Source: Lentisphaerota bacterium
GTDB taxonomy: Bacteria > Verrucomicrobiota > Kiritimatiellia > UBA8416 > JAUUYL01
NCBI GenBank assembly: GCA_030590485.1
Contig: JAUUYL010000001.1
Span: forward strand, 21,760-85,759
Reading direction: 5' to 3'
DNA: 64,000 nucleotides
The first letter of the stretch is position 1. The number at the start of each line of letters is the position of its first letter. Below the pieces are notes generated by a model. It was not told the origin of the DNA. It did no database searches and saw only the letters and a list, made by a program, of their open reading frames with translations. This document shows positions 1-64,000 of this stretch, in pieces. Both the position numbers and the translations under genes were made by a program.

Positions 1-150
1 ATCAAAATGATGATATCTGCTAAATTCTTTTTTACCGAATTCATCAAGAATGTAACTCTTCCCCACTTGACGCGCCCCGCGTAATATCAACGGCTTACGG
101 ACAGGAGCACGCTTCCAGGCAAGCAAATCCTTATATATCTTCCGTTTCAT
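1..150 (-). CDS. AAA+ ATPase (AAA_14/DUF4143-type), N-terminal 50 codons only; gene runs off the window start
   Basis: Reverse-strand translation from ATG (complement of 148..150): MKRKIYKDLLAWKRAPVRKPLILRGARQVGKSYILDEFGKKEF..., with P-loop-like GARQVGKS. Absent from the ORF track because it is truncated by the window edge. Confidence 0.55.
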   Translation of the reverse strand, partial: MKRKIYKDLLAWKRAPVRKPLILRGARQVGKSYILDEFGKKEFSRYHHFD

Positions 151-449
151 AGAACAAATCAATCATCATTCTTGACTTTTTGCAAGCAATAAATACGATT
201 TACGATACTTTTTGCAAGCATTTATTCAGGACAAATGATCCTGAACAGCTAATCGATACACCTATCCCAACCTTAAAAAAAGCCCGTTCTGAAAATGCGA
301 TAATCGTTCACGAAGATAACAATGGAAAGGAAGGGGAATTGCGGATCCCACAAGTCTTAATCTGACCCGCATCATCTGCGAAGATCTAGTCCGTCAGCTG
401 ACGGACGGGCGGGCAAAACTCTCCCTATTCATCATTACCCGACTTTCAC

Positions 450-1928
450 TTGCATGACATGTTTAATAAGCATAATGTTTGTCATACATATTACGGAATA
501 AAAGGTTCAATAATGCGCAAGCTGACAATAATCTCAACAGTCCTTCTCGTCTGGATTGCATTCGCCATAACGCGAGAACAGCTGGTTCCATTTAATGCAG
601 ACGACCACAGAAAAACCATTCTGCTCACAGGTGATGAACCCGAATACTTGCTGGCCGCAACAAGTGTTGCCCTCGATTTCGACATGAACCTGCGCAACAA
701 CCTCAAAGAAAAAGACTACACCATATTTCAAAGGAACAAACCGTGCGGGTACGGACATGCCAACCTGAGATATTTCCTGCGAGTTTCGCCGGCCATGACT
801 AATGCATCGCCAGAGGCATGGCTGGACAAACAACTTCTTGTGCACCGTCCGGCGACCAGCGTACTCATTGCTCCAGCAACATGGGCAGGCAACAAGATGC
901 GATGGACATCTTATCTTATTATTTCAACATTCATATGCGCAGCAATGTTCCTCATTCTTTATACAGCCACAAAAGCAGGCGTGTCGCCACCCCTTGCATG
1001 TATAGTCGTTGCTCTAACCGGGTTATGCCCCCCGAGCTTTTACTACGCCAACCAGGCTTATCCAGAATTGCCGGCAGCAATGATCCTTGCATGCACTTTC
1101 GCTCTACTGCTAGTTCCGTCTAGCGCATCACTGACTCTGGCATCACTGCTAATAGCGCTGGTACCATGGTTTTCAGATCGAGCAATTCCGGCGGCCGCCT
1201 GCGCCGCCATAGCGGTTCTATTGATCTGCAAAGACAAAAAAACACTGATTTCTATATTGTCCATTTTTATTATAGGTGCGATTCTACTTGCCGCATACTA
1301 TTTCCGCCGATTCCACGTACCTTTCCCCGTTCATCATAACCCCAGATACGATTCATCACTCACGCTGATCCCGACCGGCCTGCCCCGCGCATTAATAGAC
1401 CGGGGCAGAGGATTGATATGGATGTATCCCGTAATAATCCTCTTGCCTGTGGCATTCACCAAATGGTGGAAATCCAGAGAGCATCAAACATTATGCCTTC
1501 TATCCGTAGCTTCCTTCACACTTACACTACTAGTCATCTCGGCCTTTCCCGACTGGCAAGGCGGCACCTGCCCCGCTGGCCGCTATGGCGTTATCCTACA
1601 ATGGCTCGCTTTGCCAGCGTTCTTAATGTGGATGAAGCTTGGTCTTTCTAGCATCCAGAAGATAATGCTTGCCCTGCCGTTGCTTTACGGCGCAGGTCAA
1701 AGCCTGATTCTATACAGCCATCCAAACTGGTGGTACAGAACATACAACCCCTTATTTGCGCAACCCCTCATACAGCGTTGTTACCCGCTTCTGCCAAATT
1801 TCAAGGAATTCAACAGCACATCAATACTAACAGCTTGTGTATGGGTTGCCGTTTTCGCCATTTATGCATGGCTTGCTTACAACCCAGAGGGCACCATCAG
1901 GAGAATGGAAGAGAAGATCAAAGGCTGA
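450..1928 (+). CDS. polytopic membrane protein, putative GT-C-fold glycosyltransferase (ArnT/PMT-like); the true start may be the ATG at 513 (MRKLTIIS...)
   Basis: 492-aa ORF with many hydrophobic helices. It ends convergently at the stop of the 1929..3566 gene. Confidence 0.45.
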   Translation: MHDMFNKHNVCHTYYGIKGSIMRKLTIISTVLLVWIAFAITREQLVPFNADDHRKTILLTGDEPEYLLAATSVALDFDMNLRNNLKEKDYTIFQRNKPCGYGHANLRYFLRVSPAMTNASPEAWLDKQLLVHRPATSVLIAPATWAGNKMRWTSYLIISTFICAAMFLILYTATKAGVSPPLACIVVALTGLCPPSFYYANQAYPELPAAMILACTFALLLVPSSASLTLASLLIALVPWFSDRAIPAAACAAIAVLLICKDKKTLISILSIFIIGAILLAAYYFRRFHVPFPVHHNPRYDSSLTLIPTGLPRALIDRGRGLIWMYPVIILLPVAFTKWWKSREHQTLCLLSVASFTLTLLVISAFPDWQGGTCPAGRYGVILQWLALPAFLMWMKLGLSSIQKIMLALPLLYGAGQSLILYSHPNWWYRTYNPLFAQPLIQRCYPLLPNFKEFNSTSILTACVWVAVFAIYAWLAYNPEGTIRRMEEKIKG

Positions 1929-3566
1929 TTAGCGCATCGATTCGGGGGCCTTCTTTCGAATCGGCGCCATGAGCGCTTTAGGTATAATAACAAACGCCGG
2001 AAGCAAGAGACACATACTGGTAAACGCATAAAAGAGATGCTGACCCAATGCCATCATTGCGATAGCCGCAAAGTAATAAAGCCACAGCCTGTTCGCCACC
2101 CCGAATACCGCTATCTTGAAAACAGCGATTGACCACAAGACATAAAACAGAAGCATTGGCAAAACTCCATACTCAAAAATCAGATCTAGATACGTGTTAT
2201 GCATATGAGCATAATAAGGCCCGTATGGACGAGGCTGATCCCTGTGATACATCGCCCACTTCCCGGCTCCAGCCCCCTTAAACATATAGTCTTTCCTGCT
2301 TTTATTGACGGCTAATTTCCACATATGCCACCTGACAGGATCCATTTCCCTCAACTTCGCAGCCAGAGCAGAGCTATCTTTGTCCTGAGCAGATTTTGAC
2401 TTCTTTATGCTTTTCACCTTGTTTTTGCTTACTAAAGCTTCTTTAGCTTTCTTTGATCGAGGTGTCGGGCGCTGCTCATCAGGTTGAGATAATGAAAGTT
2501 CGATCAAATGCCTCTTTAACACCCGCCTCAGAAGCGATTTTCGAATAAGAATATCGTTATTCAGAAACCACACCGCAGACAGCGACAACGTGACAACAAT
2601 AATCAAAAACTTAACCCGAAAAAACCCTCGATATAAAGAATGCCATATTCGTGTCTGCCGACATGTCTTTCGAAAACAGCTTATAGCGGCAAAAAATGCG
2701 CCAAGAAGAAGAAACGATATAATTCCCAGAAAAAGTGCCTTCTGAGTCAACGCTACCAAGGGTAAAAGAATTGGGATCCAACACCATTTGTGAACATTCA
2801 ACGCCCTTCCACACCCTATGAAATACCACGGAATACCAATTAACATTACAAATACGGTGTAGGTGACATTAAACCCTGTTCCATGAAACAGTCGGCCGCC
2901 ATACTCTCCAGCATTTGTTGTTCCAAGAAAACGATGTGACTCCTGCCACGGCAGAACATTGATAAGAAGAGTTGCACAGGCAAGCATACACGCCGACACC
3001 CAGAATGCATTCCATATTTTTCGGCTACTGAAGTATCTCCCGCAAATCAACAAAGCCGCAACAACTAACCCTATCAAGGCCCTATCCACACAGTGCCGAA
3101 AAGGAAATATCGACCACACTGCATGCGGACCAATCCAATAGCCAAAGAGCTTCGCTCGGTCATACTGCGCCGTCCTGAAGAATAAATATCCAGCGTCCTC
3201 AGGCCACGACATAAAGAACACCACAGTTCCCGCGAGTGCAATCATCAGGTACTGCCGAAAAGTGAATTTATTAGTAAGTAAAATACGGAAGAAGAACAAC
3301 CACATCATCACCGGCTGCACCCACGCCCATGCTCTGCGGTTTTCGCACATGAATGCAGGGCAAGAAAGAATAATAAGAGGCAAGCACATAGTCGGGCGCA
3401 CGATTAGAATTCCCAACCACAAACAGATGGCTGCAAACCATTCAAGCGGACGAGACTCAACATTCAACAGGCACTGCCCGACAAACAGCGAGCATAACCA
3501 AAGCACAACGACAAGACTATCACGCTGCCTCCATCTCTGTAATCCCATCATGCGCATTTTTGTCAT
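1929..3566 (-). CDS. O-antigen ligase (Wzy_C)-domain membrane protein, WaaL/Wzy-like, with a lysine-rich linker (KKAKEALVSKNKVKSIKKSKSAQDKD)
   Basis: 545 aa and multi-TM. C-terminal motif region GAGAGKWAMYHRDQ...AHMHNTYLDLIFEYGVLPMLLF resembles the Wzy_C periplasmic loop. Confidence 0.6.
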   Translation of the reverse strand: MTKMRMMGLQRWRQRDSLVVVLWLCSLFVGQCLLNVESRPLEWFAAICLWLGILIVRPTMCLPLIILSCPAFMCENRRAWAWVQPVMMWLFFFRILLTNKFTFRQYLMIALAGTVVFFMSWPEDAGYLFFRTAQYDRAKLFGYWIGPHAVWSIFPFRHCVDRALIGLVVAALLICGRYFSSRKIWNAFWVSACMLACATLLINVLPWQESHRFLGTTNAGEYGGRLFHGTGFNVTYTVFVMLIGIPWYFIGCGRALNVHKWCWIPILLPLVALTQKALFLGIISFLLLGAFFAAISCFRKTCRQTRIWHSLYRGFFRVKFLIIVVTLSLSAVWFLNNDILIRKSLLRRVLKRHLIELSLSQPDEQRPTPRSKKAKEALVSKNKVKSIKKSKSAQDKDSSALAAKLREMDPVRWHMWKLAVNKSRKDYMFKGAGAGKWAMYHRDQPRPYGPYYAHMHNTYLDLIFEYGVLPMLLFYVLWSIAVFKIAVFGVANRLWLYYFAAIAMMALGQHLFYAFTSMCLLLPAFVIIPKALMAPIRKKAPESMR

Positions 3567-3632
3567 AATCCCAGTATTGCAAATTACAATATTCTCTGGA
3601 CTAAAGCCCCTCTTTCCCCTACTTTACCCCCT

Positions 3633-4484
3633 ATGGATGATTTATCAATAGCTAATTTCCTCGATATACTCTATCAAAAAAGAAAGACTCTTATAATTGC
3701 TATCCTTTCTCTGGCCACAGTATCATCGGTTCTATACTTCGCCACAACCCAGACCCATTCAGCCTCATGCACTATTAGAAAAGCAGGAAATCACTCACCG
3801 ATTCCCCAGTCAAATCTCTTTTACCGGATTAGAAAACGTGTCATTTCTGAGCGATTAACGCTCACGGTCGTCGCTATCGAAAAACAACTCCATATGATTG
3901 CCAAGCAACTCAATAATGAGACCGATAAAGAATTCTCTATGGCAGCGAAAATCAAGGAGAAAACTTCAATATCCATATCAATCAGCACAAACGCCGAGGA
4001 CGACCGCCCCTTTGAGACGATCAACATGATCGCTAAAATCTATAATAAGCTTGAAAAAGAACACCTCGCCCAAATACTGACTCAGTTAATACAAACAGAA
4101 ATACAATCGATACAATACTCAATTAATCTTTCGACCAAACTGATAGAGGCATTACAATCATCCCCTGATGACGATTTGTCTTCCTCCAAAATCGAGACAG
4201 CACAACTGCGTACATTTGAATATAAACTACAAATATCAGCATATGAAGACTTCCTGAAATCTTTAGACAAAATTAACAGCCAAGCAGAAGCAGGCACAAG
4301 CTCAACTTTTATGGGTACGATTGCAACTGCAGCACTTGAACCAAACTATACCTTCTCGGAGCCATACTTTCCCGAAAAAAGCAATCCATACGTTATTTTA
4401 ATGCTGATACTTTTTGCCTCAAGCTTTATCGGTTCGCTTGTAGTTGTCGCGTCAACGATTCTATCGAATGGCCCCGACGAGTAG
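3633..4484 (+). CDS. Wzz/PCP-like polysaccharide chain-length determinant (N- and C-terminal TM helices flanking a coiled-coil periplasmic domain)
   Basis: N-terminus LDILYQKRKTLIIAILSLATVSSVLYF (Wzz-like start plus TM helix). The middle is hydrophilic and helical. C-terminal TM PYVILMLILFASSFIGSLVVVAS. Confidence 0.5.
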   Translation: MDDLSIANFLDILYQKRKTLIIAILSLATVSSVLYFATTQTHSASCTIRKAGNHSPIPQSNLFYRIRKRVISERLTLTVVAIEKQLHMIAKQLNNETDKEFSMAAKIKEKTSISISISTNAEDDRPFETINMIAKIYNKLEKEHLAQILTQLIQTEIQSIQYSINLSTKLIEALQSSPDDDLSSSKIETAQLRTFEYKLQISAYEDFLKSLDKINSQAEAGTSSTFMGTIATAALEPNYTFSEPYFPEKSNPYVILMLILFASSFIGSLVVVASTILSNGPDE

Positions 4485-4500
4485 ACATTTCTCACCCTAC

Positions 4501-5802
4501 TCAGCCACCCCCAGCCTTATTCTTTTTGCTCAGCGCCAGGCTTCCCACACCTGAAAAAAGCCCCACAAACAGCATCATGCTTCTATCTCTGTGAGCTCTG
4601 TTATGAACCATAAAAAACATTACCGACGCCAAAAAGCAGGCATAAATCACATAAGATATCTGTCGCTTCTTCACTTTGCAATAATTAGTCCATAAGGAAA
4701 GCGAGTCAAGTAGAAGAGCAAAAAAGGCAATTACCCCAAAAATCCCAAGCTCATAAGACAGCGCTATATATGCGTTATGAAACTCTGTCCCTTTGTTGAG
4801 CAAGCGTCCAGCACCCACACCCAGACCCAACGGAAACCAATCGCCAAATGACGCCACAGCAACTTTAAACTGCATAAATGGGAAACTATCCGGATTCGCC
4901 AACAGCCGGGTAAAATGGTCAAATCTGCGCATCGCAAAAAACGCTCGGTCCGATCCGCAGGAAAGAAGCGCCGCCATCGAAATAACAATAGCCAACACCG
5001 CACATCCAATATGCAATCGGTACTTTGGGTTCTTCGCTATAGCAAACACGACCAAACACAAAGCCCAAATCAGAACCGCAAGAAGTGCTGTGCGCCGTGA
5101 TGAAGCAAAAACCATAAAAACAGAGGATAACGCTCCCGCCACAAACAATATGTTAATATACTTTTTACGGAGATAATATCCTGAAAAGGTGGCCGTTAAC
5201 CCAAACATGGCAAACGCATAACAGCCCAACTGCCCATTGCGACGAAAAGTGCCTCGAACTCTGAATAGATGACGATCAATGAACCACTTACTATTCGCAA
5301 ACACATAATCATGAAAGACAACAACAAACTCCACAAACATGCTTAGCACGAGTCCTAACAACATGAATCGAAAACACCGTGTCGAGCGTCCCGCATTATA
5401 ACCAACAACCCAATACAAACCAGCCACAACGAGCGCCACACACTCGAGCGCACATAACTGCAAAGCATCCTGAGTATAGGCATGCCTTACAGTAGCCACC
5501 AACATGGAGAATACTATAGCCAGCAGGTAAAACAACCAGGAGAGTCGAATCCGCAGTGTTTTCGCGACAAGAAAAACAAGAAGGGTCAGCAGAACCAGTA
5601 TATCACAAGGAACCATTCTCACCCCTATACCACCTTCAACCGCACCAAATGCCGACTTCATACAGATAAGAGGAAGCGTCAACCCTATGGCAAAACTTAA
5701 TAATACAGATATTGAGTCAACGACAGGCCGCCACCGCGTGGCTGAAAAGAGATTTCGTGCCGATTGACTTGCGGCTCCATTATCTACACCTGCACTGCTC
5801 AT
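4501..5802 (-). CDS. O-antigen ligase/polymerase family membrane protein (Wzy-like)
   Basis: 433 aa and multi-TM. Motif region GTEFHNAYIALSYELGIFGVIAF is typical of the Wzy_C domain. Confidence 0.6.
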   Translation of the reverse strand: MSSAGVDNGAASQSARNLFSATRWRPVVDSISVLLSFAIGLTLPLICMKSAFGAVEGGIGVRMVPCDILVLLTLLVFLVAKTLRIRLSWLFYLLAIVFSMLVATVRHAYTQDALQLCALECVALVVAGLYWVVGYNAGRSTRCFRFMLLGLVLSMFVEFVVVFHDYVFANSKWFIDRHLFRVRGTFRRNGQLGCYAFAMFGLTATFSGYYLRKKYINILFVAGALSSVFMVFASSRRTALLAVLIWALCLVVFAIAKNPKYRLHIGCAVLAIVISMAALLSCGSDRAFFAMRRFDHFTRLLANPDSFPFMQFKVAVASFGDWFPLGLGVGAGRLLNKGTEFHNAYIALSYELGIFGVIAFFALLLDSLSLWTNYCKVKKRQISYVIYACFLASVMFFMVHNRAHRDRSMMLFVGLFSGVGSLALSKKNKAGGG

Positions 5803-5847
5803 ATTCCCACCTTATAAAACACGCAGACACTATGCAACAAAACACTT

Positions 5848-6423
5848 CTAATGGGCAACATCCCTGCGGCACACCACATTGGCAAACGTCAACCATATGA
5901 TCTTGAGATCCAAAAGCAGGCCACGATTATTGAGATAGTACATATCCAAATCTACTTTCTCTGGTATACTTATTTCGTCCCGCCCATGGGTCTGCGCCCA
6001 TCCTGTTATCCCCGGAACAAGAAGATGGACACCGGCCCCTATCCTACCCGCCACGAGATCGTCCTGATTGAACAAAGCAGGCCGAGGCCCGACAAATGAC
6101 ATATCCCGCTTAATGATGTTAAAAAGTTGCGGCAGTTCATCTAAACTTGTTTTACGAAGAAAGGATCCGACGGACGTTAGATGTAAACCTGGATCTTTCA
6201 TCAGGTGTGTAGCTAATTGAGGCGTATTCTGCTTCATGGTTCTATATTTATACATTTTGAAGATTTTGTTATTACGCCCGACTCGATCCGACACAAACAA
6301 GATCGACCCGCGCGACGAGATTTTAACCATAATTGCAACAAGTCCTAATACAGGCAAAACAAGCACACACAAAACGCATGCACACAACACATCCGACATG
6401 CCCTTCAAATATTTGTTATACAT
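5848..6423 (-). CDS. undecaprenyl-phosphate sugar phosphotransferase (Bac_transf domain; small PglC/WbaP-C-terminus-type initiating transferase)
   Basis: Motifs ISSRGSILFVSDRVGRNNKIFKMYKYRTM, DELPQLFNIIKRDMSFVGPRP and GITGWAQ. Start moved to the internal ATG (complement of 6421..6423, MYNKYLKG...) to match the family's length and remove the 98-nt overlap of track ORF 5848..6540. Confidence 0.8.
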   Translation of the reverse strand: MYNKYLKGMSDVLCACVLCVLVLPVLGLVAIMVKISSRGSILFVSDRVGRNNKIFKMYKYRTMKQNTPQLATHLMKDPGLHLTSVGSFLRKTSLDELPQLFNIIKRDMSFVGPRPALFNQDDLVAGRIGAGVHLLVPGITGWAQTHGRDEISIPEKVDLDMYYLNNRGLLLDLKIIWLTFANVVCRRDVAH

Positions 6424-6442
6424 AGAAATCCTCCAAGAAAAG

Positions 6443-7560
6443 TTAAGACAACCCAAGCACGCTTGTGATTTTATCGTTAACTTTATAAACATCATATCGT
6501 TTCTCTGCAATCTCGCGAGAGCAAGAACCCATTGTAGCAATTATTTCCGGCTTAAGAACAAATTCCTCCATTGCGGCGGCCAAAGCACGCGCGTCTCTAG
6601 CGGGAACCAAAAAACCGTTGCGCCCAGCCTCAACCGTCTCCCTACACCCAGGAACATCCGTTGTTACAATGGGTTTAGCCATAGCCATAGCCTCTAAAAC
6701 AGAGCGTGGTGTTCCCTCTCTATACGAAGGAAACACATAAACTGAAGCAGCAAGAATATGAGGCGTGACATCTATCCCTGACCCAAGATAATCTATGACA
6801 TCATGTTGGCGCCACGCATCCAAATCCTTTTCTAAGAACGATGAAGGATTATCATCAAGTGGACCCATCAGTTTAAACGACACATTGTCATACTTCTTTT
6901 TGAGAATTTCCGCTGCTGACACATACTCCTGAACCCCCTTGTCTTTCAACAGACGACTGATCAAAAGAAAGCTAACCTCATCTCCCGACACTTCGCAATC
7001 CGCAGGAGCAAACTTCGCAAGATTGATGCCTGAACCATTGATGAGACACGTCTGCTCGGCCTTAACCAATCTATAATTGATAAATAATTTCATGTCGTCT
7101 TGATTCTGGAAAAAGACCTTTTTGTTATATCTGAAGGCAATCCTATAAAGAAATTTTAGACAGCCCCGCAAGATAAAGCGCTTTAGCGTCTTACCTGTAA
7201 AAACATACCCCAACCCTGTTACATTAGAATAAACATTCTCTACACCGGCTGCATGAGCGCCGAGAGAGCCGTACACAGAGGGCTTTACAGTATAGTTCAG
7301 AACTATATCCGGATGAACTTCGCCAACAATACTTTTAAGCTGCTTGTAGGTCTTGTACTCCTTAAAAGGATTGATTCCGTTTCTTTCCAGAGAATAGTTG
7401 TAACAACTCACACCCAGACTCTCAAGTGAGACGCTCTGATCAAACGACCATTTAGTGTCAGAGAAAGCGGCATACACCTCACAGCCTTTATCCATCAGGA
7501 GCTCTATAAACTCCCTCCGGAACTGCGTAAGAGTAAACTCCACATTTGCAACCAATAATA
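6443..7560 (-). CDS. glycosyltransferase family 4 (GT-B fold)
   Basis: C-terminal EGTPRSVLEAMAMAKPIVTTDVPGCRETVEAGRNGFLV (EX7E-type motif). Likely GTG start at complement 7558..7560 (VKRILLVANV...). The track ORF extends to 7663 and overlaps its neighbour. Confidence 0.8.
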
Positions 7561-7589
7561 TTCTCTTCACGCAGGCACACCTTCGTTCA

Positions 7590-8888
7590 TCATTCACTCC
7601 TACTTTCTTTAGCGCAAGAACTGTTTTTTCGCCTACGTGCAGCAAGAATCGAAACACTCGCACCTGAGGTCAAGCCCAACATCAACATGAATCCGCGGCT
7701 CCTATGAACCCGGTTATGCCCCATATAAACCACAGCAGATAGCAAAAAACAGAGTAGCATACACGAAACCTGATACCTTCCTTTCGCCCGCCATGCTCTC
7801 CACCACGACAAACCCGCATCTATAAAAAGCCAAGAGAACATGGCAAATCCAAACAGCCCCATCTCGACCAGCAATGCCAGGTAAGCGCTATGAAACTCAC
7901 GTCCATCAGCTATAGCCCCCCCTCTTCCAACACCCAAACCAAAGGGAAACCACAGGGAAATATTTTTGCCCGCAGCCCTGAGCTGATGACAGAAAAACCC
8001 ATTCGGATCAGTCAAATCTCTGTAAAAAGCAAAACTGCGTTGGACAAGGTAACTTTGGCTATCGAAACCCATCAGAAGAACCAAGCCGACTAACGAAACT
8101 AAAAGACCAAGCAAGAGCTTCCAGCGATGCTGTTTCTCGATCCAAAAGAACAAGCAACAAATACTAAGTACAGCCCATATGGCGAGCGCCAGCAATCCCG
8201 ATCGTCTCGATGACGCAAAAACGATAAAACATGACAACAAGCCCATAATCACCGAAAACACTTTCATCGTACGCCTCCGAAAAAGCGCCACAGCAACAGA
8301 GAGCATTATACCCGCACAGGACACCCCGTATATTCCCAACTGCCCGCTCCCTCGAAATGTGCCACGAACTCGGCTCGGATTCTTGTCGACAAACCACCGC
8401 CCCATAGGCAAGTAATAGTCATGAAGGACTATTACTCCCTCCCACAAAACGCCAACAGCTATACCAGCAAGATAAATACGCATCAGATACGGCCAACGGC
8501 TGATATTGAAACCCAGGAGCCAATACAAGAATGACATCAGCAGTGCAGCAAACGCTACCCCGCTGTCATTTGCGACAGACACCGACCAGCCACCACGATA
8601 GAAGGCCATAAAGAATGACATCAAAAGCGCAATGCAATAGAACGCGCCCGAGCGCTTAAGCTTGATTCCTCGCGCCATTGCCATCATTGCCAGAGCCATT
8701 ACCACCAGAACATCACCAGGCGCAATACGATTAAGTATAGACGTCGTATACTCAACCGGACCCGAGGCAAAACATACCCCAGGCAAAGATGCGCCGAGAA
8801 GGAACACGACTGCATCCATAAAACAAGAAAGAATAGCCATCCCTCTTGAAGACTCAAATGACACATTACTGTTAAGCTCGTCGTTCAT
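7590..8888 (-). CDS. O-antigen ligase/polymerase family membrane protein (Wzy-like), paralog of 4501..5802
   Basis: Multi-TM. Motif GREFHSAYLALLVEMGLFGFAMF. Start uncertain; the track ORF begins at 8930, and the internal ATG ending at 8888 avoids a 41-nt overlap with the upstream gene. Confidence 0.55.
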   Translation of the reverse strand: MNDELNSNVSFESSRGMAILSCFMDAVVFLLGASLPGVCFASGPVEYTTSILNRIAPGDVLVVMALAMMAMARGIKLKRSGAFYCIALLMSFFMAFYRGGWSVSVANDSGVAFAALLMSFLYWLLGFNISRWPYLMRIYLAGIAVGVLWEGVIVLHDYYLPMGRWFVDKNPSRVRGTFRGSGQLGIYGVSCAGIMLSVAVALFRRRTMKVFSVIMGLLSCFIVFASSRRSGLLALAIWAVLSICCLFFWIEKQHRWKLLLGLLVSLVGLVLLMGFDSQSYLVQRSFAFYRDLTDPNGFFCHQLRAAGKNISLWFPFGLGVGRGGAIADGREFHSAYLALLVEMGLFGFAMFSWLFIDAGLSWWRAWRAKGRYQVSCMLLCFLLSAVVYMGHNRVHRSRGFMLMLGLTSGASVSILAARRRKNSSCAKESRSE

Positions 8889-8889
8889 A

Positions 8890-10137
8890 TCACCGCCCGC
8901 AGGCGCCATGCACCCGATCCAAAAGTTCACCCAGTCGACCCGCCTGATGTTTGCGTGTATATCGGGACACCACCTCTGTCTTGCCGTTATACTTCAAAGT
9001 TCCGCAATCCCGCCATTCAGAAATCCACTTACTGAGAATCGACTTAATCTCATCTGCCGTCCTACCTGCAACTCCACCGCCTGTTTCTCGCAAAACTATA
9101 TCAGTAACCCCGCCATCTCCAGGCACAGATAACACAGGGCGCCCTGCGCCAAGATACTCAAACAATTTTGAACTCATTATGCCTTGAGCATGAGGATATG
9201 CAAGAAATAACAAGGCTTGCGCATTCATCTGCGCCACAATGCTTTCCTCAAAAGATACCCTCCTTTTTAACTTCACAAGCCGGGAGCAAGACCTGTCTCT
9301 AAGCAAGGCCGACAACAGCTTTTTGTTAGATCCGTAAAAAGACAAAGAGAAATTATCTAACATCGATGAATCAGACTCCAAAATATCATCCAGCGCATCA
9401 AACAACAACACCGGACTCGTGCCACCCGCAACACTTCCGCAAAAAACCATGTGGAAGTGGTCCTTGTCTGGCTCAGTATCATCGCTATAATTATCTTCAT
9501 CAAAGCCATTATATATAATCTGCACAGGTTTCTTAGGGTGCCAACTTCTCAATTCATCCCCCAGCGGCTCACTTACCGTAATTAGCGCAGAAGCTGACCT
9601 GCAGGTTGCCATCTGCATACGCATCAACCACCTCAACTCAGTAAATATATTCCGCCCATCAGAACACTCCCCTGGCAAATCCCTCATGTCAGCGACCCAC
9701 GGAACTCCATACTTCCGAGAAAGATAATCGGCAATAATTAGAGAGAAATGGACGGGACTGCTTGCCAGAATCACATCAATATCTCCTTTCCGAATACGCG
9801 CCTCTGCAGCTTTCTTCATTTTTAGGTAAGGTCCACCAGGAAGAAGCTGAGGAAACACATACATCAACACCCTGTAAACAAAGCCCCAAAGACTCCTCTT
9901 GGGAGGCATCACCAGAGGAACGCGAATCATCTCGCACGTATCTTTTCCCTCTAATCCTGGGTCGTAAAACGCAAAACTGTTTCCGGGCGTCGCGTCAACA
10001 CAAGCAACAACAGGCTCCCAGTCAGACTCAGGCAGGTATGTCGCCATCTTTGCCATTCTATGAGCACCTGGGCCACCATGAGGATAAAAGTGCTGATTAA
10101 TCATCAGCACCCTACGTTTACTCTTCTCTACTCCCAC
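8890..10137 (-). CDS. glycosyltransferase (GT-B fold, GT4/GT1-like)
   Basis: 415 aa. C-terminal SKLFEYLGAGRPVLSVPGDGGVTDIV resembles the Glycos_transf_1 nucleotide-sugar binding region. Confidence 0.7.
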   Translation of the reverse strand: MGVEKSKRRVLMINQHFYPHGGPGAHRMAKMATYLPESDWEPVVACVDATPGNSFAFYDPGLEGKDTCEMIRVPLVMPPKRSLWGFVYRVLMYVFPQLLPGGPYLKMKKAAEARIRKGDIDVILASSPVHFSLIIADYLSRKYGVPWVADMRDLPGECSDGRNIFTELRWLMRMQMATCRSASALITVSEPLGDELRSWHPKKPVQIIYNGFDEDNYSDDTEPDKDHFHMVFCGSVAGGTSPVLLFDALDDILESDSSMLDNFSLSFYGSNKKLLSALLRDRSCSRLVKLKRRVSFEESIVAQMNAQALLFLAYPHAQGIMSSKLFEYLGAGRPVLSVPGDGGVTDIVLRETGGGVAGRTADEIKSILSKWISEWRDCGTLKYNGKTEVVSRYTRKHQAGRLGELLDRVHGACGR

Positions 10138-11510
10138 TAGACCTTCTCCACAGGGGTATACCCCATAACACTATAATAAATATGCTTATAATCCTTCCAT
10201 CGCCACGAATCAAACCCTGAATTGTGCCACAGAACCGTAAATTCACCACGGTAACGTTTAGTAATATCATGCAACATCCTGAAACGCTTCTCAAAAGCCT
10301 GCACATCTAGTCCTTCGTAGTCACGCAAAGTAGAATCCATCACAATCAGAGGCCGCTCATACAAATCTAATTTCTCGCGAGTTAGCACATTGAAAACCGG
10401 ATACGAACAACAAATGCCACATCTAAATCCGGCTATGTCTGCGTAAGACATACTACTTTCCCATTCAAATCCGTGGTCAGCCCACAATTGCCATGTGTCA
10501 GGCACCTTGAATTCGAGATAATGCTGTCTCCCGGACACAAGAGGTTCTCTACATACGGACTGAAGCCTTTTCAATTCATCACCCCACAAATCCTTGTTCC
10601 CCGCCGTGCCAGCTCCAGGGTGATACCCCACTTCGTGCCCACGGTCATAGATATTGTCTATCGTCTCCTTTAAAAAAGGATTATCATAATCATACGTGCA
10701 ACTCCGACTGGATGATCCTGCGCCCATAAAAAAGAACCTAGATTTAACTCCCGTCTCCTCTGAGACATCCATTATATTGTCGTAAACAATATACTCATCC
10801 CGCGCGCCCCAAACTCGGCTACCTAAATAATTCCTTGTGTCGGACATAACCCCACGCAGTGATCTTTCAATCAGCAAGTCTCGCGCAATAGCTTTCGGGT
10901 AGCTGAGCATATTACTCCAACGCATTAAGTGATCAACATCATGAGTAGGCACCAACGAAAAACTGATCTTTTTCCTCTCTTGCTCAAGCCCAAGAGCCTT
11001 AAGCATATTGTAAAGCGTATCCGCATACTCGTTGACAACCGGTCTATCCAGAAAACCGCTACGGCAGGCCAAACTGGCCGCCCCAGGAAAACGCCCATAA
11101 ACATCACCAGCCGACACAGCAACCTCTTCCCACCGCGTCAACATGAAGAAAGACGAGGAAAAGATATCAACTCCGCACAATATCTTTTTAAGGCCAGAAT
11201 CTTCAATAAGTTCGATCTTGCTGTCTCCAAATATAACCACCAAATCATCTTCGGGGGAAAATTCGCTCGTAGCGTACTTTGCTTTCGCAGGAATATTCGC
11301 CTCATCAATATATCCATCTGCCTCCGAAAAAAGTGAAAAGAAAGAATCCTGAATCTCGATCTCATTGCCATTTTTAAGCAGTATTCGACAACATTCAGCA
11401 TTTCCCCCTACATCAACGACATATTCCAACCCCAGCAAATCACCAAAAATCACATCGCATGTATACTTTCGCTCTGCCTCAAAACTATTTGAAATAACAA
11501 TCTTCAGCAT
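10137..11510 (-). CDS. hypothetical protein with CE4 (NodB)-like polysaccharide deacetylase motifs
   Basis: VPTHDVDH (TFDDG-like) and GHEVGYHPG (H-x-x-x-H metal motif). 457 aa. Confidence 0.4.
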   Translation of the reverse strand: MLKIVISNSFEAERKYTCDVIFGDLLGLEYVVDVGGNAECCRILLKNGNEIEIQDSFFSLFSEADGYIDEANIPAKAKYATSEFSPEDDLVVIFGDSKIELIEDSGLKKILCGVDIFSSSFFMLTRWEEVAVSAGDVYGRFPGAASLACRSGFLDRPVVNEYADTLYNMLKALGLEQERKKISFSLVPTHDVDHLMRWSNMLSYPKAIARDLLIERSLRGVMSDTRNYLGSRVWGARDEYIVYDNIMDVSEETGVKSRFFFMGAGSSSRSCTYDYDNPFLKETIDNIYDRGHEVGYHPGAGTAGNKDLWGDELKRLQSVCREPLVSGRQHYLEFKVPDTWQLWADHGFEWESSMSYADIAGFRCGICCSYPVFNVLTREKLDLYERPLIVMDSTLRDYEGLDVQAFEKRFRMLHDITKRYRGEFTVLWHNSGFDSWRWKDYKHIYYSVMGYTPVEKV

Positions 11511-11516
11511 ATCTAA

Positions 11517-12500
11517 TTACCTATTGCGGAGAAATTGACGCAAATCACGGAGAATGTGCTTAATGTAGGGAAGCCAGGCATTGTACTTCTCTACCTTGAA
11601 ATACGTCTTCTGAACTGCGCCAAAGCCCCTGAAGAAACGTTCTACCGACTCAATCATAGAACCCTCAAAGTCGAATGTCTTCGTTACAGTAGATGAAAAA
11701 CGTATTGCATCCCAAAGACACAAACTTGAGGCGCCGCTATTGCGCAACTCCGGATCAGCGCCTCCAACCAGATAATACGCAGAACATTGATCCCAAACCA
11801 CAAAAGCCACAGCATGGGTTCGTCCCGCTGAATCGACAGCAAAGAACATCTTGCCTGCACCTTTCTCCCTGCAGGCTAAATACAGTTTCTCAAAAAACGC
11901 CAAAGTATAAGGCATGCGTTTCCCTTGTCGCTTAAACGTCAATTCAGCCACTCGATAAAACTCCTCCACAGAAAGATTATTGACGACCTCCAGCTGTTTT
12001 TCTGCCTTTCGGACATCGCTCTTTATATTGTCCTTAAAACCCGACCAAACATCATCAAGGTTCTCTAGCTCTTCAATAACATACGTATATCTTGTGTTTT
12101 GCGAATAGCCCTTCCAAAAAAAAGGTAGCCAGTTTGTTATTGAGTAGTGAAAGTTCTGACCGAAATAATCATGTTTAGGAAGCTGCCCCATCAACCCCTG
12201 CATAATATCTTTCTGCTGAGCTAACTGCTTTGCATATTTAGCTGTCGAAGGCGCAATCCACGGCCCCAAAGTCTGCGTCAACAGAGGCTGCACTATCGAA
12301 GAAGAACCACATTCCGATTTAACATAGTAAGGCAGAGCCCCTAGCACTCTGCCGCTCTTCTCCTCGAGTGCAACATCCCAATTAGCTTCGCCACAAACGA
12401 CATCCAGCCACCACGCCTGAGAAAACAATCGTATAGCATTACATTCGCCACACAACTCCATATACTTGGCTTTATTCTTTGAACTCATCATTTGTTCCAA
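11517..12500 (-). CDS. FemAB/GNAT-fold acyltransferase-like protein (peptidoglycan-bridge-formation-like)
   Basis: 327 aa. Weak resemblance to the FemAB/BioF2-like acetyltransferase family that recurs in EPS loci. No strong motif. Confidence 0.35.
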   Translation of the reverse strand: MEQMMSSKNKAKYMELCGECNAIRLFSQAWWLDVVCGEANWDVALEEKSGRVLGALPYYVKSECGSSSIVQPLLTQTLGPWIAPSTAKYAKQLAQQKDIMQGLMGQLPKHDYFGQNFHYSITNWLPFFWKGYSQNTRYTYVIEELENLDDVWSGFKDNIKSDVRKAEKQLEVVNNLSVEEFYRVAELTFKRQGKRMPYTLAFFEKLYLACREKGAGKMFFAVDSAGRTHAVAFVVWDQCSAYYLVGGADPELRNSGASSLCLWDAIRFSSTVTKTFDFEGSMIESVERFFRGFGAVQKTYFKVEKYNAWLPYIKHILRDLRQFLRNR

Positions 12501-13429
12501 TCTAATTTATCAATCTCTTCATTTATGATGCTGCATACCTCGTCATCCAACGCCCTTTCGTTTGTAAACGAAAATCTGGAAACCTCGAGACGCTGCTTCT
12601 CTCTTGCACCAATAAACTTAATTAACTCAGGTATCTTGCTAGCAATATCAGCATAGCCTACCCTTGCAATGTTCTCGGCTGGAAACAGTTGCAAATCCTC
12701 ATCTATCTGCCTCTCAATTGAATACACCTGATTGACAATCTTAGCATAAAGCGGCAAAGATTGAATCCCCTCATAATCTTTTGGCATAACGCTCCACCAA
12801 GATGAATCAGCCACACCCAATGCCCTGCGTGCCTTTATAATGGACTGCACCGTATAGAACGGATTGCGCTTAAGATAAATAAAGCGAGCATCTGGACATA
12901 CATCCTTCAACAATCGCAACCTCTGTCCGGCATTGAGATTCTTGAACAAAAATGGCTTTTGGTGGTGTTCAATTATACTGTAAATAATATTCCTTATTTC
13001 GCAAACTGACGCATCAGAGATCTCGCCTACATCGACAAAATGATGATCACGAGGAAGCCATCGATACCAGAAACCAGGACATTCACTTGGAGCGTGCCAC
13101 CCTTTGGATACACCATTCTCCGACACAAAGACGTCATGCCCCCGATCCTTATATATCGCCTGAGATAAATTAACACCCGCATAAAGGTTTTTGCAGAGTA
13201 TATCCGCTAAATTATCAACATACAGAACATCACTGATATGCGTCAGAATCTGACAAAGTATTGTAGATCCTGTTCTAGGCGCACCTATTATAAAGATCGG
13301 GCTCAAACCAGAAGACAAACCCGACACATTCGCCCCTCTCTCATAAATCAACTTTATGAGAGGTGCATTAATGTACGTCAGATGCCTAAGTCCACTAACC
13401 GCCAACTGGCTTATTGCCCTCATATTCAC
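12488..13429 (-). CDS. sulfotransferase (PAPS-dependent)
   Basis: 5'-PSB P-loop IFIIGAPRTGSTILCQIL. Length 313 aa. Confidence 0.7.
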   Translation of the reverse strand: MNMRAISQLAVSGLRHLTYINAPLIKLIYERGANVSGLSSGLSPIFIIGAPRTGSTILCQILTHISDVLYVDNLADILCKNLYAGVNLSQAIYKDRGHDVFVSENGVSKGWHAPSECPGFWYRWLPRDHHFVDVGEISDASVCEIRNIIYSIIEHHQKPFLFKNLNAGQRLRLLKDVCPDARFIYLKRNPFYTVQSIIKARRALGVADSSWWSVMPKDYEGIQSLPLYAKIVNQVYSIERQIDEDLQLFPAENIARVGYADIASKIPELIKFIGAREKQRLEVSRFSFTNERALDDEVCSIINEEIDKLDWNK

Positions 13430-13961
13430 CTATTTCTTTAATAATTCGCGCAGGGTTACCAGCAATCAAAATATTGCCGTCTGGGAAACTTTTTGTCACC
13501 ACACTTCCTGCGGCAACTATTGTATGTGCCCCCAACTCTACCGACGGTAAAATGATTGCATTTGCCCCAATCCAACAATTGTCTTCAATAACAATGGGTT
13601 TAGCACTTGTATATTGGCTATAATCACAGAGATCATGATTCCGACTTATTATAGACACTCGCGGCCCAACCCACACATTCTTCTTGAAAACAATTCCATT
13701 TCTGCCATCAAGATAGCAATATGGCGACAAGCCCGGACAACGCGTGCCAGGATTAATCTTGCTTGAAGCGTGAATTACAGAGCTATGATGTACAGGCCAA
13801 GCGGTAGCCCTGTTGACGCCAAATATTCTCTGAACAACACCTCGCTTCAAGAGAATTAGAGGCGAAAACAGAGACGCATTCTTTCTGCAGTTAAAATAAA
13901 ATATGAACGCTAACGCCAGAGAGAAGGCCACATATATCTTACGAATCATTTTGACGGCCAT
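13395..13961 (-). CDS. hexapeptide-repeat (LbH) O-acetyltransferase
   Basis: NCWIGANAIILPSVELGAHTIVAAGSVVTKSFPDGNILIAGNPARIIK hexapeptide repeats. Confidence 0.75.
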   Translation of the reverse strand: MAVKMIRKIYVAFSLALAFIFYFNCRKNASLFSPLILLKRGVVQRIFGVNRATAWPVHHSSVIHASSKINPGTRCPGLSPYCYLDGRNGIVFKKNVWVGPRVSIISRNHDLCDYSQYTSAKPIVIEDNCWIGANAIILPSVELGAHTIVAAGSVVTKSFPDGNILIAGNPARIIKEIGEYEGNKPVGG

Positions 13962-14962
13962 TATTTCAACCTTTTTAGTAGTTTTGATCTTTCTTTACGA
14001 ATGCGCCAGTCATAATCTGATTTCTTCAGCGACGCAAACACACGCATAAACCGCGACACTATCTCGCCACTCACAACATCGTACATCTTTATGCGCCCGG
14101 ATAAAGAAGGGCGGTGGCGGCTTTCCGCCTGATAACCCAATTCTTTCATTACGTCCCAGCATATGCTCTCAATAATCCTGATGTCTCTTGCCGACATCTC
14201 ATTCCTGTATTTATTACTGTTCCCAGCGATTGTCGGTTTATCCAGGTTTGCCCATTCTTCAGCCATGCCCCGACCTTCTTTAGCTGCCTCCTGCTTGAGC
14301 CTGCCCGATTCTTTGACACCAAGATATTGCAGTATGCCTTCCAACGCTACATCCTCATTTTCAATAAAATGCTCATATGAAACAGAAAATACCGAGTCAG
14401 CAGAAAGATGGGATCTTAGCGCTATACACGACTCCTGCTCCCTCCGCCACATCTCGCTTATACGCACAACACTGCCGGTCATCAATGTGCGCTTCAGCTG
14501 GCTCAAGACAACATCCCGAGGATCTCGATGCAAATAAACGAAGCGAGCGTCCGGGATGCACCGCCGTATCACATGCGCATATTCAAACAAATGATTATCC
14601 TTACAGAAATAGCTCCGAAAACCTTTTTCCTGCGCATATCTCATTTGCAGATAATGAGACAAAAGAACTGAGTTGCGTAGTTCAAATTGAAGCGTGTAAT
14701 CATCATATACTTCTTCTGCCGTTACTTTCATGCCCCACGGAGAGAAATGGACATAACATAATGACAAGGCATCATTTATCATATCAATAAAATTCTCTTT
14801 CTCAAACAAATCACCATACACATACTCACGATGGTACAAGTGTTTCAAAAAATGAGCGGGGGAAGGACCAAAATAGATATCCTGGCGTTCAGAAATCCTA
14901 CGTCGCAATAGATTTGTACCACTACGTTCTGAGGCCAGAAGAAATACAGGAGGATATTTCAT
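13961..14962 (-). CDS. sulfotransferase (PAPS-dependent)
   Basis: PVFLLASERSGTNLLRRRI (5'-PSB) and VYLHRDPRDVVLSQ (3'-PB). Start probably MKYPPVF...; the track ORF extends to 14995. Confidence 0.7.
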   Translation of the reverse strand: MKYPPVFLLASERSGTNLLRRRISERQDIYFGPSPAHFLKHLYHREYVYGDLFEKENFIDMINDALSLCYVHFSPWGMKVTAEEVYDDYTLQFELRNSVLLSHYLQMRYAQEKGFRSYFCKDNHLFEYAHVIRRCIPDARFVYLHRDPRDVVLSQLKRTLMTGSVVRISEMWRREQESCIALRSHLSADSVFSVSYEHFIENEDVALEGILQYLGVKESGRLKQEAAKEGRGMAEEWANLDKPTIAGNSNKYRNEMSARDIRIIESICWDVMKELGYQAESRHRPSLSGRIKMYDVVSGEIVSRFMRVFASLKKSDYDWRIRKERSKLLKRLK

Positions 14963-14967
14963 GTCAT

Positions 14968-16221
14968 TCACTTTAGTCTCCTTGAATATATACAACTCAA
15001 ATAAACACTTATTAAAACCTGCACTACAGCAACAACACTCATGATTACAGAATACAACAACAGCACAGAGCTGAACTCATCGAAATACATGCTTCCAAAA
15101 TATATAGATGCAAATGAAGCCACAAGTAATGCACCCTGAAAATAGAGTCCCACTTCCTGTCGCTCATACATAGCAAAGCCACCAAGGCACTTTGACACAA
15201 AGGAAAACAGAAGGTAAATACAAAGAATAGCGACATACCCCTGGACCGGCTCCCACTTATCGCCAAGGATAAACACAAAACAGTTATATTTAGACAGAAG
15301 ATAAAAACATGTGGAAATAAAAACCGAGAGAATACTCATCAGCAAACAGATGCGCAAGACATCCCGAAATACTGGTTGCTTGTTCGCAATTTTCTTAGTC
15401 ACTCTCTGAGATATCACCTGCCTCATGCTTTGCGACAGAAGGTTAAGAGGCACTAACACCAGGCGCCTTGACATAAAAAACCATCCGAGAACCCCTTCGC
15501 CCCAAAAATGACGAATCAAAAAACTTGGCAAGTGATTTCCTCCCATATTAAGAAATGCCGCGGGAGTCGAATATATCGGAAATTTTCGATAGCGCCAGAA
15601 GGCATACTTCAAATATCTGAACGAAACAGATGACTCAAAAAAGAATGCTCGAGCAGCAACCAACATGCACCCTGCAGCAAGAAGAAATATCAAATTAGCT
15701 GACACATAACCAATAACAAGACCGCCTTCACGACCGACCAAACTCATCTGCAAAAGCAACACCGTCAACGGTTTACATACGGTCAACCCCGCACACAAGC
15801 CAAATGCCTCTTTTTTCAGAAGGTAGTTATAAAACGCAAGGTAATAGGTAGTGGCAACAGCACAAACTACAGCCTGCCACGGCTCCACGCCTGCAAATAC
15901 CTTTGAAAACACACCCTGCAAAACACAAAAGAGCCCATAACATACCGGAGACAAGACAACAGGAAGCAACAACGATAAGACAAACATATGGCAAGTCAAA
16001 ACCTTTAACTTGGGCAGCATGACACCAAACTCATATCGCAACCCCAAAAGAACAGACAACAGAGCAGAAGAGGACATCATTATGCTCAACACACCAAACT
16101 GGTGCGAAGAATAAGCTCGAGAAAGAAAAGGGATAAACAGAAATGTTAAAAACTGAACCAAGACATTGCCCGTGACAATCATCCCGTAATCTCTCAGTAA
16201 TCTAGTCTTCAAAAACATCAA
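14968..16221 (-). CDS. Wzx-type polysaccharide flippase (MOP superfamily)
   Basis: 417 aa with ~12 TM helices. Positioned inside the glycan locus. Confidence 0.65.
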   Translation of the reverse strand: MMFLKTRLLRDYGMIVTGNVLVQFLTFLFIPFLSRAYSSHQFGVLSIMMSSSALLSVLLGLRYEFGVMLPKLKVLTCHMFVLSLLLPVVLSPVCYGLFCVLQGVFSKVFAGVEPWQAVVCAVATTYYLAFYNYLLKKEAFGLCAGLTVCKPLTVLLLQMSLVGREGGLVIGYVSANLIFLLAAGCMLVAARAFFFESSVSFRYLKYAFWRYRKFPIYSTPAAFLNMGGNHLPSFLIRHFWGEGVLGWFFMSRRLVLVPLNLLSQSMRQVISQRVTKKIANKQPVFRDVLRICLLMSILSVFISTCFYLLSKYNCFVFILGDKWEPVQGYVAILCIYLLFSFVSKCLGGFAMYERQEVGLYFQGALLVASFASIYFGSMYFDEFSSVLLLYSVIMSVVAVVQVLISVYLSCIYSRRLK

Positions 16222-16241
16222 GCCTTCCTCTGAAAATCAAC

Positions 16242-17327
16242 TCAGCCACGAGTACAGGCGACAATATCAGCAACAAGGGACGATGCATCACCTTCTCCAT
16301 AGCTGGCAATAATGCGCCCCTCTGACCCCATCATACTCGAGACGGCATCGCCCATCGCAGCTGGCTCCGCATCTACAAGAATATTCCACCCCGCATCTAC
16401 AAGTTCGACCCACTCAGTCGAAGGCCTTACCGTCACGCAGGGTGTAGCATTGAAATAGGCTTCTTTCTGAACTCCGCCGCTGTCAGTTATGATGAGCCGT
16501 GCGCCCTGCTCCAAACGCAACATATCAATGTAGCCGACAGGATCTATCAACTTCAAATTCCCGGCAGAATCAACCGCAGACATCAGCCCAAGCACATCAA
16601 GTTGCTTGACAAGACGCGGATGCGCAGGCAACACAACAATCATATCCAATCCAATAAAGCCCTCTACAATACCTCTAAGCCTAGTGACGTTATCCGTATT
16701 AAAATCCCTGTGAATTGTAGCGAGAACATACCCAGCGTCTTCAAGCGAAAGGAGAGCTAGAACATCACTGTTTTCTCTCGCCATTTCGCCAAAATGCAAC
16801 GTGGCGTCATACATAACGTCACCAACCAAATGAACATTCTCAATCAGGCCTTCTCCCTCAAGATTAGATACCGATGTCTCCGTGGGACAGAACAACAGGC
16901 TGGACAGGTGATCGACCACTACCCGATTAACCTCCTCCGGCATAGATCTGTCAAAACTACGCAAACCAGCTTCAACATGAGCAACAGGAACGCCCAGCTT
17001 CGAAGCAACAAGCGCCCCAGCTAAAGTGGCATTGGTGTCTCCATATACTAGAACCACATCAGGTCGATGATCAATACACACCTCCTCTATACGTATCATA
17101 GCCTCGCCAGTCTGATACGCATGCCCTCCGGAACCAATACCGAGATTAATATCCGGTCTGCCAATTCCCATCTCGTCAAAGAATACCTTCGACATATTCT
17201 CATCATAATGCTGCCCCGTATGCACCAATGTCTCCTCGATAGACAAATGCTTAAAGGCCCTGGAAACCATGGCGGCCTTAACAAATTGAGGGCGGGCCCC
17301 AACAACAGATAACACTGATATCGACAT
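16242..17327 (-). CDS. wecB: UDP-N-acetylglucosamine 2-epimerase (non-hydrolysing)
   Basis: VVGARPQFVKAA, HTGQHYD, DVVLVYGDTNATLAGALVASKLGVPVAHVEAGLRSF... is the canonical WecB/MnaA signature. Confidence 0.9.
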   Translation of the reverse strand: MSISVLSVVGARPQFVKAAMVSRAFKHLSIEETLVHTGQHYDENMSKVFFDEMGIGRPDINLGIGSGGHAYQTGEAMIRIEEVCIDHRPDVVLVYGDTNATLAGALVASKLGVPVAHVEAGLRSFDRSMPEEVNRVVVDHLSSLLFCPTETSVSNLEGEGLIENVHLVGDVMYDATLHFGEMARENSDVLALLSLEDAGYVLATIHRDFNTDNVTRLRGIVEGFIGLDMIVVLPAHPRLVKQLDVLGLMSAVDSAGNLKLIDPVGYIDMLRLEQGARLIITDSGGVQKEAYFNATPCVTVRPSTEWVELVDAGWNILVDAEPAAMGDAVSSMMGSEGRIIASYGEGDASSLVADIVACTRG

Positions 17328-17457
17328 ATTAATCTACAATCTTCTTAGTCTGCGCTTAATGAATTGGGCGAATATCAAGGCATTATCATAATCAAACCAT
17401 GCTTTAATGTGAACTCTTTTCTTGATATGTGCGTGTATTACAATATTCTATTGACGG

Positions 17458-19341
17458 ATGAGTAACCTAACTACCAAACTAACCAAAACTGTCCGATCAA
17501 ATACAGTTTTGCGTAAAGTCATTATTCTTGTGTGGCACATTACAGGAATATCTCTGGCCTACTACCTCGCGTTTCTCCTTCGCTTTGACGGTCATATACC
17601 AGCCCAATTTATCGGAAAACTCACAGGAACCATCCCCTATCTACTTGTCATCAATATCGTTGTATTCTCTCTTTTCAGCCTTTATTCAGGGATATGGGCT
17701 TACTTCAGCATACACGACCTCCTGCGCATCCTACGAGCCCTCGCAGTGTCCTTCGGCCTCTTTCTTTTCACTATTTACTTTGCAATGGGTTGCTCGTTTG
17801 CCGGATACCCAAGGTCTGTCAGTCTAGTGACATTCCTGATTCTGACTGCATGGCTGACAGGAGGCCGTCTTCTAATCAGGTGCGCTAGGGAAGCCTACGC
17901 CAACAATCAAACCAATGGCAATGACGCAAAAAAACAAACACTCGTAGTCGGCAACCTGTCGGATATTAACAGCCTTATTCACAGCATGCCTCAATCTATG
18001 GCCATTGTCGGAATAGTGACAGACGAAAAAGAGCGCCACAAACTTACTATGCGAGGAATCAAGGTTCACGGCCCCACAAGCAAAACAGGCGCAATAGCGA
18101 AGAAAATTGACATCAATCACATTCTGCTTCTTCCCCCATACACACAACCAAAGCACATGAACGAAATAGTAACGCAGTGCGAAAAAGCAGAAGTAACATG
18201 CACATTCCAGATGATACCATCCATAGCTGAGCTGACAGCCGGCAACATCGAGTTTTCCAGCATTAGAAAAGTTGAACTGGAGGATTTACTAGGAAGGCCG
18301 GAACTCACATTCGACAGGGATCCAGTCACAGAAATGATAGAAGGCAAGAATATCCTTGTGACAGGAGCAGGCGGCAGTATTGGTTCTGAACTCGTCAGGC
18401 AAATAGCACACTATAAGCCATCCAAACTCGTCCTCCTAGATAACAGCGAATACAACCTTTACACCATCGATATGGAGATAAATGCATCCAAAAACAATAT
18501 TGCCTCCATACCTATTGCGGGAGACATCAAGGATAAAGATTTGATAAGGCAAGTCATGAGCGATCACAACATTAACATCGTTCTGCATGCGGCCGCATAC
18601 AAACACGTCAACATGATGGAACTGAATGTGCCGGCCTGCATACAAAACAACACGCTGGGAACATCTTGCATTGCAACAGAGGCCGAATTCGCCGGAGTCG
18701 AAAAATTCATACTTGTCTCTACAGACAAAGCCGTTCGACCTACTAGTGTGATGGGCGCAAGCAAAAGACTTGCTGAACGAATACTTGAAGACCGACCGCC
18801 CTCAAACACCACATTCGTAACCGTACGCTTCGGAAACGTACTCGGCTCCAGCGGCAGTGTGATTCCTCTGTTCAAGAAACAAATCGCAGCCGGAGGCCCA
18901 CTCACCGTCACCAGCGACAAAGCGACACGTTTTTTCATGTCAATCCCAGAAGCGGTTGATCTCATCCTGCAAGCTGGCACCATTGGCAAGGATAGAGAAA
19001 TAATGGTTCTCGAAATGGGTGAACCAATAAAAGTTATTGATATGGCGAAACGTCTGATTGAGCTTTCCGGTCTGCGGGCAGAAGATGACATCAAAATAAA
19101 GATTACAGGGCTCAGACCAGGAGAAAAAGAGTACGAAGAAATTATGACCGACAACGAAGACGTGGTCAGAACTCCCTACGACAAGATCTGGGTGATGAAG
19201 AACAACAACGAATCCCACCCTCCGGCTATCGATACCCCCCGTCTGAATATGCTTATCGGCAAGCAGGATGAATCGGGACTGCGGAAAGAAATAGCCAGGC
19301 TCATTCCAGAAGCCATGCCTGACATTACAGTCATCAGATAA
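17458..19341 (+). CDS. capD: membrane-anchored UDP-GlcNAc 4,6-dehydratase / polysaccharide biosynthesis protein CapD (PglF/WbpM family)
   Basis: N-terminal TM segments. ILVTGAGGSIGSEL Rossmann motif, STDKAVRPTSVMGASKRLAE and RFGNVLGSSGSVIPLF. This is the only plus-strand gene inside the locus. Confidence 0.85.
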   Translation: MSNLTTKLTKTVRSNTVLRKVIILVWHITGISLAYYLAFLLRFDGHIPAQFIGKLTGTIPYLLVINIVVFSLFSLYSGIWAYFSIHDLLRILRALAVSFGLFLFTIYFAMGCSFAGYPRSVSLVTFLILTAWLTGGRLLIRCAREAYANNQTNGNDAKKQTLVVGNLSDINSLIHSMPQSMAIVGIVTDEKERHKLTMRGIKVHGPTSKTGAIAKKIDINHILLLPPYTQPKHMNEIVTQCEKAEVTCTFQMIPSIAELTAGNIEFSSIRKVELEDLLGRPELTFDRDPVTEMIEGKNILVTGAGGSIGSELVRQIAHYKPSKLVLLDNSEYNLYTIDMEINASKNNIASIPIAGDIKDKDLIRQVMSDHNINIVLHAAAYKHVNMMELNVPACIQNNTLGTSCIATEAEFAGVEKFILVSTDKAVRPTSVMGASKRLAERILEDRPPSNTTFVTVRFGNVLGSSGSVIPLFKKQIAAGGPLTVTSDKATRFFMSIPEAVDLILQAGTIGKDREIMVLEMGEPIKVIDMAKRLIELSGLRAEDDIKIKITGLRPGEKEYEEIMTDNEDVVRTPYDKIWVMKNNNESHPPAIDTPRLNMLIGKQDESGLRKEIARLIPEAMPDITVIR

Positions 19342-19401
19342 CCAACATTGCCAGCATCCTCGACAGCGCAGTTCACGCCCAACAATCAACATTCGAGCGC
19401 A

Positions 19402-20571
19402 TCACAACGAAAGAACCGAAGAATACGTATCGTACAGACTGTCCGTGGCGATATCCAACGAGAATCGCTCTTCAACCCTTTGCAATCCAGCCTGACCAAT
19501 CTGCACAGCCGCGCTTGCATCTCGCAATAACGATAGTACTGACTCCGACATTCCCTCTACATCATACGATGCGTGTAATATTGCCCCTCTACCATTCTCA
19601 GCTGCTTCATTCAAACCAGAAACGTCAGATGCCACAAGAGGCAACCCCGTCGCACCCGCCTCAATTGCAACCCGGCCAAATCCTTCAAAATGTGAGGGTA
19701 AAAGCATTAGGTTAGAAACTTGCATAAGATCAAAGACATCTGTTCTTCGCCCTAAAAGAAGAACCCTCCCCGACAGACCCAGTTTATCAATGCTCATTCT
19801 TATTTTATGCTCCAACGGACCCGAACCAACAAGCAACATTTTGACAGAAGGAAACGATGCATAAACTTTTTTAAAGATCTTCAGCAAGCCTTCGTGATTC
19901 TTTTGTCGTTTAAACGATCCGACGTGCAAGATAACACTTTCACCATCCTTGACACCTACGCTTTCCCTCAATTCGACTTTGGACTGGGCGCTCAGCAAAG
20001 CGGGACTCCGAACTCCATAATAAAGAACTTTCGAAGGCGACGCAATGGAACCGTAATCCTTCTCCAATGCTTCCAAGACACCCCGAGAACACCCCGTCAC
20101 CAAGGAAGAATATTGAAGGGCATAACGGATACTGCGGTTGCTATAATAGCCTCTCAATTGCTTCAATACTGGCGCCCGCAGCCATGTCTGCGCAGGAAAG
20201 ACAGTGTTATGGAAAGATGTGATTACCGGAACATTCAGCGACTTACATATCCAGACAGGCAATCCGCTGTACGCTTCAAGATGATTATGCACCACATCAT
20301 AGTTACGAGATCTAACCAACTTTTTAAGATCACGGACAAAACCTATGTGTAGCGGGGTCAATGGGCTCACAAACACCGAGCCTCCAGCATTTCGAATTTC
20401 ATCGGCCATGTCACCCTCATGCGTCCCCTTGCAGCAAACATCCATACTGCATTTCTTGCTCGGAATGGCATTGGACATAGAAACTATCCACTTTTCTATC
20501 CCACCAGGATCAAGTGTTGTCAGAAGATGCAATACTTTCATATCAAATTCCCCGCAGACAGATTGCGTCAT
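19402..20571 (-). CDS. glycosyltransferase family 4
   Basis: EGFGRVAIEAGATGLPLVASDVSGLNE (GT1 C-terminal domain). Confidence 0.8.
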   Translation of the reverse strand: MTQSVCGEFDMKVLHLLTTLDPGGIEKWIVSMSNAIPSKKCSMDVCCKGTHEGDMADEIRNAGGSVFVSPLTPLHIGFVRDLKKLVRSRNYDVVHNHLEAYSGLPVWICKSLNVPVITSFHNTVFPAQTWLRAPVLKQLRGYYSNRSIRYALQYSSLVTGCSRGVLEALEKDYGSIASPSKVLYYGVRSPALLSAQSKVELRESVGVKDGESVILHVGSFKRQKNHEGLLKIFKKVYASFPSVKMLLVGSGPLEHKIRMSIDKLGLSGRVLLLGRRTDVFDLMQVSNLMLLPSHFEGFGRVAIEAGATGLPLVASDVSGLNEAAENGRGAILHASYDVEGMSESVLSLLRDASAAVQIGQAGLQRVEERFSLDIATDSLYDTYSSVLSL

Positions 20572-21359
20572 ATATTATGAGGCAAATCGTCAATTCCTAA
20601 AACTCTCGGATCGTATTGATTTGTATATTCGGTTGGCGTTATAATCGAGAACCTTTTTTCAGCACACTGTTTCGTATATTCTGATATTTCATTAAGAAAT
20701 CTTGTCTGGTACTCCTGGCTTTTCAAGTAGTGTTGTTTGAATTCGGGCGTTGATCTATCATGCTTTGGCTTTGAGTCATTACAATGCAGATTCTCCCCAT
20801 GATCAATCAGTTTTGACCAACCATCAATTCCAGCAGCATATACGTTTTTTCCGCCCATCACAAAAGCAACTCCACACCCCAATACAGCAACACTCTTACA
20901 GGATGCTTGGATAACACCGTTCTTTATATCAAAGGCGTTGTCATTATCCCCTTTGTACATAATATACTCATACTCCCTACTTATCCTTTTTTCTATTTCA
21001 TAGCGAGGATAATGAACACTGAGCAAAAGCCTTGCACTGCATGTATTTAATCGATCACTAAACTGATCAAAGCGATTATGACTTGTAAACATTACATAAT
21101 CGTACTTCGGTAATATGTCAAAACAGTTATTAACACCTATAACTATAGGGTTTCTCTCTTTGATAAATGCGAGAATCTTCTCTCGATACTTTTTTACAGA
21201 TGGACCTGCAGCTATAATTAATATGTCTCGCCCCTCATGACGATTGTAATAGCTGGGTTTTCTATACCAGACCCATCGGCGTTTTCTCGGTCGCAGTAGC
21301 TTTTTCAGCCTTCGTCCAATAGCATAAAGTTTCTGATCCGGATAGCTCATACCATTCAC
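20568..21359 (-). CDS. DUF115 / MptE-like domain protein (Maf-type; putative nonulosonic-acid or Kdo transferase)
   Basis: ILIIAAGPSVKK...IGVNNCFDILPKYDYVMFTSHNRF fits the GxGPS ... PDY pattern of the MAF_flag10/MptE-like domain. Confidence 0.45.
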   Translation of the reverse strand: MNGMSYPDQKLYAIGRRLKKLLRPRKRRWVWYRKPSYYNRHEGRDILIIAAGPSVKKYREKILAFIKERNPIVIGVNNCFDILPKYDYVMFTSHNRFDQFSDRLNTCSARLLLSVHYPRYEIEKRISREYEYIMYKGDNDNAFDIKNGVIQASCKSVAVLGCGVAFVMGGKNVYAAGIDGWSKLIDHGENLHCNDSKPKHDRSTPEFKQHYLKSQEYQTRFLNEISEYTKQCAEKRFSIITPTEYTNQYDPRVLGIDDLPHNI

Positions 21360-22888
21360 CCTAAATGAGAAAACTTCTCGGAAAATTCTTTTGAAAGCTT
21401 AGCGAACATTTCATTTCCTCGGTCATCAAATTTTTCGGCGATTTCTATATCGCAAAACCTATCTTCAGGGAACCGTAAGTAAAAATGAAAAGTCCGCTGC
21501 AACCCATTTAATTCCTCTTTTGTTATCTGCGGCAGATCGAGAACGCTCTCCATTCTAACCCCGCCATCTCCCACAACTTTTTCAGGATCATACAGCTTAT
21601 TGCTGATGCAATAATCATATATTTCGGTGCCCTTAAAAGGATAGAGCATATTAACATTTGCGGCATCTGGTTCACATGCTCGATTCAACATGATTGTCTC
21701 AAAAATCTGGCTTCTATCCTCTGTTGGATTACCAATAATATTCGATGTTGAGACTCTCAATCCATATTTCTTTGCCGTCTTGAATGCTTCTATAATTTTT
21801 TCGTTTGTGAAATCTCTATTAAAAACAGTTTTTCTTATTTCGGGACTTCCGCTTTCAATTGACATAGATAAGTTTATACAGCCAGCATCAACTATCGTTT
21901 TAATTGAAAAATCTGACACCGTGTTGGCGTGGGTAACAATCGAGAATGGCAGGTCTATTTCCTTTTTATATTTATCCATCAAATCAGTTATGAATTTCTT
22001 AGGAGCTAACAAAAAGTTCTCATCATGAAATTGAATCATGTTTAGCTCATACTTTTCCTTGAAATACTTTACCTCCCCAATAATCCTATCCACAGAAAAC
22101 CGTCGAAGATATCGCCCGTGATCTTTATACAGATTCATTAAGTGATTATTCACACAAAATGTACATCTATTCGGGCAACCTTTACTTATCAAAAAGTTTC
22201 CTGTGCGATAAACCTTCCCTCCTAATGGCCTCCAGATATGCTTATCGCTGAAAAGCCCCCAATCCTGATAGGGCATTTCATCTAATTGTATCAATGCCCG
22301 AAGTCTGTTTTTGTGTATTACTCCTGTGGAATCTTTTACCCACAAATTCTCTATATCGTCAACAGGTTTATTGCTGCTTAAGTTTTTAAGAAGATCAGAT
22401 AAAGCCCCTTCACCTTCACCAACACAGACGACATCAACCCAGTCGTAATTTATAATTTCTTCAGGCACTGTCGTAGGCAGAATCCCACCAGCGACAACCG
22501 GGATATCTCTTTCTTTAGCATGAGGCAACAGTTTTCTAGACAAGGGAAGCATGTTTTCAGTTAAACTGACAGCAATCAAATCAGGCTTCTCAATATCTAA
22601 AGACGCCTCAAATGCCTGCTCAATCGACACCTTTTCCCAATCGGCCCCATACTCAGATAAGTCAGCCTTTTTTACCTGGAAAGTTTCATACCTCCTGTCG
22701 TCATCTGATAGCTCATCACCTTCTTTCATAAAAGTCGTATCAAACAAGCAAACATCCCACTCTGCTTTTTTCGCAACTGAAACTAAATACCCCAAGCTTA
22801 GTGGTATCCGACTACACATCAACACATTGGGGTATAAAAACATTATCTTCATATAATACTTCTCATTCCACACCTCACGACCAGTCAA
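21356..22888 (-). CDS. B12-binding-domain radical SAM enzyme (class B; candidate sugar C-methyltransferase or epimerase)
   Basis: N-terminal cobalamin-binding Rossmann region followed by FLISKGCPNRCTFCVNN (CX3CX2C). Confidence 0.8.
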   Translation of the reverse strand: MTGREVWNEKYYMKIMFLYPNVLMCSRIPLSLGYLVSVAKKAEWDVCLFDTTFMKEGDELSDDDRRYETFQVKKADLSEYGADWEKVSIEQAFEASLDIEKPDLIAVSLTENMLPLSRKLLPHAKERDIPVVAGGILPTTVPEEIINYDWVDVVCVGEGEGALSDLLKNLSSNKPVDDIENLWVKDSTGVIHKNRLRALIQLDEMPYQDWGLFSDKHIWRPLGGKVYRTGNFLISKGCPNRCTFCVNNHLMNLYKDHGRYLRRFSVDRIIGEVKYFKEKYELNMIQFHDENFLLAPKKFITDLMDKYKKEIDLPFSIVTHANTVSDFSIKTIVDAGCINLSMSIESGSPEIRKTVFNRDFTNEKIIEAFKTAKKYGLRVSTSNIIGNPTEDRSQIFETIMLNRACEPDAANVNMLYPFKGTEIYDYCISNKLYDPEKVVGDGGVRMESVLDLPQITKEELNGLQRTFHFYLRFPEDRFCDIEIAEKFDDRGNEMFAKLSKEFSEKFSHLG

Positions 22889-22890
22889 AC

Positions 22891-24507
22891 TTACGCATCA
22901 AACAGCTCTAACAACCCCTCAATTGCAGCCCACCCCATATTCTTTATAGCTCGGTTACTGCTTCCTGCAATATGACAGGTTGTCAAAACATTATCTAATG
23001 AGTTTAATTCGCTATTTACATCAGGCTCTTGCTCATAAACATCTAAGGCCGCTCCTGCCAGCCTACCTTGTCGAAGCGCGTCAACCAAGGCAGCCTCGTC
23101 AACGATTTCCCCTCGAGCTGTATTAATCAAATAAGCCTCTTTCTTCAATTCTCCAAGAAAATCGGAATCAACGTAGTGGTTGTTTCTAGCTTCCCCGGAG
23201 ATATGCAGTGAAATTATATCGGAATTATGCTGAAGATATTTAAGCGTAACAAACTCTGCTTCTGGATGAAGCTCAGTATCCACCAAATCATTCACGAGGA
23301 TTCGTTCGGCTCCAAGAGCTGCAAATTTATCAACAACAACTGGGCCGACATGTCCATACCCAATAATACCGATTGTCATTTCAGATAATTCTTTCCCTGG
23401 AAGTTTAGACCATTTTTTTGTTCTATACCCGACCATTGATTGGTCAATACGCCGTATAAGCATCAATGCAAAAGCCAAAGTCAATTCTGCAACACTATCT
23501 GAATTCACTCCCTTGCGATAGACAAGCTCAACGTCATTCTGTTTAACTGCATCAAAATCGATATTATTGAGTCCGACCCCATATTTTGACACATACCTCA
23601 GATAAGGCAGGGATTCTATAATATCTTTAGAGAACTGCTCTGTGCCTAAAATAACACCATCTGCATCTGCAAGAAAATCAATTAACGCTTGCCCTTTTAG
23701 TTTGCCATTATGACTGTTAACAACAGCATCGGGAAAATACCTCTCAAGCTCCTTTACCAAATACTCATCTTGCGAGAAAGTCTTTGATGTTACAGCAATT
23801 TTGTAATTACCCGTTGCAGATTGGAACCTAACTTTCGGAAGAGACTTTAAAGAACTATATTCTCCCGCAGCATTATAAATACTAATTCCATGACCCAGCA
23901 GTAAAAGCTTAACCTTCATCAACCAATTCTCAAGGTCAGGGTAGCAATATTCTTGATTTAGCTCTATCTGACGCGCACTCAAATGGATGCTTTCGTCAAA
24001 ATATGGATTATCAAGATCTACCAATTCTCCATCAACACCAAGGACGTAAATTCTTTTGCATCCCATCCAAACAGCAAGCTGTATCTCAAACGCCAGAGAG
24101 TCTTCCACATAAACACACTCTGCCAGGTCAAATGAGAAAAATTTAGAATGTTCCGGCGAAGCAAACCTCAAATCAACCTGAATGATGCGCCCTTCCAACT
24201 TTTCCTCAATTCCCTTGTTTTCTTTCAGAACAGCTTCAGGAACCAAATACGACGCATGCGCATATTTATCTAACTCATCCTTAAATGCATCGAAACGCTT
24301 ATTACTCTGAAAACAAATATAGTCCAAATTGTATTTATCTGAAGAGTGCAATAGCTGATTACAGGCGATAGTGACCTTATCTTTCAGTAACTCCAAATTC
24401 AATTCATTTAAGTGAGGAGCGGTTCCCAGACAAAATGCATCTTTACCTTGATGCTTACCTTTTAATTCCTGTATATTCATCGCACTACATCCTCCTTGAT
24501 GACACAT
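22891..24507 (-). CDS. fusion protein: N-terminal DUF115/MptE-like domain plus C-terminal D-isomer-specific 2-hydroxyacid dehydrogenase
   Basis: N-terminus FCLGTAPHLN...VTIACNQ...NLDYICFQSNKRF is MptE-like. C-terminus IGIIGYGHVGPVVVDKF (NAD-binding GxGxxG), LINTARGEIVDEAALVDAL and CHIAGSS is the 2-Hacid_dh_C catalytic region. Confidence 0.75.
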   Translation of the reverse strand: MCHQGGCSAMNIQELKGKHQGKDAFCLGTAPHLNELNLELLKDKVTIACNQLLHSSDKYNLDYICFQSNKRFDAFKDELDKYAHASYLVPEAVLKENKGIEEKLEGRIIQVDLRFASPEHSKFFSFDLAECVYVEDSLAFEIQLAVWMGCKRIYVLGVDGELVDLDNPYFDESIHLSARQIELNQEYCYPDLENWLMKVKLLLLGHGISIYNAAGEYSSLKSLPKVRFQSATGNYKIAVTSKTFSQDEYLVKELERYFPDAVVNSHNGKLKGQALIDFLADADGVILGTEQFSKDIIESLPYLRYVSKYGVGLNNIDFDAVKQNDVELVYRKGVNSDSVAELTLAFALMLIRRIDQSMVGYRTKKWSKLPGKELSEMTIGIIGYGHVGPVVVDKFAALGAERILVNDLVDTELHPEAEFVTLKYLQHNSDIISLHISGEARNNHYVDSDFLGELKKEAYLINTARGEIVDEAALVDALRQGRLAGAALDVYEQEPDVNSELNSLDNVLTTCHIAGSSNRAIKNMGWAAIEGLLELFDA

Positions 24508-25362
24508 CTTCTAAACACTCAACAATTCCCTGCCCTAGATCAAAGAAACTGCACGAAGCCAGTTTACGCGCAACTGTAGGACGAAAGGAATATGGGGTAT
24601 ACAAATAGTGACCTTTATCGATAGAACTTGTATATTCAATGTCGATAGAATCTTCCAGTATTTCATTGATCATTTTAAATAAGTCTTCTTGAGTGATAGG
24701 CTCAAGCCCTGTCAAAGTGAATGTATTATTATGAAATTCTACATCTTCTATTATGTCAACACTCAGTTTAGCGGCATCTCTTGTATGGATATATTCCCTA
24801 ACTTCCTGCCCTGTCCCTTCATGTGAAATTTTTCCTTTAAGCGCCTGCTTCAAAAGCCGGCACATGCCGTTCGATTCATCCGCTCCGGAACCATAAAGGG
24901 ATCCATACCTCACCACTATGTAATTAATTCCACATTTTTGGTTATATTCTTCCATTATTTTCTCAGATGTAAACTTACTGATTCCATAAAAAGACCCTTT
25001 TGTACCGCAGGCATACACACTACTTGCATAGACGACAAGTTCTACGCCGGCACTCTTACTCGCTTCCAGAATATTTATATTGGCAATAACATTCAACTGC
25101 ATTGATTCAAGCGGTAGATCCTTAGCTTTATTCAAATCAGCCAAACCGGCAAAATTATACACAATTTCAACACCAGTATCCATTACAGCAGAAACATCAT
25201 CTGGATTCATAATATCACAATAGACAAACTTACACTTTTGATTAGCTTGTGAAGGTTCATCTAAATCAGCGATGACAACTTGGTATCCGCGCTCTATTAG
25301 TTCACAAACAATACTGCTCCCAACATACCAGAACCGCCAAAAACAGCAACCAACTTACTCAT
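24485..25362 (-). pseudogene. NAD-dependent epimerase/dehydratase (SDR) disrupted by a -1 frameshift near 25319..25321
   Basis: ATG at complement 25360..25362 encodes MSKLVAVFGGSGMLG (GxxGxxG), then hits TAA after 21 codons. The +2 frame continues SSIVCELIERGYQVVIADLDEP... into track ORF 24485..25210, which carries the YxxxK-type motifs. One missing G in a GGG run would restore the frame. Confidence 0.6.
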
Positions 25363-25422
25363 TGCATTAAACCCTTCTTTTCTATGATGCTTGTTTAGCT
25401 GCCAATCATATTACAGCTTTTT

Positions 25423-26121
25423 TCACAGACCTTCAATAAATGTTAAAATATTTTGCGCACGCTTATCCCATGTATACTCCTGAACATCCTCTCGTGCCTG
25501 TTTGCCAAGTTCAGTCGACAATTCCGGTTTATCCAATAATGATTGAATGGAATCAGCTAGCTTATCAACATTGCCAGCTTCAGATAATAGTGCATTCTTA
25601 TTACTTGTAAGGATTTCACCAAGGGACGGAAGATCACTAGCGACAATTGGCACTCCTGAAGCCATGTATTCAAATAATTTCATTGGAGAGCAATAATAAG
25701 CCATATGCTGACTCCAAGGAAATGGAATTGCAACCACATCACATGCTTTCTGCCAATATTTCACTTCATTATTTGGAACCCGATCAAGGAATTTCATATG
25801 TTCATGTGATACGCCATACTCGTCGGCGGTTCTCAAATAATTGTCCACAAGCTCCATTGGTCCTCCAACGCAGAGCAACAGAGGCGGATTCTCGGGATTA
25901 TTAGCAACTAAATGTTTCATTGACTTAACAAGCTCAGGAACTCCCTTTTCCATACCCATAGTTTGAAATCGTCCGATATAACCAACGATACTTTTTTCGA
26001 CAGGAAGATCTAATTTCTCGCGAAGTTCAATTTTTGATTCCGACACGACAAATTCGTCTAGATCAACGGCATCATGCGCTACAAGGATTTTTGCTTCAGG
26101 AAATCCGTTTTCGACAAACAA
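25423..26121 (-). CDS. glycosyltransferase family 4, C-terminal (Glycos_transf_1) half; in the same frame as 26149..26634 across a TAG
   Basis: CSPMKLFEYMASGVPIVASDLPSLGEIL. The track start is a TTG. Upstream in-frame codons read DCITENLKRL back to the TAG at 26149..26151. Confidence 0.7.
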   Translation of the reverse strand: MFVENGFPEAKILVAHDAVDLDEFVVSESKIELREKLDLPVEKSIVGYIGRFQTMGMEKGVPELVKSMKHLVANNPENPPLLLCVGGPMELVDNYLRTADEYGVSHEHMKFLDRVPNNEVKYWQKACDVVAIPFPWSQHMAYYCSPMKLFEYMASGVPIVASDLPSLGEILTSNKNALLSEAGNVDKLADSIQSLLDKPELSTELGKQAREDVQEYTWDKRAQNILTFIEGL

Positions 26122-26148
26122 TCGCTTGAGATTCTCTGTTATACAGTC

Positions 26149-26634
26149 CTAGCCTTCATGTTTTCTGATTCGTTTTATTATTTTCTCCGCTCTAGATTCT
26201 GGAAAGCGATGTGACTCAAATACGATTTTCCCTCGTATGAAGGGCCTGAACAACAACAGGCTATAGGCTATAAACAAGTCCCTGCTAAAAAAAACGATGT
26301 CTTTTCTACTCCATTGCGGCAATGTCAACAGCAAAGTCATTAGGGCATTACAAAAAGATTGAAGAAGAAAACCATACTTCTCCAGCTTTGGATGAATTCG
26401 AGAAAACATCCGCAACCAATCAATAGCAAAAAAACGCCTTATGCAGAAACTCCTGTCTATTTGGTAATAATCAAACGGATCCTTATCCAATTGCTCTTCC
26501 TGCTGGCGATAAGGATAGGTAAGACTTACTTCGCATCCCTTTTTTGAGAAAGCCTGACAGGTTTTCACAATCTGATAACCATTGGCTTTCTCTGTCGGCA
26601 GTCTAGAGTTTGTTAAATATAATATCTGTTTCAT
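26149..26634 (-). CDS. glycosyltransferase family 4, N-terminal (Glyco_trans_4-like) half, terminated by an in-frame TAG
   Basis: MKQILYLTNSRLPTEKANGYQIVKTCQAFSKKGCEVSL is a typical GT4 N-terminal domain. It ends at a TAG in frame with 25423..26121. Confidence 0.7.
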   Translation of the reverse strand: MKQILYLTNSRLPTEKANGYQIVKTCQAFSKKGCEVSLTYPYRQQEEQLDKDPFDYYQIDRSFCIRRFFAIDWLRMFSRIHPKLEKYGFLLQSFCNALMTLLLTLPQWSRKDIVFFSRDLFIAYSLLLFRPFIRGKIVFESHRFPESRAEKIIKRIRKHEG

Positions 26635-27303
26635 CTAATATTTTTCCGCACAAACTAAAAGATAATGCCCTAACCTATTTCTCCCCGGTACAGGAAGGCA
26701 CTTTAATGGGATTCTAAACAAAGCTCCTTTGGCCGTAGAAAACGACAAGATTTTAAAACGAAACTCCAGAAGCAATGCGGCAAGCGATGCTGGAGTAAAT
26801 ATAATTTTATGGTCTTCGTGTTGAGTTGAATTCCTTCCGCGAAAACTCCAATTACCTATCGAACCTATCGAAAGGGCGTTAGGAGTTGATAAAATTAGTT
26901 TTCCTCCAGGCTTTAAAACTCTATGTGTTTCTTTTATTACAGAATGAGCGTCCCAAATATGTTCAATAACTTCACCCAAATGAATGACATCAAATAAATC
27001 ATCCTCAAAGGGCATACTCATAACATTACCTTGGAAATACTCAACTGCATTTGAATTCTCAAATGACGCAGGTATTTTTAGATCCAAGCCATAAACCTTC
27101 CCACCTGAAGCCGAGACATGCGATATGATTTCTGAGTGAAAAGAACTTCCTTCCCCGACAAATCCTATATCTAAGAAACGACTGACAGCACCATCAAGAT
27201 GTGAAAATAGATAGTCTTTTCTTGAATGATGTAGTCTATTAAAAAAGTGCTTCAAGCAAGATCCGTTCTCTGTAGTGACCGATCGTTTATTCACTAACTC
27301 CAT
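26635..27303 (-). CDS. class I SAM-dependent methyltransferase (Methyltransf_11-like)
   Basis: FLDIGFVGEGSS (motif I) and VLKPGGKLILSTPN (motif post-II). Confidence 0.8.
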   Translation of the reverse strand: MELVNKRSVTTENGSCLKHFFNRLHHSRKDYLFSHLDGAVSRFLDIGFVGEGSSFHSEIISHVSASGGKVYGLDLKIPASFENSNAVEYFQGNVMSMPFEDDLFDVIHLGEVIEHIWDAHSVIKETHRVLKPGGKLILSTPNALSIGSIGNWSFRGRNSTQHEDHKIIFTPASLAALLLEFRFKILSFSTAKGALFRIPLKCLPVPGRNRLGHYLLVCAEKY

Positions 27304-27311
27304 ACCGCTCC

Positions 27312-28373
27312 TTATTGACTACTTTCATTGCCCAGCAAAAGACTTATCTTTTCAGAAACTTTTTCTAAGCTATGCATTTTCTCTGTATTGCTTCTCAAGA
27401 ATTGAGCTATTTCTCTTTTTTCATTAATTTCAAGCCTAAAAAACTCAGTTATTTTCTCAGCTAAGCCCCTCGCATTCTTGCATTCGAAAAAGAGTTCTGA
27501 ATGCATTTCGCCAGTCGTAGATTCAAAATTCTTATTGCAGTACAAAGACGGGCACCCGCAGTTAAATGCTTCAAGAACGGCCTTATCTAGAGCTCCGTCA
27601 GGACACAAATTAATATGCACAGACGATTCATGATACAAGCTAACAAGGTCGTCCCCGTAAACATTTCCTGCCAAATGTATTTGACCGCCAAGGCCAAGCT
27701 CATTGACCTTATTCTTAACTTTGTCCTCAAATTCTTCACCACCAGAAGGACAACTCCCAGCCCATGTAACATTTACTATGGCGCCACCTTTTTTCAGCAT
27801 ATCCATAGCTTCAATCAGTGTTAATGGATCTTTGATAGGAGAGATTCTCCCAACGACTAGAATTTCATTCTTTAAAAAATCTCTCTCATTAAAAGAAAAA
27901 TAATCGGAATCGATGCCATGCCCTAATTCAATAAACTTATCATGTTTGTACGGGAAAGCCCCTTTATTAATAGATACAACGTGCTTTGAGAAAAAGTAAG
28001 CTAACTTCAACTTTAACGTTAACTGGCGATGAGCATACCAAGTTACGAGTGGTATTTTTTTTATAAGTAAAATCGGCCCTGCCATTGCAGAAAATAACGG
28101 CATCATATGTGAAAAACAGCCATCATATTTATTTTTATATAATAGCCTAAATAGAATTCTATAAAACTCAAAGAATCGACGAAGTTCGCTGTAACCACTT
28201 TCCTTGCCGACCGAATACACAGAAACATTCCCTCTAACATCAATGCATCCCGCTTGCATAGTGATCACATCTATAGATTCATATTTCTTTGCTAAAGCAT
28301 TTATCCATTTTGTTGTAAAACCTAAAAATGGGTCTTTAATATCTGTAGCCAAATTAAACAATAAGAGTTTCAT
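27312..28373 (-). CDS. glycosyltransferase (GT-B, GT4/GT1-like)
   Basis: 353 aa. C-terminal GT1-like region IHLAGNVYGDDLVSLYHESSVHINLCPDGALDKAVLEAFNCGCP. Confidence 0.65.
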   Translation of the reverse strand: MKLLLFNLATDIKDPFLGFTTKWINALAKKYESIDVITMQAGCIDVRGNVSVYSVGKESGYSELRRFFEFYRILFRLLYKNKYDGCFSHMMPLFSAMAGPILLIKKIPLVTWYAHRQLTLKLKLAYFFSKHVVSINKGAFPYKHDKFIELGHGIDSDYFSFNERDFLKNEILVVGRISPIKDPLTLIEAMDMLKKGGAIVNVTWAGSCPSGGEEFEDKVKNKVNELGLGGQIHLAGNVYGDDLVSLYHESSVHINLCPDGALDKAVLEAFNCGCPSLYCNKNFESTTGEMHSELFFECKNARGLAEKITEFFRLEINEKREIAQFLRSNTEKMHSLEKVSEKISLLLGNESSQ

Positions 28374-29542
28374 TCAACATGCTCCCACATAGCGATCATT
28401 TTATCAGCTAAAGAATCTACAAGGAATCTATTAGTCAGTTGCATTTTGCCTTCTTTTGCATAGCGCGAGCTAAGTTTTTTATCGGCAAGTAGTTTTGTAA
28501 CCCCATCGCATAGTTTCAGCTTGTCTCCACAATTCGCGATGATTCCTGTTTTATCACAATCGATAAGTTCGACTGACCCACTTGTGGAAGTTGACACCAC
28601 CGGAACCCCGCTTAAATAAGATTCGAGAACAACCCGCCCAAAGCTCTCGTGATCTGATGTTAACAAAAAGACATCTGCGGCTGCATATACTTGAGGCAAC
28701 TTGTCATGTGCGACTGCCCCAAGTAAAGTAAACCTATCCTTTAGCCCTTTCTCATCAATATATTTTTTTGCTTCATCAAACATCACGCCATCACCAGCCA
28801 TCACAAAGTGAACATTATTTACATTTAATGCTATTCGTTCTGCTACTTCTATCCATAAAGGCAGGTTTTTGGGTGGATAAAAGTTACCGACAAACAAAAC
28901 AACACGCTTGCGTTTGATAGCAGGATCTATCAAACGCTTATAATATTCTTTATTCTCGTGGTCTGAGACTGGCATGAAGTTGGCGCCGACAGGAACAACA
29001 TGCAACCTCTGGAGAGAGATTCCCAAAACACTATTAACTTCGTTTTTAAGGTATTCAGAAACAACACGAACTCCATCAGAATGCCTTAGCAAATGACTTG
29101 CTACTCGATAACGCCACTGATTAAGTATATGCTCTTTCCGCCAACCTCTCGAAAAAAGATCAAAGTGCAATTGAGGAAGATACTTTGCCTTCACGAGCCG
29201 GCTGTAAAGGTAACCGACAGTACCTTCTTCCCATGGAGTCTGTACTGTCACCAGATCAGGCCGCCAGTTTTTTAAAGCAAATACAATAATACGTATCACA
29301 TCAAACAAGTAGAATATTCTGAATAATGAATTAGTCGGATAAAGGGCTAAACCGTCATCAAGAGTTTGTACACCGTACTCCTCGCTCTTTAAACTATAAC
29401 CAATAAGTCTTATTTCACTATCATTGCCGTATTTTTCACGAAGCATTGACGCATACAGCTGGTGTCGCTTACGAGTGTCACTTGTAATATTGTTTGCGGT
29501 CGAAAAAACAGACCTGTCTTTGCTCAAGATCAGAACCTTCAT
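28370..29542 (-). CDS. glycosyltransferase family 4
   Basis: HESFGRVVLESYLSGVPVVSTSTSGSVELI. Confidence 0.8.
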   Translation of the reverse strand: MKVLILSKDRSVFSTANNITSDTRKRHQLYASMLREKYGNDSEIRLIGYSLKSEEYGVQTLDDGLALYPTNSLFRIFYLFDVIRIIVFALKNWRPDLVTVQTPWEEGTVGYLYSRLVKAKYLPQLHFDLFSRGWRKEHILNQWRYRVASHLLRHSDGVRVVSEYLKNEVNSVLGISLQRLHVVPVGANFMPVSDHENKEYYKRLIDPAIKRKRVVLFVGNFYPPKNLPLWIEVAERIALNVNNVHFVMAGDGVMFDEAKKYIDEKGLKDRFTLLGAVAHDKLPQVYAAADVFLLTSDHESFGRVVLESYLSGVPVVSTSTSGSVELIDCDKTGIIANCGDKLKLCDGVTKLLADKKLSSRYAKEGKMQLTNRFLVDSLADKMIAMWEHVE

Positions 29543-30669
29543 TTAACCTCTTCTTTCAGCAAACTATCAGTCTCATCAACCATTCTGCTAAATTTAAAAG
29601 TTTTTTGGCAATATTCCAGAGCTTGCTCAACGAGCTGCTCTCTGCGAGACTGATTGTCTAAAGTAGATACCACGGCCTTTTCCAATTCGCCCAGTTCTCC
29701 AAATGGGATCAGGCACCCCGTTTTGCCATCTATGACAGCTTCACCTGTTCCTCCAACATCCGTTGCTATTACGGGAACACCAGCTAACATCGCTTCGAGA
29801 GCAACATGCGGAAGCCCTTCGTATGAAGAGTTCAAGATAAATAGATCCGATTGGAATAACAAATTTGACACTTTTTGCTTCGTTATATTTCCGGTAAAGA
29901 TAACTCGATCATTTAGCCCCTGCCTCTCCACTTGAAGATCAAGCTCTTGCCTTAAAGGTCCATCACCAACAATAACTAAACGGCAGTTATTTAACCTCTC
30001 TAATGCATCAATGATAGAAGCAACACCTTTCCAGGGAGTAAGCCGACACACTGTGATTAAAGTATTACCATTAAACTCTGGCAATGCATCGTCGCCTTCG
30101 ATAGCCTCGGGCAACTCTACTGCGTTATAAACAACCTGGATTTTTTCACTAGGAATTTTCCATGCACTAACGATTCTTTTCAAATAGTTACTTGGGGTTA
30201 TGACCTTTGCTGCATGCCTGAGTGGTGTTGTTCTAATAAAGTCCAGTATCTTTAAGACAATACCTTTAGAAGCACTTTGGTACTCATCAATAGTCCCAGT
30301 GAAAAGACCTTTGTTTCGGGCCCGCTCCCAGGCATAATCGCCCACTATCTTATGCACTGCAGGTTTTCTGGTTATAAAGGAAGCCAGCATAGATTCAAAG
30401 CCTAAGCCATTAACATAAATTAAATCTGCATTTTTCGCATACCTGACAATTACTGCAACAGTCTTCATCCAGCGCAAAGGCTTAAACACAGTACGAGCTA
30501 CTCTTATCAGAGCAAAGTTATAATGATCATCATGTTCAAGATTGTCACTAAGGGTAATAACCGAAACCCTATGCCCTCTATCAATAAACTCTGCCGCGAC
30601 CTTCGAAACATATGACGCAGGACCGCCAATATCTGGAGGGAAAATACCTGTTACTATGACAATATTCAT
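29539..30669 (-). CDS. glycosyltransferase family 4
   Basis: YEGLPHVALEAMLAGVPVIATDVGGTGEAV. Confidence 0.8.
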   Translation of the reverse strand: MNIVIVTGIFPPDIGGPASYVSKVAAEFIDRGHRVSVITLSDNLEHDDHYNFALIRVARTVFKPLRWMKTVAVIVRYAKNADLIYVNGLGFESMLASFITRKPAVHKIVGDYAWERARNKGLFTGTIDEYQSASKGIVLKILDFIRTTPLRHAAKVITPSNYLKRIVSAWKIPSEKIQVVYNAVELPEAIEGDDALPEFNGNTLITVCRLTPWKGVASIIDALERLNNCRLVIVGDGPLRQELDLQVERQGLNDRVIFTGNITKQKVSNLLFQSDLFILNSSYEGLPHVALEAMLAGVPVIATDVGGTGEAVIDGKTGCLIPFGELGELEKAVVSTLDNQSRREQLVEQALEYCQKTFKFSRMVDETDSLLKEEVK

Positions 30670-31433
30670 TGTGAAATATCTTTCCAGGGAATGTCTCGAT
30701 CTAACAGCTTCTCTAACCCACTTTTTTGATGGGCAACTACAGGCGCCAAATATTCAATCACGCATTGAGGTATTTTCTGCGCACTTGAAGACGCATGCAC
30801 TTTTTTTGCACCCTGACTCACGTCCATAACTTTTCGCGGGTCAAGATCAAGGAATAGATATAAAGACTCCAACTCTTTGTCCGGTTGGGCCACTATATCT
30901 TCCAGAAACATATAGTGTATCTGCTTTCCTGAGTAGCACTGCCTCCAATTTGCGATACAAGTTATATAATCATTTCGAAGACTTACAACATTCTGTTTAC
31001 AAAAATCAATCAATTCACTTTCTGTTGCATTGCAAAGCTTTCTTTTGTACATCTCTGAAAAATCTTTTTTCGCATGAGACCACGTCCTGTCAATCGGATT
31101 TCTCATTACATAAATAATTTTCTGATCTGGCATCCATTTATTTATAAGAGCAATGGTATCTTGTGATTGAACAGCATAGGCAGGAGTTATCTCTCCAACT
31201 TTCTTGCCAAGGATCTTGCCGGGCAAGAACAAGGCTAAATACCGTAACTTCTGCAAGAATGAATCGGGTCTCATTTTGTCAATTCGACGATCAAAGAAAT
31301 GCTTTTCTTTCGAGGTTGTTTTCCAGACATCAGGGTGACTGGTGATATTTTCCCACAACCATGAGGAACCTGCGCGGGCTGCGCCAATACCAATAAAATC
31401 AGGCTGGAACTTTTTCATAAAACTAATATTCAT
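30666..31433 (-). CDS. sulfotransferase (Sulfotransfer_3-like)
   Basis: FIGIGAARAGSSWLWENITSHPDV...KEKHFF and YVMRNPIDRTWS. Confidence 0.7.
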   Translation of the reverse strand: MNISFMKKFQPDFIGIGAARAGSSWLWENITSHPDVWKTTSKEKHFFDRRIDKMRPDSFLQKLRYLALFLPGKILGKKVGEITPAYAVQSQDTIALINKWMPDQKIIYVMRNPIDRTWSHAKKDFSEMYKRKLCNATESELIDFCKQNVVSLRNDYITCIANWRQCYSGKQIHYMFLEDIVAQPDKELESLYLFLDLDPRKVMDVSQGAKKVHASSSAQKIPQCVIEYLAPVVAHQKSGLEKLLDRDIPWKDISQ

Positions 31434-32281
31434 TTGTTAGTCCAAATCCGGTAGCCGTAAATTCGATTAAGCCAGCTACCACATATTAAAAATTTAAGTT
31501 TTTCCTTCCAAGGTAGCTCGCATTTCCATCCCTCATCCACACGAATCGTTGCTACGCGCTGCGACCTCATACGGTTCCCTCCAATACCCAGGTCAGCATG
31601 CGCTCTAAAGTCCAGCATAGCACTCTCAAATGCTATACCAATAAAAGAACATATCGCCTTAAGCTCTTCTGTCGGGTCTGCGGTTAACTTTTCATACCCG
31701 ACCTGCAACCAATTTGAATCAAGGAATTTGTTCTTTAATAAAAGAGCCCGCACCCCACTTGACAACCATCGTAAAAAGCCAACTCTAAAGGAACCGTATT
31801 TTACATGATATGAATTAACTATTGCTCGGCCATCTCTCACTAAATGAATCACTTTCAGAGAAACGTCGTTACTTTCAGCAAGAAGCAGAAGTCTCTGCCA
31901 TGATTTAGACGAATCAACTAAAATTATTTTTCCTGAAACTGCCCTAATTGAACGGAAAAGACACCCATTATGCTTCATGTATATATTTCTCTCAGCGGCG
32001 GTCCACTTCCTTAACTCAGAGGCAGAGGGGTGTTTAAAACGAGCCAGCTCAACAGTCTCCCCTAAGTCAGAAACATACTGCTCACGAACCTGATGCCAGA
32101 ATTCTGCTGCAGACTTATTATCAGACTGACTCAATCGCTCAAAGTTAATTGTATCGATTTCACTCAAGCCCAGAACTTTAGAGTGCCCATTCAACAGCAT
32201 ATTTAGCAATGTTGATCCACAGTGGCCTGCACCAAGAATGTATACGACCTCAACGGCTTTATTGTTAATAGAACTATTCAT
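31430..32281 (-). CDS. sulfotransferase
   Basis: VVYILGAGHCGSTLLNMLL P-loop-like PAPS motif. Confidence 0.65.
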   Translation of the reverse strand: MNSSINNKAVEVVYILGAGHCGSTLLNMLLNGHSKVLGLSEIDTINFERLSQSDNKSAAEFWHQVREQYVSDLGETVELARFKHPSASELRKWTAAERNIYMKHNGCLFRSIRAVSGKIILVDSSKSWQRLLLLAESNDVSLKVIHLVRDGRAIVNSYHVKYGSFRVGFLRWLSSGVRALLLKNKFLDSNWLQVGYEKLTADPTEELKAICSFIGIAFESAMLDFRAHADLGIGGNRMRSQRVATIRVDEGWKCELPWKEKLKFLICGSWLNRIYGYRIWTNK

Positions 32282-33260
32282 TTGTTAATAAATGAAATGA
32301 CTTTTTAAAAAACTTCACATTATCTTTCCATTGCCAGTTTAGTTCGATATCTGATCTAATTGATCGAGACAATGATTCTTGTTTCACCAAGTCATTATTC
32401 AAAATCTCTTTTTCAAAGAGATTAACAATCGAATCAATTGTTGGTTCAATAAAATATCCATTGACGCCATGCTTGATTAGCTCTCGCATATTCCCAACTA
32501 AAGTGGTGATAATGGGAGTACCGCATGCTCCCGCCTCTAGAGCAGGATTGGGAGTTCCTTCATTCATGCTAGTGCATATGTAGTAGTCTAAGCATTGGTA
32601 ATACTCTCTCATTTGTTGAGCATTTTTGTGCTTATCTTTTGCGGAAGTTACTATCAATGGTACAGCTTTAATATCATATTGCTTTTCCAAAACTTGCATC
32701 GCTTCTTTAAATAATGTGAAGTTTTTTGCCTCTCTAATTTTTCCGACCCAACCGACTTTTATAGTGGAATCAGGTAGTGGCGCTGTATCTATAGGTTGGT
32801 AAAAACCTGAGTCAACGCCATTAGGACAATAGAAGATCTCCGGCAAATCTTGACTAACTAATTCTTTAAGGATAAGTGAGTTGACCGTAACAACAGTAAA
32901 TTGTTTTAGATACGCTATAGATGCTTGATATACCGCTTCAGGCTCAGCTCCTAAAGGAATTGGATTCAAAGGATCAAGCCCGCCACCAATATTAGTGTGA
33001 CTTGTGATAGCCACGCCAAAGTTTTTGTAATCTGATTCTTTAAATGTTAGACGCCCGGCCTCAAGTCCTCGGGAAATTCGCCAGGTAGAAAAGAAAACTT
33101 TTTTACCTTTTAGAACTCCAAGTATCCACAGCACTTTAAATTGTCTTTTTGTTAATACAGTAAACTTTATATCATTTATATATTGCCTGAAATAATCGAC
33201 TTTTTTGTAGTGAACCCAATCTTTAGAGCCAACGACATAGTAGATCCGCTTTTTTCTCAT
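32274..33260 (-). CDS. glycosyltransferase (GT1-like C-terminal domain)
   Basis: YICTSMNEGTPNPALEAGACGTPIITTLVGNMRELI. Confidence 0.7.
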   Translation of the reverse strand: MRKKRIYYVVGSKDWVHYKKVDYFRQYINDIKFTVLTKRQFKVLWILGVLKGKKVFFSTWRISRGLEAGRLTFKESDYKNFGVAITSHTNIGGGLDPLNPIPLGAEPEAVYQASIAYLKQFTVVTVNSLILKELVSQDLPEIFYCPNGVDSGFYQPIDTAPLPDSTIKVGWVGKIREAKNFTLFKEAMQVLEKQYDIKAVPLIVTSAKDKHKNAQQMREYYQCLDYYICTSMNEGTPNPALEAGACGTPIITTLVGNMRELIKHGVNGYFIEPTIDSIVNLFEKEILNNDLVKQESLSRSIRSDIELNWQWKDNVKFFKKSFHLLTNE

Positions 33261-35179
33261 ACATCTGCTTCCGTAGCATTCTGAGCCATATTAAGACTAT
33301 AATAAAGTCCCTTTCTTTCCAGGAGTTCATCATGCTTTCCAACCTCAACAACTCGTCCCTTGTCAAAAACCACAATCTGGTCGAAGCCTTTAATAGCACT
33401 AAGTCGGTGAGCTGCGACAATAATGATCTTATCATCTTTCATTTTTCTCAAACTATTGTATACAAAAGCCTCATTCTCGTAATCAAGGGCATTTGTCCCT
33501 TCATCAATAAGCATAATATTCGAGTCTTGCAAAAACATTCTTGCAAGTCCAACGCGTTGCCTCTCCCCGCCGGAAATAGTTAGACCTCTTTCGCCCAGTC
33601 CTGTCTCCAGCCCATCAGGTAACTCTTTTAAAAATTGAGTGGCAGAAGCAAATTCAACTGCTTTATCGATTTCTTCCGGCGATGCATTCTCATTGAAAAA
33701 TGAAATGTTATTCTTTAATGTGTCATGAAATACAATTGGCTCCTGATTCATATATCCAATTGCAGCTTTATATGACAAATAATGCCTTCTTTCTTTAACA
33801 CTGTTTCCATCTATACAAAGGTCTCCTTCATCAAAACGACGAACCCCAGACAGAATATCCAATAATGTTGACTTTCCCGACCCGGAAAACCCTACTAACG
33901 CCGTTAGAGTTCCTTGTTTAAACTGTAAGGTTATTTCATCTAAGGCAGGCTTATCTGACGAAACATATGAGAATCTACCACCCGATACATCTAGTGATTT
34001 AGGTTCTGCTGGTATAACATAGCTTAATTCTTCACGAGAGTCCGTATCTGGCGGTAATGACTCTATCAACTCAATAACTCTCACTAATGGGGCATAAGTA
34101 GACAAGATTGAAGAACGTGTTTTTTGCAGAACAGAACCGCTTGAAGCGAGCTTCAGCAAAACAAATGCGTAGCTAACCAGATAAATAGACTTTCCATCGG
34201 CTCCAAATAAGTCAGGCTGATTAATTATCAGGAAACCTCCCATCCCCAAAAAAAGTAAAATCATAAAAAAATCTTGGCTAACCTGCGATAATCCAATCAG
34301 ACTATATAACTTGATACTGTTCTTTTCATATTTTCGATGAATATCCATATAATTAGATTTTTCACGATTTTCCAGCCCTCCGACTTTAATCATCTTAATT
34401 CCATAAACAATTTGCTGGAATACATGCATAACATTAGAGGCCAATGCATTATTTTTCCAACTATACGTTTTCAATTTACGGTCTATGACTAAATGTATAA
34501 GAAAATAAAATCCCCCAAGGCCAAGAACCATAAACGTCATCGAGCTATTCATCGAGAAGAGGATGGCTGTATAAATCAGAACTTGCACAGATGATGTTAA
34601 AAATGATGATAATTGATTGACCATCGAGCTAAAACGAGCTGCTTCCGAGTTCAAAAGAAAAATCAACTCGCCGCTACGAGATTCATTAAAATAGTCGATA
34701 TCTTGAAGCATCAGGCTCGAAAGAGCTTTGCCACGTGTTATCCGCAATAACGAGAATCTTATTATCTGATTTAGAAATATTTGCCCAAGCTTTAGCGCGA
34801 TTGAGAGGAATGCAAATAAAACAAAACAAAGAAAAACAGTAAGCAAGACATCCTCTTTAGTTTCAATTTTCACTATTGACGATAAAGAAAAGGAGGCCCC
34901 CCAGACAGAGAAGTCTAACATGCTTTCAGGGGTATCCCCAATGTAGGATATGCCCTTAATTAAGCCGACAATGCATCCGCTTTTCAGTCCCTCTACACAG
35001 CCTACAACAACACCAATAAGAGTAAGAATAATTAACTTCACCTTATTACCATGCAATAGGCCATAAAGAGCAAGGTACTCTTTTGATGAGAATATAGTTA
35101 GTAATCCTATATTTTTCTTGTAAAAATTGACTCGGTGATTACTTGCGTTCTCATTTCGTATAAAACTATCTTTTTTCAT
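33257..35179 (-). CDS. ABC transporter, fused permease/ATPase exporter (MsbA/KpsMT-like polysaccharide or lipid exporter)
   Basis: N-terminal 6-TM domain. Walker A GFSGSGKSTLLDIL, signature LSGGERQRVGLAR, Walker B IMLIDEGTNALD. Confidence 0.85.
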   Translation of the reverse strand: MKKDSFIRNENASNHRVNFYKKNIGLLTIFSSKEYLALYGLLHGNKVKLIILTLIGVVVGCVEGLKSGCIVGLIKGISYIGDTPESMLDFSVWGASFSLSSIVKIETKEDVLLTVFLCFVLFAFLSIALKLGQIFLNQIIRFSLLRITRGKALSSLMLQDIDYFNESRSGELIFLLNSEAARFSSMVNQLSSFLTSSVQVLIYTAILFSMNSSMTFMVLGLGGFYFLIHLVIDRKLKTYSWKNNALASNVMHVFQQIVYGIKMIKVGGLENREKSNYMDIHRKYEKNSIKLYSLIGLSQVSQDFFMILLFLGMGGFLIINQPDLFGADGKSIYLVSYAFVLLKLASSGSVLQKTRSSILSTYAPLVRVIELIESLPPDTDSREELSYVIPAEPKSLDVSGGRFSYVSSDKPALDEITLQFKQGTLTALVGFSGSGKSTLLDILSGVRRFDEGDLCIDGNSVKERRHYLSYKAAIGYMNQEPIVFHDTLKNNISFFNENASPEEIDKAVEFASATQFLKELPDGLETGLGERGLTISGGERQRVGLARMFLQDSNIMLIDEGTNALDYENEAFVYNSLRKMKDDKIIIVAAHRLSAIKGFDQIVVFDKGRVVEVGKHDELLERKGLYYSLNMAQNATEADV

Positions 35180-35206
35180 ATTATTATAATGAGCTTTAAG
35201 CTCTAT

Positions 35207-35998
35207 CTAGTTCTCACTTTTAACGAATGATCGCTCACTATTATTCACCCTGAACAAACAGGGAAATGATACAGAACCTTCAAAATACTCATCAACAGCT
35301 TTTCTTGCGCCCTGCCAACTGCCATAGTCATCTTGTGAGAAAAAACCTTTATTGACTAATAGAGGGTACAAATAATTCAGTTCATGTTTCGTCGATTCGT
35401 AAAAATCCGTATCTAGCCTAAGAAATGCAATTTTCTCATGATTTTGATTTGGGACTGTCTCAAGAATGTCCCCCTTTATAAAATGAATTTTATTTTCAGG
35501 GTAACCTGTTGCTAAGACATTTTTCTTAACTTGATCAAGGGAACAGTAGCATCTCTGATTATAACCATCTTTCCGGCGGGCCTTCTGTCGTTTAATATTC
35601 TTTTCATATGTCAGTCCTCTATGCTCTTTGACATCATGGACGCATGGTTCTGTCATGCCTGTGAATGTATCATACAGATAGACATCCCGTGAGTCATCTC
35701 CAAATTTCAATAACGCTAACAGCATCATATTCACCATTCGCCCCTGAAACACACCACACTCAACAAAATCTCCTTCAATATTATTCTTTACAAGGTATTC
35801 CGTGCCCTTATAAGTCGTATAAATCTTGTCATTATAACCAGAACAAATGAGTTGGCTATTTCCCGAAAACAGCTGTACAAAATCCGAATCTAAATCATGC
35901 GGCAACGGCTTCTCTTTTTTGCAGTCACTTGAGTTTCTAACTATTTTATAACCTATCTTATCTAATAAATTCTTTACAACTTGTTTCATTTTATACAT
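35207..35998 (-). CDS. TylF/MycF-family (macrocin-type) sugar O-methyltransferase
   Basis: DFVECGVFQGRMVNMM...DSRDVYLYDTFTGM is characteristic of the TylF domain. Confidence 0.7.
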   Translation of the reverse strand: MYKMKQVVKNLLDKIGYKIVRNSSDCKKEKPLPHDLDSDFVQLFSGNSQLICSGYNDKIYTTYKGTEYLVKNNIEGDFVECGVFQGRMVNMMLLALLKFGDDSRDVYLYDTFTGMTEPCVHDVKEHRGLTYEKNIKRQKARRKDGYNQRCYCSLDQVKKNVLATGYPENKIHFIKGDILETVPNQNHEKIAFLRLDTDFYESTKHELNYLYPLLVNKGFFSQDDYGSWQGARKAVDEYFEGSVSFPCLFRVNNSERSFVKSEN

Positions 35999-36067
35999 CC
36001 ATTTTTATTATCAGATATCTGCCATCAAGACTTTTGTTATTCTGACAACACTATTCATCAAAACGAT

Positions 36068-37108
36068 CTAATCACTCTTCTCAATCTCCGTAATACTTTT
36101 CTTGTTTTCAACATACCTTTTCTCTGCAATCATAAGCTCTCCGAGCACAGATTCTGCTACACCAGTATTAATCTTATTAGGCGTAGTTGCTTTAGGTGCT
36201 AATTTAAAAATAGCGTATATATCTTCATTACCCTCAACCATTTCAAAACCGACTTTCTCAAACAACGATTTAAGATTGGCCAAATGAAAAATTGAGACGT
36301 GCTCAATGACAAAATATTTCATGAGATCAAAATCGTATTTTCCATCGTTGACTGCCAATAATCCAGGCACCTCTACATAAAGCAACCCATCTGGTCTAAG
36401 CATCTTCTTAAGACCACATATAAACCCCTTTGGATCAAGAATGTGTTCTAAAACATGACGCAAGATCATGGCATCATACAGAACCTCCGGCTGTTCAGGT
36501 GCAAGTGAATTTATTAAAGGGAGCTCATATTTGTCAACACCGTACTTCAAATAAGTGTTGTCTGTATCATAGCCAACAATGGAGTAGCCATGATCAGCAA
36601 ATACAGAGACAATCCCCCCACCGCCACAGCCAACTTCAATAAGCTTACACTCTTCAACATTCTTTAAATGACCCGATAGCCGCTTAAAAACCTTGCGACC
36701 ATTTCTGACTTGTCTTTTAAAGCGTCGGGAAAAGCCCTTCTCCTCTTCTAAACCTTCTTGAAGAGACCTGTAATAGTTTGAGTAAAAACAGCTCATTGAC
36801 TCTGAATCGAAGTTAGGTGTAGTCTGCACCAAAGCACAATTGCGACAGAGCAACTGATCAACAGAGAATCCATATCTATCGTAAGCTGCAATACGAGAAA
36901 AGCGCCTACCTCCACAAATGTGGCACTTTTCCAATGGGACAGTCGTCAGCTGGCCGTTTCTTATTTTCGCCTGTAACTCTTTAATTGTTTTGCTGCGTAT
37001 GCCAAACATATTTCCAAAATTAAACTTCTGTCTATCACGAAAAAAGCGCTTAGAAATCACATAATCTTCAATTTCGATTCCATTTTCCATAGTATGTGTA
37101 ACCTTCAA
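36068..37108 (-). CDS. class I SAM-dependent methyltransferase with N-terminal Cys4 zinc ribbon (sugar C/O-methyltransferase-like)
   Basis: CHICGGRRF...CRNCALVQT, then IEVGCGGGGIVSVFADHG and LRPDGLLYVEVP. Confidence 0.7.
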   Translation of the reverse strand: MKVTHTMENGIEIEDYVISKRFFRDRQKFNFGNMFGIRSKTIKELQAKIRNGQLTTVPLEKCHICGGRRFSRIAAYDRYGFSVDQLLCRNCALVQTTPNFDSESMSCFYSNYYRSLQEGLEEEKGFSRRFKRQVRNGRKVFKRLSGHLKNVEECKLIEVGCGGGGIVSVFADHGYSIVGYDTDNTYLKYGVDKYELPLINSLAPEQPEVLYDAMILRHVLEHILDPKGFICGLKKMLRPDGLLYVEVPGLLAVNDGKYDFDLMKYFVIEHVSIFHLANLKSLFEKVGFEMVEGNEDIYAIFKLAPKATTPNKINTGVAESVLGELMIAEKRYVENKKSITEIEKSD

Positions 37109-37167
37109 ACCATATCACTCTGTCTTGATCTATATTTCCTCACGACTTATTACAAGACGAGACCACG

Positions 37168-38229
37168 TTATAACACCTTCAATGCTAGAGAGATAAAGTC
37201 ATACCACTTATCGACTTGTTTGCTCCAGCTATATTCTTTCTCGATAATATATCTATTTTGCTTCCCAAGCTTATCCAACAATTGCGGATGATTGACAAAG
37301 TGAGTAATTTTATCTGCAAACGCATCGACAGAACGATTTACAATAAATCCATTCTCGCCATCTCTAACAATTTCCTCACAACCGCTGACATTAGTTGATA
37401 TCACAGGACAGCCACAAGCCGAGGCTTCAAGCACACTCAAAGACATTCCTTCTGAAGTCGAAGCACATAAATAAACGTCAATATCATTATAGAACTCAGG
37501 CATTTTATCCAATGGTATCTGCTGGCCATTTGCAGGTGTTGCCTTTTTCAGAACCACTCCTGCCTTCTTGCAACTGGGTTCAATTATCTCAGTTATTCCC
37601 TTACGCCAATCATGCTTGACCGTACCAGAATAGCCCGCAACAATTTTATTTGATCTCGTTCTATTCTCATCTGGTTTGAACAAGTCCGTGTCAACTCCAT
37701 TGGGAGTATATACAACATTATGCAGACCAGCTTCGTGAAAGATATTTGTCAGCCTCTTACTTACAGCGTTCACTCCTTGAAGTTTTTTAAATTCCTTGAT
37801 AAGCCATCTGGGCGGTTTGACATCCTTGTCCGGCATTGTTCTTCGCTTATCCCAAGAATGATGAGAATGTATTCCCGTTATGATTTTTGAGTTTGGAATG
37901 AAAGTAAACCTTCGCTTCTGCGTCCACCCAAATAGACTGCGTTTCTTTTTAAAAAGAGTTTGCCAGCCGATAAAGAAGATCAAATCATAGTCAGCGTGAA
38001 CCTGCTCCAGCAGCCCCCTTTCTCCCTTAATATAAAGAGTGTCTAGAATACAATTTTCATCAGCATTAAATTTAATCAAATTCTGCGCAATAGAATCATA
38101 TGCCCAATTCTTCTGATCACAAATAAGTAATACTTTACAATTTTTCGTCATTCTGGTCCTGCAATAATTAGATCTATCTCTTTGCATCCCAAATAAGCTA
38201 ACGAGGCAGCTCTGTGATGACCGCTCCAA
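37168..38229 (-). CDS. glycosyltransferase family 4
   Basis: ASTSEGMSLSVLEASACGCPVISTNVSGCEEIV. Confidence 0.8.
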   Translation of the reverse strand: MERSSQSCLVSLFGMQRDRSNYCRTRMTKNCKVLLICDQKNWAYDSIAQNLIKFNADENCILDTLYIKGERGLLEQVHADYDLIFFIGWQTLFKKKRSLFGWTQKRRFTFIPNSKIITGIHSHHSWDKRRTMPDKDVKPPRWLIKEFKKLQGVNAVSKRLTNIFHEAGLHNVVYTPNGVDTDLFKPDENRTRSNKIVAGYSGTVKHDWRKGITEIIEPSCKKAGVVLKKATPANGQQIPLDKMPEFYNDIDVYLCASTSEGMSLSVLEASACGCPVISTNVSGCEEIVRDGENGFIVNRSVDAFADKITHFVNHPQLLDKLGKQNRYIIEKEYSWSKQVDKWYDFISLALKVL

Positions 38230-38717
38230 ATCTCATATCCAAGACACTCATGGTCATACCCATACTTCATATTCTCAAAAGGTTTCTCCAGTACTATGAC
38301 AAATCTATTCGCATAGTCCTCTGAAAGATATCCATTCTCCTTAATTGAGTTATACGTTTTTATGAAGCTTCTAATTTTTTTAAGAATCCTTTTATAAGAA
38401 TATGATACAGCAACTTTCTTGTTTGCATTGAACCAATCGTATTTATAACCGATTGCATCAACATCCCTCCAGAACTTTACATAATCCGAATTCCAAAGAC
38501 AAAACATCCCCCAAACAGAGCGCTTTATTGTTTTATTTTCCCAATCTTGGATGAGACGTAAAAATGGCGAATCAAAAATATTTAAAGGAATACATTTCAT
38601 TGGCGTTTTTTTTTCTTTATGCAGCGGCCATTCATGCCTTACCTGCATATGTAAATCCTTCAGCAAAACTTTTTGTTGAGCTAGAACCTTTAGGCCTGCA
38701 AGATTTAAGAACAGCAA
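38148..38717 (-). CDS. hypothetical protein (start uncertain; track ORF overlaps the downstream GT by 82 nt)
   Basis: 189-aa ORF in operon orientation. No recognisable motif. Confidence 0.35.
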   Translation of the reverse strand: MLFLNLAGLKVLAQQKVLLKDLHMQVRHEWPLHKEKKTPMKCIPLNIFDSPFLRLIQDWENKTIKRSVWGMFCLWNSDYVKFWRDVDAIGYKYDWFNANKKVAVSYSYKRILKKIRSFIKTYNSIKENGYLSEDYANRFVIVLEKPFENMKYGYDHECLGYEIWSGHHRAASLAYLGCKEIDLIIAGPE

Positions 38718-38813
38718 ATCTTTTTCGTCTAATATAATAATTCACCTCCTACAGCATCATAGTACAGCCGTGAATTCATAAGAAAAACAGGCAACAAGAA
38801 CAGTATCTTCATA

Positions 38814-39698
38814 TTACTTCTTATACCCCAATATTCTGTTAAGTTCCCCAACGGAATGAGTAACTAAATCTAATTCCTCTCCAGTCAATTCACTCTTCCA
38901 TCTCTCATCATAAAAAAAGTTTTGAGTCTGCTTTATATACCAATCAATATCTTTTCGGCCTTTATTCAAACTTTGTTTTTGCACCATATTTACTCTGGTA
39001 CGTGCCCCCGCATTTCCTCCAACGATATGCTGAGGGAGACTAGGGTAATCAAGCATTTCTTTTACGAAGCCAATGTTTAAGAACGAGCATATTGAACTTA
39101 AAGCTGCTTGAGGATCACAAGCCAGGTCTTCGTATTTGATATTAACATAATCCTTAGGGTCTAATTCCTTTTTAAAAACAATAATGCTCGCAACTGTCTT
39201 TTTCCACTGCCGTATCACATCAGAGAGAGGCTTATCACTGTTCTTTCGTTTCCAGGAATTAATGCACGATCTACCATCTCGAGACAGGAATATATATTTG
39301 ACATCTAACTCGCGTCGGTGCCATCGAGTCAAGCTACGAGCCCACCTAATTGATTTTGAACTGTCAACAAGCCAACGAGCCTCTGTCTTTTCATAAATTG
39401 ATGTCACGAATTTTGAATGAAATAATATACTTTTTGCCCTACGGAGATATTTATTTTTTGCATAATATAGCTGTTCAATTTCACTAATCTCTGCCTTCGT
39501 ATGAACCTCACAGTCAGCATCGCAAAAAGAACATAAACCATGACGTTCTCCAGAGATGATTTGCTCTGCTCGCCTGGCAAGTGTTGAAAACTCTCCAAAG
39601 ACGCTCAAGTGAGGATGTGCATTTAAGCACATCGCAAGCAGCGTGCTACCTGAATGTCCCGGACAAACAATTACAACATATGGGATTCTTTTTCTCAT
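38814..39698 (-). CDS. sulfotransferase
   Basis: VVIVCPGHSGSTLLAMCL PAPS P-loop-like motif. Confidence 0.65.
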   Translation of the reverse strand: MRKRIPYVVIVCPGHSGSTLLAMCLNAHPHLSVFGEFSTLARRAEQIISGERHGLCSFCDADCEVHTKAEISEIEQLYYAKNKYLRRAKSILFHSKFVTSIYEKTEARWLVDSSKSIRWARSLTRWHRRELDVKYIFLSRDGRSCINSWKRKNSDKPLSDVIRQWKKTVASIIVFKKELDPKDYVNIKYEDLACDPQAALSSICSFLNIGFVKEMLDYPSLPQHIVGGNAGARTRVNMVQKQSLNKGRKDIDWYIKQTQNFFYDERWKSELTGEELDLVTHSVGELNRILGYKK

Positions 39699-39718
39699 TT
39701 TTAAATAGCCCTTTCAAA

Positions 39719-40459
39719 CTAAGGCCTTAGTTTAAGTTTTAAAAAACTGTGTACACCTGACAAGTGACTATGCAGTTCAATTTGACCACCAAGCTCCTCC
39801 ACTGTAGCATTAACCAGAGAATATGAGTGCACCCAACTTGTTAAATTCGTTTTTTGAGTGACAGAGCTTTGCTTGTAAGTGATATACGCAACACCTGATG
39901 GCGACAACAATGAAATAATATTCGCAAAAAATTCTTTTAATTCATTTGGAGGAATGTGCATCAAAACACCTATCGAAATTATATAAGCAGGCAATGATTT
40001 TTTACAATTTAAAATAGCACTATCACTTATTACATAAAACTCCGGGCTCTTCGTAGTAACTGTTTCTTGTTTGACAGTGTTAAGCCCTAACTTATAAAAG
40101 CGGTCTGTGATATCGAACCCAATATATCTCCCGGGGTCAAGGAACTCAATCAACTTGCTCCCTATCCTCAAGCTACCACATCCATAATCAACAAGTTTAT
40201 CTGATTTTTTCAGCCCTTGTTCCACTAGAAACTTAAATATCATCTCTCTATTTTGCAATTGCTTCGCGTCATTTTCCCACGCTCCACCTAATGTAGGGTG
40301 CTTACTCTTATCTGATAAAGTTTTTTTTGCCCTCGATATGTAGAAGTTCTTGAATCCTATTCTGTTACATAAATATAAATTGTATTTTGTTAAAATACCT
40401 TGCTTAATCAGTTGACATATTCTACTGATCATTCTTTTCCTTTTTAGCGATCCCCTCAC
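39719..40459 (-). CDS. class I SAM-dependent methyltransferase
   Basis: LVDYGCGSLRIGSKLIEF (motif I). Confidence 0.7.
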   Translation of the reverse strand: MRGSLKRKRMISRICQLIKQGILTKYNLYLCNRIGFKNFYISRAKKTLSDKSKHPTLGGAWENDAKQLQNREMIFKFLVEQGLKKSDKLVDYGCGSLRIGSKLIEFLDPGRYIGFDITDRFYKLGLNTVKQETVTTKSPEFYVISDSAILNCKKSLPAYIISIGVLMHIPPNELKEFFANIISLLSPSGVAYITYKQSSVTQKTNLTSWVHSYSLVNATVEELGGQIELHSHLSGVHSFLKLKLRP

Positions 40460-40555
40460 TTATAACCGTCTAAGTCAAGCGGGTGCGCCAGACTCTTTAG
40501 CGTTTAATGAAAAGCCCTGATTCTCTTTAGTTTATACTATCTGCAATGGCTGCAA

Positions 40556-41536
40556 TTAACGAATTACTTTGTGGATCAACTTTTTAAACGGTATAGCTTT
40601 TCGTATCGGCTTTTCAGCGCGACTTATCAAAGGAGTGACAACCTTCTCTTCCGGATAAAATGGTACCCCCATTTTATTCATAAGAATCCGAATTTTGAGG
40701 TTAGAAAATATTTGATCTGTTGGCGTAAGCGTAGGAAAGTATGCTTTTACTACATCTGAAAGTCCGCTCCCAGCCTCACAAATATTAAAAGCATTACACC
40801 CTTCAAAGTCAGCTAAAAGAATGGCCTTTAGTGAACTTTTAAGAATAGTATCTGTGGTCATACCAGCAACACCAAAAAGCCTTTGCTTCCGCAAATCTGC
40901 AATTCCTTTTTTTGAATCTCTTTTCATTCGTTCTAAATCTTTAATGTATCTTTCATGTTTCGTCGAAAAACCGGCCAACCTCATTGACACAAATGAAAAC
41001 CCAAGCTGACCAATTGTTTCTGCTGCATATTTCTCGACTTTTGCCTTACTCATGCCATAATACTTCCCATTATAGTCAGAAAGCTTGTCGCAATCATTTA
41101 CCAGGATAGACGGATGTTCTTCATCAATTGGTAAATATTTAGGTATAGCAACATCATCCCCCGTCACTGGCCCTGTTTCTTGTCTGTCGCGCATCCATGC
41201 ATCGCAACCGTAATACGAAAATGAACTGAAAAAGATAAACTTTTTAATTTTTGCTCTAGCAGCAACATCCATCACATTAATACTTCCATTTGTATTAACT
41301 TTCTCAAACATCTTATAGTCATTAGTTTTAGTCGGACCCGGCACAGCTGCAGCATGAATCACTGTGTCGATATTATTATTTAGCAATTTACTTTCAAGAG
41401 ATTTAATATACAGTAAATCATCTCCAATCACGGTGTCAAAACCAATAATCTCAACGTCGCCCATTTCTTCAAGCATAGGCTTTAATGTGCTAGTAGCTAA
41501 TCGTCCTTCACTGCCTGTCAACAATATCCTCTTCAT
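40556..41536 (-). CDS. NAD-dependent epimerase/dehydratase (extended SDR)
   Basis: ILLTGSEGRLA (GxxGxxA variant) and YYGMSKAKVEKY (YxxxK). Confidence 0.7.
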   Translation of the reverse strand: MKRILLTGSEGRLATSTLKPMLEEMGDVEIIGFDTVIGDDLLYIKSLESKLLNNNIDTVIHAAAVPGPTKTNDYKMFEKVNTNGSINVMDVAARAKIKKFIFFSSFSYYGCDAWMRDRQETGPVTGDDVAIPKYLPIDEEHPSILVNDCDKLSDYNGKYYGMSKAKVEKYAAETIGQLGFSFVSMRLAGFSTKHERYIKDLERMKRDSKKGIADLRKQRLFGVAGMTTDTILKSSLKAILLADFEGCNAFNICEAGSGLSDVVKAYFPTLTPTDQIFSNLKIRILMNKMGVPFYPEEKVVTPLISRAEKPIRKAIPFKKLIHKVIR

Positions 41537-41539
41537 GGT

Positions 41540-42295
41540 CTATCCTTGCAATATTTGCTTAATTTCATCTGCATTTAATATTTCATCTTGTTGTCCTGAC
41601 TGCTCCCAGTATTCAGAGAAGTCAAGATCTAGTTGTGTATGAAAGTCACGGCCTGTTACCCAATTTCTTATGATCGGGAAGCTGTTTTTCCCCATCCACC
41701 ACCAGGGATTAGGGCCTTCACCTTTGAAAACACACTCCTTTCTAAAAGTCCATACTCCTTGGTCATAATAATAGACTTTAGGATAAAACTGCCTAGATGT
41801 TCCTGATTGAACATCAGAATACGCCTCTAAGTATCCACCTTCACCTATCCTTAAAGCTCTGTATGGATGGTCATCTTGCGCGAGCCAAACACTCATAACA
41901 CTGTCGATATCTTTTTTCTTATTTAAGATCTCAATCGACATATCAATCAAAGCAGAGCTTGTCATTATCGTATTACCCAACAAAACGGTAACGTTATCTA
42001 GACAGCCAACATTCTTCTCTATTTCAAACACACCATGCTTGATCACATCACCGTGATTACTATCTGGCTGAGCCAACTCTACGGGGCGATCAATAATAGT
42101 GCATTCAAATTTCTCAGAAAGTTCTCGAATACGATCATCTTCGGTGGAAACAAACACTTTCCCAATGTTTTTGGCGTTAACTGCCGCCTCAATGACATAC
42201 TGTAAAGAGGGCTTCCCCGCTATTGGTATCAGGTTCTTATCTGGTAAACTTTCATTGTTACCCTTAGCTGTTATTAGCACACATGATACTGCCAT
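41540..42295 (-). CDS. CMP-sugar cytidylyltransferase (acylneuraminate/Kdo cytidylyltransferase family, CTP_transf_3)
   Basis: VLITAKGNNESLPDKNLIPIAGKPSLQYVIEAA...KVFVSTEDDRI. Confidence 0.8.
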   Translation of the reverse strand: MAVSCVLITAKGNNESLPDKNLIPIAGKPSLQYVIEAAVNAKNIGKVFVSTEDDRIRELSEKFECTIIDRPVELAQPDSNHGDVIKHGVFEIEKNVGCLDNVTVLLGNTIMTSSALIDMSIEILNKKKDIDSVMSVWLAQDDHPYRALRIGEGGYLEAYSDVQSGTSRQFYPKVYYYDQGVWTFRKECVFKGEGPNPWWWMGKNSFPIIRNWVTGRDFHTQLDLDFSEYWEQSGQQDEILNADEIKQILQG

Positions 42296-42307
42296 ACTAT
42301 TTTACCT

Positions 42308-42817
42308 TTACTTTCTAAACTTAGATGACAAGAGCGACAAGAATGGACTGTCCATAATCTTATTCACCTTGCGACACACACTCTCCGCTCTATTAACACG
42401 GCGCAACATGTATGAAACATCGGGATCATTCTCTACTTCAGACAACCTTTTAAGCTCTCTGCCCCCTTGATCCATCTCCATGTTTACAGTCTTCAACCTT
42501 TGAGCGATCATCGACGTAACTCTACCCTGAAGAGCCAAGCCCACATGATCAACCATGCGATAATAGCTTTTTCTATCACCCCGCTTCCACACCCTCTGTA
42601 CGAGGCCCAGACTTTCCAGATGCCTCGCAGCAAGACTCACAGACGCCTTACTCAAGCCAAGATCGTTAGCCACATCATCCTGTGAAGACTCCTCCTTACT
42701 TAAGTACAGATACATACCAATCTGGCCGACTATCCTACCCATCCCAAAGTCCTGACTTATCCGCCCAACAGCATCAACTAAGTCCATTTTTATGTTTTGC
42801 ACGCTTTTCTCTGTCAT
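42308..42817 (-). CDS. winged-helix transcriptional regulator, GbsR/MarR-like
   Basis: ANDLGLSKASVSLAARHLESLGLVQRVWKRGDRKSYY. It is the first gene of the minus-strand locus. Confidence 0.6.
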   Translation of the reverse strand: MTEKSVQNIKMDLVDAVGRISQDFGMGRIVGQIGMYLYLSKEESSQDDVANDLGLSKASVSLAARHLESLGLVQRVWKRGDRKSYYRMVDHVGLALQGRVTSMIAQRLKTVNMEMDQGGRELKRLSEVENDPDVSYMLRRVNRAESVCRKVNKIMDSPFLSLLSSKFRK

Positions 42818-42995
42818 TTTACAACTTTTAGTGTTTTGTAAATCTTCTAAATGATAGACCTCTGACCCTATTAAATCAAGTAGAATAATGAATTTTTGAC
42901 TCTAAATGAGCCAGAACAGGAAAAACCCAACAAATACACCTATTTTGCAACAGAAAAGATACTCAGACAGCGCCCTCCACCGCCTGAAGGTCCTA

Positions 42996-43229
<234 letters not shown>

Positions 43230-43356
43230 TCAACATTCAACATTACCTTTCTAAGCTCCTCTACTTTCTTCGCTAGGAGCTTATCAGTAGTCACTCTCTT
43301 GTCAAATCGTTTAAGCATTACCGAGACGGCAGCGCAATCCCTGCCGGTCTTCTCGC

Positions 43357-43900
43357 CTATCTCCAGCCAGCAGTTCTCATTTTGACATCCGGTTGCCCTC
43401 TACTGAAAGGATCATGACACCATGTAAGCATCATAGGTTTCGCGATCACCCAGGTGGTGTTATTATGTTCGGAAGTAACGATACACTCCTCTTCGAACTT
43501 TGATCGTTTTCTGTATGCGTTCTTAACGTTTTCGATAATTTCGTTAATTCCTTCTTCATGGATTCTGGCCAGGTCGGTTTCATCGTTTAGATTGAGGCTC
43601 TGAGTCAGGCGTTTTGTATCGAGGAGGCGATCTTTTCCTTTGCCCAGTGAGCTCGTCATACCCGCACCAACGCCAATTATCCGGATGCTCAATGGCGCCG
43701 GCACGAACCATGTTGAGATCAATATATCTGAGGCAATTCAGGAGATGGACATCGTTCTGGATGATTGTGCATTGGTACGGGTGTTCCCACACTGAGCCCT
43801 CATGACCCTTGCGCTTGTTTAGATGGGTGGCCATGGCGGACGAAGGTAATTGCATCATTCTGGCAAGATCTGATCTAACAAGATGGGCCCTAGGTGGTTA
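43357..43900 (-). pseudogene. Y1/HUH (IS200/IS605- or RAYT-like) transposase, C-terminal remnant, frameshifted and lacking its N-terminus
   Basis: GSVWEHPYQCTIIQNDVHLLNCLRYIDLNMVRAGAIEHPDNWRWCGY matches the conserved W-x-x-Y...RYI-x-N-P/M-V-R-A-G...W-x-W-x-x-Y C-terminal block of Y1 transposases. It is split over two frames (track ORFs 43580..43858 and 43357..43722). Confidence 0.5.
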
Positions 43901-43929
43901 GTGTGGCGAATCCAAAATACCAACGTTGT

Positions 43930-44754
43930 TCAATGCGGACGCATGTTCCTGATATTTGCGATTCTTTCAGATGGTTCAATGAATGACATCCGTGCAGATT
44001 CACTTGGGAGATGAAGTTGATGAACCCTCTTCCGGAGATCCAGCTCATGCACTCGCTCACACAGGAGCCGTTCGAGTTCCTCATGAGTCAGGTTTGGCAT
44101 ACGAAGTCGGGTTCTCACTACCTCCAGATCGTACCGTACACCGCGATTGATATACATATCGAGGTCATAGAGATCCCGCAGTTGCTTACGGAGCAGTACG
44201 GCTGCAGCTTTACGAGCCATATGTGATGAATCTTCCAGAACAAGTATTTGCAGCGAGCGGTCCGTAATGGGAGAGGAAACCTGCACGCGCTCACCCGGCA
44301 GCAAGGCATCAATATCAATATTAAAATTAATGTCACCTGGGTGATCCACGAAAAGCCGGGGGAACATCTCTTTCAAAGTGTTCGCCTTAAAGCAAAGCTT
44401 CATGCCAATATCGCCCCTGTGCCATTGTTCCCGAACGCAATTGATTTTGATTCCGACATTACCCAGTTCGCGGATTACAGGGTCGAGAGCATGATGCACC
44501 ATAACCTCACGGTCTTTTTTCTGAATGTTAAGAAAATTGCTCAATGAGAAATCCATGTCCATAGAGTAGCGGGGCGATCCATCAATATAGCGCATCTTGC
44601 ACCCCCCGTGCAGAATGAGTCCGCGCATTTCTTGAGCACTAATAATTCGAAGAATCTCAAGGTGCAGAAACTCACGCACCGAATCTGAGGACTCATCTCG
44701 GCCCGTTCGGCGAACAAATTCTCTATATCGAATCTGTGCAGCGAATTCACTCAT
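43930..44754 (-). CDS. abiEii: AbiEii/AbiGii-family nucleotidyltransferase toxin (type IV TA / abortive infection)
   Basis: LHGGCKMRYIDGSPRYSMDMDFS nucleotidyltransferase motif. 274 aa. 8-nt overlap with the upstream antitoxin. Confidence 0.75.
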   Translation of the reverse strand: MSEFAAQIRYREFVRRTGRDESSDSVREFLHLEILRIISAQEMRGLILHGGCKMRYIDGSPRYSMDMDFSLSNFLNIQKKDREVMVHHALDPVIRELGNVGIKINCVREQWHRGDIGMKLCFKANTLKEMFPRLFVDHPGDINFNIDIDALLPGERVQVSSPITDRSLQILVLEDSSHMARKAAAVLLRKQLRDLYDLDMYINRGVRYDLEVVRTRLRMPNLTHEELERLLCERVHELDLRKRVHQLHLPSESARMSFIEPSERIANIRNMRPH

Positions 44755-45352
44755 GACAATACTCCTTTAACAGACGACTGAACCTCTTCACCTTTGGCGA
44801 CCGGGCAGCCAATTCGGCAAAACGATCTGCATTCAATGCGTCGGGCTGTAATCCCATATCCTCAAAATATGTGTATTCAGGAATGGCGGCCCGATCCAGG
44901 TAGATTCGATCAAGCAACGCTTTCTCTGCCGTTGCGACCCGGATAGAACCATGCTGAGACTCTTCCACCTCCCACCCCCAGTACAGGCTCGGAGGAATCT
45001 TAGACACCACAACTTCCGTACTTCTTAAATTAAATCCTCTGACACGACGTACGCATGCAAGATCGAGCCGGTAGATCCGATCCAACAGCATACCATGATA
45101 AGACATCGCCGACTCAAGACTGATATAGCCGTCAGGCACTAGCGAGCAGGCAGCTACCGGCGCGTTAACCTCGATATCCCTTACCAGGTATGCACCTCGC
45201 GTCACTCGCTCCAGCAATCCCTGCTTCTGCCAACGACTAATACTGACAAGGACCGACGACCATACTAATCCGTTACTAATCGCAAAGGCCTTGAAATCGC
45301 AGGTGCGAACCAGCCCTCCTCGATGAACCTTATATATATCCGCCATATTCAT
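44747..45352 (-). CDS. abiEi: AbiEi-family antitoxin/transcriptional regulator
   Basis: 201 aa. GYISLESAMSYHGML is the typical AbiEi_4 block. Overlaps abiEii. Confidence 0.7.
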   Translation of the reverse strand: MNMADIYKVHRGGLVRTCDFKAFAISNGLVWSSVLVSISRWQKQGLLERVTRGAYLVRDIEVNAPVAACSLVPDGYISLESAMSYHGMLLDRIYRLDLACVRRVRGFNLRSTEVVVSKIPPSLYWGWEVEESQHGSIRVATAEKALLDRIYLDRAAIPEYTYFEDMGLQPDALNADRFAELAARSPKVKRFSRLLKEYCHE

Positions 45353-45403
45353 ACAACCAAATATACATTAATATATAGTTGGATGCAACTATAAAGCGGG
45401 TAT

Positions 45404-45562
45404 ATTTACTGGATTACATTCTGGCTTCGCCAGCGTAACATGCTGCGCATCAGTTTACACAGACGTTCCTTCTCATTGTCATTGAGCAGAAACTGCCGGT
45501 CAACAATACGTGTCATACAATGATAATAGCCCCGCCCCTCTTCCTTCAGTCTTGCTGTTCGC
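45404..45562 (-). pseudogene. Y1/RAYT-like transposase N-terminal fragment (52 codons, ATG to TAA)
   Basis: Reverse-strand translation MRTARLKEEGRGYYHCMTRIVDRQFLLNDNEKERLCKLMRSMLRWRSQNVIQ resembles the RAYT N-terminal block (G-Y-x-H-H/C-V/M-T-x-R...F...D-x-D...L). Too short for the ORF track. Confidence 0.4.
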
Positions 45563-45605
45563 ATATTGCTCTCCCTTTTTCTAACTCAGGATCTGTTCCA
45601 GATAT

Positions 45606-46490
45606 TCACCTCAGCACCATCCGGTCTGTCACGCTTAGTTGTCCGAAAAAGGGACTGAGATCCATTATGAGCTTCATGTCGTATTCGCGCCGTTCTTTCA
45701 GGCGTTTCCAAGGGTAGAACGTGAATTCAGTATAAGCACCACGTGGATCATCCCTGAAGCTTCTTGTCATCTTTAGCTTTTTCGAATCCTTTTCATAGAT
45801 ATTCAGCCTGGCTTTGTCACTTATGCCTGATTCTGGAATCAACCCCAGCTTCCCGACCGAGATTTTACCTCTAACGTGAGGTGGGTCACTCCGGTGATCC
45901 CATCGCCCCTTCAAGACCGGAGGCTGCAATAGGTGCACAACCTCAATATACACGGCGTCATTCATCGTCACATCCAAACTCCCTTTAAGCACAAATTTTG
46001 ATTTTTGAGCTTTCTTCAAATCTTTTAAAATACAAGAAATCTCGACATCTACATCAAGATCCAAGTCGTCCCACAGGGAACGTGCCTTTATATCAATATC
46101 GGTCGACAGATCGACCTCACCATATTTCGATCTGAGAGAAACCGAGGGGAACACATACACACCAGCCCTTTTCCGACCCTTCAGACGAACAGGTTTGCCG
46201 TATCTGGCATGCTCCGGAATATATACATAGACATAGTCATGATGAGATAGCTTCTTGACGGAATCAAACACCAGATAGACGACTTCAGATGCTTTGCTCC
46301 CATATTGCAGTGCAGAATAACAGGCGTATTCCTTGGCCCTTAAATCTTTGATTGGCAAATCCATTCCTCGGGTTTTCTCAACTGCCTCATACTTCAACCA
46401 ATCAACTTCTTCCCCCTGACAAATGGACAAAAAGGTGATTTGGCTGACAATCATCAATACCAGAAGTCTCTTCGCTCTCATAATCATCAT
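45606..46490 (-). CDS. hypothetical secreted protein (N-terminal signal peptide)
   Basis: MMIMRAKRLLVLMIVSQITFLSICQG signal-like N-terminus. 294 aa. No recognised domain. Confidence 0.5.
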   Translation of the reverse strand: MMIMRAKRLLVLMIVSQITFLSICQGEEVDWLKYEAVEKTRGMDLPIKDLRAKEYACYSALQYGSKASEVVYLVFDSVKKLSHHDYVYVYIPEHARYGKPVRLKGRKRAGVYVFPSVSLRSKYGEVDLSTDIDIKARSLWDDLDLDVDVEISCILKDLKKAQKSKFVLKGSLDVTMNDAVYIEVVHLLQPPVLKGRWDHRSDPPHVRGKISVGKLGLIPESGISDKARLNIYEKDSKKLKMTRSFRDDPRGAYTEFTFYPWKRLKERREYDMKLIMDLSPFFGQLSVTDRMVLR

Positions 46491-46523
46491 TCAGCACTCA
46501 TAATTCATCAATTCTCTTTTCTC

Positions 46524-48062
46524 CTACCTCCACAAATCCCGATCCAGAGTTCTATATTGGATAGCTTCAGCTATATGCTCACTCTTAATTTCTTCGCAAG
46601 CATCAAGATCAGCCATTGTGCGCGCAACTTTCAAAATCCTGTCGTAAGCTCTGGCACTGAAATGTAAGTCCGCCATAGCCGTACGAAGCAGCCCTTGAGC
46701 GTCGCCTTTGAGAAGGCAATATTTCTGGAGATCTTTAGAACTCATGCCGGAATTGCAATGTATATTTTTACGGTTCTTAAATCTCGCACTCTGTATCTTC
46801 CTGCATTGAACAACACGTGCCCGGACAACGCTCGAAGGCTCACCCTTCTCAAGTGATGAGAGCTCTCTGTACTCTATCGATGGGACCTCCACGTGAATAT
46901 CTATCCTGTCCAACAGCGGTCCAGATATCTTGTTTCTGTAATTCTGTATTTCTCTCTGCGAGCACCTGCATTCCCTTTTCCTGTCGCCAAAATATCCGCA
47001 TTTACAAGGGTTCATTGCTGCGACCAGCATAAATTGGCAGGGAAACGTTACTGTCCCAGCCGCCCGAGATATGGTAACATCCCCATCTTCCAGAGGCTGA
47101 CGCATTACCTCCAGAACATTTCTGTGAAATTCGGGCAATTCGTCCAAAAACAGTACACCTCGATGAGCAAGACTAACCTCTCCTGGCACAGGATGAGCAC
47201 CACCCCCAAGAAGTCCCGCATCCGATATAGTATGGTGTGGCGCGCGAAATGCCCTCTTAACAATCAACGCCTGGCGCGCCTTCAATACTCCCGCAATGCT
47301 GTGGATCTTTGTGGCCTCAAGAGCCTCTTCCAGCGGCATCTCTGGCAGAATAGAAACTATCCTCTTCGCAAGCATTGTTTTACCTGTTCCTGGGCTTCCT
47401 ATCATGAGCATATTATGACCGCCTGCTACAGCAACCTCCATGGCTCTCTTTGCCTGTTCCTGCCCCTTTACATCAGAGAAATCATGCTCATAGTCACGAT
47501 GAGACTCATAAAAGTCATTAACATCAATCTTATATGGTTTCTGATGCAATTCACCACTCACAAAATCAATCGCCTGTCGCAACGTTCTTACTGGATAGAC
47601 ATCAATGCCATCAACAACAGCCGCTTCAGCCGCATTGTCTGCAGGCACAATGATTCCTCGAATTCCTCTCTTGCGAGCGCATAAGGTTATTGGAAGAACA
47701 CCCTTCACCCGTCGTACCTCACCACTCAACGCCAATTCACCCGTCATAGCTATTTCATTAAGCATAGACGCTTCACCATTCGCTCCTGTTGCGGCAATCA
47801 TGCCTACGGCTATTGGCAAATCAAAACTGGGCCCCTCTTTCTTAATATCAGCCGGCGCAAGATTTATTGTTGTTCGACCTATACCCGGCCTGAATCCGGA
47901 ATTTACAATCGCAGTATACACCCTGTCCTTGCTTTCTTTTACCGCCGCATCAGGCAGCCCAACTATCACAATAGCCGGATCTCCATGCCCTGCATTCACT
48001 TCAATCTCCACCATATAGGCATCCACCCCATACACTGCTCCGGAAAAAACGGTCTTTAGCAT
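46524..48062 (-). CDS. yifB: YifB/ComM-family Mg-chelatase-like AAA+ ATPase
   Basis: MLKTVFSGAVYGVDAYMVEIEVNAGHGDPAIVIVGLPDAAVKESKDRV. Walker A GSPGTGKTMLAKR. C-terminal Mg_chelatase_C. Confidence 0.9.
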   Translation of the reverse strand: MLKTVFSGAVYGVDAYMVEIEVNAGHGDPAIVIVGLPDAAVKESKDRVYTAIVNSGFRPGIGRTTINLAPADIKKEGPSFDLPIAVGMIAATGANGEASMLNEIAMTGELALSGEVRRVKGVLPITLCARKRGIRGIIVPADNAAEAAVVDGIDVYPVRTLRQAIDFVSGELHQKPYKIDVNDFYESHRDYEHDFSDVKGQEQAKRAMEVAVAGGHNMLMIGSPGTGKTMLAKRIVSILPEMPLEEALEATKIHSIAGVLKARQALIVKRAFRAPHHTISDAGLLGGGAHPVPGEVSLAHRGVLFLDELPEFHRNVLEVMRQPLEDGDVTISRAAGTVTFPCQFMLVAAMNPCKCGYFGDRKRECRCSQREIQNYRNKISGPLLDRIDIHVEVPSIEYRELSSLEKGEPSSVVRARVVQCRKIQSARFKNRKNIHCNSGMSSKDLQKYCLLKGDAQGLLRTAMADLHFSARAYDRILKVARTMADLDACEEIKSEHIAEAIQYRTLDRDLWR

Positions 48063-48472
48063 GATGTTTCCCCCGGCCCAGGACTATTGACTATGGACGG
48101 TGGACGGTGGAAAGAAGTCCGTGATTCAATACTGTTAATCAGACCGTATAGCGGCGCAAAGGTTCCATCAATTTGCTTTGTCAGTTCCTCAAAAGAATTT
48201 GCAGTGATATAAGCAAGATCTCTGGCAAGCAGCAAAAAGTATTCAGCCTCCTTGAGTGATGAATACGCTATATTGAGAAACTTTAAATAATCCCTAGGTG
48301 TCGACCTTGCGGACCCTTCCACAATATTTGATGGAACACTATATGCGGCTCTCCGAATCTGACTTGTCAGAGCAAATCGTTCGTCATCGGGGAATGATCT
48401 CGTAATGCCATAAATAGCAATTGCCAAATCATGCCCTCTCTGCCATGCAACTATCTTCTTATACCGTCTCAT
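48056..48472 (-). CDS. four-helix-bundle protein (23S rRNA intervening-sequence protein family)
   Basis: MRRYKKIVAWQRGHDLAIAIYGITRSFPDDERFALTSQIRRAAYSVPSNIVEG...EAEYFLLLARDL is the canonical family sequence. Start taken at the ATG ending 48472, not the GTG of track ORF 48056..48517. Its stop overlaps the yifB ATG (ATGCTAA). Confidence 0.85.
   Translation of the reverse strand: MRRYKKIVAWQRGHDLAIAIYGITRSFPDDERFALTSQIRRAAYSVPSNIVEGSARSTPRDYLKFLNIAYSSLKEAEYFLLLARDLAYITANSFEELTKQIDGTFAPLYGLINSIESRTSFHRPPSIVNSPGPGETSC
48081..48110. repeat. left arm of a ~30-bp imperfect inverted repeat (GGACTATTGACTATGGACGGTGGACGGTGG); partner at 48492..48524
   Basis: Reverse complement of 48492..48524 is GGACTGTGGACTGTGGGACGGTGGGACGGTTGG. 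Each arm is built from doubled 7-8-mers (GGACTRT x2, GGACGGT x2). Confidence 0.6.
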
Positions 48473-48491
48473 ACTTCTCCCTCTCGTAGCC

Positions 48492-48524
48492 AACCGTCCC
48501 ACCGTCCCACAGTCCACAGTCCAT
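48492..48524. repeat. right arm of the inverted repeat flanking the four-helix-bundle gene
   Basis: CCAACCGTCCCACCGTCCCACAGTCCACAGTCC, read directly from the sequence. Confidence 0.6.
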
Positions 48525-48559
48525 TAAATCTCATCATTCATCACTCCTAATTCATCACT

Positions 48560-48588
48560 TGGGTAAAGATTCTAGCAGAATCTTTACC
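48560..48588. repeat. perfect palindrome GGGTAAAGATTCT-AGC-AGAATCTTTACCC (13-bp stem) between tonB and the four-helix-bundle gene; two further 6-bp-stem hairpins at 48621..48637 and 48668..48686
   Basis: Read directly from the sequence. Function unknown (operator or RNA structure). Confidence 0.5.
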
Positions 48589-48709
48589 CATCTGTCTGTC
48601 GGGGTAACCCTGATTTTTTCTGTAGGGATTTCCCCTACAAAGGCGTAAGGTTTTGGCTTAGGGAATGTGTAAGGTTTCACCTTACAGAGGGAGTAACGGA
48701 CGCGGCATG

Positions 48710-49297
48710 TTAGTCTTTCAACTGAAAACGAAATGTGTATTCAACATCTTCCCCACCGACAGGAGCACCGGACTGAGAAATGAAAATCGCTTTATTCATC
48801 GCCTTTACAGCCGCCCTGTCCAGGGCATGATAACCGCTGGACTCAGCAATCAACACGTCGAGAGCATGACCGGAATCGCCCAAGACCGCCGTCACGACTA
48901 CCACACCTTCTTCGCCCCTGATTCTCGACCCATATGGATATTGCGGCCTTATCGTACTTTGCGCCACCAGTTTACTATCAACACCCTTCTCAAGAAAATC
49001 CGCATTACGCTCCTCTTCCGGGGGCGGCTTGAGATGAACAATCTCTTCGATCAGCTTTAAAGGATACAATGCTTCAGCAGGCAACGGCAACACCGGCTCT
49101 TGAATCTCAGGCTCCACTTTTTTTACAACTGGAGGAAGAAGCGTGAGCTCAACGCTCGATTCACCCGTCTGAAAAACTGGCTGAACCAGACCGACCTTCA
49201 TTCTGAAAAAACTGCCAGCACAGTAGCCTGCTGCCACATGAAGCAACAAAGCCAGAAGAAACGCTCGAATGAAATCTGATGTCCTGTTTCTTTTCAC
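48710..49297 (-). CDS. tonB: TonB-family energy transducer (TonB_C domain; could function as TolA-like)
   Basis: N-terminal TM helix, Pro/Glu-rich spacer, C-terminal PQYPYGSRIRGEEGVVVVTAVLGDSGHALDVLIAESSGYHALDRAAVKAM. Confidence 0.8.
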   Translation of the reverse strand: MKRNRTSDFIRAFLLALLLHVAAGYCAGSFFRMKVGLVQPVFQTGESSVELTLLPPVVKKVEPEIQEPVLPLPAEALYPLKLIEEIVHLKPPPEEERNADFLEKGVDSKLVAQSTIRPQYPYGSRIRGEEGVVVVTAVLGDSGHALDVLIAESSGYHALDRAAVKAMNKAIFISQSGAPVGGEDVEYTFRFQLKD

Positions 49298-49300
49298 ACG

Positions 49301-49708
49301 CTATTCCGCTGCTTCATTCCTTACCTGAAAAGAAACCGTATTAATATCCGCCCCCCGTAGAGCTGAAAGCAATTCTATCGCGACACCAAGATCGGCAGCC
49401 TTATCACCACTTATCAGCACAGGATAATCCATTTCTTTTACACGCTCAGCCGCCCTGACGACAGCCTCCCTGATATCAACAACGTCACCATCAATAGAGA
49501 TTTCGTTTTCTGCAGACACCGCGATAATAATAGTCCTTAAATTCTCCGTAACACCAGCCGCAGACGGAAGATTTACCCTCACGCCCCTATACATAACCAT
49601 TGAAAGCATGACGTAAACGAAAAAGACCAGAAGCAGGAAGACAACATCGATTAACGGAACAATCTCTATCCTGGCCCTTCGATTTTCGAATCCTGTCGTG
49701 ACCTGCAT
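49301..49708 (-). CDS. exbD: ExbD/TolR biopolymer transport protein
   Basis: IVPLIDVVFLLLVFF TM helix. 135 aa. Confidence 0.85.
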   Translation of the reverse strand: MQVTTGFENRRARIEIVPLIDVVFLLLVFFVYVMLSMVMYRGVRVNLPSAAGVTENLRTIIIAVSAENEISIDGDVVDIREAVVRAAERVKEMDYPVLISGDKAADLGVAIELLSALRGADINTVSFQVRNEAAE

Positions 49709-49717
49709 ATCGCGTTC

Positions 49718-50365
49718 CTAACTACGCCTGACGGCACTTTTCCTGTAGACTATCTCGAGCTCACTTCCAATTGCCTCAAGCAACTTAGCCGCACTCTGAA
49801 CACGAGACACAAAGTAATTGTATGGCATCAACGTTACAAGAGCTATAGAGAGACCCGTGGCAGTTGTAATCAAAGCCTGCGCAATACCTCCCGTTACAGC
49901 TGCTGGATCTTCGATCCCACTGGCTCCAAGCAAATCAAACGATTCAATAATGCCAATTACCGTGCCCAATATTCCAAGCAAGGGTGCCATCGTGATTATC
50001 GTATCAAGAACCGTCAGACCTGATTTCATTTTCTCCACTTCTCGATTGGCAGCCAACTGCATCACATCGCTCAGACCATGCTCCCTGTGCTTAAGCCCCT
50101 CACCGACTACACGCATGATATAATTCTTATCTTCGGAACAGTTCTTAATAGCTGACAGATAATCACCTGACTCAGCAAGATCCAGCGTGTCAGTTATAAA
50201 TCTTGCGCTATCCCTGTCACGCTCCCTGAACCAGAAACAAAATCGCTCAAGTGCAATTGTCACTGAAAGCAGTGAGCACACAAATAAAGGCCACATCACA
50301 AGGCCACCCCGTTCAAAAAGCCCAAAAACAAATTCCATCATAACCTCGCATTCCACTCTTATCAT
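49718..50365 (-). CDS. exbB: MotA/TolQ/ExbB proton channel
   Basis: 3 TM helices. GILGTVIGIIESF. Confidence 0.85.
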   Translation of the reverse strand: MIRVECEVMMEFVFGLFERGGLVMWPLFVCSLLSVTIALERFCFWFRERDRDSARFITDTLDLAESGDYLSAIKNCSEDKNYIMRVVGEGLKHREHGLSDVMQLAANREVEKMKSGLTVLDTIITMAPLLGILGTVIGIIESFDLLGASGIEDPAAVTGGIAQALITTATGLSIALVTLMPYNYFVSRVQSAAKLLEAIGSELEIVYRKSAVRRS

Positions 50366-50377
50366 ACATCTGCCACG

Positions 50378-51520
50378 CTAAAACCTGCGCATCTTATCTT
50401 TTATCGGCCTTGTATGCCTATCTGTTTGTCGCTCTCCACAATGACTGGCGATATTCAGAAGCACACCTACACATGCCATCGACATCAGCAAGCTTGACCC
50501 GCCATAACTTATAAAGGGCAATGCAATCCCCTTCGTGGGCGCACTACCCGTTACAACCGCTATGTTTATGAACGCCTGCGTGACGATCAACATTGTAAAC
50601 CCAAACGCAGTAAGCTTGCCAAACAAATCGGGAGCCTTCAAGCTGATTAGCATACCACAGATCAAAAAACCCACATATATCAGTACAACCGCCAGAGATG
50701 CTATAAAACCAAGCTCTTCTCCAATTATCGCGAATATGAAGTCGGTATGCGCTTCAGGAAGATACAACTGCTTCTGAATGCTGTTCCCAAGCCCTACCCC
50801 CGACCAACCCCCATTGATGAATGCTATTTTAGCCTGATTCAATTGGTGCGCTTTCTCAATATACGCAGGATCCTCAGGATGAAGAAACGCCATTATTCTC
50901 GACCATCGAAGCTCATTCTGCATCACATATAAAAGGCCGAGGAATACACCTATGAGCGACGTAGGTAGCAGATAACTCAGTCTTGTTCCCGCAGCAAACA
51001 TCATTGTAGCGCACACAACGCAAATCAGAACCGACGTCCCAAGATCCGTCTCGGCAAAAATCAGACCAACAAAAACAAGCATACCTAAAATAGGCATCAC
51101 CAGACCTTCTACAAAATAATCGGCTTTTCGGCCCACATAGCTGAGCCATGCCGCCATGCCGACTACTATGGAAAACTTTGCAACCTCGGAAGACTGAAGA
51201 GTAAGCGGCCCCAGATGAATCCATCTGCTACTTCCCCCGACCCGAAGCCCTACCCCTGGAACAAATACTGCAATAAGAAGGAGGACTGACAGAATACCCA
51301 ACGCAGGTGCTAAACGTTTCCAGTAATGATAATCAAATCGGGCACATGCAAGGCCCGCCAAAAGAGAAACCACTAACCAGCCAAGTTGTTTGTTAAGGAA
51401 ATACTGAGGATTACCGAACGTCGCGGAGCCCTTGACGCTGCTGGTGCTGGCAAGTATGACTATACCCAGCGACAACAACACCACGACCAGACCAATCAGC
51501 GCACTTGACGTTTTCCGCAT
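50378..51520 (-). CDS. ftsW: FtsW/RodA/SpoVE (SEDS) peptidoglycan glycosyltransferase; FtsW by dcw context
   Basis: 380 aa with 10 TM helices. SEDS family motifs. Lies immediately after murD-LysM. Confidence 0.85.
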   Translation of the reverse strand: MRKTSSALIGLVVVLLSLGIVILASTSSVKGSATFGNPQYFLNKQLGWLVVSLLAGLACARFDYHYWKRLAPALGILSVLLLIAVFVPGVGLRVGGSSRWIHLGPLTLQSSEVAKFSIVVGMAAWLSYVGRKADYFVEGLVMPILGMLVFVGLIFAETDLGTSVLICVVCATMMFAAGTRLSYLLPTSLIGVFLGLLYVMQNELRWSRIMAFLHPEDPAYIEKAHQLNQAKIAFINGGWSGVGLGNSIQKQLYLPEAHTDFIFAIIGEELGFIASLAVVLIYVGFLICGMLISLKAPDLFGKLTAFGFTMLIVTQAFINIAVVTGSAPTKGIALPFISYGGSSLLMSMACVGVLLNIASHCGERQTDRHTRPIKDKMRRF

Positions 51521-51522
51521 AT

Positions 51523-52404
51523 CTACTCAGATAGAGGAATCAGCAGAACCTGTCCAGGCTTCAACTCCCCGCCGGCAACATTGTTAAACTCACGGATTTT
51601 CTCTTCACTGACAAGCCATTGCATGGAAATACGCCTTAAATCCTCACCCTTCTGGACAACATGTTTTTCAGTGATGACCGCCCTCGTTTTGTTGGATACA
51701 GGTTCCTTTGCAGTTACAGATACGGCCTGAACCGACGCCGCGGCTGAACCGACCGGAAGAGCACCTACTGTCTTTATTGTCTTAACGGGAGCCATTGTGA
51801 TTTCTTTCGCAGAACTTTTCTTCGCCAGTTGCGCAACATTCACTCCGGGAATAATCAGTTTCTGTCCGACTACAATCCGCTCACCCTTGACCCCGTTTGC
51901 CTGTCGAATGTCATCAACCTTAACACCGTACTTCTGCGCAATGACACCAAGACAATCACCAGGCCGCACAACATACGAGCCACCAGGCGTAGCCGATTTC
52001 TTAGCAACTGACTTTCTTGAAGAAGTCGCCTTCTTAGAAGCGGCACTCACGCTCACCTTACCCGGCAAAACAAGTCGCTGCCCTACTCTGATGATATTCT
52101 TATTGCTTATCCCATTAAGAGAAACTATTTCAGACACCGACACACCATATCTGTAAGCTATGCTGGATATAGAATCTCCAGACTTAACAGTATAGGGTGT
52201 TGTCTCGGACGGCCAAACTATTGCAGCAGGTTTTATCGTAGGCTTTACATCTTCGACACCTACTCTAGTCGGGGGCATCATTGGCGAAGCAATGTCTGTC
52301 GATCTCTGCGGTCTCGTTGTACCGCAACCCTGAATCAAAACGATACCTCCAATCGCAAGACAATGTGCAAGTACAACAATTCCGAAAATGGCTGATGTTT
52401 TCAT
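51523..52404 (-). CDS. secreted protein with three LysM peptidoglycan-binding domains
   Basis: Signal peptide [20 protein letters not shown]. LysM repeats [56 protein letters not shown] and [28 protein letters not shown]. Confidence 0.8.
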
Positions 52405-52408
52405 AATA

Positions 52409-53743
52409 TCAAGTCTCCTTCTGTATTATTTGCTTAAATTTACGGCCTCTGTCCTTATAATTCTCAAACTGATCAAAACTGGCACAACCAGGGGAGAGCA
52501 ATATAATTTCGCCTTCAGACGAATCACTGTGCGCCATGCGAAGCGCATTTCTCAAGTCGCCGCATTCCCTGCAATCAACGGCATCACTCCAAGCCTCGTT
52601 CAGTTCTGCAGAAGCTTCACCGATAAGATATATGGTCTTTACCCTTTTGGCTAGTACTTCTTTAACTTTATCAGAACTTTTTTCCTTCAACTGCCCTCCC
52701 GCGATAAGCAGGACGCCCTTCCCCGCCATTTCCAGGCCTGCCAGCATCGCCGTAAGATTAGTTGCCTTGGAATCATCCACGAATCGAACACCGTCAAAAG
52801 TCCCCACATTCTCCATCCTATGAGGCAATGGCTCGAAATTCATGATCGAATCGGCAATATCATCAGCCTCTATTGCGCATTCCTTAAGTACTGCAGCGCC
52901 CGCAGCTGCCGTAAGTCCTAAAATTGAATTGTCAAAATAGCTCCCCGCTATGTCTATTTCTTTCATCTGCCCGTTCTGTGCCCAACTGATTTTCCCTGCA
53001 TCAAATCCAAAATCTACCTCGCCGTCCAATCCAAAGGAGACCCATTTGTTCTCTCCGGAAGACAACGTCTTGACAGCCTCCAATTCGGACGACAAGACTA
53101 TTCCTGTTCCATCCTCCTGCATACCGCTAAACAAACGCGCCTTCATAGCCATATAAGTCTCCATATCGCCATGTCTATCCAGATGATCAGGCTGAACATT
53201 TAACAGCACTCCTATCCTGGGACTGAATGCATCCACCTTCTCAAGCTGAAAAGAGCTTACCTCCAATACAATAACATCAAGATTCGTCGTGTCCTTAGCT
53301 ACCGCACAAACCGGGGTCCCATAATTTCCCGCAACTACAGTCCTGAGACCAGACCGCCCCAGCGCATCACCGCACAACTTAACCATTGTGCTTTTCCCGT
53401 TCGTCCCCGTCACAGCCACTATCGGGCACTCGCAACGGCTCGCACCCAACTCCAATTCAGAAATCACAGGCATACGCCTTTCCGCTGTCTCGACCCATTC
53501 GGCGCTCGCCGATATTCCCGGACTCACGACGCAAAGGTCAAAATTCCCCGACGGCAACTCATCGCAACCAAGCTGAACCTCTGCACCCGCATCCAACAAT
53601 TCTCTTTTTCTTTCATCAAGAACAGCACTCATCGAGGCGTCCACCGCCATCACTTCAGTGCCCTCAGACAAAAGCAGTTTCGTGGCTTCGACGCCGCTTA
53701 CACCAAGCCCCAGCACCAACGCTTTGTTATAACCATCAAGCAT
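52409..53743 (-). CDS. murD: UDP-N-acetylmuramoylalanine--D-glutamate ligase
   Basis: [15 protein letters not shown] and Mur ligase middle/C domains. Position mraY-murD. Confidence 0.9.
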
Positions 53744-53776
53744 ACAACCATTAACCCTTTCAGCCGTAGGCTGAAG

Positions 53777-54886
53777 CTATCTCATCTTCAATGTCAAAAT
53801 CCCAAGCAATGCAAAGATAATCGAAAGTATCCAGAATCTCACTACCACCTGAGTCTCACTCCATTTCTTAAGTTCAAAATGATGATGAAGAGGCGCCATT
53901 GCAAATATTCGTTTTCCTGTCAGCTTAAACGACATTACCTGCAGTATCACACTCATGGCCTCAATCACAAATACACCGCCTACGATCACCAGCACTACTT
54001 CCTGCTTTATCAATACTGCAACCATGGCTATGGACCCTCCAAGAGCAAGACTGCCTGTGTCCCCCATAAACACCTGTGCGGGATGACAATTGAACCACAA
54101 GAATCCCAGACACGAGCCCATGAGACATCCGCAAAAGACAGCCAATTCACCCGATCCCGGCACATACGGAACATTCAGATAACCCGAAAAAATTGCATGC
54201 CCCGCAACATATGACATAATCAAATAGGACAGGGCTACCGAACTACTGCACCCTATTGCCAACCCATCAAGCCCATCAGTCAGATTAACCGCATTTGAAC
54301 ACCCGACAATAACACCTACCATAAAAATAAAAGTGACAATCAAGCCCATATCGTTCACCAAAGGCTCCTTGAGAAATGGAACCATGAGCTGGCGCAAGAG
54401 AACCCTGGACTCCGGCATGGAGTTCAGTGCATATACTATAACTCCCGTCCAAATCAGTTGAAGCGCAAGCTTGACCCGTGACCGTAAGCCCTTTGATCTT
54501 TTTTTTGATATCGACCTGTAGTCATCCCAGAACCCAACAAGCCCCATATAAAAGAGTGTAAGAAGAACCAGCCATGTATTTATATTGTTCAGCGCCCCCC
54601 AGAGAAGCATGGAAAGTGTTATTGACGCTATTATAATTATCCCGCCCATGGTCGGCGTCCCCTCTTTATTCGCGTGCATCTCATACAATGCGGGTGCCTC
54701 AGCATTGCGAATAATCTGCCCCATCTTGAATCTTTTTAATGCCGCAATAAGGTACGGTCCTATTATCACACTTATAATAAATGCCGTGCCCGCACCGGCA
54801 ACCGTTCGCACGGTGACATACTTCAACACCCTCAAAGGTGTTAACGACCAAGCCAGTTCGTTTATCTGGTATAAATAATAAATCAT
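53777..54886 (-). CDS. mraY: phospho-N-acetylmuramoyl-pentapeptide transferase
   Basis: NAVNLTDGLDGLA and GDTGSLALGG. Confidence 0.95.
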   Translation of the reverse strand: MIYYLYQINELAWSLTPLRVLKYVTVRTVAGAGTAFIISVIIGPYLIAALKRFKMGQIIRNAEAPALYEMHANKEGTPTMGGIIIIASITLSMLLWGALNNINTWLVLLTLFYMGLVGFWDDYRSISKKRSKGLRSRVKLALQLIWTGVIVYALNSMPESRVLLRQLMVPFLKEPLVNDMGLIVTFIFMVGVIVGCSNAVNLTDGLDGLAIGCSSSVALSYLIMSYVAGHAIFSGYLNVPYVPGSGELAVFCGCLMGSCLGFLWFNCHPAQVFMGDTGSLALGGSIAMVAVLIKQEVVLVIVGGVFVIEAMSVILQVMSFKLTGKRIFAMAPLHHHFELKKWSETQVVVRFWILSIIFALLGILTLKMR

Positions 54887-54903
54887 CTACCTACTCCACC
54901 TGA

Positions 54904-55107
54904 TTATTCATCGCCCCAAAGCATCAGACTCGGAGGGTCGCCATTAGGCACAACCTCTTTATTCAGACTCCGTATATTCCTGACATTCTGTTCCTCATAT
55001 GCTTTTTGAAGCTTCTCCATGCTTCGTACTACCCCTCGGCCACTTGTTTCCATGTCGCCATTCTGATATTCAGAGTTGATCTTAACCATTGTGTCACCTC
55101 CTGACAA
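54904..55107 (-). CDS. small hydrophilic hypothetical protein (61-67 aa) between murF and mraY
   Basis: ORF with 17-nt spacers to both neighbours, in operon orientation. No TM segment and no known motif. Confidence 0.35.
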   Translation of the reverse strand: MSGGDTMVKINSEYQNGDMETSGRGVVRSMEKLQKAYEEQNVRNIRSLNKEVVPNGDPPSLMLWGDE

Positions 55108-55124
55108 ATAGGATTACTCACACT

Positions 55125-56624
55125 TTATTCCAAATGCATCTGCACCGTCTCCATTATTTCCTCCAACTTCATGCTCCTGGATGCTTTCAGCAAAACTGCG
55201 TCACCATTATCAATATTCTTTTCGAGAACTTCAGCAGCTTCAGCATTATTCACACACATGTATATTCTATCGGAATCATAGCCAGTTGTTTCGATACCCC
55301 TGGATATCATATCGCCAAATCCGCCTATCAGAACGACCCCACCCCAATTCCCTTCTCCAACATATTCACCCAATCGCACATGCTCACTAGACTGCATCCG
55401 GCCGAGCTCGCTCATCCCGGCAAGGACAAGCCATTTATCGCCATCAACAGCCTCATCCTCAAATGCGCTGATTGAAGCGCGCATACTTAAAGGGTTCGCA
55501 TTATATGCATCATTAATCATCGTGATATCACCCATTTTTACTTTCTCCCATCTCATTGACATTGGTTTATAGTTTTCAAGAGCTGCTTTAATCCGTTTCC
55601 ATCCAACGTTCTGCCCTCTAGCAATAGCCACCGCCATCAGCGCATTAATAATATTATGACGTCCGGGTACAACCGGAGAAAACAACATCTCTTCGCCTGA
55701 AAATACTTCTTTTACCAGGACCTTTCCCGTCCCCTCGATAATCACATAGTTATAGTCTGTGTTCTTCGATTCCGAAACCGTGATCACCTTTTCTGTCGCC
55801 GCCTGCTTAACCAGATCATAATAATCATCATCCGCGTTCAAAACAGAAACGCCATCCTCTGGTAAAGAACGAAGCAAGTCGCTCTTTTCATCCGCAATCG
55901 CTTCAACCGAATCAAAGAACTCTATATGGACAGGCCCGACATTCGTCACCACCCCCCAATCGGGCTTCAGTATAGAACATAAATCAGCGATCTCACCCGG
56001 ATGATTAGTTCCTAATTCAAAAACCCCCCTCTCTGTAGCTCGATCCATCTTCAGAATGCTCATCGGCAACCCTATATCGTTGTTCCAATTTCCCAAAGTG
56101 CTAGCCGTCTCAAAAGAACTTTCAAGGATTTGAGCAGTCATCTCCTTGACAGTTGACTTACCGGCACTTCCCGTGACAGCTATTATGTCAGGATCGACCT
56201 TTTCCCTATATCCTCTGGCGATATCAAGCAACGCTGCCCTAGTATCATCCACAACAAGCAAAGGTGAACCCCTAAGCTTAACATCCGACTGATCTCCCGA
56301 TTCCGAATCCAGCGATGCTTGAAACCACGCTCTATTGACTATCGCGCCGCAGGCTCTCTTGCGTAGAGCATCACCAACAAAATCATGCCCATCATATTTC
56401 TCTCCCTGTATCGCAACATACAGATCATTCTTATTGAGCGTACGCGTATCCTTTGAAAACCCCACAACTCGAGGCGGCTGCAAGCTTACCCACTCGCCGC
56501 CACTCCAAAGCGCCAGATCACCCGCTGTATATCTAATATCCATTCTCTCGCTCTCTTGTCGCGGCAGAGTGCTTGCATCCCGAACTTGATTCGGGGCCGA
56601 AGGCGACGCCGGATCACTCTTCAC
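55125..56624 (-). CDS. murF: UDP-MurNAc-tripeptide--D-alanyl-D-alanine ligase
   Basis: AVTGSAGKSTVKEM and DAYNANPLSM. ATGA overlap with the murE stop; an internal start MDIRYTAGDL is also possible. Confidence 0.9.
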   Translation of the reverse strand: MKSDPASPSAPNQVRDASTLPRQESERMDIRYTAGDLALWSGGEWVSLQPPRVVGFSKDTRTLNKNDLYVAIQGEKYDGHDFVGDALRKRACGAIVNRAWFQASLDSESGDQSDVKLRGSPLLVVDDTRAALLDIARGYREKVDPDIIAVTGSAGKSTVKEMTAQILESSFETASTLGNWNNDIGLPMSILKMDRATERGVFELGTNHPGEIADLCSILKPDWGVVTNVGPVHIEFFDSVEAIADEKSDLLRSLPEDGVSVLNADDDYYDLVKQAATEKVITVSESKNTDYNYVIIEGTGKVLVKEVFSGEEMLFSPVVPGRHNIINALMAVAIARGQNVGWKRIKAALENYKPMSMRWEKVKMGDITMINDAYNANPLSMRASISAFEDEAVDGDKWLVLAGMSELGRMQSSEHVRLGEYVGEGNWGGVVLIGGFGDMISRGIETTGYDSDRIYMCVNNAEAAEVLEKNIDNGDAVLLKASRSMKLEEIMETVQMHLE

Positions 56625-58063
56625 TCCCCAATTGCCTCTTGAGCCACCTGCCTGTCATCAAACGGCACTGTTGTATTCAACATTTCCTGAAAACGCTCAT
56701 GACCCTTCCCCGCTATCAGAAGGACATCACCCTCCTGAGCCATACCAACACCCTTGATGATTGCATCACGCCTATCCTCAATAATCTCGTAATTGCAAAA
56801 CCCGTTAAATCCTGACTTAATTTCATCCAAAATTACCGATGGATCTTCTCCTCTAGAATTATCTGACGTAAGAAACGTATAATCCGCAATCGAACCCGCA
56901 ATCTTACCCATAGCCGGCCTCTTACTACGGTCTCTGTTCCCTCCACATCCAAAGACAACTATCAGTCTGTTTTCTGTAATCTCTCTGAGCGTAAGTAAAA
57001 CTTTCTCAAGAGCATCATCCGTATGAGCGTAATCCACGAACACCTGAAAGCCACCGCGATCTGCCCTGATTACTTCAAGCCGGCCTGGAATATTAGCTAC
57101 TGACGACAAAACCTCCGCAATCAGATCAAGGTCTATACCCGCAGCACCACAAACCGACGCAACAGCCAGCATATTACTGACATTGTACCTGCCAAGCAGA
57201 TTGGACTGAATACTCGCCTCGCCCCATGGCGACTGTATGACGAACCCCGTACCCTGCGCTGACAACCGAATCTCTGCTGCCGTAACTTCCGCCGTTTCCT
57301 CCAGCCCGTAGGAAATCTTCTCTGCAGTAATATCTTCACAGGCAAGCAATTCTCTACCACGAGAATCATCAGCATTAATAATGGCAACAGAACTTTTCGC
57401 CCCCCTGCCGAGCCCGAGAAACAGCTTCTTTTTCGCTTCGAAATACTCATCCATTGTGCCGTGATAATCCAAATGATCCCTGCTTAGGTTAGTAAAGACC
57501 GCTATGTCATAATCCACAAACGCCACCCGCTTCTGATCAATTGCATGGGACGAGACCTCCATCACCACACTCTTGCATCCAGATTTTAGCATTTCTGCCA
57601 ACATTGCCTGAAGATCAGGGGCGTCCAACGTCGTTCTCACCGCGGGAATCACACGTTCTCCCACTCGATACTCAACGGTTGTCATTAAACCTGGATTCAT
57701 ATCTGCCGCCTGGAAAATACTATGAACAAGGTAAGCTATGGTTGTCTTGCCATTCGTGCCGGTAATGCCGGTCATCTGCATTGAGTCCGCGGGGCTTCCG
57801 TAGTATTTGCACGATATTTCGGCGAGAGCCTGCCGTGCATCCTCAACGACAACCTCAAGACCTCCCGTCGTCTTGCCACCCGCAGCCCCCTCTCTGACAA
57901 CCGCAACAGCACCTCGGTTCACAGCCTCTTCCACGAAATCAACGCCATCGTCCCTGCTACCACGAATCGCCACATATATGCAACCAGGCTTTACCTTTCT
58001 GGAATCGTTGGTCACGCCAGATATTCTCTCACCCAAACTCAAAAACATTTCTTCAATATTCAC
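56621..58063 (-). CDS. murE: UDP-MurNAc-L-Ala-D-Glu--2,6-diaminopimelate ligase (DNPR position reads DNSR)
   Basis: ITGTNGKTTIAYLV, Mur ligase domains, LTSDNSRGEDP. Confidence 0.9.
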   Translation of the reverse strand: MNIEEMFLSLGERISGVTNDSRKVKPGCIYVAIRGSRDDGVDFVEEAVNRGAVAVVREGAAGGKTTGGLEVVVEDARQALAEISCKYYGSPADSMQMTGITGTNGKTTIAYLVHSIFQAADMNPGLMTTVEYRVGERVIPAVRTTLDAPDLQAMLAEMLKSGCKSVVMEVSSHAIDQKRVAFVDYDIAVFTNLSRDHLDYHGTMDEYFEAKKKLFLGLGRGAKSSVAIINADDSRGRELLACEDITAEKISYGLEETAEVTAAEIRLSAQGTGFVIQSPWGEASIQSNLLGRYNVSNMLAVASVCGAAGIDLDLIAEVLSSVANIPGRLEVIRADRGGFQVFVDYAHTDDALEKVLLTLREITENRLIVVFGCGGNRDRSKRPAMGKIAGSIADYTFLTSDNSRGEDPSVILDEIKSGFNGFCNYEIIEDRRDAIIKGVGMAQEGDVLLIAGKGHERFQEMLNTTVPFDDRQVAQEAIGE

Positions 58064-58070
58064 AATACGC

Positions 58071-59774
58071 TTACCTTTGCGCTACTTCTGTCCATGTTGC
58101 CGGCTGTATGTCGAAATAACTTACCGTCTGATCAACAATTTCACGGAATGCGGGTGCCGCCACCACTCCACCGGCATGAACACCTTCAGGTTCATCAACA
58201 ACAACAATCACGCCTATCTGCGGATTCTCAGCCGGAACAAAACCAACAAACGACCCCACCCAGGCAGAATAAGTTCCGTCCTTTACTTTCTGAGCAGTCC
58301 CAGTCTTACCCGCCACCGTAAATCCATCAATCCTTGCCCTTCTTCCCGTACCCCCGTTTTCAGTGACCGTAGCCAGGATCTTTGCCATCTCGTTTGCTGC
58401 AGTAACTCCAATAGGCCTGTTGACGACTTTCGGTCCTCCGCGATAAATAACTTCGCCATCACCACTGGTAATCTGTTTGACCAGATAAGGCTTCATCCTG
58501 TAGCCGTTGTTGGCTATCGTGCAGAATGTATTGAGCACCTGTAGCGCTGTTACGGAATATGCCTGCCCGAACGCAATGCGTGTGGGACAGATTTTGGACC
58601 ATCTCTTTATAGGCGCAAGAACACCAGCCTCTTCACCGGGCAACTCTATCCCCATCCTGTCACCAACACCAAATTGCTTCATGTAGTCGTACTGTAGCTT
58701 CCGCCCCATCATCAACGCAATCTTAGCTGTCCCAATATTGCTCGACTTCTTGATGATGTCCGCCACACTCATAATGCCATACGAGTGACCTCCATCCGTA
58801 AGCACCCTTCCCCCATAGAACCACTGCCCATTCTCACAATCAATCATCGTAGACGGCGTGATGACACCTGCGTTCAGTGCTGCGGCAATAGTCAAAGCCT
58901 TCATGGTTGAGCCTGGCTCAAAGTTGACTCCTATCGCCCTGTTTAATTTAAGATCGGAGTCCGCAGTACGAAAATCATTAAGATTGAACGACGGACGACT
59001 CGCCATTCCAAGTATTTCACCAGTTTCTATTCTTTGGACAATAGCCCATGCACCTTTGGGATTGTGTTTTGCGACCACCTCATCCAATGCCTTTTCCACC
59101 ATGTACTGAATATTTTGATCAATCGTCAATGTAACATCAGCACCTTCCATGGCCGGAATATATGTGCCTCGCTTCGTGTACAGCTCGCGCCGCCGAGCAT
59201 CGACCTTACTCTCAAGCAATCCAGGCGACCCCCGGAGATAACTGTCAACCCTTTGCTCCACTCCAAGACTGCCCACGCCCTCATAATTAACAAATCCGAG
59301 AACATGACTCATAAAATTGCCCTGAGGATAATACCGAACCGTCTTGTCCTGCATAAACACGCCATCAACCTTAAGCTCCTGTATGTTCGCAATCCTGTCT
59401 TCATGAACATATCTCTCTACATACGCAAACTCCTTTACAGAGCGTTTTCTTATGTTCTGAGCAATCTTATTGGCATCTTTCCCAAGGTTTCTTGCGAGCA
59501 ATGCAGAAACCTCATCTACAGTTTCATTTTCGACAAGTGTCTTAGGACTGACACAAACATCTTTTACACCAAGATTCATCGCAAGAATATTATCCCCACC
59601 CTTACAATCAAATATGTAACCACGCCCCGCGATTATCGTACGCTCAATCGCCCGTTTTGACTGCTGGTGACCACCTAAATGCAAAAAGGCCAGGCGAAAG
59701 CCCAGCCCTCCAAGTGCCACCAAAAGCATGGTCGCGCTCACAAATGCACGTATATAGAACCCACGGCTACTCAT
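58071..59774 (-). CDS. ftsI: penicillin-binding protein 3 / peptidoglycan D,D-transpeptidase FtsI
   Basis: N-terminal TM. STMK (SxxK), SSN and KTGT motifs. Confidence 0.9.
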   Translation of the reverse strand: MSSRGFYIRAFVSATMLLVALGGLGFRLAFLHLGGHQQSKRAIERTIIAGRGYIFDCKGGDNILAMNLGVKDVCVSPKTLVENETVDEVSALLARNLGKDANKIAQNIRKRSVKEFAYVERYVHEDRIANIQELKVDGVFMQDKTVRYYPQGNFMSHVLGFVNYEGVGSLGVEQRVDSYLRGSPGLLESKVDARRRELYTKRGTYIPAMEGADVTLTIDQNIQYMVEKALDEVVAKHNPKGAWAIVQRIETGEILGMASRPSFNLNDFRTADSDLKLNRAIGVNFEPGSTMKALTIAAALNAGVITPSTMIDCENGQWFYGGRVLTDGGHSYGIMSVADIIKKSSNIGTAKIALMMGRKLQYDYMKQFGVGDRMGIELPGEEAGVLAPIKRWSKICPTRIAFGQAYSVTALQVLNTFCTIANNGYRMKPYLVKQITSGDGEVIYRGGPKVVNRPIGVTAANEMAKILATVTENGGTGRRARIDGFTVAGKTGTAQKVKDGTYSAWVGSFVGFVPAENPQIGVIVVVDEPEGVHAGGVVAAPAFREIVDQTVSYFDIQPATWTEVAQR

Positions 59775-60129
59775 TCATCACAACCCTATCCAGTTTGGCA
59801 TATCCATTACGATACTCACTGTTATCATACAATCGAACAATCTGGTCGCGGCGAGGCCAACTCATCACCATTCCATTCTGATTAAGTACACGCTCCAGAT
59901 TTCTCGGTGATTTCATTCGACTCCACCGGTACTCTTCATTTAGATATCTCTTTACCAGAATCTTTTTCTTTCCCTCTTCCTTCTTTATCTCACGACCCAG
60001 CATCTCACAACGAGAGCCCAACCAGAGATAAGCCAAAGCAAACACAGAAACTATCACCACGAACCCTGCGAAAGGTGCCGGAAACACAAACCCATCAACC
60101 TTCTTTTTGTTGCGCTTTCTCCTTGCCAT
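59767..60129 (-). CDS. ftsL: cell-division protein FtsL-like (single TM plus coiled coil)
   Basis: Basic N-terminus MARRKRNKKK, TM helix FAGFVVIVSVFALAYLWL, short periplasmic helix. Sits in the rsmH-ftsI slot. Confidence 0.6.
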   Translation of the reverse strand: MARRKRNKKKVDGFVFPAPFAGFVVIVSVFALAYLWLGSRCEMLGREIKKEEGKKKILVKRYLNEEYRWSRMKSPRNLERVLNQNGMVMSWPRRDQIVRLYDNSEYRNGYAKLDRVVMNE

Positions 60130-60146
60130 TCTTAAAGCCTTTCTCT

Positions 60147-61067
60147 TTACACTCGTTCAGCGACTCTCAGCTTTGCCGATCTCGCCCTTGAATTTCTTTC
60201 AATCTCTTCGGAAGACGGTTTTACAAACTTTCTTGTGACAAGCTTGACTACAGGCTCTTCGCCAACCCAAGCACTGCCGCCAGCCTGTAACGATTCCCAT
60301 CTTCCCACATGCTTCTTAAAAAACTGTTTTACTATCCTGTCCTCCAGGCTGTGATAACTGATCACCGCAAATCGCCCGCCCGACGGCAACAGGCCAAGAC
60401 CAGAAGCCAAACCACTTTCCAGCACCTCCAACTCCTTGTTTACATATATTCTCAGTGCCTGAAAAACCCGTGTAGCGGGATGAATCCTTCCGCGCCGCCC
60501 ACCAAATACCTTCTCAACAAGCTCGGCCAACTGGCCCGTAGTCCGAATCGGCCCATTCTTCCTCTCACGCACAATCGCCCTGGCAACAGGCATTGAACGT
60601 CGTTCTTCACCGTATTTTCTAAATATATCAGCCAGTTCCATCACATCCGCAGTATTAACTATGCTTTCAGCCGACATATCTTCCTCCATATTCATCCGCA
60701 TATCCAACGGACCATCATTTCTGATGCTGAATCCTCGCCCCCCAACATCCAACTGCTCCGAAGAAACGCCCAGATCCAGCAAAATTCCATCAACACGATC
60801 CAACCCGTTCGCCCGCGCCTTCTCCCCTATCTCCGAGAAATTCCCATGTACGACCTTTACCCTGTCGCCAAACTCATCCAATCTTTTGCTTGTCCGCTCA
60901 ACCGCTTCCGTATCCCTGTCTATCGCAAGAACAAAGGACCCTTCCTCCGCCTTTAACATTGCCGCAGAGTGACCACCGCTTCCTGCCGTTCCGTCGACAT
61001 AGACCCCGCCATCCTTCACATCAAGAAGCTCAAGCACTTCACTCACTAATACCGGAACATGCGCCAT
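60147..61067 (-). CDS. rsmH: 16S rRNA (cytosine1402-N4)-methyltransferase
   Basis: MAHVPVLVSEVLELL...VDGTAGSGGHS. Confidence 0.9.
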   Translation of the reverse strand: MAHVPVLVSEVLELLDVKDGGVYVDGTAGSGGHSAAMLKAEEGSFVLAIDRDTEAVERTSKRLDEFGDRVKVVHGNFSEIGEKARANGLDRVDGILLDLGVSSEQLDVGGRGFSIRNDGPLDMRMNMEEDMSAESIVNTADVMELADIFRKYGEERRSMPVARAIVRERKNGPIRTTGQLAELVEKVFGGRRGRIHPATRVFQALRIYVNKELEVLESGLASGLGLLPSGGRFAVISYHSLEDRIVKQFFKKHVGRWESLQAGGSAWVGEEPVVKLVTRKFVKPSSEEIERNSRARSAKLRVAERV

Positions 61068-61071
61068 ACAA

Positions 61072-61103
61072 CCTACTGCCTACTGCCTATTGCCTATTGC
61101 CTA
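61072..61103. repeat. heptanucleotide tandem repeat (CCTACTG x2, CCTATTG x2, CCTA) filling the mraZ-rsmH intergenic spacer
   Basis: Direct reading. On the coding (minus) strand it is TAGGCAA TAGGCAA TAGGCAG TAGGCAG TAGG, ending 4 nt before the rsmH ATG. Confidence 0.6.
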
Positions 61104-61105
61104 AA

Positions 61106-61585
61106 TTAGAAATCTATATATCTGCCTGCCTCCGCAAGCTGAGCCTGATCAATCTCACCAGTATCAGGACGGTTTTCAGGCTTCCACAACTGAAACTTCG
61201 CCATGGCACCAACCATCAACACCTGATCCTCTAAACCCGCAAATTCCAACAACCTGTCCTTAACCCTGATTCGCCCCTGCCCATCCCACGAAACCAAGTC
61301 AGACGCCGAACCTAAAATTCTCGCAAACTCCATCGCCTTCCTGTCAGACATGGAGTGCTTGCGCATCTTCTCCATCTTCTCCGCCATCACAGCCGCAGGG
61401 AAAACGTTCAAACACTTATGATAAAAATCAGGAAGCACAAAAAGCCCCTGCGGACCACTTACCTGCGTCCGCCATTCGGAAGGTATTGTCAGCCGTTTCT
61501 TAGGATCCAACGAATGCTGAAACTCCCCGAAAAACACACCTAACCCACTGGCTACACTATGCACATTACTGTCAGAACTGCCCAT
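61106..61585 (-). CDS. mraZ: transcriptional regulator MraZ
   Basis: FFGEFQHSLDPKKRLTIPSEWR and a second MraZ repeat. Start set at the internal ATG (MGSSDS...); track ORF 61106..61615 carries an atypical N-terminal extension. Confidence 0.8.
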   Translation of the reverse strand: MGSSDSNVHSVASGLGVFFGEFQHSLDPKKRLTIPSEWRTQVSGPQGLFVLPDFYHKCLNVFPAAVMAEKMEKMRKHSMSDRKAMEFARILGSASDLVSWDGQGRIRVKDRLLEFAGLEDQVLMVGAMAKFQLWKPENRPDTGEIDQAQLAEAGRYIDF

Positions 61586-61724
61586 CTTAACCCCTTTCTT
61601 GACACAATACACCACATTGACCCACCGATGTCAAACTATTTTTGAGGTTTTTCTGCTTTTTTTGATAACTAGAGCGTTTTAGCACCTTGCCTTTTAGGCT
61701 CATTTAAGGCATATTGCTCCACTT

Positions 61725-63401
61725 ATGAGCAAAAAACGCAAAATCACGCTTACAGCAGCCCTTCCGTACGCGAACGGAGAAATCCATATTGGACATTTGG
61801 TGGAATATCTCCAGGCTGACTTCTGGACTCGGTTTCAGAAATTGCGCGGTCACGAATGCCTCTATTTCTGCGCCGACGATACTCACGGGACACCCATTAT
61901 GATGAGAGCCCGCCAAGAGGGCATCACCCCAGAAGAGCTGATTGAACGCAACCACAAACAACATGTCCTCGACTTCACTGATTTCGGAGTGGATTTCGAC
62001 AACTATTTCACAACCCACTCGGATATCAACAGGGAGTTCTGCAGCGTTCTATACGAACATATAGAAAAGAACGGACATGCCGACATAAGATCTATCAATC
62101 AAACATACTGTAATCATGACAATATCTTCCTGCCAGACCGCTTTGTCAAAGGCACATGCCCAAATTGCAAGGCCAACAACCAATACGGCGACTCATGCGA
62201 CAGCTGCGGCTCGACTTACGCCCCTTCCGAACTAATCGACCCCGCTTGCTCAATCTGCGGCAACACACCAACCACAAAGGAATCTGAACATATATTCTTC
62301 AAACTTAATGACTTTAAAGAGTACCTTACCAATTGGCTTCCCACACACACACCAAAGGAAACCGCGAATAAACTGATGGAATGGTTCGATGAAGACCTCA
62401 AGGACTGGGACATTTCCAGAGATGCACCGTATTTCGGATTTGAAATACCTGGCCATCCGGGAAAATTCTTTTACGTATGGCTCGACGCGCCCGTCGGCTA
62501 CATGGCGTCAGCCAAGGACTGGTGTGATAAAAACAACCGGACTTTCGAGGAAATATGGAATGCAGATGACAGAGAACTCTATCACTTCATAGGCAAGGAT
62601 ATTGTCCGCTTCCATTGCCTGTTCTGGCCATCTATTCTCGATAACGCCGGATTTAAAACCCCGGACCAGGTGTTCGTACACGGATTTCTTACCGTTAATG
62701 GCGAGAAGATGAGCAAGTCTAAAGGAACTTTCATTAATGCACGCACATACCTGAACCACCTGGACCCGCTGTACCTGAGATTTTATTACGCGTGCAAATT
62801 AAACTCATCTTCGGATGATATCGACCTTAACTTCGACGATTTTATCGCGCGCGTAAATTCAGACCTTGTAGGCAAGATAACCAATCTAGCGTCCAGAGGC
62901 GCCCAGATGCTTAACAAGCACCTGGAGGGTAGAATAGGTGATTTGGATGAAGACGGAAAAGCCCTGGTCGATAACGCCCGGGCAAAGTCCGAAGAAATAG
63001 CCGCACATTATGAAGCACGCGATTTCAGCAAGGCTCTGGTAATCATTCGAGATATTGCAGATGAAGCGAACAGATATTTTGACGAAAAGGAGCCATGGAA
63101 GGCAATCAAAGCGGACCCGGAATCCGCACGCCCTATCCTCTCCGCAACCTTAAACCTTTTCAGACTTATCGCAATATACCTTAAACCGATATTGCCGGAG
63201 TACGCGGAAAAGACAGAAACACTGTTTAACGAATCCGCCTTCAACTGGCAATCGGCCCAAACTGTTATCACAAACCACCAGATTGAAAAATACGAATATC
63301 TGGCGTCGAGGATAGACCCCAAACAGGTCGACAAGATTATTGAAGAAACAAAGCACGAACTTGCGGCGGACAAAAAGATCAAAACCCAGCCACAACAGTG
63401 A
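61725..63401 (+). CDS. metG: methionine--tRNA ligase (short form, no C-terminal tRNA-binding domain)
   Basis: PYANGEIHIGHLVEY (HIGH), KMSKSKGT (KMSKS), zinc knuckles CPNCKA...CDSCG...CSICG. Confidence 0.95.
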   Translation: MSKKRKITLTAALPYANGEIHIGHLVEYLQADFWTRFQKLRGHECLYFCADDTHGTPIMMRARQEGITPEELIERNHKQHVLDFTDFGVDFDNYFTTHSDINREFCSVLYEHIEKNGHADIRSINQTYCNHDNIFLPDRFVKGTCPNCKANNQYGDSCDSCGSTYAPSELIDPACSICGNTPTTKESEHIFFKLNDFKEYLTNWLPTHTPKETANKLMEWFDEDLKDWDISRDAPYFGFEIPGHPGKFFYVWLDAPVGYMASAKDWCDKNNRTFEEIWNADDRELYHFIGKDIVRFHCLFWPSILDNAGFKTPDQVFVHGFLTVNGEKMSKSKGTFINARTYLNHLDPLYLRFYYACKLNSSSDDIDLNFDDFIARVNSDLVGKITNLASRGAQMLNKHLEGRIGDLDEDGKALVDNARAKSEEIAAHYEARDFSKALVIIRDIADEANRYFDEKEPWKAIKADPESARPILSATLNLFRLIAIYLKPILPEYAEKTETLFNESAFNWQSAQTVITNHQIEKYEYLASRIDPKQVDKIIEETKHELAADKKIKTQPQQ

Positions 63402-64000
63402 AAACAGACAAACTAACCAAAGAACGCGCCGTCCAAATCATCCTCAATGCCTTCCACAATGTAGAAGCAATATGGAATGACTCAAACTCACGAAAGCAAC
63501 AACTGCGGGAACTCCGAAGTCTATTGTCGCAAATGAACAGCGAGAAGGACCTCAACATCCCGTTTCTCACACGGCTCCACAAACACATTGACGAGAACAT
63601 ATCTCTAGAACAACTCTGGACATTGATGGTGCCCGTTGAACGAGAACATTCCAGAACCAATATTGTCGACGAGGATTTTCTCATCACCACCGACGACAGC
63701 ACATCAAAACACTCACACATGCCTGTTTCCGTAGTGCTGGACAACATCAGATCCTCTTTCAATATTGGCGGCATCTTCCGAACAGCAGATTGCGCGGGAC
63801 TCGAAAAGGTTTACCTGTGCGGTTATTCTGCAACACCCGACCAGCCCAAGGTCCAGAAGTCTTCGATGGGAACCCACAATTCCATGCAATGGGAAAAACA
63901 ACAGAACATTCTGAATCTAATTAAGCAGATGAAGATGAATTCAATCCAGGTCGTTGCGCTCGAGACAGTATCGTCGGCAACAGCGCCAGAAGACGCCGAC
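63398..64000 (+). CDS. TrmH/SpoU-family RNA 2'-O-methyltransferase, 5' part (runs off the window end); probable GTG start overlapping the metG stop (GTGA)
   Basis: Open frame to the window end. VVLDNIRSSFNIGGIFRTADCAGLEKVYLCGYS matches SpoU_methylase motif 1. Not in the ORF track (no stop, non-ATG start). Confidence 0.55.
   Translation, partial: MKTDKLTKERAVQIILNAFHNVEAIWNDSNSRKQQLRELRSLLSQMNSEKDLNIPFLTRLHKHIDENISLEQLWTLMVPVEREHSRTNIVDEDFLITTDDSTSKHSHMPVSVVLDNIRSSFNIGGIFRTADCAGLEKVYLCGYSATPDQPKVQKSSMGTHNSMQWEKQQNILNLIKQMKMNSIQVVALETVSSATAPEDAD

Follow-up and report, generated by a model that had tools for sequence, protein, structure and literature searches.

A probable 5′ half of a split dcw cluster with an embedded LysM gene in a Kiritimatiellia bacterium

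We analysed a 64-kb stretch of bacterial DNA (hereafter, the window) and consider it probable that it holds the 5′ half of a dcw cluster that is split, arranged as is typical of the class Kiritimatiellia; the reading includes a LysM protein with a lineage-specific division role and an adjoining motor of the ordinary Ton type. Kiritimatiellia belong to the phylum Verrucomicrobiota in the GTDB taxonomy and to Kiritimatiellota in that of NCBI. The genes run in the order mraZ-rsmH-ftsL-ftsI-murE-murF-small ORF-mraY-murD-3×LysM-ftsW-exbB-exbD-tonB, closely spaced and all encoded on the minus strand, and mraZ to ftsW form a single co-directional unit. This order had been proposed in an earlier sequence-only reading and is real, with identities resting on Pfam and NCBIfam matches and, for ftsL and the small ORF, which lack a family match, on conservation of position. 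The range given there, 50378–61615, covers mraZ to ftsW, but exbB-exbD-tonB lie outside it at 48710–50365. The divergent metG (61725–63401) is on the plus strand beside mraZ, and the remaining window genes are for polysaccharide biosynthesis.

Most of the canonical genes exceed the cut-offs of their families: rsmH (mraW), for the 16S rRNA m4C1402 methyltransferase (60147–61067; TIGR00006, 330.5 bits versus 154.3), murE (56621–58063; NF001126, 547.4 versus 373), murF (55125–56624 as the longest ORF; TIGR01143, 369.9 versus 288.6), mraY (53777–54886; TIGR00445, 383.9 versus 192), murD (52409–53743; TIGR01087, 361.8 versus 212) and ftsW, for the SEDS peptidoglycan polymerase (50378–51520; TIGR02614, 351.8 versus 337.5). 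The last is the final canonical dcw gene here, and the RodA model scores below its own cut-off on it. The true start of murF is probably about 27 codons inside the longest ORF, because the alignment of relatives begins only at residue 27–34. The first gene, mraZ (61106–61615), is a clear match (TIGR00242, 77.8 bits, E = 7.5 × 10−22) although below the cut-off of 98.35, and is 50–69% identical to the gene at the same position in relatives. The class B penicillin-binding protein gene ftsI (58071–59774) has SpoVD, PBP2 and FtsI-type models as its top matches, and its orthologues in relatives have PBP_dimer and Transpeptidase domains. Pfam and NCBIfam profile searches found no family for the small bitopic ftsL-like protein of the window (59767–60129); its position is conserved, with 42–75% identity to relatives, and the orthologue in bacterium B17 has a weak FtsL_2 match.

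To place the cluster, we built a neighbour-joining tree from FtsI, MurE, MraY, MurD and FtsW (2,114 columns), using a comparison set of at least 85 loci from a genome scan, which is a sample and not a census. The window groups with loci L003, L086 and bacterium B17 (L004), inside a clade with loci titled Kiritimatiellia and Pontiellaceae, the sister of which is Verrucomicrobiae. The cluster had been called atypical; its front half is instead common to Kiritimatiellia relatives and not peculiar to this genome. Among the sampled loci, the cluster ends at ftsW in all Kiritimatiellia-like loci recovered, whereas 59 of 61 non-PVC loci run from ftsW directly into murG or murC. Neither murG nor ftsQAZ was found 3′ of ftsW in 10 Kiritimatiellia-like loci (L001, L005 and L007–L014; about 1 to 10 kb each), where the next gene is often convergent. 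The reported absence of murG, murC, ddl, ftsQ, ftsA and ftsZ at the cluster extends to the whole 64 kb: tblastn with validated queries detected none of the six proteins, and the sole matches were of the MurC query to the paralogous murE and murF. The view that exbB-exbD-tonB stand in place of these genes is not borne out, as the end at ftsW is common to every recovered Kiritimatiellia-like locus and is older than the link to exbB, which only a single subclade shows. According to published reports, cultured Kiritimatiellota possess FtsZ and undergo binary fission, and V. spinosum has split dcw clusters (PMC5148204, PMC10880615, PMC12283558); because of the former, we read the cluster as split and not as the sign of a reduced divisome. 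The genes murG, murC, ddl and ftsQAZ are most likely elsewhere in this genome, and division in this organism would be FtsZ-based.

Directly after ftsW are genes for an ExbB/TolQ-family proton-channel subunit (49718–50365; PF01618, 107.8 bits), an ExbD/TolR-family subunit (49301–49708; PF02472, 68.5 bits) and a 195-aa TonB-family transducer (48710–49297; TIGR01352, 51.7 bits versus a cut-off of 27.1; PF03544, 45.9 bits). The exbB start is likely ATG 50341/50338, with GAGG 6 nt upstream, as relatives begin at the MEF codons; the 12-nt spacer described between ftsW and exbB is true only of the longest ORF, and the likelier start gives 36–39 nt. The transducer combines a transmembrane helix that contains a His with a spacer rich in Pro and Glu and a canonical TonB_C domain. 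Linkage of ftsW to exbB-exbD-tonB occurs in six genomes (the window, L003, L086, L087, L090 and L091), and the arrangement ftsW-exbB-exbD-tonB(-comM) is conserved only in the subclade of the window. A gene for a YifB/ComM-type Mg-chelatase-like AAA ATPase (46524–48062, minus strand; TIGR00368, 633.3 bits) lies next downstream of the trio as a conserved neighbour in the subclade, directly after tonB in L090 and L091, and is probably not part of its system. We propose that the trio most likely encodes a motor and transducer of the ordinary Ton type and is probably transcribed together with the operon; a role for it in division would be putative. So tight and conserved a linkage of a motor to ftsW in six genomes is more than is usual for an accidental neighbour.

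Another reading makes the trio the equivalent of TolQ, TolR and TolA, with the LysM lipoprotein replacing Pal, so that together with ftsW they would be a co-transcribed, division-linked module serving envelope constriction or outer-membrane tethering. The exbB product is closer to TolQ than to ExbB (NCBIfam tolQ TIGR02796, 87.5 bits, versus exbB TIGR02797, 65.3; solved structures, 53.6 versus 39.2 bits), and the exbD product scores higher with the tolR model (54.8) than with that of ExbD (32.2). All of these model scores are below the curated cut-offs, far below for both scores of the exbB product and for the tolR score, and among solved structures the exbD product matches ExbD and TolR about equally (26.7 and 23.1). 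The linkage itself, with gaps of about 23–125 nt and no terminator-like site found between the genes, fits such a module, as does the probable peptidoglycan-binding lipoprotein nearby. Outside proteobacteria, TolA is proline-rich and ‘virtually indistinguishable from TonB’ (PMC12204202), so a TonB-like third gene is compatible with a Tol role; however, its TonB_C domain is canonical and above the cut-off, and its only matches among solved structures are TonB chains. Neither tolB nor pal is adjacent to the trio in any of the six loci; the published minimal tol-pal locus consists of motor, transducer, tolB and pal (PMC12204202). Furthermore, the trio is linked in one subclade and the LysM gene is far older, a trio of 56% identity in a different Kiritimatiellia MAG lies beside AraC and sulfatase genes, and ExbB homologues at 50–60% identity are widespread in unrelated phyla. 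We therefore regard a Tol-Pal analogue as unlikely, although it fares best among the alternatives.

The 293-aa protein encoded between murD and ftsW (51523–52404) has three LysM domains (PF01476, three stretches, 151.8 bits) at about residues 71–114, 144–187 and 248–291, joined by low-complexity linkers. Pfam and NCBIfam searches found no catalytic domain in it; the DipM, MltD, NlpD and ActS models match only the LysM repeats, far below their cut-offs. A LysM gene occupies this position in 17 of 17 Kiritimatiellia and other Verrucomicrobiota (PVC-like) loci sampled and in none of 61 from other phyla, and the median murD–ftsW gap is 1,070 nt in the former and 78 nt in the latter. Carriers of the gene include MAGs of the Chthoniobacteraceae, Akkermansiaceae and Verrucomicrobiaceae, and a Prosthecobacter genome (L089) has the order murD-LysM-ftsW-murG. 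It is thus an old and stable dcw member throughout Verrucomicrobiota; such genes were marked without comment in a gene-neighbourhood figure of 2016 (PMC4803751). The conserved, hydrophobic N terminus carries His14 and a lipobox-like IQGC motif (Cys27), and V10, H14, G26 and C27 are invariant across the 17 orthologues. From these features the window protein is probably a lipoprotein, whereas the Verrucomicrobiae version would be a bitopic membrane protein. An unusual Gln occupies position −2 of the lipobox, and if a signal peptide is cleaved there, the strong conservation of His14 within it would be hard to account for.

In published V. spinosum TraDIS data, VSP_RS19445 is scored as essential, although the paper does not discuss that gene. 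It lies between mraY (RS19455) and murG (RS19435), is neither murD (RS36300) nor ftsW (RS36295), and is likely the counterpart of the LysM gene, as assigned by locus-tag order and Prosthecobacter synteny. The fixed position of the LysM gene, together with a likely counterpart scored as essential, makes a division-linked, peptidoglycan-binding role a reasonable hypothesis. The protein is probably a lineage-specific division protein and is a credible candidate division factor. It would be an envelope protein without catalytic activity that binds to peptidoglycan, most likely acting with FtsW/FtsI at the septum, where it may recognize or tether new septal peptidoglycan in the manner of the SPOR/LysM divisome accessories FtsN, DipM and NlpD. 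Its strongly conserved membrane segment would contact a membrane partner.

That segment raises the question of whether the LysM protein could act as a force transducer in the way of TonB or TolA, its His helix docking to an ExbB/ExbD-type 5:2 motor and its LysM domains standing in for the TonB_C head so as to probe peptidoglycan or pull on it. The helix is the most conserved region (0.94–0.95 identity versus 0.82–0.89 for the LysM domain in Verrucomicrobiae-type proteins), and 118 of 120 Verrucomicrobiae-type proteins and 63 of 79 of the Kiritimatiellia type retain its His, which fits the published view that a conserved transmembrane His marks the motor-binding proteins TonB, TolA and recently proposed families of transducers, some of them from PVC bacteria (PMC12204202). 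In Verrucomicrobiaceae versions, a proline-rich EP/KP spacer like that of TonB also separates the helix from the C-terminal LysM domain, and in the subclade of the window the motor genes are two genes away. The resemblance is nevertheless one of short motifs: TonB- and TolA-type families match none of the LysM proteins, even with the E-value threshold for whole proteins set to 1, and of the SHLS motif the Ser, Leu and Ser positions are not conserved. A lipobox comes after the helix in Kiritimatiellia proteins, so the helix may be cleaved off. Motor genes are not nearby in most lineages with the LysM gene, and the motor in this operon is already paired with its own TonB. A transducer role for the LysM protein therefore seems improbable, and a peptidoglycan-binding division protein is the reading that we prefer.

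We consider it very improbable that the truncated cluster is the remainder of a true divisome reduction, in which ftsQAZ, and perhaps murG and murC, were lost as in Planctomycetota or Chlamydiota. Such a loss would agree with the failure to find these genes in the window or in the available sequence after ftsW in relatives (about 1 to 10 kb), and the sequence-only reading had seen a likeness to lineages with reduced division gene sets. However, Kiritimatiella glycovorans and Pontiella agarivorans reportedly encode FtsZ and divide by binary fission, and a 2025 PVC survey places Kiritimatiellota among the phyla that keep dcw genes, which are highly conserved there. V. spinosum and Prosthecobacter clusters are likewise split, yet ftsQAZ are elsewhere in those genomes. 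Moreover, the murD, murE, murF, mraY, ftsW and ftsI genes here are intact and reach or exceed the cut-offs of their families, and they would be pointless without MurC, Ddl and MurG.

The hydrophilic protein encoded between murF and mraY was described as 67 aa long. The ORF is present and conserved, but 67 aa is its longest form (54904–55107), and it probably starts at ATG 55089 with the conserved MVKINSE, giving 61 aa. Five orthologues occupy the same murF/mraY junction (the window, L003, L086, L087 and L091), with a C-terminal motif, PNGDPPSLMLWGDE, that is invariant in the four closer ones, near-identical in L091 and found nowhere else among 92 loci. Non-synonymous difference among the four closer orthologues is 0.23–0.40, compared with a saturated synonymous difference of 0.75–0.91; the small ORF is under purifying selection. 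Pfam and NCBIfam searches returned no match, and 5 of 7 matches among 1.84 billion representative proteins are full-length (61–69 aa). The ORF is conserved only in the subclade of the window, where it was added between murF and mraY. The synteny comparison that had been suggested thus finds both the LysM gene and the small ORF in relatives, and although neither has a catalytic domain and the small ORF lacks a family match, the idea that they are recent functionless insertions or annotation artefacts is already contradicted by the 17 of 17 PVC-like loci across classes and by the selection data and retained C-terminal motif, and has next to no likelihood.

Among known systems, the trio resembles ExbB-ExbD-TonB in its three Pfam families, their canonical order, a TonB_C domain above the cut-off, the His helix and the Pro/Glu-rich spacer. 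It differs in that ExbB and ExbD are below the equivalog cut-offs, with a slight lean to TolQ/TolR, and in its unusual position directly after ftsW; the scan of window genes turned up no TonB-dependent receptor. With Tol-Pal it shares a motor that is TolQ-like, a transducer rich in proline and a thematic connection with division, and a predicted peptidoglycan-binding lipoprotein is encoded nearby, but tolB, pal and cpoB are not in the window locus or five related loci, and the transducer head is TonB_C.

The LysM protein recalls Caulobacter DipM and NlpD/ActS, LysM-repeat proteins of the periplasm that bind peptidoglycan at the septum, NlpD being a lipoprotein. DipM is its top NCBIfam match (89.5 bits versus a cut-off of 740), confined to the LysM repeats; unlike these proteins it has no LytM/M23 domain, so activation of amidases or hydrolases by the known mechanism is not expected. 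The Verrucomicrobiae LysM proteins above all recall FtsN in architecture: a short conserved tail in the cytoplasm leads into a transmembrane helix, after which come a long linker of low complexity and, at the C terminus, the domain that binds peptidoglycan. The probable V. spinosum orthologue is scored as essential. However, the binding domain is of the LysM and not the SPOR family, the sequences are not similar, and the cytoplasmic tail of the Kiritimatiellia proteins is only MKT, with a lipobox in addition. For the cluster as a whole, V. spinosum and Prosthecobacter have the same front order, mraW-ftsL-ftsI-murE-murF-mraY-murD-[LysM]-ftsW, with ftsQAZ and murCB elsewhere (PMC12283558, Fig. 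S5; Prosthecobacter L089). Their LysM protein is a bitopic type of 300–400 aa with a cytoplasmic tail, whereas that of the window is a probable three-LysM lipoprotein of about 300 aa. Relative to them, the break in the window falls behind ftsW instead of behind murG, earlier by one gene, and the small ORF and exbB-exbD-tonB are added.

A dcw-type cluster occupies the minus strand of the window and runs from mraZ to tonB as a single co-directional, tightly packed block, with intergenic gaps of −8 to 38 nt, followed by a gap of 192 nt; metG lies upstream of mraZ and is divergent. Curated NCBIfam cut-offs are exceeded by rsmH (60147-61067), murE (56621-58063), murF (55125-56624), mraY (53777-54886), murD (52409-53743) and ftsW (50378-51520). 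The match of mraZ (61106-61615) to its family is clear and falls below the curated NCBIfam cut-off, ftsI (58071-59774) was identified by family scan, and the ftsL-like gene (59767-60129) is assigned only by position and orthology. Interspersed are a small ORF between murF and mraY (54904-55107; no family match) and a gene for a three-LysM protein between murD and ftsW (51523-52404; PF01476, three stretches); after ftsW come exbB (49718-50365; PF01618), exbD (49301-49708; PF02472) and the gene for a TonB_C protein (48710-49297; PF03544 and TIGR01352), all on the minus strand. The gene order proposed from sequence alone is thus confirmed by family scans for each identity, although the range given for it covered the dcw part to ftsW and left out exbB to tonB. 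The first ~27 residues of the longest murF ORF (GTG start) and the first 8–9 of the longest exbB ORF have no counterpart in relatives, and the true start of both genes probably lies further in. The reported 12-nt spacer between ftsW and exbB holds for the longest exbB ORF; from the MEF start of relatives, which has GAGG upstream, it is 36–39 nt.

The window belongs to the class Kiritimatiellia, as established by homologue labels and phylogeny. The MAGs that encode full-length homologues of its LysM protein bear the labels Kiritimatiellae, Lentisphaerae or Verrucomicrobia, and a neighbour-joining tree of concatenated FtsI, MurE, MraY, MurD and FtsW (2,114 columns) places the window beside loci L003 and L086 and ‘bacterium B17’ (L004), in a group inside a clade of loci titled Kiritimatiellia and Pontiellaceae that is sister to Verrucomicrobiae.

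The sequence-only reading had proposed a synteny comparison with related genomes, and we ran it on at least 85 FtsW-anchored loci across bacterial phyla, annotated by tblastn. The window's own species was not among the matches listed in the FtsW-alignment genome scan (best identity, 51%). The LysM gene was found in the murD–ftsW interval in 17 of 17 Kiritimatiellia and Verrucomicrobiota loci (median gap, 1,070 nt) and in none of 61 loci from other phyla (median gap, 78 nt), in both cases among the matches listed. It is therefore not a mere recent insertion, a possibility that the earlier reading had left standing, but a constant part of the dcw cluster throughout Verrucomicrobiota, and we regard this as the worthwhile result of the analysis.

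Two forms of the protein occur. The Kiritimatiellia form (~300 aa) has a hydrophobic N terminus that closes with a lipobox-like (L/M)QGC, or in some VSGC or VAGC, followed by three LysM domains with low-complexity linkers. In the window protein the site reads L-I-Q-G-C27, with an invariant Cys and an atypical Gln at position −2 (pattern sought, [LVI][ASTVI][GAS]C; orthologues carry VSGC, VAGC and LQGC). PF01476 matches this protein above the gathering score in three stretches (151.8 bits), solved LysM proteins also match, and Pfam and NCBIfam scans identified no catalytic domain. The Verrucomicrobiae form is bitopic: a conserved ~45-aa cytoplasmic tail leads into a transmembrane helix, and a long linker rich in Ala and Pro, which has EP/KP repeats in Verrucomicrobiaceae, connects this to between one and three LysM domains. 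A membrane-helix motif containing a conserved His is common to both forms (AHCLAIGG in the window, LIHVVLIGG in Verrucomicrobiaceae). This His is retained by 118 of 120 Verrucomicrobiae-type and 63 of 79 Kiritimatiellia-type proteins, and no other part of the protein is as well conserved as the helix (identity in Verrucomicrobiae-type proteins, 0.94–0.95 versus 0.82–0.89 for the LysM domain). The best 120 matches of a homologue search from a Verrucomicrobiaceae LysM protein were all Prosthecobacter-like. In the Chthoniobacteraceae locus L016, the dcw LysM gene is locally duplicated (397-1470), with two tandem copies between murD and ftsW that encode transmembrane-His plus LysM proteins of 213 and 140 aa. 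Separately, a contig titled Muribaculaceae (L071), probably mis-binned, carries a Kiritimatiellia-type murD, putative three-LysM lipoprotein (VAGC lipobox) and ftsW, and murG does not follow ftsW.

The cluster does not continue into murG-murC-ddl-ftsQ-ftsA-ftsZ as in the full E. coli-type arrangement. Searches by tblastn with MurG, MurC, Ddl, FtsQ, FtsA and FtsZ queries validated against Pfam returned none of these genes in the 64-kb window, which upholds their reported absence, and none 3′ of ftsW in the available downstream sequence of Kiritimatiellia relatives. Among the matches listed, the cluster ends at ftsW in all Kiritimatiellia-like loci (L001–L014), and ftsW leads directly to murG or murC in 59 of 61 loci of other phyla. 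The gene after ftsW in Kiritimatiellia-like loci often lies on the opposite strand, or else has no relation to the cluster (ahcY, a methyltransferase gene or one for a 515-aa unknown protein). Truncation after ftsW is therefore a class trait, ordinary for the lineage and not peculiar to this genome. Within Verrucomicrobiota the break point varies: L015 and L016 are unbroken (ftsW-murG-murCB-ddl-ftsQAZ), the break follows murG in Prosthecobacter and in V. spinosum (PMC12283558 Fig. S5), and it follows ftsW in two Verrucomicrobiae MAGs (L038 and L041). A ~770-aa ORF at the expected place of murC in L015 (12210-14522) and L016 (3728-6037) is about the size of a murC-murB fusion, as described for V. 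spinosum and other Verrucomicrobiales (PMC4803751). Other irregularities include the lack of mraY between murF and murD in L011 (1575-4299) and L013 (159-4027), ~6.9 kb inserted between mraY and murD in L008 (821-7693), and an in-frame stop codon mid-ftsW in the ‘Verrucomicrobiota bacterium’ MAG L005 (10976-12109), caused perhaps by a sequencing error, or else marking a pseudogene or recoding.

The sequence-only reading had likened the short cluster to reduced division gene sets, and this likeness is not supported. MurD, MurE, MurF and MraY, all intact here, are of use only with MurC, Ddl and MurG. Cultured Kiritimatiellota are reported both to encode FtsZ and to divide by binary fission (PMC5148204; PMC10880615), and a 2025 survey grouped Kiritimatiellota with phyla that keep dcw genes (PMC12283558). 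Taken together, these observations lead us to conclude that the window's lineage, and by extension presumably the source genome itself, has a split cluster rather than a reduced divisome.

The small ORF at the murF/mraY junction is likewise conserved in relatives. Five orthologues of 61–76 aa occupy the same junction (window, L003, L086, L087 and L091) and share a C-terminal motif, PNGDPPS(L/V)MLWG(D/E), that occurs nowhere else in 92 loci. Its reported length of 67 aa is that of the longest ORF; the protein is probably 61 aa, from a conserved MVKINSE start. Among the four closer orthologues the non-synonymous difference is 0.23–0.40 and synonymous sites are saturated (0.75–0.91), so the ORF encodes a real protein under purifying selection and is not a recent functionless insertion. 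The protein is hydrophilic, with no family match in Pfam or NCBIfam. When 1.84 billion representative proteins were searched exhaustively with HMMER, seven matched at E values up to 0.001: five are full-length (61–69 aa), whereas two long proteins align only locally. Among the loci compared, the ORF is absent from B17 and from more distant Kiritimatiellia. A different 60-aa ORF, between murE and murF in L005 (5717-5899), lacks the PNGDPPSLMLWGDE motif of the window's small protein.

Linkage of ftsW to the exbB-exbD-tonB trio was found in the window, L003, L086, L087, L091 and bacterium B17; in B17 it spans a contig break, FtsW running to residue 85 at the end of one contig and resuming at residue 87 on another, which goes on through exbB-exbD-tonB-comM. 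As neither L001 nor the other Kiritimatiellia loci compared have it, the linkage, confined to one subclade, arose after the cluster was already truncated; that the trio stands in place of murG to ftsZ, as had been suggested, is not supported. Elsewhere, a 56%-identical trio adjoins AraC and sulfatase genes in another MAG, and ExbB homologues of 50–60% identity occur in anammox bacteria and Thermodesulfobacteriota. A metagenome scan with an ExbB alignment returned one unrelated 1.2-kb locus among the matches listed, with back-translated patterns that are highly degenerate. The trio is probably co-transcribed with the operon: no terminator-like site was seen between ftsW and the trio. Promoter and terminator consensus scans of 47.9–62 kb were uninformative, with counts that equalled the shuffled expectation. 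Beyond the trio, a ‘23S rRNA intervening sequence’ four-helix-bundle gene (bAvd-like; 48056-48517, minus strand) lies between tonB and comM only in the window, comM directly following tonB in L090 and L091; a copy of the same family after ftsW in L005 (12175-12543) makes it look like a small gene moving into operon ends. Downstream of comM, a 294-aa protein (45606-46490, minus strand) has a signal-peptide-like N terminus and no Pfam or NCBIfam match.

MotA_ExbB, ExbD and TonB_C domains all occur in this one operon (PF01618, PF02472 and PF03544). The third protein is a canonical TonB_C protein above cut-off (TIGR01352, 51.7 versus 27.1) and matches only TonB structures; no TonB-dependent outer-membrane transporter was found among the window genes scanned. 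ExbB/ExbD equivalog level is not reached (exbB, 65.3 versus 206.2; ExbD models, 28–32 versus 123–216). A Tol-like role in division, as the sequence-only reading had envisaged, is an unlikely though live rival. ExbB does lean to TolQ, scoring higher with it than with ExbB in NCBIfam (87.5 versus 65.3 bits) and among solved structures (53.6 versus 39.2 bits), but TolQ and TolR equivalog scores are also below cut-offs (tolQ, 87.5 versus 221; tolR, 54.8 versus 127.3), and ExbD is about equal with ExbD and TolR among solved structures. Non-proteobacterial TolA cannot be separated from TonB by sequence, and tol-pal loci are defined by tolB and pal, close together with motor and transducer (PMC12204202). 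Neither tolB nor pal was found after the trio in the window, L003, L086, L087, L090 or L091; on these grounds we read the trio as a motor and transducer of Ton type.

It is more doubtful still that the LysM protein itself is motor-coupled in the manner of TonB or TolA. The conserved His of its well-kept helix is reminiscent of the His through which TonB, TolA and newly proposed transducer families bind their motor (PMC12204202), and the EP/KP spacer of the Verrucomicrobiaceae form is TonB-like. However, the other SHLS positions are not kept in the helix, no TonB- or TolA-type family matched any of seven dcw LysM proteins (Pfam, whole-protein E-value threshold of 1), and the resemblance is at motif level only. 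Equally improbable is the broadest combination, in which an essential Verrucomicrobiota-specific divisome component couples its His helix to a proton-driven ExbB/ExbD-type motor and, in the subclade, the trio and the putative LysM lipoprotein, transcribed together with ftsW, make up a septal envelope module resembling Tol-Pal; if true, it would define a new class of peptidoglycan-directed force transducer. The earlier interpretation is partly supported overall. The small protein and the motor linkage of the subclade are secondary leads, the conserved ftsW-exbBD-tonB linkage being the second, weaker lead on how outer-membrane constriction might be powered with no recognisable tol-pal beside the genes.

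The other ~43 kb of the window hold a polysaccharide biosynthesis cluster rich in sulfotransferases and an AbiE toxin–antitoxin pair. The cluster (~40 kb, within 1-43000) encodes many GT4 glycosyltransferases, at least five sulfotransferases (12488-13429, 13961-14995, 30666-31433, 31430-32281 and 38814-39698), methyltransferases, a B12/radical-SAM enzyme, an ABC exporter (33257-35179) and Wzy-like proteins. GC content drops from ~0.46 to 0.37–0.40 over the 20–42-kb stretch, suggesting that this is an acquired island for making a sulfated glycan. Between this island and the dcw-side genes sits the pair of AbiEi antitoxin and AbiEii nucleotidyltransferase toxin (43930-45352, minus strand; type IV toxin–antitoxin, abortive infection).

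PVC bacteria offer the foremost natural test case of how division machinery can be rewired, yet dcw surveys of them count only canonical genes. An extra LysM gene occupies a fixed murD/ftsW place in every sampled member of Verrucomicrobiota (GTDB sense, Kiritimatiellia included), and its fixed place, conserved anchor and likely, essential-scored V. spinosum counterpart make the protein a concrete, testable divisome candidate; V. spinosum is now genetically tractable. That counterpart, VSP_RS19445, was scored essential in published V. spinosum TraDIS data, without comment by the authors. Situated between mraY (RS19455) and murG (RS19435), it is distinct from both murD (RS36300) and ftsW (RS36295); given the Prosthecobacter order mraY-murD-LysM-ftsW-murG, it is very probably the LysM gene, as judged from locus-tag order and synteny. 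LysM is nowhere mentioned in the V. spinosum paper (PMC12283558), and a gene-neighbourhood figure published in 2016 flags ‘LysM-containing protein coding genes’ by a triangle but leaves them undiscussed (PMC4803751). Our literature search found no paper that combines ‘dcw cluster’, ‘LysM’ and Verrucomicrobia. The gene is probably essential and is not known to have been studied before.

Most likely, the LysM protein would be a non-enzymatic peptidoglycan-binding envelope protein that acts with FtsW/FtsI at the septum and whose membrane segment would make a specific contact. It is a candidate lineage-specific divisome protein, possibly a stand-in for FtsN-type or DipM-type factors, from which the window protein differs in domain content. 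DipM, NlpD and ActS have a C-terminal LytM (M23) domain, active or degenerate, whereas the window protein matches LysM families only (Pfam); its NCBIfam scores are far below cut-off (DipM, 89.5 versus 740; NlpD, 23.4 versus 311; ActS, 60 versus 375), and the DipM, NlpD, ActS and MltD matches span only the LysM repeats. FtsN has a C-terminal SPOR domain and a cytoplasmic FtsA-binding tail; the window protein has no SPOR match in Pfam or NCBIfam and, unlike FtsN, a cytoplasmic part that consists of MKT only.
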